Of a stretch of 59,695 nt of DNA, positions 1 through 59,695 are shown one piece after another. The stretch covers positions 1 to 59,695 of the forward strand of contig JAGWDQ010000070.1 in assembly GCA_018260615.1 (NCBI GenBank), written 5' to 3'. The stretch's first letter is position 1, and every line of letters starts with the position of its first letter. Origin of the DNA: Candidatus Altarchaeum sp. GTDB taxonomy: Archaea > Altiarchaeota > Altiarchaeia > Altiarchaeales > Altiarchaeaceae. The notes beneath the pieces were generated by a model that was not told the DNA's origin, made no database searches, and saw only the letters and a list, made by a program, of their open reading frames with translations. The position numbers and the translations under genes were made by a program.

Positions 1-300
1 ACTTCCGGTTTTAAATTTCCAGAGCAGTTCCCCTGTGTTTTTATTCAGACAATAAACATAACTATCCGTAGAACCAACATAAACAAAATTTCCTGAAATT
101 GCAGGTGATGAACCCACATCACTTCCGGTTTTAAATTTCCAGAGCAGTTCCCATGTGTTTTTATTCAGACAATAAACATAATTATCCCAAGAACCAACAT
201 AAACAAAATTTCCTGAAATTGCGGGTGATGAAGACACAGCACTTCCGGTTTCAAATTTCCATTTCAATTCCAGATCTTCCGGATTTTCAATTACATCTGA
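1..300. repeat. ~120-bp tandem repeat (about 2.5 units) encoding the propeller blades
   Basis: 1-120 and 121-240 are near identical; 241-300 is a diverged partial unit. Confidence 0.85.
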
Positions 301-438
301 TGTTTCTCCTGTATGTTCCAAATCATGCCCTTGCATTTCCCAGTCCTCTGCCGATGATATTCCAATAAGACAAATACATATTGCAATAATAATCAATACA
401 TTTCCTGAATTTAGTTTGAATTTATTTTTTGTGTTCAT
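1..438 (-). CDS. Secreted PQQ-like beta-propeller repeat protein, N-terminal part (gene runs off the window start)
   Basis: Minus-strand ATG at 436-438 gives MNTKNKFKLNSGNVLIIIAICICLIGISSAEDW, a signal/anchor. It is followed by ~40-aa units of the form SSPAISGNFVYVGS.D.YVYCLNKNTGELLWKFKTGS. The frame stays open to position 1. It is absent from the ORF track because no stop lies in the window. Confidence 0.7.
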   Translation of the reverse strand, partial: MNTKNKFKLNSGNVLIIIAICICLIGISSAEDWEMQGHDLEHTGETSDVIENPEDLELKWKFETGSAVSSSPAISGNFVYVGSWDNYVYCLNKNTWELLWKFKTGSDVGSSPAISGNFVYVGSTDSYVYCLNKNTGELLWKFKTGS

Positions 439-483
439 TGTATCTTTGGTTTTTCTTTATTATTAAGAGGAGTTCATATTTTT

Positions 484-1064
484 TCATTTTTCATCCGTTT
501 TATTCCAGTATTTCCCGATTTTTTCTTTAATGCTTAACAATTCATCATATACATCCTGTTTTTTCGCATTTTCTTCAATATACTTTTCATTTAATTTTCC
601 CGCCTGCCTCACATAAATTCCAATTGCGTCTTTTATGTCCTGTTCTCTCGCGAATATAAGTTTGTTTATAATCGTATCTTCCGGGGATGCAACATACATC
701 TTTATTCCCTGAAAATTAATTTCTCTTTTGTTTGCAATTGTTCTTTTATCCATCTCGCCATATACTCCCTTTATATCTATCCGGAACATTGTCTTTTTGT
801 GTTCTATAGTGCAATAAGAATGTTCTTTAAATGCATCAATCATATCAGATATGTCTGCAAAAAATCCGTTCCCGCTAAAAAATTAACCGGCTTTTCTATC
901 TCCGAAAAATTATCTGCATTTATCTGCATTACAACATCCAAATCCATTGTTGTACGGGGATTTCCATAAAATATTACTGCGAAGCCCCCGACAATTACAT
1001 AATCAGTGTTGTTGTCGTCAAAGTTTTTACAGACCAGTCCCGGTATTTCTCCAACCCCCTGCAT
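484..1064 (-). pseudogene. Nucleotidyltransferase (DUF2204/DUF6036-like), split into two ORFs by a homopolymer frameshift
   Basis: ORFs 840..1064 (VIVGGFAVIFYGNPRTTMDLDVV, NTase motif) and 484..843 (VASPEDTIINKL) together are collinear with the intact 178-aa paralog at 4781..5317. One extra A in either A6 run (859-864 or 877-882) fuses the two frames. Confidence 0.55.
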
Positions 1065-1073
1065 CTTATTTTT

Positions 1074-1271
1074 TTAACTGCTTTCTGCCGGTTTATTTAC
1101 TTTCAGGACAAAATTTATTAAGTCAATTCCCTGTTCAAACGTTTCCACACCGGAAAATTTTCCGGCTCGTATCGCATCTTTAATCAGGCCCCTTTCAGAT
1201 ATTTCCTTAATTTCCCGCCGTAATTTTTGTAAATTCTGAGATGTCATTTTTTTAAATTTAATATCTTTCAT
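1074..1271 (-). CDS. Small hypothetical protein upstream of the NTase (possible partner/antitoxin)
   Basis: 65-aa ORF, 14-nt overlap with the upstream ORF, lies directly upstream of the NTase on the same strand. Confidence 0.35.
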   Translation of the reverse strand: MKDIKFKKMTSQNLQKLRREIKEISERGLIKDAIRAGKFSGVETFEQGIDLINFVLKVNKPAESS

Positions 1272-1716
1272 CCACCATAGACAATATGTTTTTCAGCATC
1301 TCTTTTCTTTCATCATCTTTTATTTCTCTCTTCACTATGGTCTCTTCAAGTTCCCTCATGGACATCTTTGATATGACTTGCCACAAACCTTTTTCTTTGA
1401 GTTTTTTCTCTTCTTTTTTGATTCTTATGAATCCATCAACTACAAGTATCTTTTGGGATATTTCTTCAAGTTTTATCTTCCTATCCCTCATTTCATTATC
1501 TTTCTCCTTCAGTTTCCTTTTAATTACGCCTTTCTCCATTTCTGATATCGCCTTTGCATCTTCCTGAAGCAATTTTTCCACTACCTCTATAATTTTATCT
1601 TTTTTGGACAAGAGGTTTTTTTCTTCCACACTGAGACGGATTTTTTCATTTTCAAGTTCGTCCATTGATATATTATCTATACTCTTTCTCCCCAAAAGCA
1701 CATTCAGTATATTCAT
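1258..1716 (-). CDS. Coiled-coil protein, function unknown (weak resemblance to a short ESCRT-III/Snf7-like helical hairpin)
   Basis: 152 aa, highly charged K/E heptad-like sequence, N-terminus MNILNVLLGRKS. It shares the same 54-nt upstream element as the ESCRT-III-like gene. Confidence 0.4.
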   Translation of the reverse strand: MNILNVLLGRKSIDNISMDELENEKIRLSVEEKNLLSKKDKIIEVVEKLLQEDAKAISEMEKGVIKRKLKEKDNEMRDRKIKLEEISQKILVVDGFIRIKKEEKKLKEKGLWQVISKMSMRELEETIVKREIKDDERKEMLKNILSMVDERY

Positions 1717-1743
1717 TTTTATTTGTTTGATTTTTATTAATTA

Positions 1744-1797
1744 TTATAAATTAGATTTAAAGTATAAAAATTAAAATATCCTTTTTGGACAAAATAT
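1744..1797 (-). promoter_or_regulatory. 54-nt A/T-rich upstream element, copy 1 (TATA-like)
   Basis: TTATAAATTAGATT(T)AAAGTATAAA(A/T)ATTAAAATATCCTTTTTGGACAAAAT occurs three times (1744-1797, 4360-4413, 4432-4483). Each copy is upstream of a minus-strand gene start. Confidence 0.45.
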
Positions 1798-1825
1798 TCA
1801 TTTTGAACTGGTCACCAAAAACTTA

Positions 1826-1898
1826 GCCACATAAAATTTCAGCACTATCAGTTTTAACCCTCTCCTTAATCTTTGTTTTATCCGGACAAATAAACAGG
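1826..1898 (-). repeat. Degenerate relic copy of the kae1 3' end
   Basis: Aligns with 7046-7115, the true kae1 C-terminal codons plus stop. Translation is decayed: IKQRLRRGLKLIVLKFYV versus KVKQRFRTDKVEILWD. Confidence 0.6.
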
Positions 1899-2012
1899 AT
1901 TGTCATGAGAACAATACAAATAAAATTTCCCGAAATTGCAGGTTATAAATCCGTACAAAATCCTGTTTCAAATCTGCATTTCAATTTCAGTTTTCGGGAT
2001 TTTAGTTACTTT
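1899..2012 (-). pseudogene. Degenerate relic of an internal part of the PQQ-repeat gene
   Basis: Aligns with 181-296. The translation retains ..KCRFETGF....PAISGNFI.. and contains stop codons. Confidence 0.6.
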
Positions 2013-2025
2013 AAATCTTATCAGT

Positions 2026-3489
2026 TTATACGTTTGACCATTCTTCTTTGAGTTTCAAAAATCTTTCAATTTCTTCTTTACCTATACTTGGCTTTCTCTT
2101 TGCAATTGAATCTTCAAAATGTTTCATTGTAATTGGGACCCCTTCCTTTTTATTTTTTTCAATTGCTTCTCTTACTGCCTTATTTTTAACATCAGTACAA
2201 ATTTGGGATAACTCTCTTCCACTGCACAAGTCCGTTTTTCCTGCCAGCTCATCTAAACTGATATTGGCTGCCGGAACACCTTTCAGGTTTATTTCAAATA
2301 TTTTTTTCCTGCACTCGGAATCAGGCAGGGGAATATAAATCCTTAAAGGAAATCTTTGAAGCAGCGCTTCATCAAGATCTTCGGGTCTGTTTGTTGCGGC
2401 CAAAACTAAAATGCCTTCGTTTTTCATTGTCCCCCACCCGTCTAACTGAGTTAAGAGAATATTTAAGACCCCCCTCGCCCATGATTCATCGGCTTCTCCT
2501 CTTGCCCTTGCAAGTGCGTCAATTTCATCAAAAAGAATAATTGCCGGCTTATGTTCCCTTGCATTTTCAAATACATTTGCAATGTTTTTTTCTGCTTCAC
2601 CAACATACTTGGCCTTTATGTCATCAATGTTAACCGTAATAAATGAAGCATCTATTTCGCTTGCGGCAGCTTTTGAAAGTAATGTTTTCCCGCAACCGGG
2701 AGGGCCAAACAAAAGTATCCCCATCCATGGTTTAAGTTTGTATCTCTCAAGCAATTCTTTGTGTTTAATCGGCATTTCAATCGCAAATTTTAATTCTTTT
2801 TTGACTTCTTCCAAACCGGCAATATCACTCCATTTTACATCCGGTTTCTCTGTTATAGGCCCTTTTGGCGGAGTTTCGGGAGCATCTTCATTCCTGCCTC
2901 CCCCTTCAATAACAGGTGATTTTGGCGGTTTTACCGCCGGAGCGATTATTGCCATACAACCCCTTATAAATCCGTCTATTATAAATGAGTAATTCATATC
3001 AGCTTTTTCCGATTTTTCCTTTGCTTTTGTAAGAATATCCAATGCTTTCATTGCCGCATCTTTTGCGTCAGCGTGTCTTCCTTCGGAATATGCCCTTTTT
3101 GCCATCTCATACATTTCTCCGCCCCTTCTGCCCAGGTTCTTATAGTCCAAATTTGAAGTATCTTCGGTCATTTTATTCATTTTGTTATGAATTTTATTTT
3201 TAAATTCTTCTTTCATTAAATTACATCTGTGTTTTATATCTTTCAGATTTTTGTAAAGAATTTCCTCGCCGATAAATTTAAATTCAGCACCTTTAAATTT
3301 TTCTAATTCTTTAATTGCTTCTTTAAGATATTCTGTTTCACATTCTGTTTCCGCAAGCTCATCCACAATATCCTCTAAATTTTCTTTGTATTTAAGTTTA
3401 AGCGGAATCTCCTGTTCCTTACTTGTTTTTTTTATTTCTGCGGATTTTAATGCATCCCTGTGTTTTTTTATTTCTGATTCTATATCCAT
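2026..3489 (-). CDS. Vps4/CdvC-like (meiotic-clade) AAA+ ATPase with a helical N-terminal region
   Basis: Walker A is GPPGCGKT and Walker B is ILFDEIDAL. The stretch ATNRPEDLDEALLQRFPLRIYIPLPD is typical of Vps4/katanin/spastin. The N-terminal 200 aa is helical and includes an MIT-like segment, EMYEMAKRAYSEGRHADAKDAAMKALDILTKAKE. Confidence 0.75.
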   Translation of the reverse strand: MDIESEIKKHRDALKSAEIKKTSKEQEIPLKLKYKENLEDIVDELAETECETEYLKEAIKELEKFKGAEFKFIGEEILYKNLKDIKHRCNLMKEEFKNKIHNKMNKMTEDTSNLDYKNLGRRGGEMYEMAKRAYSEGRHADAKDAAMKALDILTKAKEKSEKADMNYSFIIDGFIRGCMAIIAPAVKPPKSPVIEGGGRNEDAPETPPKGPITEKPDVKWSDIAGLEEVKKELKFAIEMPIKHKELLERYKLKPWMGILLFGPPGCGKTLLSKAAASEIDASFITVNIDDIKAKYVGEAEKNIANVFENAREHKPAIILFDEIDALARARGEADESWARGVLNILLTQLDGWGTMKNEGILVLAATNRPEDLDEALLQRFPLRIYIPLPDSECRKKIFEINLKGVPAANISLDELAGKTDLCSGRELSQICTDVKNKAVREAIEKNKKEGVPITMKHFEDSIAKRKPSIGKEEIERFLKLKEEWSNV

Positions 3490-3663
3490 TTCTGTGAGAA
3501 ATAACTATGCTCCTTATTTTTGAATCAGTAATAACAACAAAATTTTATAAAGAAAAAATGAAAAAAAAATTATTTTACTCTACAAAGTTTGTGTTTGTAC
3601 CACCTTCTGCTCCCAAACAAAACATTAAATTTATATTCTCTTTTATTTATCACACTTAAAAAA

Positions 3664-4257
3664 TTATTTTGCAAAACTTGTCTCTCTTACCTTTTTAATG
3701 ACTTCTTCCTCCGGCAGTGCGACCATATCCATGAAATTAAGGGTGGTTTCTTTGTCCAGTTCTATTCCGGATTTGGCTGTTGTACTGAATATGTCTTCCA
3801 TAAGTCCCTGCGTTTGTCTTGTTTGCTCATCAAGTTTGTCTTTTGTATTTTCAACACCATTTAATGTGTTGTCTATCTTCTTTTCGGATAATTCCGGAAC
3901 TTCTATTTTCCCCAGTTCCTTATTCATCACTCCAAACTCTTTTATAACAGCGAGGGTGGCAATTTTATTTTCAATATCTATCTTAGCCTGAACAATATTA
4001 TTTTTAAGTGCTGTGTAATTATTTTTTTGCCATTGCCGCGCATTATAATTCGCTGCAAGACCCTGAATCAGCGCAGGATCATTTACTTTTTTGGCTTCCT
4101 TAACTATATCTATCATTTCATTTCCAACTTTTGATATTGCTCTGTCTATTGTCCTTTCCCTGATTTTCATCTCATCCCTCTGTTTCATAAGCTTGTCCTC
4201 ACTTGTTTTTCCCGCAACAACCTCCGCAAACCTTTTAAAAATATTCGGCAGACCCAT
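3664..4257 (-). CDS. ESCRT-III / PspA-superfamily protein (Snf7/CdvB-like)
   Basis: 197 aa, all-helical. N-terminus is MGLPNIFKRFAEVV. The core IVKEAKKVNDPALIQGLAANYNARQWQKNNY follows the Snf7/Vps2 pattern (kkgn...A...a...). The C-terminal tail is acidic. It lies next to the Vps4-like ATPase on the same strand. Confidence 0.55.
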   Translation of the reverse strand: MGLPNIFKRFAEVVAGKTSEDKLMKQRDEMKIRERTIDRAISKVGNEMIDIVKEAKKVNDPALIQGLAANYNARQWQKNNYTALKNNIVQAKIDIENKIATLAVIKEFGVMNKELGKIEVPELSEKKIDNTLNGVENTKDKLDEQTRQTQGLMEDIFSTTAKSGIELDKETTLNFMDMVALPEEEVIKKVRETSFAK

Positions 4258-4359
4258 TTTAAATTTTTTAATTATTTATTTTTTAATTATTTGTATATTA
4301 TTCTACTTTTTAATAATTTATATTTATATTAATAATTACGATTTAATAAATTTAATAAT

Positions 4360-4483
4360 TTATAAATTAGATTAAAAGTATAAATATTAAAATATCCTTT
4401 TTGGACAAAATATCCATTTTCTATTTAATTATTATAAATTAGATTAAAAGTATAAATATTAAAATATCCTTTTTGGACAAAAT
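4360..4483 (-). promoter_or_regulatory. Two further copies of the 54-nt upstream element
   Basis: 4360-4413 and 4432-4483 are near identical to 1744-1797 and lie upstream of the ESCRT-III-like gene start at 4257. Confidence 0.45.
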
Positions 4484-4588
4484 TTAACCCCATAAAATTT
4501 CAAATTTGCCGGTTCTAAACCTTTGTTTTACTTTTGTTTCTTCAAAATTTGACAGGAACAAAAAATTTTACTTTAATAATAATTTAAT
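4484..4588 (-). repeat. Relic copy of the kae1 3' end plus the last ~20 nt of abiEii
   Basis: Near identical to 5362-5465. It translates to ..FEETKVKQRFRTGKFEILWG, compared with FEETKVKQRFRTDKVEILWD in the true kae1. Confidence 0.75.
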
Positions 4589-4677
4589 GGACAACATGTC
4601 TGTTATTTTTAACAAAGATTGTAATTTATAATGAATCAGAAAATTAAATGAATTTAAATAAAATAACAATTAACAAA

Positions 4678-4824
4678 ATGAAATACAATATTGAAAAAAT
4701 TGATAAAAAAATTGAAGAAAGGAAAAGAATTCCCCTGAATAATTTTATAGATATTGTAGAAGAGATGATCAGATTCAAAAATGAAGTTAAGAAAACTAAT
4801 AGCGGACACATGCAGAGTGTTTGA
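4678..4824 (+). CDS. Small ORF (48 aa) overlapping the start of the NTase gene; possible partner protein
   Basis: ATG at 4678 gives MKYNIEKIDKKIEERKRIPLNNFIDIVEEMIRFKNEVKKTNSGHMQSV. It is below the ORF-track size cutoff, and the arrangement mirrors 1074..1271 plus its NTase. Confidence 0.25.
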   Translation: MKYNIEKIDKKIEERKRIPLNNFIDIVEEMIRFKNEVKKTNSGHMQSV

Positions 4825-5317
4825 TGAATTGAAGATAAGATACGCCCTTATCGGAGGATATGCAGCAATCGTTTATGATTCCCCTTATAGTACTCATGAT
4901 ATTGATTTTACTATAATGGCCGATAATGTTACTCTGGATTTACTTGAACACCTGAAAAATAGCGGATGGAACCCTACGGAAGAGTATAATGAAGTAAGGG
5001 AATTATTGGCATTTGGGCAGTTTATACACAAAGAAACTGGCGTTGTACTCCATATCTTTGGCGAAGTATCAGGATTTAAAATTAGGGAAGGGATTAAAAT
5101 AAATAAGTCCGAAATTGACGGTTATCCTGTGAATGTCTGTTCCCCGGAAGATTACCTGATAATGAGGGCATCCGTATGGTATGAAGAGGATAAACAAAAA
5201 GCAATAGTTGTTATAAGGGCGCAGGGAAAGAATCTTAATCCGGACTACCTGATGAAAAGAGCAGATGAAGAAAAAGTAACAGAAAGGATAAAATGGCTGT
5301 TGAAATTTAAAAAGTGA
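4781..5317 (+). CDS. Nucleotidyltransferase (DUF2204/DUF6036-like), intact paralog of 484..1064
   Basis: Contains YALIGGYAAIVYDSPYSTHDIDFTI (GG...D.D NTase motif) and VCSPEDYLIMR. Confidence 0.6.
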   Translation: MKLRKLIADTCRVFDELKIRYALIGGYAAIVYDSPYSTHDIDFTIMADNVTLDLLEHLKNSGWNPTEEYNEVRELLAFGQFIHKETGVVLHIFGEVSGFKIREGIKINKSEIDGYPVNVCSPEDYLIMRASVWYEEDKQKAIVVIRAQGKNLNPDYLMKRADEEKVTERIKWLLKFKK

Positions 5318-5361
5318 AATTGTTTTATTTTTAAAATTTAATAAATTTTGCTCCTAAAAAT

Positions 5362-5428
5362 TTAATCCCATAAAATTTCAGCTCTGTCGGTTCTAAACCT
5401 TTGTTTTACTTTTGTTTCTTCAAAATTT
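5362..5428 (-). repeat. Relic copy of the kae1 3' end
   Basis: TTAATCCCATAAAATTTCA... aligns with 7046-7110 at roughly 80 percent identity. Confidence 0.75.
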
Positions 5429-5444
5429 GACAGGAACAAAAATT

Positions 5445-6389
5445 TTACTTTAATAATGATTTAATTTTTTCTATGCTTTTATCACAAAAATTAAGCCACG
5501 AGTCCTCATTAAATCTTACATTTCTGCACAATAAAGCATTGAATCCTGCTAACGATAAGACCAACTTGTTTTTCATTTTCTTTTGATTATTTATTGATGC
5601 TTCAATCAGTCGCTCAACCTGTATATTTGATTTGTCTGAGATATATTCTAATTTTCTATAAACCATGTTAAAATCAACATCATGGTATTTTAGTAACATT
5701 CCAATATCAAATACGTCCTTGAACCGCTCTCTTCCAAATCCGATTTCTTCATACTTTGCTGTTGCGAGAATCTTGTCTGCAATCAAATCCTCTGGCGAGA
5801 GATGTGTAAATTTTACTTTTTCTTTTAAATCCGGACTTAAATAAATAAAAGAACAATATTCCTTTTCAATTGATTTAAATGCAGGAATTTCGTGCTTAAA
5901 ATTTATCTGCACTTTAATGGTCTCGCCCGGAATTATTTCCCGCATTTCTTTTAAGTGTAATTTCAATCCGAGTTTCGTCGGAACAATTCTGTAAAAGGTG
6001 GTGTAACCAATTTTTGTATCTGTTGACCTGAAAATAAATTTCCCGTAGATATCATCTGCCTTTTTGAACTCTTTTAATTTAGTGTTTATATCTCCAATCA
6101 TGTTTTTAAGCAGCTCCGGATCGTGAATACCTATATTAAAATCAAGATCGTCCGAAAATCTCTGCATATTTAATGGCAAATATGACTGAACGCATGTGCC
6201 TCCTTTCAAAAACAGTTTTGCACTAAAAAATTTATTCAATGCATTTAAAGTATCAATTAGCCACAGATTCTTTTCTATGTGTCTTAAAGATAAGCCAATC
6301 TGCTCCCTTATTGGCTGATAAACGCTTACTGGATTGAAAGTGGATTCTTCCCACAATAAACTTTTATATTTATGCGGCATTTTCAACAA
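5445..6389 (-). CDS. AbiEii/AbiGii-family nucleotidyltransferase toxin (DUF1814-like)
   Basis: Contains FLKGGTCVQSYLPLNMQRFSDDLDFNI (GG...S.D.D NTase motif). Length is 314 aa. It overlaps the upstream AbiEi-like gene by 20 nt. Confidence 0.65.
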   Translation of the reverse strand: MLKMPHKYKSLLWEESTFNPVSVYQPIREQIGLSLRHIEKNLWLIDTLNALNKFFSAKLFLKGGTCVQSYLPLNMQRFSDDLDFNIGIHDPELLKNMIGDINTKLKEFKKADDIYGKFIFRSTDTKIGYTTFYRIVPTKLGLKLHLKEMREIIPGETIKVQINFKHEIPAFKSIEKEYCSFIYLSPDLKEKVKFTHLSPEDLIADKILATAKYEEIGFGRERFKDVFDIGMLLKYHDVDFNMVYRKLEYISDKSNIQVERLIEASINNQKKMKNKLVLSLAGFNALLCRNVRFNEDSWLNFCDKSIEKIKSLLK

Positions 6390-6957
6390 ATTTGCCTTGT
6401 TTTATATCTTTTATGAGTTGTCTGACATAAGTATATATTCTTTCTGACCGTGCAATCTTTAACAATTCATCCTGATTAATATTTCCAAACTCAAGACCTT
6501 CTATTAGTGAGGGAATTCCGACTTCATTCCTGTAAAAATCATCTCTTGCCAGACAGTCAATCAGGCATTTTTCGGGCTTTGCAAGATTTAATTTTAAATT
6601 ATCATAAGTAACACGGACATAGTCATCATCTCTGAATTTTCTTTTATGTATAACAACCACAGTTCCGCAAATTAAGCCGTCGTTTATTTTCTTTGATTCA
6701 CCGGACAAAGCAACTGTAAAGCCCGCATGTCTTTTTAAGCCCTTTTTTAATTTAATCATTATTTTATCTATTTTATGTTGTTCTGTTTCTACAGGAATCA
6801 CAACATCCACAAGATCACCGTAAGCCATTGGCAAAAGTCCGTAAATGTCTAACGCCATACCGTAATCAATGAAATAGTTCCCTTTGCCGAGTATTTTATC
6901 TATTTTATAAAGCAACTCGTCCGATGATTTGACATTCGTGGTTTGTTTTTCACCCAT
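6370..6957 (-). CDS. AbiEi-like antitoxin/transcription regulator
   Basis: Called from its position upstream of and overlapping abiEii, its 195-aa size, and the ..KPEKCLIDCLAR.. pattern. Confidence 0.45.
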   Translation of the reverse strand: MGEKQTTNVKSSDELLYKIDKILGKGNYFIDYGMALDIYGLLPMAYGDLVDVVIPVETEQHKIDKIMIKLKKGLKRHAGFTVALSGESKKINDGLICGTVVVIHKRKFRDDDYVRVTYDNLKLNLAKPEKCLIDCLARDDFYRNEVGIPSLIEGLEFGNINQDELLKIARSERIYTYVRQLIKDIKQGKFVENAA

Positions 6958-7045
6958 TTTTGGTGTTATTTGAGATTTTTTGGTGTTATTTGAAATTAAA
7001 CAATTACTATTATCAACAAAATTCAGTCATGAAAAATTTAATCAT

Positions 7046-8044
7046 TTAATCCCATAAAATTTCAACCTTATCAGTCCTGAACCTCTGCTTAACCTTTGTT
7101 TCTTCAAACTTCTGTCTTATTCCCGCCTTAAACATCTTCAGTCCTGTCAAAGCAATCATAATCCCGTTATCCGAGCAATAATTCTCCGGAACAAAAAATT
7201 TCACATTATGCTCTTTTGCCATCAGCATCAGCATTTCCTGCAATCGCTTATTATTCCCGACACCTCCAGTAAGCAATACTTGTTCTGCGTTCAAATGTGC
7301 TAATGCCCTCTCACTAACCTCAACAAGCATAGAAAAAGCGGTCTCCTGCAAAGAGTAACATAAATCGCATAAATTTTTGTATGTAAAATTTTCATCGCTT
7401 TTCTTTCTTATTGCACTTGTCAATAATCCGGAAAGACATAAATTTGCTCCTTTAACCGTATATGGCAGGTCAATGAAATTTTTTCCGCTCTTTGCCAGAT
7501 CCTCAACCTTTGGACCCTGTGGATGTTTTAATCCGAACTCCCTCCCGAATTTATCCAGCAAATTTCCTAATCCAATATCCATCGTCTCGCCAAATATCCC
7601 GTAAAAATTTTCCCGCCGGATTAAAATTTGCGTATTGCCTCCGGATACATAAACAATCAACGGATTCTGCAAGTGTCCGAGATGAATTCCGATTTCAATA
7701 TGAGCAACACAGTGATTCACGCCGAGCAATGGAATGCTGTGATAAAGGGAAAGTGTTCGTGCAGATGTTGCAGCCGTTCTTAATGCTGGTCCCAATCCGG
7801 GCCCCTGTGAAAAGGCGAGCAGGTCAATATCCCTGATGTCCAAATCCGAAATTTTTAACGCCTCTTTTATTGCTATGTCGGCATTCCCTGCCATAAATTC
7901 CGCTGCAAAATACGGATTTATACCGCCTTCTGCAGGAGAATAGACCTTTCTGACATCTGCTAAAATTTTGAGCTCACCTCCCGAATCATTAATAATTCCG
8001 ACGCCGAATGTATGTGCTGTTCCTTCAATCCCCAAAACAATCAT
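7046..8044 (-). CDS. kae1: tRNA N6-adenosine threonylcarbamoyltransferase Kae1
   Basis: Contains MIVLGIEGTAHTFGVGII, HCVAHIE and VSGGNTQ. The start is trimmed to the ATG at 8042-8044, because the 56-aa N-terminal extension in the track is low-complexity and overlaps the divergent promoter region. Confidence 0.9.
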   Translation of the reverse strand: MIVLGIEGTAHTFGVGIINDSGGELKILADVRKVYSPAEGGINPYFAAEFMAGNADIAIKEALKISDLDIRDIDLLAFSQGPGLGPALRTAATSARTLSLYHSIPLLGVNHCVAHIEIGIHLGHLQNPLIVYVSGGNTQILIRRENFYGIFGETMDIGLGNLLDKFGREFGLKHPQGPKVEDLAKSGKNFIDLPYTVKGANLCLSGLLTSAIRKKSDENFTYKNLCDLCYSLQETAFSMLVEVSERALAHLNAEQVLLTGGVGNNKRLQEMLMLMAKEHNVKFFVPENYCSDNGIMIALTGLKMFKAGIRQKFEETKVKQRFRTDKVEILWD

Positions 8045-8136
8045 TTTGCAATAAATAAATTTTTCAGAATAACAATTATTAAAGCAAATATAATATAATG
8101 CAGATATAATATAACAAAAAGAATAATATAAGAATA

Positions 8137-8802
8137 ATGGAACAAACAAATCCGAAAATACACGGAATCTTATTTGACCTTGACGGAACGCTCGTTGATT
8201 CGTTTCCGTCAATCATTGTAGCATTTAGAGAAGCATTTAAATTTTTAGAACCTTATGCTAAAACAAAATTAAATTTTACGGATGACGAAATAAAAAAATT
8301 AATCGGAATCCCTCATCAGGAAACATTTAGAAAAACAAGCGATGTTCCAAAAGCAGTTGAAAAAGCAACAGAGATATTCAGGGAAACGAGAAAGAAATTT
8401 AAGGTAGATGCAATTGACGGCTCGATTGATTTATTAAATTTTCTCAAAACAAAAAATTTTAAGTTAGGCATTGTAACAACAACAGGAAGGGAACTTACAG
8501 AGAGAATTTTAACTGACCTTAATGTGCAAAATTTATTTGGGGCGATTGTTACGGGAACAGATGTGTTAAATTTAAAGCCGCACCCCGAACCGATTTTAAA
8601 GGCGATTGAAATTTTAAATTTAAGTAATGACAGGTGCGTTATGGTTGGAGACCATCCGAATGATATTATTGCGGCAAATGCGGCTGATATAAGAAGTATA
8701 GCGATATTATATACTCATACAAAGGATGAATTTAGAAAGTATAATCCGACATACATTGTTAATTCAATCGGAGAAATAAAGAACATAACGGAGAAAATTT
8801 AG
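8137..8802 (+). CDS. HAD-superfamily hydrolase (phosphoglycolate phosphatase-like)
   Basis: Contains the FDLDGTLVDS motif I, TTTGRE, and GDHPNDI motif IV. Confidence 0.75.
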   Translation: MEQTNPKIHGILFDLDGTLVDSFPSIIVAFREAFKFLEPYAKTKLNFTDDEIKKLIGIPHQETFRKTSDVPKAVEKATEIFRETRKKFKVDAIDGSIDLLNFLKTKNFKLGIVTTTGRELTERILTDLNVQNLFGAIVTGTDVLNLKPHPEPILKAIEILNLSNDRCVMVGDHPNDIIAANAADIRSIAILYTHTKDEFRKYNPTYIVNSIGEIKNITEKI

Positions 8803-8818
8803 AGCTTATATTTTCATT

Positions 8819-8855
8819 GCGGGGGTTCCCAAGCGGTCAAAGGGACGAGGTTCAG
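8819..8855 (+). pseudogene. tRNA-Leu(CAG) 5'-half copy 1 (positions 1 to the anticodon)
   Basis: 36 of 37 nt match 9331-9367. The copy breaks immediately after the anticodon CAG and is followed by the hairpin GAAGTTTTCGAACTTC (8861-8876). Confidence 0.7.
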
Positions 8856-8890
8856 AAGGCGAAGTTTTCGAACTTCTATCTTTTAAAAAA

Positions 8891-9086
8891 ATGCTCACAC
8901 AAAGCCACAAAGTCACAGAGTGTATTTCCCCTTTGTGTCTTTTTCAAAACGCATTTTCAAAACGCGAAGTTTTGAAAATCTCCGAGCAGGAGCGAGGTGA
9001 GAGTTTTGAAAATCTCCGAGCAGGAGCGAGGTGACGGTGTCTCCGTGTGAGGATAATAAAACGAACTTTCCTGTACGATAAAAAAA
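8891..9086 (+). mobile_element. MITE family A copy 1 (TGCTCACACAAAG...CCTGTACGAT), with nested hairpin-module repeats
   Basis: Its ends match the 91-bp copy at 35711-35801 and it is flanked by A7 runs. The interior at 8941-9036 carries a 33-nt direct repeat (8968-9000 and 9002-9034). Confidence 0.6.
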
Positions 9087-9194
9087 GAGAAAATTACCTC
9101 ACTCCGTTCGGAGATTTTAAAATCTCTGCGATTTTAAAACACTCCGAAAAGAGAAAAAAGCAAACATTAGAAAAATTTAAAATAATTAAGTATT

Positions 9195-9231
9195 GCGGGG
9201 GTTCCCAAGCGGTCAAAGGGGCGAGGTTCAG
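9195..9231 (+). pseudogene. tRNA-Leu(CAG) 5'-half copy 2
   Basis: 37 of 37 nt identical to 9331-9367. It is followed by AAGGCGAA, shared with copy 1, and by an 11-bp-arm palindrome at 9241-9264. Confidence 0.7.
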
Positions 9232-9330
9232 AAGGCGAACTTTTCTCTTTTAAAAAAGAGAAAACACTCCGAAAAGAGAAAAAAGTAAACCCCGGAAATT
9301 TAAAAATTTACACTTAAAAATTTAACTGTT

Positions 9331-9413
9331 GCGGGGGTTCCCAAGCGGTCAAAGGGGCGAGGTTCAGGGCCTCGTTGTGCAAGCATTCGTGGGTTCAAAT
9401 CCCATCCCCCGCA
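9331..9413 (+). tRNA. tRNA-Leu (anticodon CAG), intron-less, CCA not encoded
   Basis: Folded by hand. Acceptor GCGGGGG pairs with CCCCCGC. The D-loop carries GG. The anticodon stem CGAGG pairs with CCTCG around the loop TTCAGGG. There is a long variable arm, a T arm GTGGG-TTCAAAT-CCCAT, and discriminator A. Confidence 0.9.
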
Positions 9414-9453
9414 TAAAGGGAAAAATAAAGGCAAAATTTAAAAGTTTTATAAA

Positions 9454-9954
9454 ATGGATGTGAAAGTTATAAAAAGTGCAAAAAGAAGGAGAACAATAAG
9501 TGCAAAAAGGATTAACGGAGAAATTTTATTATATGTTTCAAATGGTCTGAGCAGTGAAAAAATAGAACATTATGTTGAATGGGCAAAAAAGAGATTTGAA
9601 GCGTCAGACAGGAAGAAAAATTTAGTTGAAGGTGATGCAAACAAGAATCTTGAAAATACGGCAAAAGAACTGAACAGGGAATACTTTAACAATGAACTTA
9701 AATGGAATAAAATTGAATACAGCACGGAGCAAAATGCAAAGATGTTCGGAAATTGTCATACTAAAGATAAAATAATAAGGGTTTCTGACCGGCTGATGAA
9801 AATGCCTAAATTTGTTCATGATTATGTTGTGGTTCATGAATTAGCCCATCTGAAGGTCTCGGGGCATAATGAACAATTCTGGAATCTTGTGTATAAGTAT
9901 TCTATGACAGAAAGGGCGAGAGGGTATCTGATGGCTGTGGCAATGGAGGATTAA
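9454..9954 (+). CDS. YgjP/DUF45-like (M48-related) zinc metallopeptidase
   Basis: Contains VVVHELAHLKVSGHNEQFWNLV (HExxH followed by H..FW). Confidence 0.65.
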   Translation: MDVKVIKSAKRRRTISAKRINGEILLYVSNGLSSEKIEHYVEWAKKRFEASDRKKNLVEGDANKNLENTAKELNREYFNNELKWNKIEYSTEQNAKMFGNCHTKDKIIRVSDRLMKMPKFVHDYVVVHELAHLKVSGHNEQFWNLVYKYSMTERARGYLMAVAMED

Positions 9955-10043
9955 GGATTAAATTTTTACCAGTTCTTTTATTTAATAATGTTTTCGTAAT
10001 TAAATTTAAAATATTCATAAAATTTAAAATAATCAAATTTAAA

Positions 10044-11066
10044 ATGGAGCAAAAATTAACATTAAAGGATACTAAAACAGACATGATTAAGGCATACGAT
10101 GAACTGCTTGCAAAATATAAGGAAAAAGAGCAGGAAGATAAATCCACGGGCAAAGAAACAGAAGCGAAAAATAAATATGAAAAAACTTTAATTGAAAGGA
10201 CTTCAAACGATACTGTTGAGAGTATCGTAAAAGGGCTTACCGACCTTAAACTTGATTTGAGCAAAACATTAAGTGTTTTATCAGATAAACTAACATCAGA
10301 AGCGAATAAATTGGGGGAGATACAGGAGGCGATTACAATAGAAACAAAGAATCTCGAGGAAATCCATGACATTAAACTTGCTGCGGAAACATTGGGCAAT
10401 CTCATAAGTACACACGAGAGGAAAAAGAAGGCGTCTGAAGAAGAGATAACTGCAATGAGAGCACAATGGGAAAAAGAACAGGAAGAACATCAGAGGACTG
10501 TGAAAGAAAGAGACGAGAAGGTTAAAAAAGAAAGAGAAAGAGAGGCGGAGGAATATAATTACACCTTAACTTTATCAAGAAAGAAGGAAAAAGACGCTTA
10601 TGGAGAAGAAAAAGCAGCGTTAAAGAAAGCCCTTAAAGAAGAAAGAGAATCCCAGGAAAATGAATTATCTGAAAGAGAAATTGCCGTTGCCTCACAGGAA
10701 AAAGAAATTGCTGAAATAAGGACTAAAGCATCGTCATTCCCGGGAGAACTTGCAAAAGCAGTTAGTGATGCTAAAAAAGAATCAACTGAATTATCTGAAA
10801 ACCGTGCTAAACAGAAGGCGGATCTTTTGGCAAAAGAGATTGAAGGTGAGAAAAAACTTGCCGAACTAAAGATTAAACATCTTGAGGAGACCGCAGCAAA
10901 GCAGACAGGTCAGATTAAGGACTTAATGGAGCAGTTAAATAAATCTAACTTACAGGTGCAGAGTATCGCAACACAGGCAATTGAGGGGGCTTCGGGAGCC
11001 AAGGCATTATCATCAATTAACGAAATCGCACTTGAACAGGCGAAAAATGCGGGTGCAAAGAAATGA
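10044..11066 (+). CDS. Long coiled-coil protein, function unknown
   Basis: 340 aa, K/E-rich heptad sequence, no enzymatic motif seen. Confidence 0.5.
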   Translation: MEQKLTLKDTKTDMIKAYDELLAKYKEKEQEDKSTGKETEAKNKYEKTLIERTSNDTVESIVKGLTDLKLDLSKTLSVLSDKLTSEANKLGEIQEAITIETKNLEEIHDIKLAAETLGNLISTHERKKKASEEEITAMRAQWEKEQEEHQRTVKERDEKVKKEREREAEEYNYTLTLSRKKEKDAYGEEKAALKKALKEERESQENELSEREIAVASQEKEIAEIRTKASSFPGELAKAVSDAKKESTELSENRAKQKADLLAKEIEGEKKLAELKIKHLEETAAKQTGQIKDLMEQLNKSNLQVQSIATQAIEGASGAKALSSINEIALEQAKNAGAKK

Positions 11067-11326
11067 AAAACAATTACAATTAAATATGAGTTTGGTTTTT
11101 CGTTAAAATTTAAAATTCAGCAAGATATACAAAATGAGCATATATACAATAACTGATATCATGTCAAATTAGAGATATATACGCAATGCAGATATCCGGT
11201 CAAATTGAGAGGATATACATAATAACTGCGGATATAATATAGTTATCGGAAATCTGCCTTCGGGGTTGTCTACCCAATTTCAAAAAATATTTAAATTCAA
11301 AATTTAATAAAAATTAAGGAGAAACA

Positions 11327-11845
11327 ATGGCTAAAAAAGAACTATACGAAAAAGGACTTGAAAAATATCCGTTGCCGATTGTTGTTTTTACCAACCTGCT
11401 TCTTTCGGTCTGGTTCGGATCGGCGGCTTACGGAATGAGCGCGTTATCTGCGGTGGGAATTCCTATAGTATCTGTTGCTTACCTGCTGTTCGCGGCGGCA
11501 ATGCTTGGATTTGTTCTGCGAAAGCATCTTTGCACGAATTGTTATTACTATGGAAAAACCTGCGGCACCGGCTGGGGTAAGTGGTCGGCATGTCTTTTCA
11601 AAAAAGATTCCAGCAATTCCGAATTAGGGCAAAAACTTGCGGGCGCGACATGGGGAATGTTAACCGTAATTCCGCTGGTTGGGATTCCTGCGGCGATATA
11701 TTTGAATCCCGAATTCCAGATAAACGGCGTAATTGCGTTTGTGGTTTTCCTGCTAACTTTTGTCATTAGCATGCTCGGCAGGAAAAAAGGATGCGCGCAG
11801 TGTAAAATGAGATATATTTGCGGAGGAAGTGCCGCTAAAAAATAA
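11327..11845 (+). CDS. Integral membrane protein with Cys motifs
   Basis: About 4 hydrophobic helices. Cys motifs are CTNCYYYGKTCG and CAQCKMRYIC. Confidence 0.55.
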   Translation: MAKKELYEKGLEKYPLPIVVFTNLLLSVWFGSAAYGMSALSAVGIPIVSVAYLLFAAAMLGFVLRKHLCTNCYYYGKTCGTGWGKWSACLFKKDSSNSELGQKLAGATWGMLTVIPLVGIPAAIYLNPEFQINGVIAFVVFLLTFVISMLGRKKGCAQCKMRYICGGSAAKK

Positions 11846-11856
11846 AAAAGGATACA

Positions 11857-12330
11857 ATGAAAACTTTAATAATTTACACATCAATTCACCACAAAAATAC
11901 CGAGAAAATCGCCAAGAAAATGGCAAACATTCTTGAAGCGAAATTATTGACACCGGATGAAGCAGACACAAACACATTCAAGGAATATGATTTAATTGGT
12001 TTTGGTTCAGGGATTTATCATCGCAAGTTTCATGAAAATTTATTAAATTTCATTGATGGATTACCAGTACTAAAAAACAAAAAAGCATTTATTTTCTCTA
12101 CTAGCGGAGGACTGTGGTTGCCGTGTGTCAATGATTTTAACAGAAAGATAAAGGAGAAATTGACTGAAAAAGGATTTGATATCCTCGGAGAATTTTCCTA
12201 CCGGGGATTTAATACTTACGGACCTTTCAGATATATCGGTGGAATAAACAAGGGCAGACCTTATGAAAAAGATTTTAAAAAAGCAGAAAAATTCGCGAAA
12301 TATTTAAAAGATGTTGTGTTAAAAAAATGA
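11857..12330 (+). CDS. Flavodoxin-family protein
   Basis: N-terminus is MKTLIIYTSIHHKNTEKIAKKMA; also contains GFGSGIY; 157 aa. Confidence 0.6.
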   Translation: MKTLIIYTSIHHKNTEKIAKKMANILEAKLLTPDEADTNTFKEYDLIGFGSGIYHRKFHENLLNFIDGLPVLKNKKAFIFSTSGGLWLPCVNDFNRKIKEKLTEKGFDILGEFSYRGFNTYGPFRYIGGINKGRPYEKDFKKAEKFAKYLKDVVLKK

Positions 12331-13229
12331 AAAAACAAATCATAACAATAAAACCAAAGCCACCATACGACATAAGAAGTCATTGGGAAACATACTCATC
12401 AAAGAATCCGCAGCCGCAAATTTGTGAAAATGGCGTTTACAGGAGGGCTTTGAGAATTGGAAACCAGAAATTGATACCTTTTGATGTCCACCTAAATGAC
12501 AATGTAAACGACCCAAGATTAGATATTTCAATATATTCAAAAGTTACAGAAAGCGAACAAAAAGAACTTATCAATAAAATCAGATGGATATTCAACACGG
12601 AATACGATCTTAATCCGCTTTACAAATTCATGGAATCTGATCCGTTGCTAAAGGAAATTAAAAACAAACACTACGGGTTAAAACCAGATTTTTGCAGCAA
12701 GGTTTACGAAGGCACAATTAAAGCAATAATCCAACAGCAGATTTCCCTGCGAATGGCTTGGACTATGACGTGGCGCGTGATTCAGAAATTCGGAGATTGC
12801 ATTAAAAAAGACGGACAAGAATTCTGGGAATTTCCATCACCAAAAAAACTTTCGGAAGCAAAAATTGAAGAAATTAGAGAATGCAAGTTAAGCGGAAGAA
12901 AAGCAGAGTACATCATAGATTTTTCAAAACTTGTGTCTGAAAATAAATTTGATTCCGAATCCCTGAAAAAATTGAATCACGATGAAATCATTGACCGAGT
13001 AACACAAATCAGGGGGTTGGGCAGATGGAGTGCAGAAACGGTGATTGTAACATCCATCGGGTTTGAAAACATGAATCCTGCGGGTGATTTAGGGGCGAGA
13101 AAGGCAATTTCGCATTTTTATAATAAGGATAATTTGATGTCTGAAGAGGAGGTAAGAAAATTTACTGAGAAATGGGGGAAGTATAAAGGCATTATTAACT
13201 ATTATTTGATTGCGGATGTATTGCATTAA
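12327..13229 (+). CDS. HhH-GPD DNA glycosylase (AlkA-like)
   Basis: Contains IIQQQISLRMA and the helix-hairpin-helix IRGLGRWSAETV, with a downstream Asp. The start shows ATGA coupling to the flavodoxin-family gene. Confidence 0.65.
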   Translation: MKKQIITIKPKPPYDIRSHWETYSSKNPQPQICENGVYRRALRIGNQKLIPFDVHLNDNVNDPRLDISIYSKVTESEQKELINKIRWIFNTEYDLNPLYKFMESDPLLKEIKNKHYGLKPDFCSKVYEGTIKAIIQQQISLRMAWTMTWRVIQKFGDCIKKDGQEFWEFPSPKKLSEAKIEEIRECKLSGRKAEYIIDFSKLVSENKFDSESLKKLNHDEIIDRVTQIRGLGRWSAETVIVTSIGFENMNPAGDLGARKAISHFYNKDNLMSEEEVRKFTEKWGKYKGIINYYLIADVLH

Positions 13230-13294
13230 TATATTCGGCGACCCCTCGGCAGACTCTCGCTCCACTTCGTTCCGCTCGGTGCTATCGCACTCCG

Positions 13295-13373
13295 ATAACA
13301 ACGGATATGAGGAAAAATCTAACGATTTTTCCCAAATTGCCTACGGCAACTTCTCATATCCGCATTCCGTTAT
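13295..13373 (+). other. attC-like imperfect palindrome A (79 nt)
   Basis: ATAAC-N3-GGATATGAG ... CAAATT..GGCAACTTC-CTCATATCC-N7-GTTAT. It starts 66 nt after the stop of 12327..13229. Confidence 0.45.
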
Positions 13374-13423
13374 ACGAAATTGCCAAAAGAAAAAACGAGA
13401 TTTAGATATTCGTTTGTTACAAA

Positions 13424-14041
13424 TTAAAAAGGTGTCGTTGCCATATCAATTAAAAATTTTTTAATTTCATCTTCTGAAATTTCTTTTCCAATAAATTCAA
13501 CTGATTCCGAGTAATTTATATCTTCAAAATAAGAGAGTTGCTGGCGAAAGAGTTTTTCATTAAAATATCCTTCAAAAATGTTTTTAGCCCTATCAGATAT
13601 TTGATCAACAGTATAATACGATTTCAGGATAAAATACAAATCAACATAGTCCTTCCACTTAGCTCTATCACCGAGAGCATACGCCTTCATAGCAGCTAAA
13701 TCCAATAAACAAGGTATTTTTATAACATCTCTGAAATAAACAGGAGTTTCAATTTTAAACGGGAAACTAAAAAATGTCACCTTAACAGAATTAATAACTA
13801 CATGAATCTGGTCACTGGTTTCATGTATGATTTTATCCAACAAATAACTGTTCTTCTTTATCTGATATTTTATGCTTTTTCTTTTAATTGACTCCGAAGT
13901 AAAAAGGTCAAAGTCAATTGACCTTCTGTGCCCGATATGCAGGGCAATTGCTGTGCCACCAACCAGATAAAAATCCGGGGAAAATATCTTAATCAAAGGC
14001 AATAACTCTCTTTGCTTATCTGTTAGTACTTTTACATACAT
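13424..14041 (-). CDS. Short AbiEii-like nucleotidyltransferase
   Basis: Contains YLVGGTAIALHIGHRRSIDFDLF (GG...S.D.D NTase motif); 205 aa. Confidence 0.55.
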   Translation of the reverse strand: MYVKVLTDKQRELLPLIKIFSPDFYLVGGTAIALHIGHRRSIDFDLFTSESIKRKSIKYQIKKNSYLLDKIIHETSDQIHVVINSVKVTFFSFPFKIETPVYFRDVIKIPCLLDLAAMKAYALGDRAKWKDYVDLYFILKSYYTVDQISDRAKNIFEGYFNEKLFRQQLSYFEDINYSESVEFIGKEISEDEIKKFLIDMATTPF

Positions 14042-14303
14042 TTTTCTTAAAATACAGATTAAAGAAATTTACAACAGGTGGAAAATAATTAACCCTTCTG
14101 TGCGATGTCTGTTCATAGAAAATATCCGCAACATTATCAATTCCAACCAGATCAAACAGCTTTTTAACGCTTTTTTCATCGCCGTAATTCAATATTGTCT
14201 CAACCAAAAAGTCAATGCTGATATTTTCTTTTTCATCTTCCTTAATCCACCAAAACAGCGAACTATTCTCCCTGATAAATTTTTTTATTTCCGGAGAATT
14301 CAT
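14016..14303 (-). CDS. Small partner protein of the NTase (putative antitoxin)
   Basis: 95 aa, 26-nt overlap with the downstream NTase gene. Confidence 0.4.
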   Translation of the reverse strand: MNSPEIKKFIRENSSLFWWIKEDEKENISIDFLVETILNYGDEKSVKKLFDLVGIDNVADIFYEQTSHRRVNYFPPVVNFFNLYFKKNVCKSTNR

Positions 14304-14575
14304 TTTTGCAGTATAACCTTGCAGTATAACTCTTAACTTTATAAAATTTTTTTTGTAACTATTCAGATGCGGTCCGACAATTCAAAATAATTTTAAAAAT
14401 ATTGTAACTACTCACCCTCCCAAAAAATTACAGGTAAATTTTTTGATTTTTCGTATTTTTTTGAAAGTTTTACAGGTAAATTTTGTTAACCTGTGAGTAG
14501 TTACAAAATATTAATAAAAAAAATACAAAAAACTGCGGATAAATTTTGTACCTTCCGAATAGTTACATTTACTTT

Positions 14576-14803
14576 TTACTTCTTTGCTCCTGCTTTTGCT
14601 CCTGCTGCCGGTTTAGCAGCAGCACCTTTAGCACCTGCGGCACCACCTGTCCCGCCTGCTGCCTTCATAATCTTTTTATTCTTCTTTCTTAATTTGTCGC
14701 TTCCGCATCTTCTGCAATTTGCCGCATTGTTCGGATTATTTGCATTACATCTCATACAAACCATCTTGAAAATCCTCGCCTCTGCCTCTAAAAATCGTGC
14801 CAT
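14576..14803 (-). CDS. rpl40e: Ribosomal protein L40e with an Ala/Gly/Lys-rich C-terminal extension
   Basis: [41 protein letters not shown] matches the archaeal L40e zinc-ribbon core. An additional ~30-aa tail reads [29 protein letters not shown]. Confidence 0.8.
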
Positions 14804-14967
14804 TTGAATAAATTTAGTTGATAAATTTTTAAATAAATTTTAGACCTTTTATTAATTAAATTTTGATTTAATTATAATTAAAAATCTCATAATGGTTTTT
14901 TCAATATTAAAACCACTCAGCACAATAAAATTTTTGGTGAATTTACTGCCTTTTGACCAGAACTCAA

Positions 14968-15846
14968 TTATTCAATCATCAAATTTATAATATCCGTCAT
15001 AGAGATAATTCCTTTTGGTTCCTGGGTGTTTGAATCCACAATTACAATCCTCTTTACTTTGTTTTTTTTCATAATTGTAACCGCATCGGCAAGTTGTGCA
15101 TTCAAACTTATAGTGATTATATTACTTTCTATTATACTACTTATAATGTTAACTGCTTTTTTTTCAACTATTGCATTAACAATATTCCTTAATGAAATAA
15201 TTCCGATTACTTTATTGTTTTCAACAACCGGCGCTGATTCAATTTTGTTCCTTATTAAAATTTCTTCGCATTCGAAAAGTGTCGTATTCGGATTAAATAC
15301 CACTAATTTCTGATTGGCAATTATATCGCCGACTTTATACCTTGGAATACTTACTATGCTTTTTGTTGCCAGTAAAACCTCCTTATCTACATCATTCCTT
15401 CCTATTACTTCTCCTACAACCATTATTTTATTTATTGGTGTCGGACCTACTTTAAGCATAGAACGCTCATGAATTTTTGATGTATCTCCTAAAACCCGGA
15501 TTATACATCTGCATTCTTTCGGGTCGCTTACATTAGAAAATATAATTCGTTCTACAATCATGCCCTCAACCTTTTCATTATTCTGGTACATTGGAACTTC
15601 TATAAAATATTCCGATTGCTCAAGTCTAAGTGCTTCATATGCCTTTAGCGTGGGGATATATCCTCCTTTCGGGCCCGGAATTCCGTCAACATATCCCAAT
15701 GCCCTTAATGTCTGCATCTGATTTCTTATAGTACCTGCTGTTTTATTAAGCAATGCTGCTATTTCTTCTCCCTTAATAGCGCCCTTTTTGCCCTCATGTA
15801 TGGTAATCAATGCACCTAAAATTTCTTTATATACTATGCTTATCAT
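14968..15846 (-). CDS. wHTH plus CBS-pair domain regulator
   Basis: The N-terminus has a wHTH (GEEIAALLNKTAGTIRNQMQTLRALGYV). The C-terminus has two CBS motifs (PVVENNKVIGIISLRNI; IVIVDSNTQEPKGIISMTDI). Confidence 0.6.
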   Translation of the reverse strand: MISIVYKEILGALITIHEGKKGAIKGEEIAALLNKTAGTIRNQMQTLRALGYVDGIPGPKGGYIPTLKAYEALRLEQSEYFIEVPMYQNNEKVEGMIVERIIFSNVSDPKECRCIIRVLGDTSKIHERSMLKVGPTPINKIMVVGEVIGRNDVDKEVLLATKSIVSIPRYKVGDIIANQKLVVFNPNTTLFECEEILIRNKIESAPVVENNKVIGIISLRNIVNAIVEKKAVNIISSIIESNIITISLNAQLADAVTIMKKNKVKRIVIVDSNTQEPKGIISMTDIINLMIE

Positions 15847-15882
15847 TTTTAATTGTTAAATTTATTAAATTTAAATTTATTT

Positions 15883-16569
15883 TTACTTATGATTCCATTT
15901 CTCTGTAAATACAATCTCTTTTATGTCCAGATATTTTGAAACATCCTGGACAAACATTTGTTTCTTTTTAAAAACCAGTTCGTTAATAAAGATATTTTTT
16001 GGGAGCTCTATATTAAGAGTATTGTTTTCCTTCTCATTTTTAGTCCTTTTTTCTAAATTGAAGTGAAAATTTTCAGTCGTGTTAAAATTTTTTTCTATCA
16101 GATAATTTATTTTTTCCTCGGTTGTTGCAGCAATTCCTTCTACCTTTACTTTGTATATCAGCTCCTTTCCGGCAATGTCACTGTTAAAATCAACCTTTAC
16201 CCTGCCGCCTGCAACACTTATGACTTTTCCAACTGCCTCACCGCTTTTAAACAACATTCCGGTAAAAGGGTTTAAATTTTGCTTTTTAAATACATGGAGG
16301 GGATAAATTTGCACAAGTTTCGGATTGTATGTCTGATTAAGTTCTTTTGGGATTACAATTTCCTTTTCCGTGCCGGCTTTCTCATTCTTTATTTCTTCTT
16401 TTATTTTTTCAGTTATTTTATCGTTGCTTTCTTCGTATATCAATATTACCGGCTTATATATGGTGTTTTCATCATAAATTTCTTCTTCTTTTGCTGTTTT
16501 CCCGTCCGTTGTTGCAAAAATTTTTCCGTCCTCTGTTTTTCCCGTATATGAAATTTTTATAAAATCCAT
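15883..16569 (-). CDS. FKBP-type peptidyl-prolyl isomerase (SlyD-like)
   Basis: Contains ISYTGKTEDGKIFATTD and AGGRVKVDFNSDIAGKELIYKVKV. Confidence 0.65.
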   Translation of the reverse strand: MDFIKISYTGKTEDGKIFATTDGKTAKEEEIYDENTIYKPVILIYEESNDKITEKIKEEIKNEKAGTEKEIVIPKELNQTYNPKLVQIYPLHVFKKQNLNPFTGMLFKSGEAVGKVISVAGGRVKVDFNSDIAGKELIYKVKVEGIAATTEEKINYLIEKNFNTTENFHFNLEKRTKNEKENNTLNIELPKNIFINELVFKKKQMFVQDVSKYLDIKEIVFTEKWNHK

Positions 16570-16818
16570 TCTCCTGTTTTAATAATTTTGCTTTTGTTTA
16601 TATTTCTCTTTATTTTGTTTAAAATTTTCTAATAATTATGAGTGTATTATTTAAATTATATTGAATAATATGAAATGTTTATTGAATAATACAAATTGTT
16701 ATTATACATATAATTAAGAAAGGTTATAAATTAAATTATAATTTGATATAAATATGTTTAAATTTTATTCTTTTTGGTGAGTTCATACAAAGTTCATACG
16801 CAAATCAAAACCCGTTGA

Positions 16819-17577
16819 TTAAAATTTAAAGAAATTTCTTAAATTTTCCTCTGTGATATCGCCAGCCGTTTGAACACCCAGATTTTTAATTTCAGAAATC
16901 TTTTCCACTAAATACTTTATGTTTGACGGTTCATTCCTGTCAGTCCTTCTTTCAGGAAACGGAGATAAAAAAGGTGCATCTGTTTCTGTTACAATATTTT
17001 CAACCGGAATTTGAGCGAGCATTTTTTGCCTTTTCTTTGACCAGCATGCCGCTGTCGGAATTGAAATTATACATCCCAAATCAATTGCATCCAGCGCCTG
17101 TTCTATACTTCCGGAGAAACAATGCAGCATCGCATTTATTTTACTTTCTTTTAAAATTTCAAGGACATCATTTTCCGCATTTCTTGAATGGATTACGAGC
17201 TTTTTATTCAGCTTCTTTGATAAGTCAATAAAATTTTTAAAATTTTTTCTCTGCTGTTCTTTTGCTTTTTCATCCTTAATCCAGTAATAATCCAGCCCGA
17301 GCTCTCCGATTCCTATGAGCTTATCCTTATATGTTTCAACATTATTGACAAAATTTTTGAGCTCGTTTTCATCAAAATTTGTCGGAGAAATACCAAAAGT
17401 CATAAAAAGCCGCTTACTTTCGGAAAATTTATCATAAAAATTTAATGTTTTATTAACTCCTGCATTATCAGTTGCACAGGTGATAATTCCGATTTTTTCA
17501 TCATAAGCTCTGTTAATAACATTTTCTCTGTCGGAATCAAACAAGTTAAAGTCCAGATGACAATGGGCATCAAACAT
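16819..17577 (-). CDS. tatD: TatD-family metal-dependent hydrolase
   Basis: Contains MFDAHCHLDF, IGELGLDY, VIHSR, HCFSG and TETDAPFL. Confidence 0.85.
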   Translation of the reverse strand: MFDAHCHLDFNLFDSDRENVINRAYDEKIGIITCATDNAGVNKTLNFYDKFSESKRLFMTFGISPTNFDENELKNFVNNVETYKDKLIGIGELGLDYYWIKDEKAKEQQRKNFKNFIDLSKKLNKKLVIHSRNAENDVLEILKESKINAMLHCFSGSIEQALDAIDLGCIISIPTAACWSKKRQKMLAQIPVENIVTETDAPFLSPFPERRTDRNEPSNIKYLVEKISEIKNLGVQTAGDITEENLRNFFKF

Positions 17578-17730
17578 TTTATCCAGTAATATTAAAAGAA
17601 AAAAGAAAAAGAAAAAATATAAAAACGATTTTTTATCCCTTGCAGAGATAACATGCTGAAATCACCTTACTTAGTTCGGAGATTTTTGAATCGTATCTCT
17701 GCGATTTGAGAATGCAGATATATTTATGCC

Positions 17731-17883
17731 TTACTTAGCCTTAACGAAACAAAATACCTTTGTTCCGCACTTCGGACAAGTTCCGCTCATTGCCTTCCTG
17801 CCGTTCTTCATTGTTACTTCCTTTGCTCCCTTCATATCTACTTTCCCCTTGCACTTTACGCAATACCCTGTTGCTGCTGCCAT
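17731..17883 (-). CDS. Small zinc-ribbon protein (DUF5679-like), tandem paralog 1 (50 aa)
   Basis: Hand translation gives MAAATGYCVKCKGKVDMKGAKEVTMKNGRKAMSGTCPKCGTKVFCFVKAK, with CxxC...CxxC. It is below the ORF-track cutoff. Confidence 0.65.
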   Translation of the reverse strand: MAAATGYCVKCKGKVDMKGAKEVTMKNGRKAMSGTCPKCGTKVFCFVKAK

Positions 17884-17921
17884 TTTTACCTCCTTTTTAA
17901 ATTTTTTAATTTTATTTATTC

Positions 17922-18077
17922 TTATCCCTTAACAAAACAGAATACCTTTGTTCCGCACTTCGGACAAGTTCCGCTCATTGCCTTTCTGCCGTTCTTCATT
18001 GTTACTTCCTTTGCTCCTTTTATATCTACCTTTTCCTTACACTTTACGCAATACCCCGTTGCTTTTGCTGCTGCCAT
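17922..18077 (-). CDS. Small zinc-ribbon protein, tandem paralog 2 (51 aa)
   Basis: Hand translation gives MAAAKATGYCVKCKEKVDIKGAKEVTMKNGRKAMSGTCPKCGTKVFCFVKG. Confidence 0.65.
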   Translation of the reverse strand: MAAAKATGYCVKCKEKVDIKGAKEVTMKNGRKAMSGTCPKCGTKVFCFVKG

Positions 18078-18115
18078 TTTCTTGTTTTTTAAATTTTTTT
18101 AAATTTTGTTTATTA

Positions 18116-18271
18116 TTATCCCTTAACGAAACAGAATACCTTTGTTCCGCACTTCGGACAAGTTCCGCTCATTGCCTTCCTGCCGTTCTTCATTGTTACT
18201 TCCTTTGCTCCCTTCATATCTACCTTTCCCTTGCACTTTACGCAATACCCCGTTGCTTTTGCTGCTGCCAT
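18116..18271 (-). CDS. Small zinc-ribbon protein, tandem paralog 3 (51 aa)
   Basis: Same frame and architecture as paralogs 1 and 2. Differences from paralog 2 are mostly synonymous or conservative. Confidence 0.65.
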   Translation of the reverse strand: MAAAKATGYCVKCKGKVDMKGAKEVTMKNGRKAMSGTCPKCGTKVFCFVKG

Positions 18272-18408
18272 TTTACCTTTTATATTTTTTTAAATTTTAT
18301 ATATTATTTACTATAATAATTACATTCTATATTATTAAATATAAATTACATATAAATAAAGATGAATAAATTTAACGATAAATTTAATGTGAAAAATTAT
18401 ACCACTTT

Positions 18409-19724
18409 AGTGATTTCGCTTTGTTGTTTTTTATTAATTCGTTTTAAAATTAATTATTTATATGAAAATGTTAAGTGAAGTGTTAACCGGAGTGAACAGA
18501 ACAGAACAGATATGGCTCAACGCCAATAAGGAATTAAGTAAACTATGTCATATCGCTAAAAACCTATACAATGAAGCAATTTACATCATCAGACAGGAGT
18601 TCATTAAAACCGGGAAGTGGATAACATATAGTCAATTGTATTATTTGTTAAAGAATAGTGAGAATTTTAAACAATTACCTGCTGCGACAGCACAACAAAT
18701 TTTGATATTGGTTGAGAAAAACTGGAAAACGTTCTTTAAGGCAATGAAAGAATACAGAAAACATCCTGAAAAGTTTAAAAGCAAACCGGCACTACCCGGA
18801 TACAAACCTAAAAACGGTGAATTTATATTGTTGTTTACAAATCAGCAGATTAAAATTAAATCAAATAAAGTTGAATTTCCTAAAAAAATAGATATTGAAG
18901 TTAAAACACGGTTGCCTGATGAGACATTTCTTGGAACTTCATCTATTATTCCGAAGGGTGTTGGTTTTATTCTCAATATTGTTTATAAGAAGACAATTAA
19001 ACCAATAATAGAAACAACCAAAAACATTTTGGGAATTGATATAGGACTTAACAATCTCGTAACTACTGCAGATAATATTGGCAAAATGCCAATTATTATC
19101 AAGGGCGGGATTGTTAAGTCGATCAATCATTTCTATAACAAAAGAAGGGCAGAGATACAATCAAACTATGATTTGAACGGAATTAAAAAAAGAACAAAAC
19201 AACTGAACAGATTGTTAGTGAAACGGGACTTTAAAATAAAGGACTTTTTTCATAAAACAAGCAGAAAAATTATTGCTGTTTGCAAGATGAATAGCATAGA
19301 TACAATAGTAATCGGACACAACAATGACTGGAAGCAAAAAATTGATATCGGCAAGAAGAACAACCAAAACTTTGTATCTGTTCCTTTCAATAAACTGATA
19401 GAAATGCTCAAGTATAAAGCAGAGGAGGAAGGAATCAAAACAATAATTGTTAATGAAGCACATACATCTAAATGTAGTTTTTTAGATGATGAAACGATAA
19501 AGCATCATGATAGGTATTTAGGAAAGAGAATTTGCAGAGGACTATTTAAAACATTCTCCGGCAAAATCATAAATGCTGATGTAAATGGTGCTTACAACAT
19601 AATAAAGAAAGCATTTCCAAATGCGTTCGCAAATGGAATACAGGGTGCAGGGTGTCATCCGGTTAGATTAGAGGTGTATTGAAAATTTAACAAATTCGCA
19701 TTCTGAAAAGAAAGCGAAATCACT
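18409..19724 (+). mobile_element. TnpB-only IS (IS200/IS605-IS1341 group) bounded by a 14-bp perfect inverted repeat
   Basis: AGTGATTTCGCTTT at 18409-18422 and its reverse complement AAAGCGAAATCACT at 19711-19724 bracket the tnpB ORF. No tnpA is present. Confidence 0.6.
18462..19682 (+). CDS. tnpB: TnpB (IS605 OrfB-family RNA-guided nuclease-like protein)
   Basis: Contains ILGIDIGLNNL (RuvC-I D), IGHNNDWKQKIDIGKKNNQNF, EAHTSKCSFLD and INADVNGAYNI (RuvC-III D). Confidence 0.85.
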   Translation: MKMLSEVLTGVNRTEQIWLNANKELSKLCHIAKNLYNEAIYIIRQEFIKTGKWITYSQLYYLLKNSENFKQLPAATAQQILILVEKNWKTFFKAMKEYRKHPEKFKSKPALPGYKPKNGEFILLFTNQQIKIKSNKVEFPKKIDIEVKTRLPDETFLGTSSIIPKGVGFILNIVYKKTIKPIIETTKNILGIDIGLNNLVTTADNIGKMPIIIKGGIVKSINHFYNKRRAEIQSNYDLNGIKKRTKQLNRLLVKRDFKIKDFFHKTSRKIIAVCKMNSIDTIVIGHNNDWKQKIDIGKKNNQNFVSVPFNKLIEMLKYKAEEEGIKTIIVNEAHTSKCSFLDDETIKHHDRYLGKRICRGLFKTFSGKIINADVNGAYNIIKKAFPNAFANGIQGAGCHPVRLEVY

Positions 19725-19730
19725 TACAAC

Positions 19731-20114
19731 TTATGCAACAATTAATTTAACATAGTTAATATTTTTGCTCGTTTGAAACAGATTGAGCAATTTTTTTATT
19801 CTTTCCGCTTCTCCCTTAATGATGAAAATTTCAAGACATTTTTTCTCTTTTAAATTGTTATGAATGTGAGTTGTAATTACATCGTCAAATTTATGTTTTA
19901 TTTCTGTAACAGCATCTTCCACATTTTGATTATGCACAACCAAAAGGACAGCGTCTATGTCTCCGGAAAGATCTTCTTTTTGTTTATAATCCTCGTTAAG
20001 CATCCTTATTGCTGTTCTTATTATTTCCGACCTTCCGGAAAATCCGAATTTTTTTTGTGTATCATCAATCTCTTTTAAAATTTGAGCGTTTAAAGATATG
20101 CTTACTATTGGCAT
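19731..20114 (-). CDS. nikR: NikR-like ribbon-helix-helix metal-responsive regulator
   Basis: The N-terminus is RHH (VSISLNAQILKEIDDTQKKFGFSGRSEIIRTAIRML). The C-terminus is His-containing and ACT-like (VVHNQ...THIH). Confidence 0.65.
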   Translation of the reverse strand: MPIVSISLNAQILKEIDDTQKKFGFSGRSEIIRTAIRMLNEDYKQKEDLSGDIDAVLLVVHNQNVEDAVTEIKHKFDDVITTHIHNNLKEKKCLEIFIIKGEAERIKKLLNLFQTSKNINYVKLIVA

Positions 20115-20382
20115 TTTATTTATATTTTATTTATTTGCAGTAATAGAATTTTTAAGGTAATAAAATTAAATCAAAACAAAATTAAATTTTCATGGAAAAA
20201 TTTCTAATAAAATTTCTAATAATGCAAAATTTTTGTTACGGATGAAATTTATTAAATATTTTTTAATGTTTAAATAATTATTATTAATATTGTTTCAAAA
20301 TCTTAATAATTTAAGTAAAATTTAATTAATAATTCAAAGATGACCTCACTTCGTTCGGACATTTTAAAAACAAGTTTTTAAA

Positions 20383-21321
20383 ATGGACCAAAAAACAAAA
20401 TTTGTATGGGCAATTGGCTTGGTGATTTTAATAGCAGTCCTTGTTTTAATCAGCGGATGCGTTGAAGAAAAACCAAAACAAAATTTAACACAGGAAAAAA
20501 TAATTGTAGCGGTAACTATTTCTCCGCAGGCGGAATTTGTTGAAAAAGTCGGAGGAGATAAAGTAAAAATTATTGTTATGGTTCCGCCTGGGGCATCTCC
20601 CCATACTTACGAGCCGACACCAAACCAAATGGTTGATTTGAACAATGCAAAAATGTATGCCAAAGTCGGAAGCGGTGTTGAATTTGAACTCGGATGGATG
20701 GATAAAATTACAGACCTTAATAAAAATATGCATGTTGTTGACTGTTCAAAAGGGATTGAATTAAGAAAAATGACCGAAGAGGAAGAAAAAGCAGAAGAGG
20801 ATGGACATGAGTCCGGAGAAGAACATGAGCATGAAGAAGGAGGAAATGACCCGCATATATGGCTTTCACCAAAAAATGCAAAGATGATTGTTGAGAATAT
20901 TTATAATGGCCTGATTGAGATTGATCCGGACAATAAGGACTATTATAAAACAAATAAGGATTCATATATTGCCGAGTTAGATAAAGCAGATGGAGAAATT
21001 TCAAAAAAATTATTAAATTTAAAGAACAGGAAAATTTTGGTCTTTCATCCCTCGTGGGGATATTTTTGCAGGGATTATAATTTAACTCAAATTGCAATTG
21101 AAAAGAGCGGAAAAGAACCGACACTGCAGGGAATTGAAAATTTAATAAAACAGGCAAAAGAAAATAATATAACAATAATTTTTACATCACCTCAATTTAG
21201 CACAAAAAGTGCAGAAGTTATAGCAAATGAAATAAATGGAAAAGTTGTGCTTATAGATCCGCTGGAGAGAAATTATACTGAAAATTTATATAAGGTTGCA
21301 GACGCATTTTCAAAGGTCTGA
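20383..21321 (+). CDS. Metal (Zn/Mn) ABC-transporter substrate-binding lipoprotein, ZnuA/TroA family
   Basis: Has the lipobox LISGC, plus PHTYEPTP and DPHIWLSP. It carries an acidic/His-rich loop, EEDGHESGEEHEHEEGGND. No permease or ATPase gene is adjacent. Confidence 0.75.
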   Translation: MDQKTKFVWAIGLVILIAVLVLISGCVEEKPKQNLTQEKIIVAVTISPQAEFVEKVGGDKVKIIVMVPPGASPHTYEPTPNQMVDLNNAKMYAKVGSGVEFELGWMDKITDLNKNMHVVDCSKGIELRKMTEEEEKAEEDGHESGEEHEHEEGGNDPHIWLSPKNAKMIVENIYNGLIEIDPDNKDYYKTNKDSYIAELDKADGEISKKLLNLKNRKILVFHPSWGYFCRDYNLTQIAIEKSGKEPTLQGIENLIKQAKENNITIIFTSPQFSTKSAEVIANEINGKVVLIDPLERNYTENLYKVADAFSKV

Positions 21322-21357
21322 TGAGATAAAATAAATAAAGGGCATCTAAATTTTAAA

Positions 21358-21575
21358 TTTTTTTATCGTACAGGAAAGTTCGTTTTATTGTTCTCTCACA
21401 CCAAGACACGGAGACACAAAGGGCAATGTTGCTCTGTGAGTTTGTGGCTTTTAAAAATTTCACAAATTTTTAAAGATTGAAAATCTTACAGATTTTCAGT
21501 ATTTTCAAAACCCAAAGGTTTTGAAAATCTCCGAGCAACAGCGAGGTGAACAGCGAGGTTATTGTGTGAGTATTC
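21358..21575 (-). mobile_element. MITE family A copy 2 (reverse orientation) with nested hairpin modules
   Basis: TTTTATCGTACAGGAAAGTTCGTTTTATT...CACGGAGACACAAAGGG...CTCTGTGAGTTTGTGGC is the reverse complement of the family consensus. The distal end GTGTGAGTAT lies at 21564-21573. Confidence 0.55.
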
Positions 21576-21587
21576 TTCTGATTTTTT

Positions 21588-22202
21588 TTAAATTTTATTT
21601 AAATCATCCAAAAACCTTTCCCGCCTATGCTCATTCTTTTCAAAATTTTTGTTCGCTATATCAACAATTGAAGACAAATATTGGGACAGATTCTCATTTT
21701 CTATTAACAACTTATTATTGGACACGAGAGGAACACTCATTCTTTCATTTCCGTTAATTTCAATTATGTATCGCTGCTCACTTAATGCCATTATCCCGGA
21801 ATGTTTCAGTCCGTGCTTTATTGCAATTTCCAATATGTTTTTCGCATGCTCCAAATCATACGCCACAATGTGCATTATTATCGGTTCCTGTTTAAACCAT
21901 AAAATACCTTTGCCTGCTTCTTTTCCATCGCAAAATTTTTCAACACTATCCAAGACCTCATCAATTTTAACCTTTCTGTGCCATCTCGCAGCAAAATATG
22001 AGTACTTTTTGCTTCCCAAATCATGGAGCAGTATAATTCTGCCTGCACAGGACGAACTCGTATAATAAAATTTTTTCTCGTTAAATTTCTTTAAAAATCC
22101 GACAATATCTTTGTCAACTTCATCCTTGCTCAATGCAAATTCAAATTTTTGCATTGCCCTGTGCTTTTGTGCGTTAAATTTATCGTCTTTCATTCCCACC
22201 AT
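21588..22202 (-). CDS. taw3: tRNA wyosine-derivative methyltransferase Taw3 (TYW3 family)
   Basis: Contains YYTSSSCAGRIILL (the SSC.GRI signature); 204 aa. Confidence 0.7.
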   Translation of the reverse strand: MVGMKDDKFNAQKHRAMQKFEFALSKDEVDKDIVGFLKKFNEKKFYYTSSSCAGRIILLHDLGSKKYSYFAARWHRKVKIDEVLDSVEKFCDGKEAGKGILWFKQEPIIMHIVAYDLEHAKNILEIAIKHGLKHSGIMALSEQRYIIEINGNERMSVPLVSNNKLLIENENLSQYLSSIVDIANKNFEKNEHRRERFLDDLNKI

Positions 22203-22600
22203 ATTTATTTATCGTATTTACTTTTTTCTTTTTTCGGAGAGTTTTTTCTTTTTCTAAAAGAAAAAAGTTCTCACAACTTTTACATTGCCCTGTGCTTTTG
22301 TGCGTTAAATTTATCATCCTTCATTCCCACTATATTTATTTATCGTATTTACTTTTTTCTTTTTTCGGAGAGTTTTTTCTTTTTCTAAAAGAAAAAAGTT
22401 CTCACAACTTTTACATTGCCCTGTGCTTTTGTGCGTTAAATTTATCATCCTTCATTCCCACTATATTTATTTATCGTATTTACTTTTTTCTTTTTTCGGA
22501 GAGTTTTTTCTTTTTCTAAAAGAAAAAAGTTCTCACAACTTTTACATTGCCCTGTGCTTTTGTGCGTTAAATTTATCGTCTTTCATCTCCGTGGTATTAT
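22152..22600. repeat. 131-bp tandem repeat (3.4 units) reiterating the taw3 5' end plus its upstream region
   Basis: Units start at 22152, 22283, 22414 and 22545. Each carries the first ~47 nt of taw3 coding sequence and a 17-bp imperfect hairpin (GAGAGTTTTTTCTTTTT/AAAAGAAAAAAGTTCTC). Confidence 0.9.
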
Positions 22601-22610
22601 TACTCACCCT

Positions 22611-23870
22611 TTATTTCTTTTGAATTTTCCATGCTCCTCTTAATGACTCTACTCCAACCAGCTTTTCTCCTGCAATGTATGAAACCGCTGCTCCGCCGCC
22701 GGTGCAAACATGTCCGATTTTTCTTTCGACATCCAGCTTACCTGCCGCTGCGATAGTATGCCCACCTCCGATAACGGTAAATGCGGATGAATTCCCTACT
22801 GCTTCTATTATTTCGTCTGTTCCTTTTTTAAATTTCTCATCCTCAATCTTTCCCATTGTTGCGTGAGCGAAAATCGTTCCTGACTTTGCGATGATTTCTT
22901 TATATTTTTCAATTGTTTTTGTTCCTATGTCAAGAATCGGATATTTTGCAGGAAGTTCGCTTACTGCTATCTCCTTTCTTTTGCTATCTTCCAACACAGC
23001 AACATCTTCCGGAAGGAAAATTTGAGCGTTAAATTTTTCAAGCAGTCCTTGTGCAACAGCAATAAATTTATCCCCTCCTTTACCTTTTATATAATTTATG
23101 CTTTCGTCGCCTAAATCATAACCCTTTGCCATCAAAAATATATTTGCAATTATTCCGCCTGTTAAAACATAATCAATAACACTTAATTTATTTTGAAGCA
23201 TCTTAAAGGTATCGTCAAGCTTTGCTCCTGCCAATATAAATGTTAATGGTCTTTTGGGGTTTTCTCTTACTGCTTTTAACGCTTCTAATTCTTTAATAAG
23301 CACTATTCCTCCGAGTGAAGGTAAAACATAAGTAAATCCGACAACAGACGGCTGCGAACGATGTGAAACGGAAAAGGCGTCGTTTATAAAATAGTCCGCA
23401 AGAGGATATAATTTTTTAACTAAATAAGTATTTGCCTGTGCATCTCTCGGCCTGTTTGTATTTTCTTCAGCATAAAATCTGACATTTTCAAGCAATATTA
23501 CATTTCCATTTTTTAAATTTTTTATTTTTTCTCTCGCATAATTTCCAAATATATCTTCAACATATTCTAGATATGTTTTTATATTATCTTTCTCCAAAAT
23601 TTCACTTAGTCGTTTTGCATGTTCTTCAAGAGTTACAAAATCCTCTGCCGATCGCTTATCATCGGCAGGTCTTCCCTGATGTGAAAGCAGAACGATTTTT
23701 GCTTTTCTTTTAATTAATTCCTTCACCGTTTCTGCGTGTGCTATTATCCTTCGGTCATCCTCTATCTTCCCGTCTTTTATCGGACAATTTAAATCAACCC
23801 TGACAATTACTGTCTTTCCTTTAAGTTCATCCGGAGCCAAATCAGACAGCGTTTTTATATCCTCAAACAT
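22611..23870 (-). CDS. pgk: Phosphoglycerate kinase
   Basis: 419 aa. Contains VRVDLNCP, LLSHQGRP, LENVRF, and GGGAAVSY near the C-terminus. Confidence 0.92.
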   Translation of the reverse strand: MFEDIKTLSDLAPDELKGKTVIVRVDLNCPIKDGKIEDDRRIIAHAETVKELIKRKAKIVLLSHQGRPADDKRSAEDFVTLEEHAKRLSEILEKDNIKTYLEYVEDIFGNYAREKIKNLKNGNVILLENVRFYAEENTNRPRDAQANTYLVKKLYPLADYFINDAFSVSHRSQPSVVGFTYVLPSLGGIVLIKELEALKAVRENPKRPLTFILAGAKLDDTFKMLQNKLSVIDYVLTGGIIANIFLMAKGYDLGDESINYIKGKGGDKFIAVAQGLLEKFNAQIFLPEDVAVLEDSKRKEIAVSELPAKYPILDIGTKTIEKYKEIIAKSGTIFAHATMGKIEDEKFKKGTDEIIEAVGNSSAFTVIGGGHTIAAAGKLDVERKIGHVCTGGGAAVSYIAGEKLVGVESLRGAWKIQKK

Positions 23871-23961
23871 TTTGAATTTTAAATTTAATTCTTTTATAAA
23901 TTTTTAAATTTAATTAGAAATATTAAGATAATTAAGATTACAAAAAATAAAGCAAAACAAA

Positions 23962-24453
23962 ATGGACACACTAACTATAAAGGCAATAAAAATTGAAAAA
24001 CCATCGGACGCAAATATAATTTTGGGACATGCCCACTTTATTAAAACGGCTGAGGATTTATATGAGGCAATGCTCAATATCAATTCAAATGCAAAATTTG
24101 GAATCGCATTTACAGAGGCATCAGGGGACTGCTTAATTCGTATTGAAGGAAATGACGAAGAACTTAAAAGCATAGCAGGTAAGAATGCATTAAATTTAGC
24201 CAGCGGGCATAGTTTTATAATAATAATTAAAGGAGCATATCCTGTAAATTTTTTAAATGCAATAAAGAATGTTCCAGAAGTGTGTAGTATTTATTGTGCA
24301 ACTGCAAATGATGTTGAAGTAATTGTTGCCGAAACAGAACAGGGGAGAGGAATTTTGGGAGTAATTGACGGATTAAAAAGTAAGGGGATTGAAACAAAAG
24401 AGGATATTGAAAAGAGAAGGAAATTTTTAAGGAATATCGGATATAAATTTTAA
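23962..24453 (+). CDS. Adenosine-specific-kinase-family protein (archaeal conserved)
   Basis: Contains ILGHAHFIKTAEDLYEAM..FGIAFTEASG; 163 aa. Called from recollection of the family pattern. Confidence 0.4.
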   Translation: MDTLTIKAIKIEKPSDANIILGHAHFIKTAEDLYEAMLNINSNAKFGIAFTEASGDCLIRIEGNDEELKSIAGKNALNLASGHSFIIIIKGAYPVNFLNAIKNVPEVCSIYCATANDVEVIVAETEQGRGILGVIDGLKSKGIETKEDIEKRRKFLRNIGYKF

Positions 24454-24458
24454 TAAAA

Positions 24459-24842
24459 ATGAAAAATGATGACACTATTCAATTAGCATTAGAAAATTTC
24501 GAAAATAGGATTCAAAGAAATAAAAAGAGTGTGATTAAAAGTGCAGGTGTAAAAAAATTTGAAGAGACGAGAAAGGAAAAAAATCAAAGAAGTGTTGATA
24601 TCCCCGGTGAATTAAAGCATATTTCAGTTGAAGGAGAAAAATTTTATTTTAGTTTATCCTTTGATATAGGAGATTATGATGGTGGTTTATGGTGGATTCA
24701 GATATATGATAATAATCGCAATCTTATTTTTGATAAACCATTTGCTTCAAGCAATTATGAAATCAATGAGAGATTAACTAGAAAAGAATGTAGGAAAATT
24801 ATAACTTACGAAATTTTATATCCTAAAGGATTAATAATGTGA
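24459..24842 (+). CDS. Hypothetical protein
   Basis: 127-aa ORF, 5 nt after the previous stop, no motif recognised. Confidence 0.4.
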   Translation: MKNDDTIQLALENFENRIQRNKKSVIKSAGVKKFEETRKEKNQRSVDIPGELKHISVEGEKFYFSLSFDIGDYDGGLWWIQIYDNNRNLIFDKPFASSNYEINERLTRKECRKIITYEILYPKGLIM

Positions 24843-25165
24843 GGGCACATGTTTTTGTAACCGACAACCACACATGGCTAATATTAACGATAAAACAAAA
24901 CAAAAAGCACGAAATAGTGATTTTAGCATTTTAGCGAAAGATGTATTTTATTTATTAAGTATAAAGTTAAAAATAAGGATATTAAGTTTGAGAGAATAAA
25001 TTACTAATCCAAGTAAAAACTTTTTTGTGTGTTATGGATTTCATCTTGATTTTATAGAAAAATTGTTGTTTGTTCTTTATTAAATCATAATCACAAATAG
25101 GAATTTACATTTGAAATATCGCTACTTGTTTATCCTACTACCAAAATAACCTTAATTTAACTAAA

Positions 25166-25897
25166 ATGAACGACGAAAAAGAGTTAACATATTCGGAAGC
25201 AATTGAGCAAGTAATGTTGTATAATGGATATTTTGCACCATTGAAACTTATATATAAGGAAATATGGAAGTATAAAGACAAATCAAAAATAAGTGGCAAG
25301 ACACCGGATATGACAATTCAGGAGCGTGTCCAGCGAGATGAGAGATTTACAAGAATTGGATTAGGAGTTTATGCACTAAAAGAATATCTTGATAAATTGC
25401 CCAAAATTATTTCCCCAAAAACTGAAACTGAAAAGAAAGAACGCTTACACGCTACAATACAAGGAATGTTAATTGAAATTGGAAATAACAAAAAAGAAGT
25501 TGAAGACACTTATACCAATGATAAAAAATGGCTTTTTGAAAATAAAACACTTGGAAGTTTAGCAACTCTTTCCGAAATTCCAAATTTCACTTATGAGAAC
25601 ATAATTAAAGAAACTGTAAGATTTGCCGATGTTATTTGGTTTAACAAAAGAGGATTTCCTTATAAAATTTTTGAAGTTGAAGAGTCAACTGATTTTAGGG
25701 ATGCTTTTGTAAAGTTCATAGAGCTACAAGATTTTCAGACACAATTTTATTGTATTTCCACAGAGGATAGGAAGGAAAAATTTAGAAAAGAATTACGAAA
25801 GTCCGCTTTTGAGGCATTACACAATAGATGTGAATTTAAAACTTATGAGAATGTTCAAAACGATTATGAAAATATTTTAAGAAAAAATTACTTATGA
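25166..25897 (+). CDS. Winged-helix plus PD-(D/E)xK nuclease-like protein
   Basis: The N-terminus reads YSEAIEQVML..APLKLIYKEI..ERFTRIGLGVYAL (HARE/Mrr_N-like wH). The C-terminus reads HATIQGMLIEIG...ADVIWF...IFEVEEST (D...E.E.. nuclease-like core). Confidence 0.4.
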   Translation: MNDEKELTYSEAIEQVMLYNGYFAPLKLIYKEIWKYKDKSKISGKTPDMTIQERVQRDERFTRIGLGVYALKEYLDKLPKIISPKTETEKKERLHATIQGMLIEIGNNKKEVEDTYTNDKKWLFENKTLGSLATLSEIPNFTYENIIKETVRFADVIWFNKRGFPYKIFEVEESTDFRDAFVKFIELQDFQTQFYCISTEDRKEKFRKELRKSAFEALHNRCEFKTYENVQNDYENILRKNYL

Positions 25898-26169
25898 TGA
25901 TTATTGATGGTTATGAAATAACGGCATTTACAAATTTGCGTGAAGAAATTTGCTTAAAAGTTTTGAGTATTATTGAAAGAGAATTTGGAGAAATTGGAGA
26001 TTTTTGTATTGAAGACAATGAGGTTTCATTTTCCTGCTATAGAGGATATTATGAAGGTGCACCCAAAGTAATGGCAACAAAGGAAATAAAATTAAAACTA
26101 ATTGATAAATTTGATGACCCAGTCTTTTCAGTTGCTTACAAAATAATTTTATTGAATAATAATAGATAA
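25894..26169 (+). CDS. Hypothetical small protein, translationally coupled to 25166..25897
   Basis: ATGA overlap with the preceding gene; 91 aa. Confidence 0.4.
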   Translation: MMIIDGYEITAFTNLREEICLKVLSIIEREFGEIGDFCIEDNEVSFSCYRGYYEGAPKVMATKEIKLKLIDKFDDPVFSVAYKIILLNNNR

Positions 26170-26216
26170 AACGATAGTTTAAATTTCAAGAAAGTAAATT
26201 ATTAATTTACCCAAAA

Positions 26217-27413
26217 ATGAATCCCGCAAAAAGAATCCAGACATTACCTCCGTATTTATTTGCAGAGGTGGATAAAAAGGTAGCAAAAGCAAAAAGCAAA
26301 GGAAAGGATATAATAAATTTAAGTATTGGCGACCCTGATTTGCCAACACCAAAACCAGTTGTTGAAAAATTATACGAAGCAGCAAAAAATCCCGATACAC
26401 ATCATTATCCGTCTTATGTCGGAATGAAGGACTTGCGGCTGGAAATTTCAAACCGGATGAAAAAACGATTTAATGCGGACTTTAGCGAGGATGAAATTTG
26501 TGTATTAATCGGCTCAAAGGAAGGCATTGCACATCTTCCGCTCGGAATAATTAATCCCGGCGACTATGGAATATATCCTGATCCGGGTTATCCCGTTTAT
26601 AGGACCTCAATAATGTTTGCAGGCGGAAAGCCAGTTCAGATGCCCTTAAAACAGGAAAATAAATTTTTGCCTGATATGGACGAATTAAACAAAAAAATTA
26701 AATTTTTAAGTTTAGGCAAGGGAAAGACAAAGCTAATGTTTTTAAATTATCCCAATAATCCGACTTCTGCAACTATTGACTTAAAATTTTTAAAAGAAGT
26801 TGTTGAATTTGCGATTGAGAATGAAATTTTAATCTGTTATGATAATGCTTACAGCGAGATGACTTTTGACAATTATGTTGCCCCAACTATATTTGAAATT
26901 AAAGAAGCAAGGGAGACCGCAATAGAAATTTTCTCATTCTCAAAAACATATAATATGACCGGATGGCGTATCGGGTTTGCAGTCGGAAAAAGCGAAAATT
27001 TAAATTTGCTGAAAAAGGTTAAGGAAAATTTTGATTCCGGGGTTTTTAATGCAATTCAGATTGCTGCAATTGAAGCATTGAGGAGTAAAGATGTTGAAAG
27101 CGAAGTAAGGAAAAATATGAAAATTTTTGAGGAAAGAAGAAATGTTGTTTGTGAAAAATTAGAGGAATTCGGAGCGGAATTTGAAAAACCAAAAGCGACA
27201 TTTTATATATGGGTTAAAGTTAATAAAGAGAAATTTAAGGTGACAGAAGAAAGTCCAAGTATGAAATTTTGCGATAAAGCAATTGAAAAAGGTGTTGTGC
27301 TGACTCCCGGCGTTGGATTTGGCGAATACGGAGAGGGATTTGTAAGAATAGCAATAACACAAAGCAGGGAAAGAATTACAGAGGGAATTGAGAGAATTAA
27401 GGAGATATTTTAA
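26217..27413 (+). CDS. Class I/II aminotransferase (LL-diaminopimelate/aspartate aminotransferase-like)
   Basis: Contains RIQTLPPYLFAEVDKK, LSIGDPDLPTP, YPNNPT, and SFSKTYNMTGWRIG (PLP lysine). Confidence 0.75.
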   Translation: MNPAKRIQTLPPYLFAEVDKKVAKAKSKGKDIINLSIGDPDLPTPKPVVEKLYEAAKNPDTHHYPSYVGMKDLRLEISNRMKKRFNADFSEDEICVLIGSKEGIAHLPLGIINPGDYGIYPDPGYPVYRTSIMFAGGKPVQMPLKQENKFLPDMDELNKKIKFLSLGKGKTKLMFLNYPNNPTSATIDLKFLKEVVEFAIENEILICYDNAYSEMTFDNYVAPTIFEIKEARETAIEIFSFSKTYNMTGWRIGFAVGKSENLNLLKKVKENFDSGVFNAIQIAAIEALRSKDVESEVRKNMKIFEERRNVVCEKLEEFGAEFEKPKATFYIWVKVNKEKFKVTEESPSMKFCDKAIEKGVVLTPGVGFGEYGEGFVRIAITQSRERITEGIERIKEIF

Positions 27414-27422
27414 ATTTTTAAA

Positions 27423-27725
27423 ATGGAACAGGAAACAAAAAATGTAATTGCCTTGTTGTTGAATGTATTGCTTTTGCCAGGGCTTGGAACAGCAGCACAT
27501 GGAGAAAAAAGGAGAGGGATAATACAAATAGCTGGTATTTTTATTGCTATGTTCTTCGTAATTATCGCACCTATATTTCCTGCTATAGAGTACAAGTCCA
27601 TGATAATAATATTTGTCATTATAGCATCTTTGATTGCATCTTTAATGTGGGCTTGGGCATTACTTGACGGGGTTGCTTTTGTGCAGAACAGAGAAGAATT
27701 TTATATTTTCAAAAATTTAAAGTAA
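27423..27725 (+). CDS. Small membrane protein (3 TM)
   Basis: Hydrophobic helices LLLNVLLLPGLG, IAGIFIAMFFVIIAPIF and IIIFVIIASLIASLMWAWALL. Confidence 0.5.
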   Translation: MEQETKNVIALLLNVLLLPGLGTAAHGEKRRGIIQIAGIFIAMFFVIIAPIFPAIEYKSMIIIFVIIASLIASLMWAWALLDGVAFVQNREEFYIFKNLK

Positions 27726-27791
27726 AATTTTTAAATTTAAATATTCAAAATTTAATTTGTTAATATAATTTTTTAATAAAACATAAATAAA

Positions 27792-28328
27792 ATGGCACAG
27801 GTATATGTATTTAAATCTGCATTTAAACATAGAAAAACATTATGGCGCCGCATTGAAATCAGGGACGATCAAACACTTGGCGATCTGGACAGTATAATGC
27901 GTGACGCATTCAAGCACGATGACTCTGACCACCTCAGTGAGTTTTATCCGGATCAGTCCTGCAGGAATGGTTTCGGAGAGATAGACCCTGACGGGGGCGG
28001 TTCCGGCGCAGATATTAAACTCAGAAAAATTGGAGTATGTGAAGGCACTAAACTCGGATATGTATATGACTTCGGGGATTATATCGAACACATACTTGCA
28101 TTTGAAGGTGTGAAAAATGTGGAGGAAAATGTAAAATATCCCCGCATCACAGATAAAAGCAAAACAAAAAATCATTACTGTGATTCTTGTAAAGAAAAAG
28201 GTAAAAAATCTGTTGCCACTTATGTTTGTGTAGATTGTTCAGATGACGCTGAAAAAACGGTATATGTTTGCGAAGAATGCGCAGAGAAAGAGCATGAAGA
28301 CCACCAGATTGAGGATATCCTTTTTTAA
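27792..28328 (+). CDS. pRiA4b ORF-3-like (MM3350-like) domain protein with a C-terminal Cys-rich zinc finger
   Basis: Contains VYVFKSAF....WRRIEIRDDQTLGDLDSIMRDAF and YVYDFGDYIEHIL. The C-terminus reads CDSC..CVDC..CEECAEKEHEDH. Confidence 0.5.
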   Translation: MAQVYVFKSAFKHRKTLWRRIEIRDDQTLGDLDSIMRDAFKHDDSDHLSEFYPDQSCRNGFGEIDPDGGGSGADIKLRKIGVCEGTKLGYVYDFGDYIEHILAFEGVKNVEENVKYPRITDKSKTKNHYCDSCKEKGKKSVATYVCVDCSDDAEKTVYVCEECAEKEHEDHQIEDILF

Positions 28329-28394
28329 AAGGGATATTTTCGAAAAGAAATTTTGAAATTTTATGACTGTCTGATGACATTGAAAATGTAATTC

Positions 28395-29141
28395 TTAAAT
28401 TTTTTCCCTGCCTTTTTTTGATGTCACAACATAAACCTCGGCCTTATCCAAATATTCCTTTGCGATTTTTCCCAAATTGAGCATCTTTTCATAGGAATAT
28501 GGAGCAATATTTTGAAATTTCTCATCAAGCGTTCTTTCCGCCCTGAATTCGTTCAAAGTGTAAATGGAAAATTTATATTTATTTGCTATTTTTGCTATTT
28601 CAATGATTTCGCTTTCATCTGTCAGCGTCGGCACGACCGTTGTTCTCGCCTCTTTTTTTCCGTCCCATTCCGCTAAAATTTCACATGTTCGCCTAACTCT
28701 TTCAACAACATTTTTCCAGTCGTCTCTTCCTACGGCACTTCCATATTTTTCAGTAAATGGTGCTTTTATATCAAGACCAATGAAATCAAGCAGAGGTAAA
28801 AATTTTTGCAGTGTTTCAGGATAAAACCCGTTATGGTCAATTTTCAGCAGTAAATTTGTCTCGTTCTTTATTCGCAGGCATAATTCAAAGGTCTCATTTT
28901 GCATCAATGGTTCCCCTCCTGTAATAGTAACCGCATCTATAATAAAATTTTCCTTTAAATTTTTTATTATTTCGGAAATTTCCATCTCTCTGCAAACTTC
29001 GGGATTCGCAAGTGCAACATCTGCATTCTGGCACCATGGACACCTGTATGGGCATCCGCAAAGATAGATTACCGCACAGACATGCCCCGGAAAATCAACA
29101 GAGGAGTAGTCAACAATTCCCGCAAAATTTATTTTTAACAT
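28395..29141 (-). CDS. Radical SAM activating enzyme (anaerobic RNR activase NrdG-like)
   Basis: Contains VDFPGHVCAVIYLCGCPYRCPWCQN (CxxxCxxC) and TITGGEP. Confidence 0.65.
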   Translation of the reverse strand: MLKINFAGIVDYSSVDFPGHVCAVIYLCGCPYRCPWCQNADVALANPEVCREMEISEIIKNLKENFIIDAVTITGGEPLMQNETFELCLRIKNETNLLLKIDHNGFYPETLQKFLPLLDFIGLDIKAPFTEKYGSAVGRDDWKNVVERVRRTCEILAEWDGKKEARTTVVPTLTDESEIIEIAKIANKYKFSIYTLNEFRAERTLDEKFQNIAPYSYEKMLNLGKIAKEYLDKAEVYVVTSKKGREKI

Positions 29142-29229
29142 TTTTGATTTAATTTTTAATTATATATTGTAAATTTAATTGATTGAGCGTTTAAAATTTA
29201 TTAAATTGAGTGTTTAAAATTTATCCAAA

Positions 29230-30615
29230 ATGAATGAATCTTTTAAAAATTGTGATTTGGATTTAAAGAAACTTCCGGTTGATGTCGGTCCTTCGTATGA
29301 AGGTGAAAGAATACGGGGTCCCGATATGTTTTTGGAATTGGGAGGTCCGAAAATAAAATTTAAATTTGAATTAGTAAGGGTTGCCGGAAAAGATGATATT
29401 AAAGATAACGGAAATTTTAGATTAATCGGAAAGGATATTCCGGAATATGAGAGCGGAGAAACCATTCCCTTCGGAATATTCATAGAGGTCTATGGCGAAA
29501 AGGTTGAAGTTGAGTTAGAAGGAATTCTGGAAAGAAAAATTCATGACATTATAAACAATATTCAGGGGATGATGCACCTGAATCAAAGGTATGATATCTG
29601 GTGCCGGATAAGTAAGGCAGACAAAGAAAAAGGACTTAAATTCGAGCATATCGGAATTGTAATCATGTCTTTACTGAAAAAACACTTTCCGTTTATAGAA
29701 AGGGTTCAATGTACAATAATTACTGATGAGGATAGTGTTATGGAGTTCCACAAAAAGGCGGTTGAGGTGTATAATACAAGAGATATGAAAACACGGGGAA
29801 TGAAGGATGAAGATATTGATACATTTTATGGCTGCACGCTTTGTCAGTCATTCGCACCGGGGCATATCTGTATTATTTCTCCTGAAAGAATTTCGTTGTG
29901 TGGGGCAATTTCCTGGCTTGATGCGAGAGCAGCGGCAAAGATTAATCCTGACGGTTCAAATTTCCCAATTCCAAAAGGAGAATGCCTGGATCCTGTAAAG
30001 GGAATATTTACGGGTTCTAATGCCGCAATTCAAAAGTATTCAAACAATAAGATACAGCAGGTTGCATTATATACTATATTTGAGAGTGTTCATACGAGTT
30101 GCGGATGTTTTGAATCAATTGGTTTTTACATTCCCGAGGTTGACGGAGTAGGAGTGGTTGACAGAAATTTTAACGGCTTGTCTGCTAACGGAATGAAATT
30201 TTCACAACTGGCGGCACAGGCGGGAGGAGGGCAGCAGATAGAGGGCTTTCTGGGAATAGGTATTCAGTGGTTTTATTCCGGAAAATTTATATCGGCGGAC
30301 GGAGGATGGAACAGAATGGTCTGGCTTCCTTCAACATTAAAGGAAAGAATAAAGGATGCTATCCCACCGGAATTATTTGAGAAAATCCCGACTGAAAAAG
30401 ATGTAAAGAACATTGATGAGCTGAAAAATTTTTTAAAGGAAAAAAATCATCCGATAGTAAAGAGATGGGAAGAAGCAGAGAAAGAAGAGGAGGAAGAAAT
30501 AGAAATTCCGGATATATTTCCGGATGTTCCGTTTCCGTCAGTAAGTTATACAAAAATTTCGTTTAAGGATGTCCGAATTGAGGTGGAAAGTGCGGTTGTG
30601 AAGAAGGGATACTAA
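29230..30615 (+). CDS. cdhC: Acetyl-CoA decarbonylase/synthase complex beta subunit (A-cluster acetyl-CoA synthase)
   Basis: Contains GCTLCQSFAPGHICIISPERISLCGAISWLDARAA and HTSCGCFE. Length is 461 aa, with an acidic C-terminal tail. Confidence 0.85.
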   Translation: MNESFKNCDLDLKKLPVDVGPSYEGERIRGPDMFLELGGPKIKFKFELVRVAGKDDIKDNGNFRLIGKDIPEYESGETIPFGIFIEVYGEKVEVELEGILERKIHDIINNIQGMMHLNQRYDIWCRISKADKEKGLKFEHIGIVIMSLLKKHFPFIERVQCTIITDEDSVMEFHKKAVEVYNTRDMKTRGMKDEDIDTFYGCTLCQSFAPGHICIISPERISLCGAISWLDARAAAKINPDGSNFPIPKGECLDPVKGIFTGSNAAIQKYSNNKIQQVALYTIFESVHTSCGCFESIGFYIPEVDGVGVVDRNFNGLSANGMKFSQLAAQAGGGQQIEGFLGIGIQWFYSGKFISADGGWNRMVWLPSTLKERIKDAIPPELFEKIPTEKDVKNIDELKNFLKEKNHPIVKRWEEAEKEEEEEIEIPDIFPDVPFPSVSYTKISFKDVRIEVESAVVKKGY

Positions 30616-30668
30616 ATTTTTATTTTAATTTATTTAAATTTTAATTTATTTTAATTTATTTACAAAAA

Positions 30669-31058
30669 ATGGAATATATATTGTGTTCTTGTGGGAGTGG
30701 TAAACCGTATCAAAAATGCTGTGTGTTCCTGGACGAAATAAGAAAAAAATACAGTTATATCAAACCTGGCGAGAAAGATGATTCAGAATGGTACAACCAG
30801 GGACTGGAATATATGGATGAGAATAAAATAGATAAAGCAGAGAATATGTTCAAAAAATTGATTATGTCTCAGCCGGAACATCATGACGGTTTTTTGGGTT
30901 TGGCAAATGTCTATAAAAAGAAAGGGGAAAGAGAAAAAATGATTTATTTTTATGACCAGGCTATAAAAAGAGCAAAAGAATTTCTAAAAAATGACTCAAT
31001 TGATCCGGAGGCAATAGAAATGATAGAGGATGAAAAAGATGAAGCTATCAAAAATTAA
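30669..31058 (+). CDS. SEC-C motif plus TPR-like protein
   Basis: The N-terminus is CSCGSGKPYQKCC (SEC-C metal-binding motif). The remainder is helical, TPR-like. Confidence 0.55.
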   Translation: MEYILCSCGSGKPYQKCCVFLDEIRKKYSYIKPGEKDDSEWYNQGLEYMDENKIDKAENMFKKLIMSQPEHHDGFLGLANVYKKKGEREKMIYFYDQAIKRAKEFLKNDSIDPEAIEMIEDEKDEAIKN

Positions 31059-31076
31059 ATTTTACCGCCACTTCAT

Positions 31077-31160
31077 ATAACACAACATAAAAGGTTCGTG
31101 CTTATGGCATTCGCACAAATTACGCCTTCGGCGGAACTTCTTTTATCCGCAAACCGTTAT
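31077..31160 (+). other. attC-like imperfect palindrome B (84 nt)
   Basis: ATAAC-N5-ATAAAAGG ... CAAATT..GGCGGAACTTC-CTTTTAT-N9-GTTAT. It starts 19 nt after the stop at 31058. Confidence 0.45.
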
Positions 31161-31175
31161 GTAAAATCGGGGCAA

Positions 31176-31949
31176 ATGACTAAAACAAATAATTGGGAAA
31201 AAACTATGAACTCTAAAAAAGGAATTAAAAATTATAGTAATAGTATCAAAAAATTCAATTGGAATAATATAGAGGACATTTGTGTGTCTCAGCGAGATGA
31301 TTGGACATGTCAGTTGACCGCGTTAAGGATTGTGTTAAGATATTATAATATAGATATCTATGATGAAGAGATTATTTATATTTTGAAGCATGAAAATTTT
31401 AAAGTTTTTGATTTTGGAACATATCTGCCCTTTATTGGCGTTATTGCTCTAAAATTGGGATTTAATATAAGTTATAGAACTCAAATCGCAAATTTATACC
31501 CTGATGAATCTACAATAATCTCATCAGGTGCTACTATTAGAAAGATCATTCTTGAAGATATCAAGAATACATCCGAAGAAGAACCCATAATACAAGGGTA
31601 TTACGCATTTCTGAAAATTTTGGATTTGGATGGAAAGATATATTTACATCAACCGTATTCACCTCCGTCATTCAAAGAGATCAAAAAGGCATTGAAAAAA
31701 GGTCCTGTGATTAGTGTTGTATCTGGAAATGAATATTACAAAATAGATGAAGATTGGGGTCACGCTTTAGTACTGATACCTACCTATGATAATAGATTTA
31801 TAGTATTAGATGATTTCAGGAAAAAAGGATATGAAGAATATCCAAACTGGGAAATGTATCTAAATCACTCAAAAGAGTATGATTGGAGTACTTGGAAAGG
31901 AAGTATGATAGAATTTAGAAAAAGAAACAAAATATATAATCAAAAATAA
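31176..31949 (+). CDS. Papain-like cysteine peptidase (peptidase C39-like domain)
   Basis: Contains QRDDWTCQLTALRIVL (Q..C nucleophile context) and DWGHALVLIP (His). The start is moved to the ATG at 31176, because the GTG-start extension in the track lies over the attC-like element. Confidence 0.5.
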   Translation: MTKTNNWEKTMNSKKGIKNYSNSIKKFNWNNIEDICVSQRDDWTCQLTALRIVLRYYNIDIYDEEIIYILKHENFKVFDFGTYLPFIGVIALKLGFNISYRTQIANLYPDESTIISSGATIRKIILEDIKNTSEEEPIIQGYYAFLKILDLDGKIYLHQPYSPPSFKEIKKALKKGPVISVVSGNEYYKIDEDWGHALVLIPTYDNRFIVLDDFRKKGYEEYPNWEMYLNHSKEYDWSTWKGSMIEFRKRNKIYNQK

Positions 31950-31955
31950 ACTAAA

Positions 31956-33068
31956 ATGGATGAAAATAAAGATAAAGAATTAGGAATGTTACGAAGGTTA
32001 TTAATTTCAAATCACACAATTCTTATTTTAGTATTTATTATTTTGGGCTCAATTGCGGCAGTAGCGGCAGTTTTTTTTGAGGATCAGATGTTGAAAACGC
32101 TTGCTATTAGTATTGCTGTAGCTTTTATAACTGCAACTGTTGTGGACTTTGCTTATAACTATGTTGTTATGAAAGATGTAGAAAGGATGGTTTCGAAACA
32201 TTTGATGTTAAGTAAAGAGGTTCAAGAAGAAATTATGAAAAGAGAAAAAATTGATGCGATTTTAGATTGTTCATTAGAATCAATTATAGGTAGTGATCTA
32301 AAACAAGTAGTAAAAAACGCTGTAATAAATAAGCTACGTGCATATAAAAATTTTGTCAGATTAAATGCATCAATTAATATTTTTTTATCAAATTTTAAAA
32401 ATGCACCAGACAAAATAAAGAATAACTTTTACAAGGTAGAACGTATTACCAAATATCATGAGATACTGAACACAAGAAGGTTAATTTTTATAGCTACTGA
32501 TAATGAGGGAGTATATGCCGAAGAAATCAAGAAAATTGATGATGAAGAAAAGACATATTTTTTTCTTCTTCCATCGTGCTCAAAAGTAGTAGAAGATCTC
32601 AAAGCTGATGTTGATATTTTTAGAATATCAGACGTAAAAGTCGACGGTGTCCAATTGCAAGAGATTAATGAAGTGATTAATGCAAAATCAATAGGTGAAA
32701 ATAAACCAATAATAATTACCAAAATATTTGAAATACCTGATGAAATATTCAAAGAAAAGGAAAATAAATTGGTAACAATAGAATATAATTTACACTCTAT
32801 AATAGGTAAGTGGGAACATATGTTCTTTGAGGATTTTTATAAAGTATATTCTAATATTCAGATATTATTTGATTTTTCAGATACTAATATTGCAAATTGT
32901 GATGTTTATTATTCCTTTGTATCAGCATCTTATCCTAATGTTAAAAAAACAAAGGATGGCAAAAAAATATTGTTATTTGTAGACGATTGGACATTACCTG
33001 TGAATATGGTATGTTTTACTTGGACGTGTGAGAATGAAATCCCTATAGAACTAAACGAATATAAATAA
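31956..33068 (+). CDS. 2-TM membrane protein with a large uncharacterised soluble domain
   Basis: The TM helices are ILILVFIILGSIAAVAAVFF and LAISIAVAFITATVVDFAY. No motif was recognised in the ~280-aa C-terminal domain. Confidence 0.5.
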   Translation: MDENKDKELGMLRRLLISNHTILILVFIILGSIAAVAAVFFEDQMLKTLAISIAVAFITATVVDFAYNYVVMKDVERMVSKHLMLSKEVQEEIMKREKIDAILDCSLESIIGSDLKQVVKNAVINKLRAYKNFVRLNASINIFLSNFKNAPDKIKNNFYKVERITKYHEILNTRRLIFIATDNEGVYAEEIKKIDDEEKTYFFLLPSCSKVVEDLKADVDIFRISDVKVDGVQLQEINEVINAKSIGENKPIIITKIFEIPDEIFKEKENKLVTIEYNLHSIIGKWEHMFFEDFYKVYSNIQILFDFSDTNIANCDVYYSFVSASYPNVKKTKDGKKILLFVDDWTLPVNMVCFTWTCENEIPIELNEYK

Positions 33069-33069
33069 A

Positions 33070-33213
33070 ATGTATAGTAAAATGAAAAAGTGCAATCATG
33101 TGTGGATTATGGGAGATGGTGGTGGAGGAGGACCTGGAAAAACATGGGTCAGAGGAGATGGTATTAGCGGAGGCCCATCAAAAAAGCCTGAAAAAAACGA
33201 AAAAGAAGAGTAA
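33070..33213 (+). CDS. Candidate Gly-rich small ORF (47 aa), alternative frame over the 5' end of the radical SAM ORF
   Basis: The ATG lies 2 nt after the previous stop and gives MYSKMKKCNHVWIMGDGGGGGPGKTWVRGDGISGGPSKKPEKNEKEE. It overlaps the radical SAM gene by at least 56 nt, so at most one reading of 33098-33213 is correct. Confidence 0.2.
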   Translation: MYSKMKKCNHVWIMGDGGGGGPGKTWVRGDGISGGPSKKPEKNEKEE

Positions 33214-34762
33214 AAGAATCATTCTTCTTTCTCCACCATTTCGGAAAATTGAATATGAAAGGTATAGATTAGGGGAAAATTTAGGGATTAGATATCTTGC
33301 TTCTTTTTTAGAGAATATAGGATATGAAGTTGAAGTATTAGATCCTTCTTTATCTCATTTTTCTATTGAGAAAACTGCTAAAATAATCCTAAAAGAAGAT
33401 TATGATCTAATAGGATTCACTATACCAAATGGTGGACTTTTTTCTAATGTGGTTAAGGTTATCAGAATACTTAGAAAGAATGGTTTTAAAGGACATATTA
33501 CACTTGGGGGACATTTTCCTACCTTTGAGCATAAGGAAATATTAAGATATAACAAGAACATAGATAGCATAGTGCAGCATGAAGGAGAAATTACCTTATT
33601 TGAATTGGTAAATAACTTAGATAAAGAAGAAAATTTTAAGAATATTCTTGGATTATCATATCGTAATTCAAAACAGATTTGTATAAATCCACCTCGCCCG
33701 CTTATTAAAAATCTAAATGATTTGCCATTTCCAAAGAGAGATAAAAATTTAAAATATAACCAAAATAATCATTATACAATGGTAACAAGTAGGGGGTGCT
33801 ACGGTAACTGCTCTTTTTGTTCTATAAGAGCATTTTATGATTATGATAAACCATTATGGCGTTATAGAAGCCCTAATAATGTAGTTGATGAAATAAAATA
33901 TCTCATCAATAACTACAATGCAAAAGTTATTTCATTTATGGACGATAATTTTATAGGTCCTGGTAAATTTGGAAAAAAAAGAGCTATTGAAATAGCAAAT
34001 GAAATTATAAATCGTGGCATATCTATCTATTTCGAGATTTCTTGTAGGCCCAATGACATAGATGAACACATTTTAAAAGTTCTCAAAAGAGCAGGACTTC
34101 GTCACGTATCAGTTGGAATAGAATCTGGAAATGAAGATGTTCTAAAGAGATTTAACAAGAAAACTACTGTTTTGCAAAATATAAATGCGATAAAAACTCT
34201 ACGAAAAACAAATCTTAGTTTTACTCCTTATTTTATAATGTTCGATCCGTGGACAACCATAAGTGAACTTAAAGATAATCTAAGATTTCTTTACAATAAC
34301 AATATATGCACATACAGAAGCATAAAAAACGCCATTACGCTTTATAATGGTACACCTTTTTATGAACAATTAAAACATAATAGTGGTAGAGTCAATTGGG
34401 AGTATCAATATAATTTCAAAAACACTGATGTTGCAGAGGTATATTTCATGATAGATTCTTTAAGTGAGTTTAATAAGATTAATCCAATTATTGATATTTT
34501 GATGTATACTCAAGACCTAAATAATAAGGGAATCCGTGAGACATTGAAGAAAATACAAACGGAAACGAATGAGTTTACTTATAACACGACGATGAGAATA
34601 ATTAATTGGGTGACTAACGACAAATCAGAGAATGATCATTTTGCAAAAGATATTCGTGACGATATAAGTTCTTTTACGGACCAAATCAAAAATTTATTAT
34701 TCGCAAAAGGGCTTGAGCAGGTGTTACACGAGTTAGAGTTCAGAAATCATGATAGAAAATAA
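33098..34762 (+). CDS. B12-binding domain radical SAM enzyme
   Basis: Contains IILLSPPF...DLIGFT...TLGGHFPT (cobalamin-binding fold) and TSRGCYGNCSFCSI (CxxxCxxC). The true start may be the ATG at 33158. Confidence 0.75.
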   Translation: MCGLWEMVVEEDLEKHGSEEMVLAEAHQKSLKKTKKKSKRIILLSPPFRKIEYERYRLGENLGIRYLASFLENIGYEVEVLDPSLSHFSIEKTAKIILKEDYDLIGFTIPNGGLFSNVVKVIRILRKNGFKGHITLGGHFPTFEHKEILRYNKNIDSIVQHEGEITLFELVNNLDKEENFKNILGLSYRNSKQICINPPRPLIKNLNDLPFPKRDKNLKYNQNNHYTMVTSRGCYGNCSFCSIRAFYDYDKPLWRYRSPNNVVDEIKYLINNYNAKVISFMDDNFIGPGKFGKKRAIEIANEIINRGISIYFEISCRPNDIDEHILKVLKRAGLRHVSVGIESGNEDVLKRFNKKTTVLQNINAIKTLRKTNLSFTPYFIMFDPWTTISELKDNLRFLYNNNICTYRSIKNAITLYNGTPFYEQLKHNSGRVNWEYQYNFKNTDVAEVYFMIDSLSEFNKINPIIDILMYTQDLNNKGIRETLKKIQTETNEFTYNTTMRIINWVTNDKSENDHFAKDIRDDISSFTDQIKNLLFAKGLEQVLHELEFRNHDRK

Positions 34763-34856
34763 AGGTAAACATAGAATTATTAATAAAAATAGCCCTTTGC
34801 CCCTGACTCTTCTCAACCATTGGGGTTGCTCGCCATCTGCCTGTCGCTCGGGTCAC

Positions 34857-34940
34857 TTAACACGGTGTATACGGTTCGGGATATTTCCTCATCCAAATGC
34901 TCGGCTTCGCCTCGCACTTCGCATACATCGATTCCGTTAT
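34857..34940 (+). other. attC-like imperfect palindrome C (84 nt)
   Basis: (AC)TTAAC-N3-GTGTATAC ... CAAATG..CGCACTTC-GCATACAT-N7-GTTAT. It starts 95 nt after the stop at 34762. Confidence 0.4.
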
Positions 34941-35097
34941 CCAAAAATTTCAAACTTTCTCAAAACGCAAAATTTCAAAACTCTCAATTAACAACTAACG
35001 CAAATGAAACCCACATAATTTACCAAAACTTGCTGGTTTTGTTTGCATTAATAAAATGTATACTTCTAAAACAAATTTAAAAATTTATTTGTAATAT

Positions 35098-36566
35098 ATG
35101 GACAAGGACTTTGTTATTGCCTATCTGAAAAAGAGAAATTACTGGTGAGACAGCGGAAAGATAAACGAAAAAGATGCCGGAATTGAAAGAGGGGCTTATA
35201 TGAATGAAATTGAGGATGTCCTAAAATTAGACCGGATAATTTGCCTGTCGGGAATAAGAAGATGCGGGAAAAGCACCCTGATGTTCCAGTTGATTGACCG
35301 GCTAATAAAGAGCAATATTGAGCCAAAAAGAATTGTCTATGCAAAAGCAGATGACCTGCCTGGAAGGACTGATTCCCTCCATGACATTGTTAATGTTTAT
35401 CATGAAATAACAGGAATAGACCCAAATAAGGCATTTTTCTTTTTTGACGAAATTCATTTTATGGAAAACTGGCACCTGCAGCTAAAATTTTACATTGATG
35501 CGAAATTTAAGGGAAAATTTATAGTTAGCGGTTCATCCAAAACATTACTTTATAAAGACGCTTCGGAAAGTTTAGTCGGAAGAATAAGATTTATAAAGAT
35601 CTTTCCGCTGACATTCGGGGAGTTTGTTAAATTTAGCGACAGCAGCATAAATACAGATACAAATAACTCCGCATCTGCAATATCTGCCGAAAGCATAGAC
35701 GAAATAAAAAATGCTCACACAAAGTCACAGAGTGTATTTCCCCTTTGTGTCTCTGTGTCTCCGTGTGAGGATAATAAAACGAACTTTCCTGTACGATAAA
35801 AAAAATTTATTACGAGCTAATTCCGAAAAAAGAAAAAATTCTTTACCTGTTCGGAGAGTACTTAAAAGTCGGGGGCTTTCCGGAATGGTTTAAAGTCAAA
35901 GATATTATGCAGTGGAGAAAAATACTTGTTGATGATTATCTTTCACTGATTCTTTTTAAAGATATAGTGCACACATTCAAAATAAAAGATCCTGCCCTGC
36001 TGGAAAAATTGGTTAGGGAAACAGCAAAATTTTCAACCCAAAGGTTCAGTTATGTTTCTTTGTCAAACAGAATGGAAGCAAACAGGGAAACGATAAAACT
36101 TTACATTTATTATTTATCTGCATCTATGCTGGTCTTTATTTCAGATGTTTATTCAAAAAACAAGAAAGCAAGAGAAAGGGCGGAAAAGAAAATTTATTTT
36201 TGGGAAGAAGGAATGAGAAGAGCGTTAACACTTGACGAGGATGAAGCGATGAGTGTAGAAAATATTACTGCGTGGCATCTTATTAAAGAGGGATTTTCAA
36301 AAAAGGTATTCTTTGAGTCGTTTTACTGGAAAAACGGATATGAGGTGGATTTTGTGCTTGAGACAGATATATTGCTGCCCGTGGAAGTAAAATACAGGGA
36401 AAAGCCATATGAGATTAAGGGTATGCTGGACTTTGCAGATAAATTTTCCGTCAAAAGAGGAATTGTTGTAACAAAAGACACAATTGACGAAAAGACATTT
36501 GATATTAATGGCAAAAAGGTAAAAATTTTATTCATTCCCGCATGGCTGTTTTTATTAGCCATTTAA
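35098..36566 (+). pseudogene. AAA+ ATPase with DUF4143-like C-terminus (COG1373-type), inactivated
   Basis: It is a paralog of 53286..54643. There is an in-frame TGA at 35146-35148 where the paralog has Trp (YW* versus HWW). A 91-bp MITE at 35711-35801 shifts the frame. The last codons are replaced at a junction with a copy of the purL 3' end. Confidence 0.75.
35711..35801 (+). mobile_element. MITE family A copy 3 (minimal form) inserted in the ATPase gene
   Basis: The flanking coding sequence reads ..IDEIKN on one side and KIYYELIP.. on the other, collinear with the paralog's NEIKKNYYNLIT. The element is flanked by A-runs. Confidence 0.75.
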
Positions 36567-36735
36567 CGGAGTTTTCCATGCATCTCTTAACTCCTTTACC
36601 TCTGTTACAAAAACAAAAATTTCGCTCAAAAATGTAAAAATTGAGGTGGAAAGTGCGGTTGTAAAGAAGGGATACTAAATTTTTATTAAATTTTAATTTA
36701 TTTATTTACATTCATATTTATTTACAAAGTTTGGA
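36549..36735. repeat. Displaced copies of the purL 3' end (36549-36593) and of the cdhC 3' end plus downstream spacer (36605-36735)
   Basis: 36549-36593 matches 39617-39658 with 3 mismatches. GAGGTGGAAAGTGCGGTTGT(A/G)AAGAAGGGATACTAAATTTTTATT matches the region around 30575-30625. Confidence 0.8.
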
Positions 36736-37120
36736 AATTTTTATTTATATTTTGTGAAAATGAAATGAGAGTCCTTAGGAATCAAGTGCCGGACCGGTGG
36801 AAAATACTCGTGCATTCCTTCCATCGTTAATAAAAAGCCTACTCAGGCATCTCTAAAACTTAGAGGCGAGGATGCAGCAAGATGTGAAATGTAAAAAGTG
36901 ATAAAAAGGATAAATACATATAGGAGCAGTGAAAACATAAGCCACATAAAAGGTCCATTAGACAACATAGTTGGAGATACTAAATAATGTTCAGACAATG
37001 GAGAATAGATACAAACCTGGTTAGGATATCACTATAAAATGGAAGGATATGCGAACTAAGTTCGGATATGGACAGGATATATAAAATGGCGCCTGTGAAA
37101 AATAATATAGGAGATAGAAG

Positions 37121-37894
37121 ATGACAAAAAAAATCTTAAAAAATAAGCCGCTTGTAGAGGCTATATTTGAGTTACGGTGGGAACTTCAAGAGCATAATCA
37201 GGGACTGAAGACAGATCCACATTATAGAATAATAGTTGGCAGGATATATGATAAAGTTAGCAATGAATATCCATTTCATGAGCAATTACCCGCGGCAAGT
37301 ATACCTGATCAAATTGCGGGATATGTGGTTCAGCATCGATTTAGGAAAGGCAAAGATCAGTGGCCTCTTATTCAGATAGGTCCCGGAATCATCACTGTCA
37401 ACGATACCGACGGATACCTGTGGGAGGATTTTGAGAAGAGAATCATCAAATCTGTTAATACTCTCTTTGAATCTTATCCTGATTCAAAAAATAATTTAAA
37501 ACTTAGTAGTGTGGTATTACGTTATATTGACGGTATTGCTTTTGATTTTGAAAAAGAAGATATATTCAGTTTTTTAAAAGAACAAATGAAAACAAGTATA
37601 AATTTGTACCCGAAACTATTTGAAGATACAGGAGTAAAAAAGCAACCTTTGGATTTCGACCTGAGAAATTCTTTTGTCTCTACAAAACCCAAAGGAGTAG
37701 TTCATATTAGATTTGTTCGGGGCAAAACAAAAGAGTTGGATGCATTATTACTGGAAACAATAGTTCAATCGACTACTGAATATGTTCCTAAAGGTCAAGA
37801 TGAAATTGTTGATTGGGTAAAAGATGCACATGATTTAACGGATGACTGGTTTTTTAAACTAATACGGGGAAAATTATTAAGGAGATTTGAATAA
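37121..37894 (+). CDS. TIGR04255-like uncharacterised protein
   Basis: The N-terminus KNKPLVEAIFELRWEL resembles that family's signature, from recollection; 257 aa. Confidence 0.45.
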   Translation: MTKKILKNKPLVEAIFELRWELQEHNQGLKTDPHYRIIVGRIYDKVSNEYPFHEQLPAASIPDQIAGYVVQHRFRKGKDQWPLIQIGPGIITVNDTDGYLWEDFEKRIIKSVNTLFESYPDSKNNLKLSSVVLRYIDGIAFDFEKEDIFSFLKEQMKTSINLYPKLFEDTGVKKQPLDFDLRNSFVSTKPKGVVHIRFVRGKTKELDALLLETIVQSTTEYVPKGQDEIVDWVKDAHDLTDDWFFKLIRGKLLRRFE

Positions 37895-38442
37895 TGTTAT
37901 ACGAGATGACTTATCAGAATGTGACGACGGAATTTCATCAATTCCAGGATGTATTTGCGAGTAGTTCAAGGGAAGAAATTAGTGCAAGTGAAATATCGAG
38001 AAGGTTGTTTTTAAATTTTAAAGGGAAACAATTTGAAAAACCTTTGTTTGCTGCTCTAAATCCCTCACAGATATTGCAAATTGATTATTCGTCCTCGATA
38101 TATCACACTCTTGAATTTAAAAGTGAAACAGCACTCACCGAAGAGCCCTTTAAAAAGACAGAGCCGATAAATGTCTTAGAAACAGTATCAGGAATCTGTG
38201 ATAAACTGATTCTGGAAGAAAAAATTTTTAGAGAAATAGATAAGACAAAACTGCTCAGAACTATATCCGAAATACTTAATGAGATTCCTTCTGAACAAAT
38301 GAAAATTCCTGAAGACGAGCTATTTGAAAGAATAAGAGGAGTTTTAGTATTAGAAATTGTATCAGGAACCCTGAACGAATTAACTCCCAAACAGATAAAA
38401 AATTTTGATGAAGCAGTGAAAAGGAGGCATCTTTTTAAATGA
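37894..38442 (+). CDS. Hypothetical protein, translationally coupled on both sides
   Basis: TAATG overlap at 37891-37896 and ATGA overlap at 38439-38442; 182 aa; no motif recognised. Confidence 0.45.
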   Translation: MLYEMTYQNVTTEFHQFQDVFASSSREEISASEISRRLFLNFKGKQFEKPLFAALNPSQILQIDYSSSIYHTLEFKSETALTEEPFKKTEPINVLETVSGICDKLILEEKIFREIDKTKLLRTISEILNEIPSEQMKIPEDELFERIRGVLVLEIVSGTLNELTPKQIKNFDEAVKRRHLFK

Positions 38443-38840
38443 CATACGTGCTAGATACAAATATTATTACAGCAATTTTGAAAGGAAATGAAAAAGTAAA
38501 AAAAATGGCACAAAAATCCAAATTAGAAGGTAAAAAGGTTTTCATAAATGGAATAAGTTATTATGAGATAAAACGTGGTCTTCTGGCAACTAATGCCACT
38601 GCGCAATTAAAGAGATTTGAAATGCTTTGTAGAGAATTTGATTTGGTGCTATTAGATACTCATGATATTTTTGACAGGGCTGCTGAAATCTATGCAGATT
38701 TGCGTCGGAGAGGGGAACTTCTCGAAGATGCAGATATTTTGATAGCTTCCATAGTCATCTTCCGAAATTTTATTCTTGTCTCGAACGATACAGATTTCAA
38801 TAGAATCCATGGACTAAAGATCGAAAACTGGCTAAACTAA
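38439..38840 (+). CDS. vapC: PIN-domain ribonuclease (VapC-like toxin)
   Basis: Contains MTYVLDTNIITAIL (first acidic residue), ..EDADILIAS.. and VSNDTDF. Confidence 0.75.
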   Translation: MTYVLDTNIITAILKGNEKVKKMAQKSKLEGKKVFINGISYYEIKRGLLATNATAQLKRFEMLCREFDLVLLDTHDIFDRAAEIYADLRRRGELLEDADILIASIVIFRNFILVSNDTDFNRIHGLKIENWLN

Positions 38841-38868
38841 TGGAGATATAACATTGGTGCCATTTCAT

Positions 38869-38950
38869 ATAACAAAGCATATATGGCTTTGGTGATGTGC
38901 ACATCCGCCCAAATTCCCCATCAGGAACTTCAGATATGCTCGTCCGTTAT
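38869..38950 (+). other. attC-like imperfect palindrome D (82 nt)
   Basis: ATAAC-N3-GCATATAT ... CAAATT..CAGGAACTTC-AGATATGC-N6-GTTAT. It starts 29 nt after the stop at 38840. Confidence 0.45.
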
Positions 38951-39092
38951 CCTGAAATTCCAAACTTGATCAAAATACAAAATTTCAATATTTATTTATA
39001 TTTATTTACAAAGTTTGGAAATTTTTATTTATATTTTTATTCATAATTTCGGACTGAAACAAAAAAGACCAATTTTTTAATAATTTTGCACC

Positions 39093-39524
39093 ATGGAACT
39101 AACATCAACATATTCAAATACGTTATTGGAAATGATAAGTGTTTTAAATACATTTAGTGTATCTAAATTTGTCTGGAAAAAATACGAAAAATTTGCAATA
39201 CCGAAAATTGAGGATAGTACAATAAAGATCAGAGGAACATTTTATGATTTAAACAATTTAAAACCAAAACAGGCCGAACAGGAATTGCAAACTTTAAATC
39301 AATTTAAACCATTATTATACCAGTTAAAACAACAATTAGAATTAATAGAGGACATGGAATTTTTAAAATTTAAAAATACAGCTTTGGATTTTTTTACCAC
39401 ACTGAAAGAGATAACAGATACGTTAAATGAGATTACAGATATTCATAGTTCTTATAAAAGAGCAATGCCTGTTTTAGCAAAGGACTGGGATAGACCCGAA
39501 GATAATCACTGGGATAATTACTAA
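39093..39524 (+). CDS. Hypothetical protein
   Basis: 143-aa ORF, helical, no motif recognised. Confidence 0.4.
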   Translation: MELTSTYSNTLLEMISVLNTFSVSKFVWKKYEKFAIPKIEDSTIKIRGTFYDLNNLKPKQAEQELQTLNQFKPLLYQLKQQLELIEDMEFLKFKNTALDFFTTLKEITDTLNEITDIHSSYKRAMPVLAKDWDRPEDNHWDNY

Positions 39525-39620
39525 AATGAATTTCACAAAATTTCAATTAACAACTAACGCAAATGAAACCCGCATAATCTACCAAAACTTGCTGGTTTTG
39601 TTTGTATAGAATAAATTTTA

Positions 39621-42566
39621 TTAGCCATTTAACGGAGTTTTCCACGCATCCCTTAATTCATCAATATCCACATTAATTATTTCCTTTTCTTCTTTTCCTT
39701 CATTTCCTTTAACTATAAATTTCCTGTCCTTTCTCACAAATCCGATATTGGCAAAATTTATCCCTTTCATTAAATTTTCAAATTTTGTCTTGTTTTCTTC
39801 TTTAAGAGAAATAACAAATCTGCCCGCACTTTCTGAAAACAAAATTTTCTCGTTGCTTAAATTTCCTTCTTTCGGAACATTTGCCAGATTTATTTCAATT
39901 CCGACATCTCCCGAAAACGCACATTCTGCAAGTGCAACCGCAAGCCCTCCGTCAGAGCAGTCATGACACGATTCGGTTAAATTTTGAGCAATTGCTTTGC
40001 TGACCGTTCTATAAATTTTTTGTGAAATTTTAAAATCTATCTTTGGGACATTTTTCCCGCTCAATCCATGCTCCGCATAAAATTCACCTGCTCCCAATTC
40101 ATCATTTGTCAGTCCGACAACATAAATCAAATCCCCCGCATTTTTGAACTCGGCAGTCATTGATTTACGAACATCGTCAATTTTGCTCATTGCAGTAATT
40201 AACAGCGTAGGAACACCCGAAATTTTAACAACATTTCCCGATAAATCCTTTCCCGTATAGTCAATTGACATGCTGTCTTTTCCCGAAATTAAAGGTGTCT
40301 CATAAGCCAGACAGGCGTCATAAAGTCCTTTACACGCCCTGACAAGTTGTGCCGCCTTAAATTTATCATGAAGCGGAGACGGCCAGCAGAAATTATCAAC
40401 CAATGAAATATCTTCAAATTTTCCCCCGCAGCAAATAATGTTCCTTATTGCTTCATCAACGGCATTTGCAGCCATCCAGTAGGTGTCAATATCACTGAAT
40501 TTCGGGCAAATTCCGCAGCCAATTACAACACCTTCCTTACTATCAAGTATTGGTTTTATTACTGCGCCATCACTCAATCCATCCCTGTTTTTTCCCATAA
40601 TGGGTTTTATTATGCTTCCGCCCTGAACTTCGTGGTCATACTTCCTTATAATACCTTCTTTGCTCGCAATATTAAGCCGGGATAAAATTTTCTTTAAAAT
40701 TTCACTCAAATCCTTAACTTTTATTTCTCTCTCTTTATATCCTTCATTATCCAAATTTCCGTTCCATTCCGCCTTTAACTTCATCTTGGGAACGCCTTTG
40801 TGCAAAAATTTAATATCCATATCTGCAACAACTTCACCTTCATAAAAAGCGACAAATTTTCCGGTGTTTGTAAATTTTCCGACAACCGTTGCTTCAACAT
40901 CGTATTTCTTTGCCACGTCTAAAAATTTTTGCAGGTTTTCCCCGGATAAAACAACACTCATTCTTTCCTGTGATTCACTGACTAAAATTTCCCACGGCTG
41001 CAAACCGGCATATTTTAGCGGAACTTGAGCAAGCTCAATTTCACACCCATCGCTAATTTCAGCAAGTTCGCCTATTGAACTGCTTAAACCGCCCGCTCCG
41101 TTATCGGTAATTGCCCTGTAAAGCAGATGAGCTCTCGCATCAGTTAAAAAGTCAAGCATCTTCTTTTGTGTGATTGGATCACCAATCTGAACTGCTGTTG
41201 CAGGACTTCCTTCATGGAATTCTTCCGATGAAAATGTTGCCCCGTGAATTCCGTCTTTGCCAACCCTTCCGCCAACCATCACTGCATAATCACCGGGAGA
41301 AATTTCTTTAATATGGGTAAATTTATTTTTAATTACAGAAGGCATTATTCCGAGCGTTCCGCAAAAGACCAAGGGCTTGCCAAGAAATCTGTCATCAAAA
41401 ACAATTGCCCCGTTTACAGTCGGAATCCCGCTTTTGTTTCCTCCGTCTTCTATACCTTTGACAACACCTTCAAATATCCGTTTGGGATGCAAAATTTTTG
41501 CAGGTAAATTTTTAGCATAAAATGGATTTGCAAAGCAGAAAACATCTGTATTTGCGATGGGCTTTGCTCCCAATCCGACACCCATAATGTCTCTGTTCAC
41601 TCCAAGAATTCCCGTTAATGCACCGCCATAAGGATCTAATGCAGACGGAGCATTATGGGTTTCAACCTTTATTGCATAATTAAATTTGTTATCGAACTTC
41701 GCAATTCCTGCGTTATCGGAAAATACTGAAATCAGGCATTCATTCCTTCTCGTATTTGTCCTTTTTATTTCTTCTGTTACTTTAAAAATAAAATTTTTAA
41801 ATAACGAATCAATCTTTTCCTCTTTTCCATCTTCATTGTAATAAATTTCAGCGTTAAAAATTTTATGCTTGCAGTGTTCGCTCCATGTCTGTGCAAGACA
41901 TTCAATTTCAACATCAGTCGGATTTCTGTTCTGCTTTTTAAAATAATCCCTTATTGCCTGCATCTCATTTAAATTCAAAGCAAGCACTCTATCTTTGCTG
42001 ATTTTCATTAATTCCTCATCGCCAACATTTAAATTTATTTCCCGAACTTTAATTTTCTCTTTAAGCAATACCTTTGGTGCTTTAATTTCCATCAAATCAA
42101 CTTTTCCGTTTTCAAAAATTTTGCTGTCATTTATTAATTCATTTGAGAGATAGTTTGAAATTTTTAGTGCATTGTCTTTATTTAAATTTCCTATAAAGAA
42201 ATATTGCTTTGAGGTATAGACATCAACATCTCTGTTTATTGCATCTTTAATTGCCTCTTTTGCTGTCTTTCCGACATTATCAGTAACTCCCGGCTTGAAA
42301 GAAACCCAGATTAACTCGGAGAAATTTGTTAGCAAAAGTTCATTGATGGCAAAAATTTGCGTGATTTTGTCAGCGAATACATTTTTAGCAATAAAATTTA
42401 ACTCTTGCTTATCTAAATTTCCATCAATTAAATAGCAGTCAAATATTCTTATATTTTCTATGCTTTTTGATTTTACTTTTAAATCGCTCAAAATTTTATT
42501 TCTTAAATTTTCTCCTTGCATGTCTTTTAAATTTTCCTTAAAGCCGACAAATATGAAATTTTGCAT
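39621..42566 (-). CDS. purL: Phosphoribosylformylglycinamidine synthase PurL with an N-terminal PurS-like extension
   Basis: 981 aa. Contains QTWSEHCKHK, VETHNAPSALDPYGGA, GRVGKDGIHGATFSS and SESQERM. Confidence 0.9.
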   Translation of the reverse strand: MQNFIFVGFKENLKDMQGENLRNKILSDLKVKSKSIENIRIFDCYLIDGNLDKQELNFIAKNVFADKITQIFAINELLLTNFSELIWVSFKPGVTDNVGKTAKEAIKDAINRDVDVYTSKQYFFIGNLNKDNALKISNYLSNELINDSKIFENGKVDLMEIKAPKVLLKEKIKVREINLNVGDEELMKISKDRVLALNLNEMQAIRDYFKKQNRNPTDVEIECLAQTWSEHCKHKIFNAEIYYNEDGKEEKIDSLFKNFIFKVTEEIKRTNTRRNECLISVFSDNAGIAKFDNKFNYAIKVETHNAPSALDPYGGALTGILGVNRDIMGVGLGAKPIANTDVFCFANPFYAKNLPAKILHPKRIFEGVVKGIEDGGNKSGIPTVNGAIVFDDRFLGKPLVFCGTLGIMPSVIKNKFTHIKEISPGDYAVMVGGRVGKDGIHGATFSSEEFHEGSPATAVQIGDPITQKKMLDFLTDARAHLLYRAITDNGAGGLSSSIGELAEISDGCEIELAQVPLKYAGLQPWEILVSESQERMSVVLSGENLQKFLDVAKKYDVEATVVGKFTNTGKFVAFYEGEVVADMDIKFLHKGVPKMKLKAEWNGNLDNEGYKEREIKVKDLSEILKKILSRLNIASKEGIIRKYDHEVQGGSIIKPIMGKNRDGLSDGAVIKPILDSKEGVVIGCGICPKFSDIDTYWMAANAVDEAIRNIICCGGKFEDISLVDNFCWPSPLHDKFKAAQLVRACKGLYDACLAYETPLISGKDSMSIDYTGKDLSGNVVKISGVPTLLITAMSKIDDVRKSMTAEFKNAGDLIYVVGLTNDELGAGEFYAEHGLSGKNVPKIDFKISQKIYRTVSKAIAQNLTESCHDCSDGGLAVALAECAFSGDVGIEINLANVPKEGNLSNEKILFSESAGRFVISLKEENKTKFENLMKGINFANIGFVRKDRKFIVKGNEGKEEKEIINVDIDELRDAWKTPLNG

Positions 42567-42574
42567 TTTAAAAA

Positions 42575-42740
42575 ATCATTAGATTTTTAAAGATTGAAAA
42601 TCTCAAAGATTTTCAGTATTTATAAACCTTTGCTAATTAAAATTTCATTAATTTTAAAATTTGATTTGAAATTTAATTATTAAAAAATATTTGAAATATT
42701 TTTTAAGATTGAAAATTTCTCAAAGAAATTTTAATTATTT
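42575..42740. repeat. Hairpin-module repeat block in the purL/thyX divergent intergenic region
   Basis: AGATTGAAAATCTCAAAGATTTTCAGTATT and related GAAAATCT/AGATTTTC palindromes are shared with 21477, 43591 and 50705-50830. Confidence 0.6.
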
Positions 42741-42769
42741 ACAAAATTTACAAAATCTATAAATTTAAA

Positions 42770-43399
42770 ATGAACATTGAATTACTATCCATCACCCCCA
42801 ATGCAGAAAAGCTAATAGAAACAGCAGGCCGCACCGCTTACCGGTCATTAAATAAACAGGGAGATGGCACAGAAAAGGCATTTGTCCGAATGTTAGTCAA
42901 ACGAGGGCATCTTTCCGTATTGGAACACGCTCATGCAACATTTGGAATTTCAGGTGTTTCAAGAGCATTTACGCATCAGTTAGTAAGACACCGACTATGT
43001 TCCTTTACCCAGCAGTCGCAAAGATATGTCAGCGAGGAAAATTTTAATTACACCGAACCAGAGTCAATGAAGAATAATCCGAAGGCACATCTGCTTTTTA
43101 CTAAATTTATGGCTCACGCAAAATCACTTTATCTGGAATTACAAAAATCAGGGCTTAAAAATGAAGACGCAAGATTTGTGCTGCCTAATGCAGTTGAGAG
43201 CCATATCATAGTCACCGCAAATTTCAGGGAATGGAGACATATAATTGAACTCAGGGGAAAGCCGGATGCACAATGGGAGATAAGAAAAGCAGCGATTGAA
43301 ATTTTAAAAGTGTTAAAAACGCACGCACCTGAGGCATTTGAGGACTTTGAAATTGATGAAGGGAGGGAAATTATAAATAAAATACGCTCTTACCTATAA
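42770..43399 (+). CDS. thyX: Flavin-dependent thymidylate synthase ThyX
   Basis: Contains the RHRLCSFTQQSQRY signature (RHR..S....S.R). Confidence 0.9.
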   Translation: MNIELLSITPNAEKLIETAGRTAYRSLNKQGDGTEKAFVRMLVKRGHLSVLEHAHATFGISGVSRAFTHQLVRHRLCSFTQQSQRYVSEENFNYTEPESMKNNPKAHLLFTKFMAHAKSLYLELQKSGLKNEDARFVLPNAVESHIIVTANFREWRHIIELRGKPDAQWEIRKAAIEILKVLKTHAPEAFEDFEIDEGREIINKIRSYL

Positions 43400-43439
43400 T
43401 ATCGTGAGTTTATTATGAAATTTCAAAAATTTCCGCTGT

Positions 43440-43900
43440 TATTTTAAGTTTACTTAAAATGCCTGAACGATAGTGAAGGTATTTTTAAACTTGTTTAAAA
43501 ATCTCCGAACGATTTACAAATACTGAAACCTTCGGTTTCAATCTTTAAAAAATCTGCGAGATTTTTTAAATCGCGGAGATTTGAAATAGTGAAAATCTAC
43601 AAGATTTTCAATCTTATTTTTAAATCACCTCATTATCATTCGGAGATTTTAAAAACTCTGTTTTTAAAATCGCAGAGATTTAAAAATCTCCGAACGAAGC
43701 GAGGTGACAAAATGTTTGAAACATTTTGTAAAGACACGATTTTCAAACCCGCAGTTTTCAAAACGCAGAGTTTTGAAAATCTCCGAACGAAGTGAGGTGA
43801 TTTTAAATTCGCAAAGAATTTAAAATATGAGAGTGAAACGAACTTAAGTTTTGAAAAGACACGAACGAAGTGAGTGGAACGAAGTGAACGTATAGTGAGG
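43440..43900. repeat. Dense array of short A/T-rich palindromes (hairpin-module block)
   Basis: Perfect small palindromes occur at 43547-43567, 43591-43609 and 43708-43728. The motif AAAATCTCCGAACGAAG(C/T)GAGGTGA occurs at 43684-43708 and 43776-43800. Confidence 0.7.
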
Positions 43901-43958
43901 TTATCACGGATTCAAAAATAAGAGCCAAATTTATAATAAATTTAACAATTTCCATAGA

Positions 43959-44330
43959 ATGAAAGACAACTTTGAAATTTTGTTCTATCTTTCGGCAATT
44001 TTGTCAATTATTGGAGTGCTGCTCCTTGCATACATTTCTCCTTTAATAAATCCGCCTTTAAAACAGATAGAGGAAATTTCTCATGCAGATATAGAAAAGA
44101 ATGTCTATGTTGAAGGAACAATTGAAGAAGTCAGGAAACTCAAGGACAAATCAACGGCACTGAAATTTTATAATACAACCACAGAAATTTACATTCCGAA
44201 AAACATACAGCTCAATTTTGAAAAGGAAGAGAGGATAAGGGCTTTGGGAGCTGTAAAAATTTATCAGGGCGGACTGGAAATTATAATAAGCGATGCAAAG
44301 AATATTGAAATTGTTATGGAAGAATCTTAA
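43959..44330 (+). CDS. N-terminally anchored OB-fold-like protein
   Basis: Has one TM helix (ILFYLSAILSIIGVLLLAYI) followed by a beta-rich domain of ~90 aa. Confidence 0.35.
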   Translation: MKDNFEILFYLSAILSIIGVLLLAYISPLINPPLKQIEEISHADIEKNVYVEGTIEEVRKLKDKSTALKFYNTTTEIYIPKNIQLNFEKEERIRALGAVKIYQGGLEIIISDAKNIEIVMEES

Positions 44331-44346
44331 ATTTTAAATCTAATTA

Positions 44347-44494
44347 GGGTGTCCTAACTCGTGAAAAAACCACGCGCTTACTGATGTTAATTAACGAGTT
44401 TTTACCTTAAAAACCCACAAAATATACTTGTTTCAAAAAAACCAACATCATCAGATTGGATTTAGGAGTGGTTTTTTGGAGTATTAGGACACCT
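44347..44494. mobile_element. 148-bp element with ~28-nt imperfect terminal inverted repeats (MITE or structured RNA)
   Basis: GGGTGTCCTAACTCGTGAAAAAACCAC at 44347 pairs with the reverse complement of GTGGTTTTTTGGAGTATTAGGACACCT, which ends at 44494. Confidence 0.5.
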
Positions 44495-44576
44495 TATAAT
44501 ATTTATATTGCTTCGTAATTTTTATAAGTATATTTTTAAAACAGACAATAATAAATTTGTTATAATTTAAATCGCA

Positions 44577-44780
44577 ATGGAGACAGTTGTTGTTTCAGCA
44601 AGGATTGAAAACGGTTTAATAACACCTTTGGCAGAAATATTTCAGCAGGGACTTGTGGAAATAGAAATAAGAAAGCCAAAATCAGTAGTAGATGAGACAT
44701 TTGGCATCTGGAAGGATGAAAAAACAGGTGTTGATTATGTTAATGAAATAAGAGGTGAGTGGAAAAAGAGAGAAAAATGA
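44577..44780 (+). CDS. Small antitoxin-like protein (AF2212/DUF104-like)
   Basis: 67 aa, with the ..RIENGLITPLAEI...GLVEIEI pattern. It is followed by a 41-aa truncated ORF ending ..RVVIDTDI, a PIN-like start that the MITE at 44904 apparently cuts off. Confidence 0.35.
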   Translation: METVVVSARIENGLITPLAEIFQQGLVEIEIRKPKSVVDETFGIWKDEKTGVDYVNEIRGEWKKREK

Positions 44781-44903
44781 ACAATCTTAACATTAGGAGA
44801 TTTGAATATTTATCCGATGTCGTCAATACTCTGTATTATGATTCTGCTGTGAAATTAGGAAATCGGGTAGTTATTGATACGGATATTCGGTACTCATCCC
44901 TTT

Positions 44904-45118
44904 AAATTGGGATAATTATTTTGTGAGAGATTTTTTAAAAATCTGCTTAAAAATTATATTTTTTAAGCAAGGTAAATCATTATGTTTTTAACCTCACTCC
45001 GTTCGGATATTTACTCATTTCATTCGTAAATAACCTCACTCCGTTCGGATATTTAGTCGCTTTGCTCCTAAATGACAAAAATTGTGAGTTTATAGACAAA
45101 CATTAATTATCCCAATTT
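44904..45118. mobile_element. 215-bp MITE with 15-bp perfect terminal inverted repeats
   Basis: AAATTGGGATAATTA at 44904-44918 and TAATTATCCCAATTT at 45104-45118. The interior carries two ACCTCACTCCGTTCGGATATTTA modules. Confidence 0.7.
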
Positions 45119-45630
45119 TAGTGGGTCAGCACCTCGAATTTGATTTCTCTTTCTTTTTGTTCAATCCACGCTTCCTTTTCATAAAAATCAAAACAAAGTT
45201 TAAACCTTTCTAATAAATCCTTAAATCCCAGAATTATCGGAACGGTGTTAGTTAAAGCAAGGTAACTCAAAATTTCCATCTCCTCGGACTGATTTCCTTC
45301 TTCATCAACTAAAATACATTTAACTTTTCCAACCTTTACAGGTATTGTGCATTCTTCTTTTGTATTGATTCCATAAGCTCTATGTTCGGCCAATATTTTT
45401 ACATCTGAATTGTTCCACACATCAAGAGGTATTAGAGATATTGGTGCGCCGGTATCTATTATAGCATCTTTTGTTTTATACCATCCGGCAGGGGTTTTAA
45501 ACTTAATAGAGCAGAACAACCTGATAAAGTTCACGCTTTCACTCAACTTATTCTCTAATCCGGAACTTTTAAATTGTTCAAATCTTAATCTTACTTGCAT
45601 TTTAGTAAATATGTTCCCCGCACTCCACAA
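45118..45630 (-). CDS. Retropepsin-like aspartic protease
   Basis: Contains AIIDTGAPISLIP (DTG active-site motif); 170 aa. Confidence 0.6.
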   Translation of the reverse strand: MWSAGNIFTKMQVRLRFEQFKSSGLENKLSESVNFIRLFCSIKFKTPAGWYKTKDAIIDTGAPISLIPLDVWNNSDVKILAEHRAYGINTKEECTIPVKVGKVKCILVDEEGNQSEEMEILSYLALTNTVPIILGFKDLLERFKLCFDFYEKEAWIEQKEREIKFEVLTH

Positions 45631-45838
45631 ACATAACCGGAATTTTGTCGTTGGATTTTCCCGTCTTTTTCATTGCTTCCTCCTCAACATGATTTATACT
45701 ATCCCCTGCAGCAATTACTTTTTTATCAACTATCGCTATCCATTTATCAGGGTAATTTTTTACTAATTCCGAATAATGGGCTCTGCCCCAATTCATATCA
45801 TCCCAAAATTCCTTCGGCTCAAGTTTAACTTTTTTCAT
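45602..45838 (-). CDS. DUF5678-like small protein, coupled to the aspartic protease
   Basis: 78 aa. Contains YPDKWIAIVDKKVIAAGDS. It overlaps the downstream protease gene by 29 nt. Confidence 0.4.
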   Translation of the reverse strand: MKKVKLEPKEFWDDMNWGRAHYSELVKNYPDKWIAIVDKKVIAAGDSINHVEEEAMKKTGKSNDKIPVMFVECGEHIY

Positions 45839-45913
45839 TGTAAATTAATCTTTAAAAAATTTTGCCATTTGTTATAAATTTATCTTTTGATAATTAATTA
45901 ATAAATTTAGAAT

Positions 45914-46066
45914 ATGAGTGAAAAAGATGCAATGAGGGAAAGAGAGATAAAATTATCTCTGCTGAAATCAATTGCTTCAAAAAGCAAATTAACAGAGGAG
46001 GACGTATTAGAATTAGGAAGAAAGGTAAATAAAGGACTGCACGAAAGATATAAAAAATATGTCTAA
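45914..46066 (+). CDS. Small ORF (50 aa), helical, antitoxin-like
   Basis: Hand translation gives MSEKDAMREREIKLSLLKSIASKSKLTEEDVLELGRKVNKGLHERYKKYV. It is below the track cutoff and ends 12 nt before purN. Confidence 0.3.
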   Translation: MSEKDAMREREIKLSLLKSIASKSKLTEEDVLELGRKVNKGLHERYKKYV

Positions 46067-46078
46067 AATTAAGATAGA

Positions 46079-46693
46079 ATGGCACTAAAAATTGCAGTAT
46101 TAGCATCAACAAGAGCGAGCGATATGCAGGGAATAATTGATGCAATCAAAAGAGGATACTTAAATGCTGAAATTAAAATTTTGTTCAGCAACAGGAAGGA
46201 ATCTTATGCACTTGAAAGAGCAAAAAATAACGGAATTGAATGTCTGTTCATAGATTCCGCAGGACTGAGCAGAGAGGAATATGATGAAAAGATAATCAAA
46301 GAACTAAAGAAACGAGATATTGAATTAATTTTGCTTATCGGATATATGAAAATTTTAAGCAAAAAATTTATTGACGCTTATAAATTTAAAATAATGAATA
46401 TCCATCCTTCTTTACTTCCCGCATTTGCCGGCGGAATGGACAAAAATGTTCATAAAGCGGTTCTCGATTACGGGTGTAAAATTACCGGATGCACTTTACA
46501 TTTTGCTGATGAAAGCGTTGACGGAGGTCCGATAATAATTCAAAAGGTCTGTGAGGTTGAGGATACGGACAATGAGAACACATTAAAGGAAAAGGTTCAA
46601 AATTTAGAAGTTCATGCTTTTATTGAAGCGATAAAATTATTTTCGGAAAACAAAATAAAAGTTGAAGGCAGAAATGTCAAACTTTTAAAATAA
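46079..46693 (+). CDS. purN: Phosphoribosylglycinamide formyltransferase
   Basis: Contains IAVLASTRASDMQ, NIHPSLLPAFAG and GCTLHFADESVDGGPII. Confidence 0.88.
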   Translation: MALKIAVLASTRASDMQGIIDAIKRGYLNAEIKILFSNRKESYALERAKNNGIECLFIDSAGLSREEYDEKIIKELKKRDIELILLIGYMKILSKKFIDAYKFKIMNIHPSLLPAFAGGMDKNVHKAVLDYGCKITGCTLHFADESVDGGPIIIQKVCEVEDTDNENTLKEKVQNLEVHAFIEAIKLFSENKIKVEGRNVKLLK

Positions 46694-46804
46694 ATTTGGT
46701 CTAAATTTAATAATTAATTGTAAATTTAATTAAGTATTTAATTAACTTAATCGTAATTATTTTAGCATAAATTTAATTTAAAACAAAAATTTAATAAAAC
46801 AAAA

Positions 46805-47068
46805 ATGGCACTTTATTTGTCTCAATTGTACGGAAAGGAAATAGTGACATACAGCGGAAAAAAGTTAGGGCGAGTAGGGGATGTAATTATTGACAGCGAA
46901 GCAGGAAGGATTGTGAAACTATCTTTACAGCAGATAGCAAATACTGCTGCTGCACCTGAAATTTTAAAGAGATTTTCAATAAATTACGAAGATGTACTTG
47001 AAGTAGGAGATGTTGTTATTGTTCAGCGCGGACCTGCAACACTTACAGAATCGCCGAGTTTCAGGTAA
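46805..47068 (+). CDS. PRC-barrel domain protein
   Basis: Contains LYGKEIVTYSGKKLGRVGDVIIDSEAGRIVKLSL. Confidence 0.5.
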   Translation: MALYLSQLYGKEIVTYSGKKLGRVGDVIIDSEAGRIVKLSLQQIANTAAAPEILKRFSINYEDVLEVGDVVIVQRGPATLTESPSFR

Positions 47069-47161
47069 ATGGACAAACATATCTGCGGAATTATTTTTAA
47101 ATTTTTTCGCTTTTATTTTTAATATTTTTTTCGTCTTTCTTATTTTGTCAGTTCAATTTAT

Positions 47162-48022
47162 ATGGAAAAGAAATTTTCAAGCATAGGTATTGTATGTAAT
47201 CCGAATGTTGTAGAAAAAGAAAAGGACTTTATAACAGATACTCTGAAAGCAGTGCAAAATTTTATAAAAAATAACGGAGAAATTTTGATAGAACACCATA
47301 TTGCTTCCCATTTTGCGGGAAATTTTTTGAATGAAAAAGACAGAGGCGGAAGAAGCATAGTGAAAGAAAGCAATATAAAAGATATGCATTGTGATATGAT
47401 TTTGGTTTTTGGCGGTGACGGAACTATATTGCATACGATAAATGCTGTTCAGGATGTTCCGATTATAGGAATAAATTTGGGCAGATTTGGCTTTATGACA
47501 GAGTTGAATAAAAACGATGCAATTAAAAAATTAGAAAATTTATTTAAGGGAAATTTTTTCATAGAGAATTATGATATGCTGGATATAAATGACACATACA
47601 ATGCTGTAAATGAAGCGGTGATTTGTTATAAATTTCCCGCACGGCTTTTGGACTTTAAAATAAAAATAAACGGAGATGTTATTGGCTTTTCAGCAGACGG
47701 AGTTGTTATAGCAACACCGACCGGCTCTACGGCTTATTCTTTGTCTTTGGGAGGACCAGTAATTCATCCTTCTGCAAATGCGTTTGTAATTACGCCTATG
47801 AATTCATTTTTAGGAAATGCAAAACCCATCGTTGTGCCTTCGGATTCGGAAATTTTTATAAATATTGAGAGAGCAAACGAGGATGCATTTTTAATAATTG
47901 ACGGCAAGGTTGTTGAAAGGATAGATACGGGAAAGCAAATTTCTGTTAAGAAAAGCAAAAAGATAGCAAAATTTATACGGCTTGAGAAAACTATGAGATG
48001 TGCAAAAATTTTTAAATTCTGA
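47162..48022 (+). CDS. nadK: NAD kinase
   Basis: Contains LVFGGDGTILH, and NE..I......... followed by DGVVIATPTGSTAYSLSLGGP. Confidence 0.88.
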   Translation: MEKKFSSIGIVCNPNVVEKEKDFITDTLKAVQNFIKNNGEILIEHHIASHFAGNFLNEKDRGGRSIVKESNIKDMHCDMILVFGGDGTILHTINAVQDVPIIGINLGRFGFMTELNKNDAIKKLENLFKGNFFIENYDMLDINDTYNAVNEAVICYKFPARLLDFKIKINGDVIGFSADGVVIATPTGSTAYSLSLGGPVIHPSANAFVITPMNSFLGNAKPIVVPSDSEIFINIERANEDAFLIIDGKVVERIDTGKQISVKKSKKIAKFIRLEKTMRCAKIFKF

Positions 48023-48030
48023 TTAATCAA

Positions 48031-48957
48031 CTATATCAACTTTCCCTTAACATTGATTTCCACATGTGTATCTTCCTTAACAACACTTTCCGTTCCGAAA
48101 TTTACTATTTTAAAACACTCATCATAATTTTGAGGAATTTCTAAATTTACCTCCTTAAAATACCTGCTTACCTGTTTTTCGTCAAGCCGGCTTATAGGAA
48201 TATGTGTCGCATCAGCAAAAAATTTCTGATTTAGAGATAAATCCATCGGAATCCACGACAAATTTTCAGTGTCATAAAACTCAGCCCATGTGTGCGGCTC
48301 AAATTTCCCGTATTTCGCAAAGCCCAATACATATCTGCACGGAATTTCAAAATATCTGCAAAATGCAATGAACAATGTTGAATAATGAACACAGTTTCCG
48401 ATGCGGTTTTTAAAGAGCCATTCGGCACTCTTCATTTCGTCAATATCGCTGTATCTTAAATTTAAAAAGAGCCATGTTGAAATTTTATCTGCGATTTCTC
48501 TGCTATTCTTCGCTTTAAACTGTTCAAGAAATTTTTTTGTATCATCTGAAAGAAAGGTATATTTTTGCGGATTTAAAAATTTTTCCGTATTTGAATTGCC
48601 CTGAACTGATTTATATGCCTGATTTTTGAGCTTAAAATAAATTTTGCAGCTCTCTTTGTCACCCTTATTGTATTCTTTTCTAAAATTTAAGATTGCCAGT
48701 CCGTCTTCAATTTTGCATTCATTATATTCGCTTTCACATCCGAAAATTTTATACTCTAATATCCTGTGCTCATCATCTTCAATCGGAACGGGAAAACAAA
48801 CGGAAAGCGAAGGCGAGTCGTTAATGAAATTTGCCTTTACTTCAATAATCAGTTCAATTAATGCATCTGTTATATTTCTATCCTCGCTGTCGCTGCCAAC
48901 AATATTTTCAATAATCCGTTCGGAAATTTTACTCGTGAGTTTATCTACGATATTCAC
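48031..48957 (-). CDS. Transglutaminase-like cysteine protease-fold protein
   Basis: Contains GNCVHYSTLFIAFCRYFEIPCRYVLGF ... HTWAEFY ... WIPMD (Cys-His-Asp triad spacing). Confidence 0.7.
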   Translation of the reverse strand: MNIVDKLTSKISERIIENIVGSDSEDRNITDALIELIIEVKANFINDSPSLSVCFPVPIEDDEHRILEYKIFGCESEYNECKIEDGLAILNFRKEYNKGDKESCKIYFKLKNQAYKSVQGNSNTEKFLNPQKYTFLSDDTKKFLEQFKAKNSREIADKISTWLFLNLRYSDIDEMKSAEWLFKNRIGNCVHYSTLFIAFCRYFEIPCRYVLGFAKYGKFEPHTWAEFYDTENLSWIPMDLSLNQKFFADATHIPISRLDEKQVSRYFKEVNLEIPQNYDECFKIVNFGTESVVKEDTHVEINVKGKLI

Positions 48958-48982
48958 ATTCTATTTGCTTCTAAAGATGTTC

Positions 48983-49396
48983 TTATTTACTCCTTCTCTT
49001 TTTCTTTTCCTCTGCGGCTATTGCATCAACTATATCTGCATTTGAAATCACTCCTACTATATCTATTCCGTTGAATACGGCAAGATGCTTTAAATTTATT
49101 TTTTTCATTAATTTTGCTGCATATTTTATAGGCATTCCTGGAGAGACAATTGCAAGAGGAGAAGACGAGATTTCGCCAACCTTTACTTTGTTCAAAATTT
49201 TGTCATCCGCATACGCCTTAATAATATCCTTTCCTGTTATAATTCCAAACGGTTCCCTGTTCTCACTTGGTTCAACTATCAAACTTCCGATTCTGTTTTC
49301 ATACATCTTAATTGTCGCATCCATCAGAGTTGCATCTTTTCCGGTTTTTACAAAGTCCTTTTTCATTATATCCCTTACTTTTATTTCGCTTGCCAT
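48983..49396 (-). CDS. CBS-pair domain protein
   Basis: Contains VRDIMKKDFV....IGSLIV....GIITGKDI and a second CBS motif. The start is trimmed to MASEIKV (ATG at 49394-49396). Confidence 0.7.
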   Translation of the reverse strand: MASEIKVRDIMKKDFVKTGKDATLMDATIKMYENRIGSLIVEPSENREPFGIITGKDIIKAYADDKILNKVKVGEISSSPLAIVSPGMPIKYAAKLMKKINLKHLAVFNGIDIVGVISNADIVDAIAAEEKKKRRSK

Positions 49397-49484
49397 TTTA
49401 AAAAATTTATTATTTATAAAGACATTAAATAATTTAGAAAATTTTATATTAAATTTAAACATTAAATTTAAATCCATACAAATT

Positions 49485-49811
49485 TCAATGCGTTCCGCTC
49501 AAATACAATCCGGCAACACCTATAACAATTAATCCGATAGATACAACCTTCAATGCAGTTACCGGCTCCTTAAAGTAAAGTATCCCTATAATCGCAATAA
49601 GCGTAATCCCGACAGCAGCCCACACAGCGTAAGCCACACTTATGTCAATGGTCTTAACAGCATAAGTTAAAGCAACGAAACTTCCCCCGTAAAGTATAAA
49701 CATCATGACCGAAGGCAAAATTTTTGTAAAACCATCGCTAAATTTCATACATGTTGTTCCTGCAACTTCCAAAAGTATTGCCAAAATTAAATAAATCCAC
49801 GCAATAGACAT
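49485..49811 (-). CDS. SMR-family multidrug efflux protein (EmrE/QacE-like)
   Basis: 108 aa, 4 TM helices, with the conserved Glu in AILLEVAGTTCMK. Confidence 0.8.
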   Translation of the reverse strand: MSIAWIYLILAILLEVAGTTCMKFSDGFTKILPSVMMFILYGGSFVALTYAVKTIDISVAYAVWAAVGITLIAIIGILYFKEPVTALKVVSIGLIVIGVAGLYLSGTH

Positions 49812-49823
49812 TTTTATTGATGT

Positions 49824-50297
49824 TTATTTTTCTCCCAGACCTTCCGCATAGTCCCTTTCTTGTTTGATTCTTTCATGTGCTTTTTTAAGCCCTTCGGAAA
49901 TTTCATACTTGTTTTTTGAAAAATAATCATATATCGCCTCTGCCAGTGCATCCGATGCCAGATTTGAGCAGTGCATTTTTATCGGTGGCAGACCATCAAG
50001 TGCATCCGCAACATCCGCCTTTGTTATTTTCAGTCCTTCTTCTATTGTTTTTCCTCTTGCAATTTCCGTTATCATTGAAGAAGTCGCAATTGCAGCAGCA
50101 CATCCCATTGTTTTAAATTTTATGTCTTCTATAATGTCATGTTTACCGTTGCCGCCAGCACTTTTTTTGACTTTAATAAATATCTGCATCACATCCCCAC
50201 ATATCATGTTTCCTGCAATTCCGGTGCCGTCGGCATTCTCAATTTCTCCGGCATTCATTGGATTCATAAAGTGTTCCATTACTTTTTTTGAGTACAT
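49824..50297 (-). CDS. iscU: Fe-S cluster scaffold protein IscU/NifU N-terminal type
   Basis: Contains GNMICGDVM, MGCAAAIATSS and HCSNLASDAL (three ligand cysteines). Confidence 0.85.
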   Translation of the reverse strand: MYSKKVMEHFMNPMNAGEIENADGTGIAGNMICGDVMQIFIKVKKSAGGNGKHDIIEDIKFKTMGCAAAIATSSMITEIARGKTIEEGLKITKADVADALDGLPPIKMHCSNLASDALAEAIYDYFSKNKYEISEGLKKAHERIKQERDYAEGLGEK

Positions 50298-50308
50298 TTT
50301 TTATTTTT

Positions 50309-50446
50309 TTATTTAAACAGACCTAAATTACTCAGTCGTCCCACAATTTTCTCAATAGCAGGTGTTTGTACGATGAAAATTTGTTTTCCGCCAGCGCTTT
50401 TCCTAAAAGGGCTGAATAAACGTTCCATTACTTTTTTTGAATACAT
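50309..50446 (-). pseudogene. Chimeric relic ORF: nifU/iscU start (MYSKKVME) fused to a cysteine-desulfurase C-terminal remnant (..IEKIVGRLSNLGLFK)
   Basis: 50420-50446 copies the iscU 5' end at 50271-50297. 50296-50350 copies the spacer plus iscS 3' end at 50998-51052. Confidence 0.65.
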
Positions 50447-50514
50447 TTTTGTCTTTTTAAAACTTTAAGGAAAATTTACATTTTTATAAAGTAGGGCATA
50501 TATTTTTCATTGGT

Positions 50515-50997
50515 TTCTAACCTCGCTATCGTAAAAACCTTCAAAGTTTTTAGGATACTAAAAATGCTCGTAGCATTTTTACTATCGTAAAAATCTACAA
50601 GATTTTTGGGATATTCAAAAATGCTTGAAGCATTTTTGATGACGCTCGGATATTTTCAAAACTTCACCTCACTGCTGTTCGGAGATTTACAAAATGCTTT
50701 GCATTTTATAAGATTGAAAATCTTGCAGATTTTCAGTATTTAAAAATCTTGCAGATTTTTAAAGATTGAAAACTCATTTAAAAATACTTCAAGTATTTTT
50801 AAAGATTGAAAATCTTACAGATTTTCAGTATAGTTTTCAGTATTTCAAATCTCTGCGATTTGAAAACTGTGTTTTGAAAATAAGTTCGCTTCGCTCCCAT
50901 ATTTTCAAAAACTTCGTTTTTGAAAATCGCACCAAGACACGGAGACGCAAAGGAGTTATATTCTGTAACTTGGTGGCTTTGTGACTTTGTGTGAGTA
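50515..50997. repeat. Hairpin-module block plus truncated MITE family A copy 4 (50929-50997)
   Basis: 50586-50640 is near identical to 57654-57708. GAAAATCT(N)AGATTTTC modules lie at 50705-50830. CACCAAGACACGGAGACGCAAAGG...GTGACTTTGTGTGAGTAT is the family A reverse complement. Confidence 0.7.
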
Positions 50998-51010
50998 TTT
51001 TTTTATTTTT

Positions 51011-52165
51011 TTATTTAAACGGACTTAAATTTCTCAGTCGTCCCACGATTTTCTTTAAATTTTCTACCGTGTAATCAATTTCTTCCCGTGTATTATAAAT
51101 TCCGAGTGAAAGCCGCAAACTTCCGTGTGATTCTTCCGGCGGCAGTCCGATTGCAGTAAGAACATGGCTTGGTTCAAGAGAACGGGAAGAACACGCAGAG
51201 CCGGTTGAAACAGCAATTCCCGCATTGTCAAGAAGCATAAGCATTGATTCGCCTTCAATATTTCTAAATGAAAAATTTACATTATTACACAGTCGTTGCG
51301 CCGGATGTCCGTTTAGTCGTGACTTTGGAATTTCTTCAGGAATACGTTTGATTAAATAATCCCTTAAATTTCTCATCCCTTCAACTGATGCTCTTGTTAT
51401 AATTTCGCTTGCCTTTGCAAAGCCGACAATTCCGGGAACATTTTCGGTTCCGCTCCTTAAATTTCTCTCGTGTCCGCCGCCATTTAGCAGCGGTTCAATC
51501 TTAACTCCGCCCCTGACATACAACGCTCCGACTCCTTTCGGTCCGTAAATTTTATGCGCATTTATCGTAACAAGGTCTAAATTTTGCTTTTTCACATCAA
51601 TATCCTCTTTTGTAAATGACTGGCAGGCATCAGTATGAAAGTAAATTTCATGTTCTCTGCAAATTTTTCCGAGTTCTCCGATATTCTGAACTGTCCCGAT
51701 TTCATTGTTTCCGTGAATTACGGTTGCAAGTATTGTATCTTTTCTTATTGCTTCTTCAAATTTTTCGGTTTCAACAAGACCATATTTATCAACATCCAGG
51801 TATGTCACTTCAAATCCGTTCTTTTCAAGAAATTTTGCCGAATTAAGAACACAACTATGCTCAATCTTTGTTGTTATTATATGGGGTTTTCCGCTGTCTT
51901 TTAAATTTTTGTTGGCAAAAACAATTCCCTTTAATGCCCAGTTATTTGATTCCGTTCCGCCGGAGGTAAATATAATTTCGCCCGGTTCTGCATTTAATTT
52001 GTCAGCAATTTTCTCTCTGCTTTTTTCAATTGCCTCTTTTGCTTCTCTTCCGTAAGAATGAATGGATGAGGCGTTTCCAAATTTTTCCGAAAAGTAGGGC
52101 AGCATTACTTCAAGCACTTCTTTTGCTACGGGTGTTGTCGCTGCATTATCAAGATAAATTTTCAT
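51011..52165 (-). CDS. iscS: Cysteine desulfurase (IscS/NifS)
   Basis: Contains MKIYLDNAATTP, TINAHKIYGPKG (PLP Lys) and STGSACSS (active-site Cys). Confidence 0.92.
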   Translation of the reverse strand: MKIYLDNAATTPVAKEVLEVMLPYFSEKFGNASSIHSYGREAKEAIEKSREKIADKLNAEPGEIIFTSGGTESNNWALKGIVFANKNLKDSGKPHIITTKIEHSCVLNSAKFLEKNGFEVTYLDVDKYGLVETEKFEEAIRKDTILATVIHGNNEIGTVQNIGELGKICREHEIYFHTDACQSFTKEDIDVKKQNLDLVTINAHKIYGPKGVGALYVRGGVKIEPLLNGGGHERNLRSGTENVPGIVGFAKASEIITRASVEGMRNLRDYLIKRIPEEIPKSRLNGHPAQRLCNNVNFSFRNIEGESMLMLLDNAGIAVSTGSACSSRSLEPSHVLTAIGLPPEESHGSLRLSLGIYNTREEIDYTVENLKKIVGRLRNLSPFK

Positions 52166-52264
52166 TTTGCCGGATTAAATTTTTAAATTTTGTTAAATTT
52201 TGTTATAAGAAATTAAATTTTATAGACATAAATTTATTATTATCCGATTTAGTTTTTAGTTAAA

Positions 52265-53170
52265 ATGTGTGAAAAGAATAACGAGGGACACCAAACAAAT
52301 AATACACTTGATGAAAAATATGAAAATTTGTTAAATTTGTTAAAAAATTTAAAAAGTGTAGTGGTTGCATTTTCGGGAGGGGTTGACAGCAGTGTTGTTG
52401 CTTATGCAGCTTACAAAATTTTAGGTAAAAATGCAGTTGCAGTAACTATTGATAGTTTCGTAATACCGAGAAAAGAAATAATGTGTGCCAAAAAGATTGC
52501 AAAAGAAATAGGGATAAGTCATATAGTTGTAAGGGCTAAAGAAAATAAAGGGGACGAAAATTTTGAAAATTTTCTTAAAAATCCTGTTAACAGGTGTTAT
52601 TTCTGCAAGAAGCATGACATTGAAATTTTAAAACACATACTGAAATCTTTGGATTTCAATCTTACAAAATCTTCCGAAGATTTTGTAATTGCAAAAAAAT
52701 ATAATATTGAAGCGATTGCTGACGGGACAAATGCGGATGATTTGAAAGATACGGGAAGATTTGGAATAAAAGCGTTAAGAGAGGAAAATATAATAAGTCC
52801 TCTTGCAGAAGTCGGATTAACAAAACAGGAAATCCGGGAAATAGCAGGAAAAATAGGCCTCACAAATGCGGAAAAACCGTCAATGGCATGTTTAGCTTCA
52901 AGAATTCCAGTTAATGAACCATTAACAAAAGAACGACTGAAGCGAATTGAAAAAGCGGAAAATTTAATAAGCGGAATACTGCGGGCAAAACGGGCAAAAA
53001 ATTTAATAAATATCCGGGTAAGAGACCATAAAAATATTGCGCGACTTGAATGCAATGCCGAATGTATTGAATTAATTATTAAAAACAGAAACAACATTGC
53101 AAATGCACTAAAAAATTTAAACTATGAGTATGTTGTACTGGATCTGGAAGGATACTATAAGGGAATTTAA
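52265..53170 (+). CDS. PP-loop ATP pyrophosphatase, LarE/TIGR00268-like sulfur transferase
   Basis: Contains VVAFSGGVDSSVVA (SGGxDS PP-loop) and ..MACLASRIP. Confidence 0.65.
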   Translation: MCEKNNEGHQTNNTLDEKYENLLNLLKNLKSVVVAFSGGVDSSVVAYAAYKILGKNAVAVTIDSFVIPRKEIMCAKKIAKEIGISHIVVRAKENKGDENFENFLKNPVNRCYFCKKHDIEILKHILKSLDFNLTKSSEDFVIAKKYNIEAIADGTNADDLKDTGRFGIKALREENIISPLAEVGLTKQEIREIAGKIGLTNAEKPSMACLASRIPVNEPLTKERLKRIEKAENLISGILRAKRAKNLINIRVRDHKNIARLECNAECIELIIKNRNNIANALKNLNYEYVVLDLEGYYKGI

Positions 53171-53285
53171 AAATAGGACTAAAACTTTACTTTATAAAAC
53201 ACAAAAACGATGCTCTTTTATGCTTTATAATGTAAAGACAATTAATAACAGTAAATAATTATTGTCTCATTTATTATCCTTTACT

Positions 53286-54643
53286 ATGAATACAAAAGTT
53301 AACAGGCAGCGACTTGAAGAAATATTAGCAATACAAAATCACTGGTGGCTAACGAATAAAGTAAAAAAAGAAAAAACAGGTGATTTTGAGCGATTTATCC
53401 TGCCGGAAATTTACAGAAAAACCAGCGGAGAGAAAATAGTATCTATAATTGGTCCGAGAAGAACCGGAAAAACGATATTGTTACATCAGTTGATTCAGAA
53501 ACTTCTTGACAACGGCGTTGATGGAAAACATATATGTTATCTGTCCTGCGACAATCCGAATATATTGGGTGACAATCTGCTTGACGAGATTATGGATATA
53601 TCTTCAAATTTAACAGGCAGGCCCATAGAGGACCTGGAAACACCTCTTTTTGTTTTTCTTGATGAAATTCATAAACTTGACACATGGGGCGAGCAGGTAA
53701 AACACTGGCATGATCTCGGACTGAAAATAAAATTTGTCGTATCCGGCTCATCTGCATTAAGAATACTTAAAGGGTCGGGGGAATCATTACTCGGACGGAT
53801 TGACCACACAATACTTTTGCAGTTAAGTTTCAGAGAGTTTTTAAGTGTTAAGTACGGATTAACGATTAAGCCCTCTGGATTTGAGACCAATGAGATAAAG
53901 AAAAATTATTACAATCTGATAACATCCAGGCATAAAATACAGCTCGCATTTAAAGAATATCTGCATAAAGGGGGTTACCCTGCAACCATTACAAAAAATA
54001 TAGATGAGACCTTTCAGATGCTTCTTGAATATAAAGACCTTTCAGTTCACAGAGACATATTTGAAATAGAGGAAATAAGGGACACAAAAACACTGAATGA
54101 ACTGGTCTATTTGCTTGCGAGTTTGATTGGAAGTCGCGTTAGCTATAACAAAATAGGAGGACTTATTTTATCACGAGTCAACACTATAAAAAAATATATA
54201 TCGCTTATTGAAGACATATATCTTATAAAGGAGTCGGTTGTGTATGATAAACCATACTCTTCCCTCAAACAACAGCGGAAAATATTTTTTACAGATACTG
54301 GAATAGTCAATGCTTTAAATAGAAATTATGATTTAAAAAACATTCCTGAACTGGTAGAAAATGCCGTAGTATCACTTGTTTATAGAAAAATTTTGGAATC
54401 AGAAATAAACCCGACACAGTATTACTGGACAGAAACAGAGGAGGTAGATGTTATTATGTGTATCAGGGATGAGATAATTCCAATAGAAGTAAAGTACCGC
54501 GAAACACCATCCGATATTAAAGGACTATATAAATTTATGGAAAAATTTTCTGTAAAAAAGGAATTGTTGTAACTAAGGATTTATTTAAGGAGGATGGCAA
54601 TATAACCTACATTCCTGCATGGCTGTTTATGTTATGCGTGTGA
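53286..54643 (+). CDS. AAA+ ATPase with DUF4143-like C-terminus (COG1373-type); C-terminus needs a frameshift in an A6 run
   Basis: Walker A is GPRRTGKT and Walker B is VFLDEIH; also PIEVKYRE. The track ORF stops at 54572. Shifting frame at A6 (54554-54559) restores ..KKGIVVTKD....YIPAWLFMLCV*, collinear with the paralog at 35907..36566. Confidence 0.75.
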
Positions 54644-55080
54644 ATTATCTGCCAGTGAATTGGTTCAAATATTGCAGGAATTGAATGCAATGCCGAATGT
54701 ATTGAATTAATAGTTATGTGCCATATGAAAGTAGGCCATTTTTCTCTATGCCTCTAAAAATATATGCTTCAAAATTAAATAACTTATGGGAGACAAATGA
54801 AGTAGGTAACTTCGAGTGTTCCATATTATCAAATAGCCAAGAAATAATAGTATCTGATGCACTTGATTTTACTTATTATATCTTTCCTAAAACTAAGGAA
54901 AAGGTAAATTTTATTTACTAAATTAGTGGCATACATTTATTTGGCACTCAACCATAGATCACATAATATTCTATAAACTTCAGTAATTTGATTCAAATTA
55001 ATTTATATGGAAAATTTCCCTTTTTGGAATCTGATTGCCACAAGACCTATATTTAAACTCAAAACACCAAGTAAGTCCTA

Positions 55081-55899
55081 TTATGCAGTTCTTCTGTCAA
55101 CTGCTCTTCTTACACCCGTCCACATTCTCCATCTCGCAACTTCATGCCACAACATTGTATATGGGAAAATCGCTATAAATGTCAAAGCAAAAAATGTGTG
55201 TATATAAAATGCAGTTTCCGGATCTAATATTCCTATAAATTGTAAAAACATTGGTACTACAATTCCCAATACCATCAGCCCGATTATCTTTCTTTTATAC
55301 CCGCCTCTTGCTGATCTTGGCAATCCGTCTGTCTTTATGTTTAACATCTTCGTTGGCATGTCAATCGAAGAGAGCATTCCCCTCTTTTTCATAGCACCCA
55401 ATGTTATTGTTGTCAACTCGGCAAATATAGCTAACACTACTGCCACCATTAACATGTAAGTTAATGCCTGTGTAAACACACTGCTTCCAAGTAAGAAGTA
55501 TCCACTTCCACTTATTGCGAACCAGTCAAACACATAATGCAATATTTCTCCAGGTGCCATCATAAAAATTTTTCCCGTAATCAGCAAAGTTATTACTGAC
55601 AGAGTATATCCTAAAATTGCCGTTCCAATTGCAACATGATATAAAAGATGTGCCATGAATGTTGCCGGGTTTGCTTTTGCCCAAAATCTCATAAATGTAT
55701 CATAATTTACTCTTTTAAATGCATCCCAATAAGACATTCTTTTTACCGGATAAAATGTGGTATTTCTATGATACATTTCTCTTTTCATTGTTGCCCTGTG
55801 CCAGATTGTTTTTAAAATATTATATCCTGCCCCTGCTGCAAACAACAAAATTGCCAATACTGCATATCCTACTAATAAATCTATTCCTATTCCTTCCAT
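55081..55899 (-). CDS. Polytopic membrane subunit (NarI/DsrM/HdrE-like, His-rich helices)
   Basis: About 6 TM helices with conserved-looking His residues (HLLYHVAIG, FYIHTFF, MLWHE). It lies immediately downstream of the HdrD-like gene. Confidence 0.5.
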   Translation of the reverse strand: MEGIGIDLLVGYAVLAILLFAAGAGYNILKTIWHRATMKREMYHRNTTFYPVKRMSYWDAFKRVNYDTFMRFWAKANPATFMAHLLYHVAIGTAILGYTLSVITLLITGKIFMMAPGEILHYVFDWFAISGSGYFLLGSSVFTQALTYMLMVAVVLAIFAELTTITLGAMKKRGMLSSIDMPTKMLNIKTDGLPRSARGGYKRKIIGLMVLGIVVPMFLQFIGILDPETAFYIHTFFALTFIAIFPYTMLWHEVARWRMWTGVRRAVDRRTA

Positions 55900-55977
55900 T
55901 TTATTTTTGTTTATTTTTGTTTATTGTTTTGTATTTTTTATTTTAATTTTCGTAAATTTTGACTTAATTTTAAATTT

Positions 55978-57357
55978 TTATTTTTTTATATATCTGAATT
56001 GTTCTGGTATTTTGTCATAATAAGCAGGCAATTTAACTAAATCTTCTTTTCCCTGCTTTTTCAATGCATCCATCATTGCCTCATAAATTTTGTCAACCAG
56101 CATTTCTGCCTTTGTTTTTAGACCATATGTCTTTACGGTATCTTTTAAAGACAGATAACATGTTGCGCACGGTGTCAGAACATAATCTGCATTTGTCGCC
56201 TCAATCTGCTTTGCCTTAAATTTTGAGACATTTTGCCTTAAATTTTTTTCACCTTCCTTTGAAGGATACATCCTTAAAGGTCCTGCTCCTGCATTACAGC
56301 AATAATTATATTCTCTGTTTGGCGTCATTTCTATAAAATTTTTCTCATCAATGATTTGTTTTAACAATTCTCTCGGTTCTTCAATATATCCCGTCAGTCG
56401 CGTTGTCCAGCAAGGGTCATGATAAGTTGCTTTAATGTTTAACTTTTCAACAGGAATCTTCCCGCTTTTTATCCAGTCGTAAAATAAATGGTCAACATAA
56501 TCCATCGGGTATTTCATATTTCTTCCGAGAATCTGTGCAGAATCAACCAAAAACATTCTGATATCACAGGCACATTCCGGAACCAATATTGCCCTGACCC
56601 TCAATCTTTCCGCCTCTGCCTCTATTCTTTCCAAATATTGTTTTTGCAGTTCCGGGTTGCATACAACAGCCATTGCCTCTGTCCCTGTATCTACTATCTT
56701 TGAGCTTATTGTATATTTAAATCCCGCAAGATGTGTTGCAGCATTGAAAGTACCGATAATTGTGTGCGCGGCTTCAGGAGCAATTTTTGTATTTCCTATC
56801 GCAGAACATAAAAACAGGTAATCCGCCCCTTCAACATCTATCGGAACCTGTATTCCGTGCGGAATTAAATTTTTTTCTAATACATTTCCAAAGACCTGAT
56901 CTCTCGTTAATCCGAAGGAATGCTGATGAGTTCTGCAATTTGTTCTTATCTGGTGCACTATCTCTGGCAAAATGTTTGCGGCATCATAACAGGTTCTTCC
57001 AATTTTTGTTAGTCGCCTGTTGCTCACTCCCTGCATACACGCCAATGAACATCTTCCACAGGTTGTGCAGCTCCAGAAAGCATCCCTCATTTCTTCCAAA
57101 TCTTTTACGGTCGGCTTTTTCATCAATCCCATCGACGCTTTTAGTTTTCCCACCGGATCTATGTATGCATTATAGACCTTTCTTATTAAGTCCGACTTTG
57201 TTTTTGGGATATATTTTGGGTCATTTGTTGCCAAATACCATGCACATGCGTGTCCGCAGTTTCCGCAACCAATACATCCTTCTATGTGTGTATCAATATC
57301 TTCTGCTGTTAATTCTTTTTCCAATGCTTCAACAAATTTTTGCATCTGTGGTTCCAT
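55978..57357 (-). CDS. HdrD/DsrK-like Fe-S oxidoreductase (two 4Fe-4S motifs plus CCG domains)
   Basis: Contains CIGCGNCGHAC and CTTCGRCSLAC, followed by CCG-type Cys clusters (..YCCNAGAG.., ..PCATCY..). Confidence 0.7.
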   Translation of the reverse strand: MEPQMQKFVEALEKELTAEDIDTHIEGCIGCGNCGHACAWYLATNDPKYIPKTKSDLIRKVYNAYIDPVGKLKASMGLMKKPTVKDLEEMRDAFWSCTTCGRCSLACMQGVSNRRLTKIGRTCYDAANILPEIVHQIRTNCRTHQHSFGLTRDQVFGNVLEKNLIPHGIQVPIDVEGADYLFLCSAIGNTKIAPEAAHTIIGTFNAATHLAGFKYTISSKIVDTGTEAMAVVCNPELQKQYLERIEAEAERLRVRAILVPECACDIRMFLVDSAQILGRNMKYPMDYVDHLFYDWIKSGKIPVEKLNIKATYHDPCWTTRLTGYIEEPRELLKQIIDEKNFIEMTPNREYNYCCNAGAGPLRMYPSKEGEKNLRQNVSKFKAKQIEATNADYVLTPCATCYLSLKDTVKTYGLKTKAEMLVDKIYEAMMDALKKQGKEDLVKLPAYYDKIPEQFRYIKK

Positions 57358-57608
57358 TTTAAATTTTTGATTGCTTATTTAAATTTTATTTGTTTATTTA
57401 AATTTGTTTAATATTGTGAATTATTTTTGAACATATTTAATTATGAACTTATATAAATAAATAAATAAATAATAAAAATAAATAATAATTTTATTTTTAA
57501 TATTATAAATTATGAATATTATAAATTATGAACTTCTATAAAAATAAATAATAATTTTATTTTGATTATTTGAAATTTCTTCAACATTAAATACGCCAAA
57601 TTTTATTT

Positions 57609-57715
57609 TCACCTCACTTTTGCTATGAGATTTTAAAATCTTCACCTCGCTGTCGCAAAAATCTACAAGATTTTTGGGATATTCAAAAATGCCTGAAGCA
57701 TTTTTGATATTGCTC
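57609..57715. repeat. Hairpin-module repeat block
   Basis: CACCTCGCTGTCGCAAAAATCTACAAGATTTTTGGGATATTCAAAAATGCCTGAAGCATTTTTGAT is shared with 50586-50640. Confidence 0.65.
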
Positions 57716-58018
57716 GGCAGGCTGTAAGAGAATTACCAAAAATGAGCATTTGTTACTATTGTGATGCGGGGACAAAACAAAATTTTCACAAATTTAAAGG
57801 TAAATTTTATAGTTATGTATCATAATGATATATTTCAGACCTAAAAAATTGAGTTTTCTTACAACCTGTCGAATTTTTAAATGCAATTGAGTTATTTAAA
57901 AATATTTGAAGACGAATTGAATAAAGTTAAATTAAAGATTTCAATGTAAACCTAAATAATAATCCGAATAATATTAAGATTATTGCTATGATAGCAGATC
58001 TAATATCACTATGATGAG

Positions 58019-59392
58019 ATGAATACAGAAAATTTAATCGGTTTAATCAAAAAAGGAGAATCACAGACACTTGAATTCAAAAAGAGTTTCGCCGAGACGG
58101 ATGAAATTCTGGAAACGATTTGCGCGTTTGCGAATACAAACGACGGAACAATTTTAGTTGGTGTTTTAGATGAAGGAAATTGTATTGGTGTAGAAATTGG
58201 CAAAGATACGATGGAGAAAATTTCGCAGAGGATAAGAGAAGGATTTGACCCTGTTGTTTTTCCCTTAATAAATGTTGCAGAAATCAATGGTAAAAAGATA
58301 GTCGTTATAGAAGTTGCCGAGGCACAGGAGAAACCGGTTTTATTAAGACATGTTGCATACAAACGGGTTGGAAAAACAAGTCCGAAGATTTCGGCAAGCG
58401 AGGTAAGGAAGATAGCAAAGGAATCCGGGGGGAAGGTTTACTGGGACGAAATGGCATGTAAAGAGGCAACATTGAAAGATATTGACGGGGAAAAAGTAAA
58501 GTGGTTTTTAAATGAAGCAAAAGTTCAAAGAGGATTAGATATTCCGGAAAACGCGGCATTTGCCGAAGCGCTGATGAGATTAAAATTACTCAAGAACAAC
58601 AAACCAACCAATGCAGCAGTGTTATTATTTGGCAAAGAACCCGACCGATTTTTTACAAGGCCCGAAGTAAAATGCATTAGATTCAAGGGTACCGATGTTA
58701 CTGATGAAATGATTGACTTCAAAGTTGTAAGAGGTAACTTGTTTGACCAACTGGTTGAAACCGAACGGTTTATCTATAACAATATTACAATGGCAGCGTG
58801 GATTGAGGACTGGAAACTTCAGAGACAAGAAAAATGGGAATATCCTCCAAAGGCGATAAGAGAAGTAATCGCAAATGCATTATGTCATAGAATATACGAA
58901 ACCAGCTCAAGCGTTCAGGTGAGGATATTTGATGATCGCATGGAATTCTGGAATCCCGGAATATTGCCTAAAGATTGGACAGTTGAAACACTCAAGCAAA
59001 AACACGAATCTGAGCCATTTAACCCCCTTTTGCTAAAACAGTTCTTCTGGATCAAGTATGTTGAAGATGTTGGAACCGGAACAAATAAACTGCTTACCTG
59101 GTGTAAAACATGGGGACTTCCGGCACCTTTATTTGAACTTATTGCCGGGGATATGGTCGTGACTTTTAGGAAATACAAAATTACAGACGATATGTTAAAA
59201 GAATTAAATGAAAGACAAAATAAAGGTATTGAATATTTGAAGAAGTATAAAAAAATTACAAATAAGGAATATCGGCGTTTGAATCCTGACATTAGTGATA
59301 GAACCGCATTAAATGATCTTAACGAGTTAATAAAGAAAAACATTATCTTGGCAAACGGCAAAAAGAAAGATAGATATTATACACTTATGTAA
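58019..59392 (+). CDS. AlbA_2 (Schlafen-like) plus HATPase_c_4 plus C-terminal wHTH putative regulator
   Basis: Contains ESQTLEFKKSF....ICAFANTNDGTILVGV (AlbA_2). The central segment reads REVIANALCHR. The C-terminus has an HTH. Confidence 0.6.
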   Translation: MNTENLIGLIKKGESQTLEFKKSFAETDEILETICAFANTNDGTILVGVLDEGNCIGVEIGKDTMEKISQRIREGFDPVVFPLINVAEINGKKIVVIEVAEAQEKPVLLRHVAYKRVGKTSPKISASEVRKIAKESGGKVYWDEMACKEATLKDIDGEKVKWFLNEAKVQRGLDIPENAAFAEALMRLKLLKNNKPTNAAVLLFGKEPDRFFTRPEVKCIRFKGTDVTDEMIDFKVVRGNLFDQLVETERFIYNNITMAAWIEDWKLQRQEKWEYPPKAIREVIANALCHRIYETSSSVQVRIFDDRMEFWNPGILPKDWTVETLKQKHESEPFNPLLLKQFFWIKYVEDVGTGTNKLLTWCKTWGLPAPLFELIAGDMVVTFRKYKITDDMLKELNERQNKGIEYLKKYKKITNKEYRRLNPDISDRTALNDLNELIKKNIILANGKKKDRYYTLM

Positions 59393-59427
59393 TTTCGGAT
59401 AAATTTCGGATAAATTTCGGATAAATT
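59391..59427. repeat. 11-nt tandem repeat AATTTCGGATA, 3 units
   Basis: TAATTTCGGATAAATTTCGGATAAATTTCGGATAAATT lies directly after the stop of 58019..59392. Confidence 0.8.
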
Positions 59428-59695
59428 ATATGCATCTACAGAATATGAAAGAAATGGATTTGATTACACGAAATGGGTTGGTAGAACAATAAAATACATG
59501 GAAAAGGTAACAAAAATGCTTGATTTTACAATTAAAAAATATAGGAAAGTTTGCAGTGCAATAAAAGAAAATTGTGGGGCATTAATGGTTGAGTAGCAAA
59601 TAGAAGTAGGCCATTAATTTAATTAAAATTTTAATTAATTTAATGGTTTATAATGGAAAAACTGTTGCTAATTAATAAGAGAATAAAGGCACGAG

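Follow-up and report, generated by a model that had tools for sequence, protein, structure and literature searches.

The window, by which we mean the whole 59.7-kb stretch of Candidatus Altarchaeum DNA that was analysed (59,695 nt), contains four attC-like elements, three of them within an island between two core genes and one solitary (Table 1). The 3.7-kb unit of the island encodes a peptidase of weak C39-like character, a protein of 370 aa for which no family match was found ("2TM" in the original prediction), and a B12-binding radical SAM enzyme, and includes a PADLOC match to PDC-M51A (E 1.4e-20). In the 3.9-kb unit, the native intergenic sequence recurs as a copy (34978-35057), an AAA_14/DUF4143 ATPase gene is split in two (35200-35799 and 35907-36566), and the 3′ ends of purL (36550-36593) and cdhC (36595-36703) are present as fragment copies; TIGR04255-family, unknown, and VapC-like PIN genes (37121-38840) close the unit. 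The duplicated flanks make it a mosaic, which suggests that other rearrangement processes acted as well. No element follows the ORF at the right end of the island.

Table 1. Features of the window discussed in the text.
Feature	Position	Strand	Remarks
five co-oriented genes	9454-13229	+	between tRNA-Leu (9330-9414) and the solitary element
attC-like element	13295-13373	+	solitary; 66 nt past stop 13229 of OGG/AlkA-like glycosylase gene
cdhC	29230-30615	+	acetyl-CoA synthase beta subunit; core gene, left of island
first island unit	30618-31076	+	starts right after cdhC stop; AT-rich leader, 129-aa SEC-C/TPR ORF (30669-31058)
attC-like element	31077-31160	+	first in island; 19 nt past stop 31058 (SEC-C/TPR ORF)
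cassette-like unit, 3.7 kb	31161-34856	+	three co-oriented genes
attC-like element	34857-34940	+	second in island; 95 nt past stop 34762 (B12-binding radical SAM gene)
mosaic unit, 3.9 kb	34941-38868	+	attC tail, duplicated flanks, ORFs
attC-like element	38869-38950	+	third in island; 29 nt past stop 38840 (VapC-like PIN gene)
island right end	38951-39620	+	attC tail, 143-aa ORF (39093-39524), native intergenic sequence (39525-39620)
purL	39621-42566	-	core gene, right of island

The 9-kb island is missing from related Altiarchaeales. In related strains, cdhC and purL are separated solely by the native intergenic sequence, and contigs carrying a CdhC of 88% identity showed a cdhC-purL gap of ~100 bp without any element. 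On its right, the inserted block ends no more than 31 nt from the second island element's GTTAT. The solitary element faces a reverse-strand AbiEii/AbiEi-like pair. For two of the five genes preceding it (11327-11845 and 12327-13229), relatives of ~40% identity occur in other phyla; two of these relatives directly follow an element of the same family, and no adjacent element was seen at the third (L089).

The four elements were found to share, in order, TAACA, a covarying arm, GG, CAAAT, ACTTC, the complementary arm, and CCGTTAT, with a mean column identity of 70% in their alignment and compensatory changes in 7 of 17 arm pairs. The pattern TAACN{50,80}CCGTTAT matched five times in the window, compared with 0.6 matches expected, a count that none of 100 shuffles reached; the fifth match, at 7090, is not a family member. 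Two covariance models (R1, and R2, which was built from 60 family members), run with filters off, found exactly these four elements and no others in the window. R1 gave 81 bits for the solitary copy and 86, 85, and 78 bits for the island copies in order, with the next match at 11 bits, while the R2 scores ranged from 58 to 76 bits (75.5 for the solitary copy, 57.8 and 67.2 for the first and third island copies), with the next match at 15 bits. The palindromes are four genuine members of a conserved hairpin site family. Likeness between the window copies extends ~40 nt past GTTAT (85% identity between 34933-34978 and 38943-38988); behind the second island element, this conserved tail gives way to the copied native sequence from between cdhC and purL (repeat families D6 and D2). 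Taken alone, three of the four copies fold weakly, no better than shuffled sequence (z -0.5 to -1.7); the best folder is the solitary copy (bottom strand -21.7 kcal/mol, z -7.5).

The original prediction had given the four coordinates and the + strand exactly as found, and its placement of the elements 19-95 nt past gene stops, its co-varying inner arms, and the absence of a tyrosine recombinase from the window all held. Of its ~45-nt centre, the conserved blocks held; the centre additionally forms two hairpins (see below), and the similarity past GTTAT had been missed. Its reading of the island as part of an integron-like cassette array was supported, with the qualification that the units are unusually large and one is a mosaic.

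The elements belong to a family present in both domains. A strict family pattern with 23 fixed bases, for which by our arithmetic ~1 chance match would be expected in 596 Gb, matched more than 116 genome stretches in that amount of sequence, including 61 archaeal and 55 bacterial records, and R1 counted 196 copies (135 + 61) in the matched stretches. Many of the records are metagenome bins, and single taxonomic assignments may be wrong; among them are an Altiarchaeales contig of 1.39 Mb and a complete Atrimonadaceae chromosome. In the arrays that the family forms, the elements are co-oriented and the ORFs are placed as in cassettes. Neighbouring elements point the same way in 84/85 pairs, at a median spacing of 944 bp (interquartile range 661-1675 bp), and the longest ORF runs with the element direction in 78 of the 82 units examined, 48 of which hold a single ORF. 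This longest ORF starts ~60 nt past one site and stops ~70 nt short of the next. The 3.7- and 3.9-kb window units, with three to five ORFs, lie above the 90th percentile of the family spacing. Toxin-antitoxin and defence genes are frequent among the cargo, and a Desulfotomaculum contig shares a PIN cassette with a Methanomicrobiaceae contig at 93% identity.

Family alignments revealed a conserved structure with a strand bias. Paired cells made up 91.7% of the alignment, compared with 28-51% when the partners were slid, and compensatory changes occurred at 10 of the 11 inner-stem pairs. RNAalifold applied to 60 diverse copies gave a three-way junction of 25 pairs, 13 of them compensatory. The centre of the element is not a free loop but forms two further conserved hairpins; hairpin loops are mostly C-GAA-G or C-GTA-G triloops. 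Two G·T wobbles form on the bottom strand only (57/60 and 59/60 copies), and the gene (mRNA-sense) strand has A·C mismatches at both conserved positions. With DNA parameters, the bottom strand, which lies opposite the genes, was more stable in 127/135 copies, by a mean of 2.7 kcal/mol (p = 3e-23). Strong compensatory covariation in three stems together with this asymmetry points to selection on a folded single strand; a duplex site would need neither. That the DNA folds in vivo is inferred.

A comparison of WOR-3 strains revealed cassette replacement. In L209 and L211, compared with L210, the recombinase (99% identical DNA over the compared stretch) and the second cassette are kept, whereas the first cassette differs, its own site included. 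Similarity stops after ...GAGTTAGGCG and restarts at CCGTTATCTGAA, placing the breaks at the GTTA of the attI-like site and the GTTA of the element; the strains differ by whole units, and the exact cleavage point is inferred. No sign of a transposon-style target duplication was seen at these three loci, which were checked in detail.

At their start, the arrays adjoin a tyrosine recombinase gene and an attI-like site. The 116 stretches contain eight such recombinase genes or gene fragments, and at all six loci with readable geometry the gene lies at the 5′ end of the array. The attI-like region 3′ of the recombinase gene contains palindromes of the TATATCCGAAC...GTTCGGATATA type, followed by AGTTAG or AGTTAT. 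Elements were found downstream of 4/4 recombinase homologues selected on contig size alone; they adjoin the recombinase at only 8 of 80 metagenomic loci, where many contigs are short and some carry other repeat families. Decayed array-adjacent genes were seen at L092, L027, and L112. That this recombinase is the catalyst is inferred.

The array recombinase shares PF13495, PF00589, and the catalytic motifs with IntI (VchIntIA, PDB 2A3V; TIGR02249) and XerA (PDB 5HXY, 4A8E; NF040815), which are its best sequence and fold matches. It passes the archaeal XerA model NF040815 (241-246 bits against a cut-off of 220), is matched by TIGR02249 in two pieces with the IntI domain skipped, and among solved structures scores best with VchIntIA (160 bits) and XerA (157 and 154 bits), compared with 97 bits for XerD. 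It stands as near to integron integrase as to archaeal XerA, and lacks the ~40-55 residues of the IntI-specific insertion. The corresponding linker, ~105 aa in IntI1, measures 56-62 aa in 62 of the 80 metagenomic relatives in which both motifs were found. Unlike IntI and XerA, many array recombinases add a confidently predicted N-terminal domain of ~60 residues, with a predicted strand-strand-helix-strand-strand-helix order and a weak HARP-like signal. In IntI, the additional domain reads the extrahelical attC bases; for a recombinase without that domain, a hairpin-based mechanism is thus proposed by analogy only. No canonical IntI was found in ~0.75 Mb of DNA flanking elements.

Taken together, the window elements are likely attC-type sites of an integron-like gene-cassette system, a reading to which we assign a probability of roughly 0.78; nothing has been tested biochemically, and there is no standard attC model score. 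In the proposed mechanism, the bottom strand would extrude and fold into the three-way junction, with an outer stem, ATAAC(G)/(T)GTTAT, bearing a 3-4 nt bulge on its 5′ side, then an ~11-bp stem of variable sequence and kept pairing, and two inner hairpins connected by the conserved GAAGT...ATTTGGG. A dedicated tyrosine recombinase, kin to integron integrases and archaeal XerA alike, would bind the folded site. Strand exchange at the conserved G|TTA with a second such site, or with the double-stranded attI-like site beside the recombinase gene, would thereby insert, excise, or replace units of "ORF(s) plus site". The three island sites would mark cassette-borne DNA inserted in a cdhC-purL intergenic hotspot that was rearranged afterwards, so that two versions now stand in tandem; the fourth site stands alone. 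Within this reading, the window is probably an integrase-less array resembling a CALIN, a cluster of attC sites that lacks an integrase. No recombinase or attI-like site was found in the window, so the activity of its sites is unproven and can only be inferred.

The strongest rival sees in the elements ordinary attC sites from a classical integron, acted upon by a canonical IntI elsewhere in the genome, with the short recombinases as bystanders. The general layout (AAC...GTT ends, paired inner arms, bottom-strand preference) fits, integrons and CALINs have been reported from 75 archaeal genomes (PMC9668308), and bacterial genomes commonly contain CALINs remote from any intI (PMC4889954). This explanation is nevertheless unlikely: every recombinase found beside the family lacks the IntI insertion, the flanking DNA yielded no canonical IntI, all four short recombinases chosen on contig size have elements downstream, and cassettes were replaced directly beside a short recombinase and its attI-like site. 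Moreover, 0/11 pre-2022 archaeal contig-accession prefixes checked appear in the published archaeal integron tables; one genome is listed there (JAFNKG01), but with a different contig.

A weaker alternative is that the sites are double-stranded, of Xer/dif type, and that the host XerA dimer resolvase moves the modules, as for pdif of Acinetobacter plasmids or Xer-exploiting elements. In its favour, the partner enzyme exceeds the XerA cut-off without an IntI insertion, and the sequence at the 3′ end of the element, GTTATnnnAAAT, may be similar to the XerD arm in the dif consensus. Against it stand the strong compensatory covariation in three stems and the clear strand asymmetry, the lack of any visible ~11-bp inverted arm pair with a 6-8-bp spacer, and the decayed array recombinases, which are unlike an essential housekeeping enzyme. 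pdif modules are known to alternate in orientation, in contrast to the 84/85 co-oriented pairs here. Even less likely is an RNA-level 3′-UTR element (terminator, stabiliser, small RNA) or a dispersed miniature transposon or REP-like repeat after genes, which is suggested by four copies just past stop codons on the gene strand, by their GC content (0.40-0.49 in a 33% GC genome), and by a once-listed candidate RNA of multistem form in consecutive intergenic regions (DUF1874 motif, PMC5737381), but is opposed by the poorer folding and A·C mismatches of the mRNA-sense strand, the absence of any Rfam match (E <= 10) or of a T run after the four window copies, the periodic, co-oriented association with ORFs, recombinase, and cassette swaps, and the breaks at GTTA without sign of a target duplication (L209-L211).

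The closest known systems include integron attC sites and CALINs (among them the archaeal ones reported in 2022). Like these, the elements are imperfect palindromes with ...AAC and GTT... ends, inner arms that stay paired while their sequence changes, and a favoured bottom strand. Also shared are co-oriented arrays whose units mostly hold a single ORF running the same way, an attI-like site beside a recombinase gene, exchange bounded at G|TT, toxin-antitoxin and defence cargo, and occurrence in both domains. Classical attC sites have little in common beyond the R boxes (PMC8946536), whereas the elements here are conserved throughout the site and across phyla; they have a conserved three-way junction where the classical centre is a variable terminal loop, and the bases left unpaired make up a bulge of 3-4 nt between R′ and L′, whereas the extrahelical pattern of classical sites was not found. 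The attC-like architecture and cassette-array reading of the original prediction were supported, with sites far more conserved and structured than classical attC. Its loose R-box fit also held, (R)TATAAC/GTTATA(Y) being one position off RYYYAAC/GTTRRRY, and the terminator or MITE outcome that it named as refuting was not supported. The recombinase and attI, absent from the window, occur beside related arrays with a non-canonical enzyme, which lacks the IntI additional domain and, unlike XerA, is encoded beside cassette arrays and sometimes decayed.

Among the closest known recombinases we also group the subgroup called "integron-like" by Smyshlyaev et al. 2021. Cury et al. 2016 set aside a few recombinases between IntI and Xer, without intI_Cterm and beside attC (PMC4889954); their cases had <3 attC sites and were judged not IntI, whereas the arrays next to the enzyme here have as many as five sites per 8-11 kb, and a cassette swap was found next to it too. 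The DUF1874 motif, which Weinberg et al. 2017 suspected to be attC-like single-stranded DNA, is likewise multistem, has conserved internal-loop nucleotides, and recurs in consecutive intergenic regions; no integrase was seen with it, no Rfam model matches the present elements, and sameness is not established. The dif/pdif systems share a Xer-like recombinase and short sites flanking accessory gene modules, whereas the sites here are 80-nt, structured, and co-oriented, and yielded no duplex site of the ~28-bp, two-arm kind. The elements likely belong to an integron-like system with conserved structured sites and a non-canonical integrase, in Archaea and Bacteria. If this is true, the window holds an integrase-less remnant of a gene-capture system that elsewhere swaps cassettes.

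The four attC-like imperfect palindromes were confirmed where the original prediction had placed them, all on the + strand and each behind the stop of a + strand ORF (see the table). Alignment of the four copies gave a mean column identity of 70%, with the common blocks running, in order, TAACA, a variable arm, GG, CAAAT, ACTTC, the complementary arm and CCGTTAT, and compensatory changes were found at 7/17 predicted pairs. The G+C content of the elements is 40-49%, compared to 33% for the window. The pattern TAACN{50,80}CCGTTAT matched five times in the window against 0.6 expected; the fifth match, at 7090, is unrelated to the family. A covariance model built from the four window copies (R1) scored them at 78-86 bits, with the next match at 11 bits when filters were switched off, and a second model built from 60 family members (R2) scored them at 58-76 bits, with the next match at 15 bits. 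Full-sensitivity searches with the two models revealed no further copies in the window.

Elements, flanking genes and island cargo of the window
Feature	Position	Strand	Remark
attC-like element, solitary	13295-13373	+	starts 66 nt past ORF stop
attC-like element, island 1st	31077-31160	+	starts 19 nt past ORF stop
attC-like element, island 2nd	34857-34940	+	starts 95 nt past ORF stop
attC-like element, island 3rd	38869-38950	+	starts 29 nt past ORF stop
cdhC	29230-30615	+
Island, ~9 kb	30618-39524		between cdhC and purL
purL	39621-42566	-
Island cargo: SEC-C/TPR protein
Island cargo: C39-like peptidase			weak match
Island cargo: 370-aa protein			no family match; '2TM' in the original prediction, label unverified
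Island cargo: B12-binding radical SAM enzyme
Island cargo: AAA_14/DUF4143 ATPase gene	35200-35799 and 35907-36566		split into two ORFs
Island cargo: TIGR04255-family protein
Island cargo: unknown protein
Island cargo: VapC-like PIN
Island cargo: 143-aa ORF

Several neighbouring features were noted in passing. GC-rich stretches of ~60-65 nt lie directly 5′ of two of the four elements (13230-13294 and 34794-34856), the latter resembling sequence that flanks an element copy on a Methanocellales contig (L019 3810-3664; L numbers denote the genome or metagenome loci examined); these stretches could be the remnant of another site and are otherwise unexplained. The solitary element is directly followed by a reverse-strand unit at 13424-14303, an AbiEii-type toxin gene with a small upstream ORF that is possibly an antitoxin, and no second element closes this unit. 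Similarity at 14396-14482 was rejected as an element copy and belongs to a different repeat, at 14396-14510, in which 14-bp terminal inverted repeats, TTGTAACTACTCAC...GTGAGTAGTTACAA, surround two copies of ACAGGTAAATTTT. This repeat is ~80% identical to positions 1520-1593 and 1866-1944 of an Altiarchaeales A3 contig (L049), and might be a lineage-specific miniature transposon.

The fold of the element was examined across the family. In 135 copies, 91.7% of cells were paired, compared with 28-51% when the partners were slid, and 10/11 pairs of the inner stem showed compensatory changes. RNAalifold analysis of 60 diverse copies predicted a three-way junction, with 13/25 pairs compensatory. The consensus of the bottom strand (the strand opposite the genes) begins with ATAAC(G), a 3-4 nt bulge and a variable stem of ~11 bp, which is followed by two hairpins, the first opened by GAAGT and closed by ATTT and the second opened by GGG, and then by the return arm and (T)GTTAT. 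The loop of the first hairpin is C-GAA-G or C-GTA-G in most copies, a motif of the kind known from unusually stable DNA mini-hairpins. Two G·T wobbles are present on the bottom strand in 57/60 and 59/60 copies, where the gene strand has A·C mismatches, and with DNA parameters the bottom strand was the more stable in 127/135 copies, by a mean of 2.7 kcal/mol. G·T and A·C counts in the model-fitted alignment (201 vs 45, mostly at one fixed position) were set aside because they are contaminated by the model's own preference, and the energy comparison and RNAalifold were relied on instead. A bottom-strand bias is a property of integron attC sites (PMC8946536), and its presence here argues against a function in mRNA.

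In species-representative genomes (596 Gb), more than 116 stretches carried a match to a pattern of 23 fixed bases, whereas about one match would be expected by chance according to our own arithmetic. By record titles, 61 of these stretches are archaeal, among them Altiarchaeales, ANME-1, Methanosarcinales, Methanocellales, Bathyarchaeia, Thermoplasmatota, Hadarchaeia, Aenigmarchaeota, Nanoarchaeota, Iainarchaeum and Archaeoglobi, and 55 are bacterial, including WOR-3, TA06, Nitrospirota, Desulfobacteria, Caldiserica, Atribacteria, Spirochaetes, Patescibacteria, Dehalococcoidia and Clostridia. Several matches are on very long contigs or a complete chromosome, indicating that the spread across domains is not a binning artefact. 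R1 detected 196 copies in the matched stretches. For two genes 5′ of the solitary element, relatives with ~40% identity occur in other phyla; these directly follow a family element in Patescibacteria (L076) and Thermoplasmatota (L037); no adjacent element was seen beside a third relative (L089). As a separate observation, 93% identity was seen between PIN-like cassette proteins of a stretch binned as Desulfotomaculum (L112 1604-2259) and one binned as Methanomicrobiaceae (L107 2233-2882), which may reflect either cassette sharing across domains or a binning error. No Rfam family was found on the elements, by gathering score or at E <= 10, in the window and eight array-rich loci. The window's assembly and eleven other element-bearing contig-accession prefixes are absent from a published archaeal integron survey, which relied on the curated attC covariance model (IntegronFinder/HattCI); this does no more than hint that the family escapes the standard pipeline, since bin filtering is another possible cause of the absence.

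The copies are organized as arrays. Neighbouring copies were co-oriented in 84/85 cases, with a median spacing of 944 bp (interquartile range 661-1675 bp), and in 78/82 units the longest ORF was co-oriented with its site, starting ~60 nt past one site and stopping ~70 nt before the next. Single-ORF units account for 48 of the 82. Multi-gene units of ~3 kb also occur, for example a restriction-modification unit in L203, so that the large units of the window are unusual, not unique. The cargo of the family includes methyltransferases, DUF262/GmrSD-like proteins, PIN, membrane proteins and HicAB. A tmRNA or tRNA gene in the same direction was observed just 5′ of the array in three cases (L055 3720-4076, - strand; L012 478-551, + strand; the window 9330-9414, + strand), but insertion at such genes was dropped as a general feature, any tRNA or tmRNA being present in only 4/60 loci.

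Replacement of a cassette was observed in the WOR-3 lineage. Three genomes (L209, L210 and L211) encode the same recombinase protein, are 99% identical in DNA over the compared stretch, and have in common a second cassette consisting of a cupin gene and an element. The first cassette, its own element included, differs: in L209 and L211 it holds a 75-aa ORF together with a DUF5714 gene, whereas in L210 it holds ORFs of 185 and 76 aa. Similarity between the two versions ends just past ...AAACGAGTTAGGCG and restarts at CCGTTATCTGAA; the replacement is bounded by GAGTTAGGCG and CCGTTAT. The cassette-level polymorphism at G|TTA boundaries that the original prediction had named as a check was thus found in this lineage, not in the window. 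The contexts of the recombinase homologue P0174 added one more array and no additional strain polymorphism.

With IntI1 used solely as a query, eight complete or fragmentary recombinase genes were identified among the 116 stretches. In the six loci with readable geometry, the gene is at the 5′ end of the array, co-oriented with it in L058, L094, L027 and L092 and divergent in L101 and L112. The three intact recombinases scored 241-246 bits with NF040815 ('site-specific tyrosine recombinase/integron integrase'), above its cut-off of 220, and 216-237 bits with the integron-integrase model TIGR02249, below its cut-off of 265, in two pieces that skip profile positions ~180-234. The alignment shows a gap of ~40 residues opposite the IntI1-specific domain. 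In comparisons with solved structures, the best match was VchIntIA (160 bits, residues 172-227 skipped), followed by XerA (157 and 154 bits) and XerD (97 bits), and a fold search agreed. Among 80 metagenomic relatives in which both motifs were found, all from one metagenome scan, the linker is 56-62 residues long in 62. Elements were found beside the recombinase in 8/80 of these loci, with five copies directly downstream of it in L128; four close homologues chosen solely for long contigs had downstream, co-oriented elements in 4/4 cases. Directly after co-oriented recombinase genes lies an attI-like region of one or two TATATCCGAAC...GTTCGGATATA-type palindromes followed by AGTTAG or AGTTAT. 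The window itself contains no tyrosine recombinase and no attI-like site; an exact AAAGAGTTAGGCG at 28690-28702, inside a radical SAM gene, was treated as chance.

Many members of this recombinase group have a conserved N-terminal domain of ~60 residues, modelled with pLDDT > 90 and with the order strand-strand-helix-strand-strand-helix (P0150 residues 1-62; also the N-termini of L058, L094 and L092). It gave weak HARP-like Pfam hits. HARP domains bind branched DNA, and the N-terminal domain may help to read the folded site; the idea rests on the weak Pfam hits alone, because a fold search with the whole recombinase model returned only recombinase cores. Members without the domain (L101, L133 and L145) also adjoin elements. 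At other recombinase loci the repeats belong to different families, whose ends are likewise ATAAC...GTTAT or GTAAC...GTTAC. Longer repeats were noted downstream of related recombinases at L132 4040-4192, 5653-5829 and 7994-8159, and at L156 6857-7001, 7508-7652 and 14648-14792, with ends GTCTGATAAC...GTTATCAGAC, and GTAAC...GTTAC nested within CGCTAAC...GTTAGCG; the recombinase clade seems to serve several site families. Two recombinase genes (motifs at ~6832 and ~10813) occur on one metagenomic contig, L118, with elements at 5890-5963 and 9857-9940; the second gene starts ~60 nt past an element, and the first is downstream of another element, its start unmapped. One possibility is that the recombinase gene itself sometimes travels as a cassette. 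A small XRE-type helix-turn-helix gene is located directly 5′ of the recombinase gene in L212-L217, and could regulate it.

In the window, the three co-oriented island sites are separated by 3,696 and 3,928 bp. The window sequence also occurs in NCBI assembly GCA_002841105.1, and close homologues of its CdhC carry the name Altiarchaeales. The distance between cdhC and purL is ~100 bp in three related contigs with 88% identical CdhC, and neither the island nor an element is present in those three; in a fourth relative (L202), the gap holds only an AAA_14/DUF4143 gene that is more decayed than the window's split copy, itself probably a pseudogene. Native intergenic sequence is retained at 39525-39620, and a second, 89% identical copy lies at 34978-35057, directly after the 2nd island element. 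The absence of the island from related strains, together with this surviving sequence and its second copy, indicates that the element-bearing block is an insertion. The right end of the inserted block is ≤31 nt from the GTTAT of the 2nd island element; the empty site starts GGTTAAAATTT, and the cdhC stop codon is within GTTAA. Inside the island, a fragment copy of the purL 3′ end (36550-36593, 93%) abuts a copy of the cdhC 3′ end (36595-36703, 80%), so that two versions of the variable region are arranged in tandem. Repeat pairs with identities of 80-93% were recorded at 30532-30640/36595-36703, 36550-36593/39616-39659, 34978-35057/39537-39616 and 36682-36753/38966-39037, and the island is a tandem mosaic, as if two alleles of a variable intergenic region had been joined.

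The integron is among the closest known systems. The element follows the attC plan, in which R''...AAC and GTT...R' boxes lie outside pairing L''/L' arms and together form an imperfect palindrome. Against the integron R boxes RYYYAAC/GTTRRRY, the family consensus is (G/A)TATAAC and GTTATAC or GTTAGGC, with an invariant AAC/GTT core; ATAAC is one position off RYYYAAC, while the GCCTAAC/GTTAGGC type fits. The bottom-strand preference of integron sites recurs in the family, as judged from energies and fold prediction without biochemical data. Integron arrays, with co-oriented sites and mostly single co-oriented ORFs, are matched by the family, and the window has three co-oriented sites. An attI-like region beside the recombinase, with cassette exchange bounded at G|TT, occurs in related loci only. 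Which strand of attC folds and recombines is set by extrahelical bases, by a central spacer that stays unpaired and by a variable terminal structure, whereas the element has a 3-4 nt bulge, two G·T wobbles and a conserved three-way junction. What defines an integron is an integrase with an extra domain that reads extrahelical bases in folded attC sites, and the gain of this domain is thought to be the key step from Xer-type enzymes to integrons. This domain (intI_Cterm) is missing from the recombinases beside related arrays. By the strict definition the family falls short of an integron on one count, the lack of the IntI additional domain, with two further criteria unresolved, namely the pattern of extrahelical bases and recognition by the curated attC model. 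Smyshlyaev et al. found the insertion not fully conserved in an integron-like subgroup (PMC8138268), and Cury et al. reported a few such recombinases near attC sites, which they judged not to be IntI (PMC4889954).

The CALIN rule (PMC4889954) calls for two or more attC sites on the same strand, with gaps under 4 kb and no intI nearby; the spacing of the island sites and the lack of a recombinase satisfy it, provided that the elements count as attC. An Xer/dif origin would predict a ~28-bp duplex of two inverted ~11-bp arms around a 6-8-bp spacer. No such core is visible in the elements from reading the sequences and consensus, selection in them acts on intrastrand pairing, and palindromes of the general Xer/dif type occur only in the attI-like region beside the recombinase. 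A dispersed MITE- or REP-like repeat, which would be scattered independently of gene spacing, with target-site duplications and without a linked recombinase, is not supported, as the copies are periodic, co-oriented and recombinase-linked. A multistem motif recurring in successive intergenic regions (the DUF1874 motif) was described by Weinberg et al. as a candidate for an unusual attC (PMC5737381); in the literature searched, to which access was limited, no prior description of the element family or of its link to the short recombinase was found.

Taken together, the analysis supports the original prediction of an integron-like cassette array without an integrase. The IntI-type recombinase and attI that it proposed to seek on the contig are not in the window; related loci have an attI-like region and a recombinase that is non-canonical. 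The window array is best described as a CALIN-like remnant, although its activity is unproven and the rest of the genome was outside the search. The family as a whole appears to be a new variation on the integron principle, a reading without biochemical evidence and without application of the curated attC model. It follows the same genetic logic, in that a recombinase gene and an attI-like site accompany co-oriented cassettes, each of which ends in a folded site, with swaps at G|TT, but uses a recombinase without the extra domain and sites with a different conserved fold. A bolder reading, which as one joint claim we regard as slightly more likely to fail than to hold, is that of a separate, widespread gene-capture lineage common to anaerobic Bacteria and Archaea. 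Its short XerA/IntI-like integrase would lack the IntI insertion and often carry an N-terminal domain that perhaps reads branched DNA, its sites would be conserved three-way-junction hairpins, and it would have been largely missed by finders that require the IntI domain and the classical attC model; it would represent either a living relative of the integron ancestor or an independent second solution to hairpin-site recombination.

The cassette reading accounts for the strain-variable 9-kb island between two core genes. If confirmed by experiment, it would make the origin of integrons directly testable. If true, integron-detection software would need to be extended, and a large pool of cassettes, including restriction-modification, GmrSD, toxin-antitoxin and beta-lactamase-like genes, would exist in poorly known anaerobic phyla and Archaea. 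Bacteria and Archaea have near-identical sites in common, as well as at least one cassette that is nearly the same, which points to a route of gene flow between the two domains.
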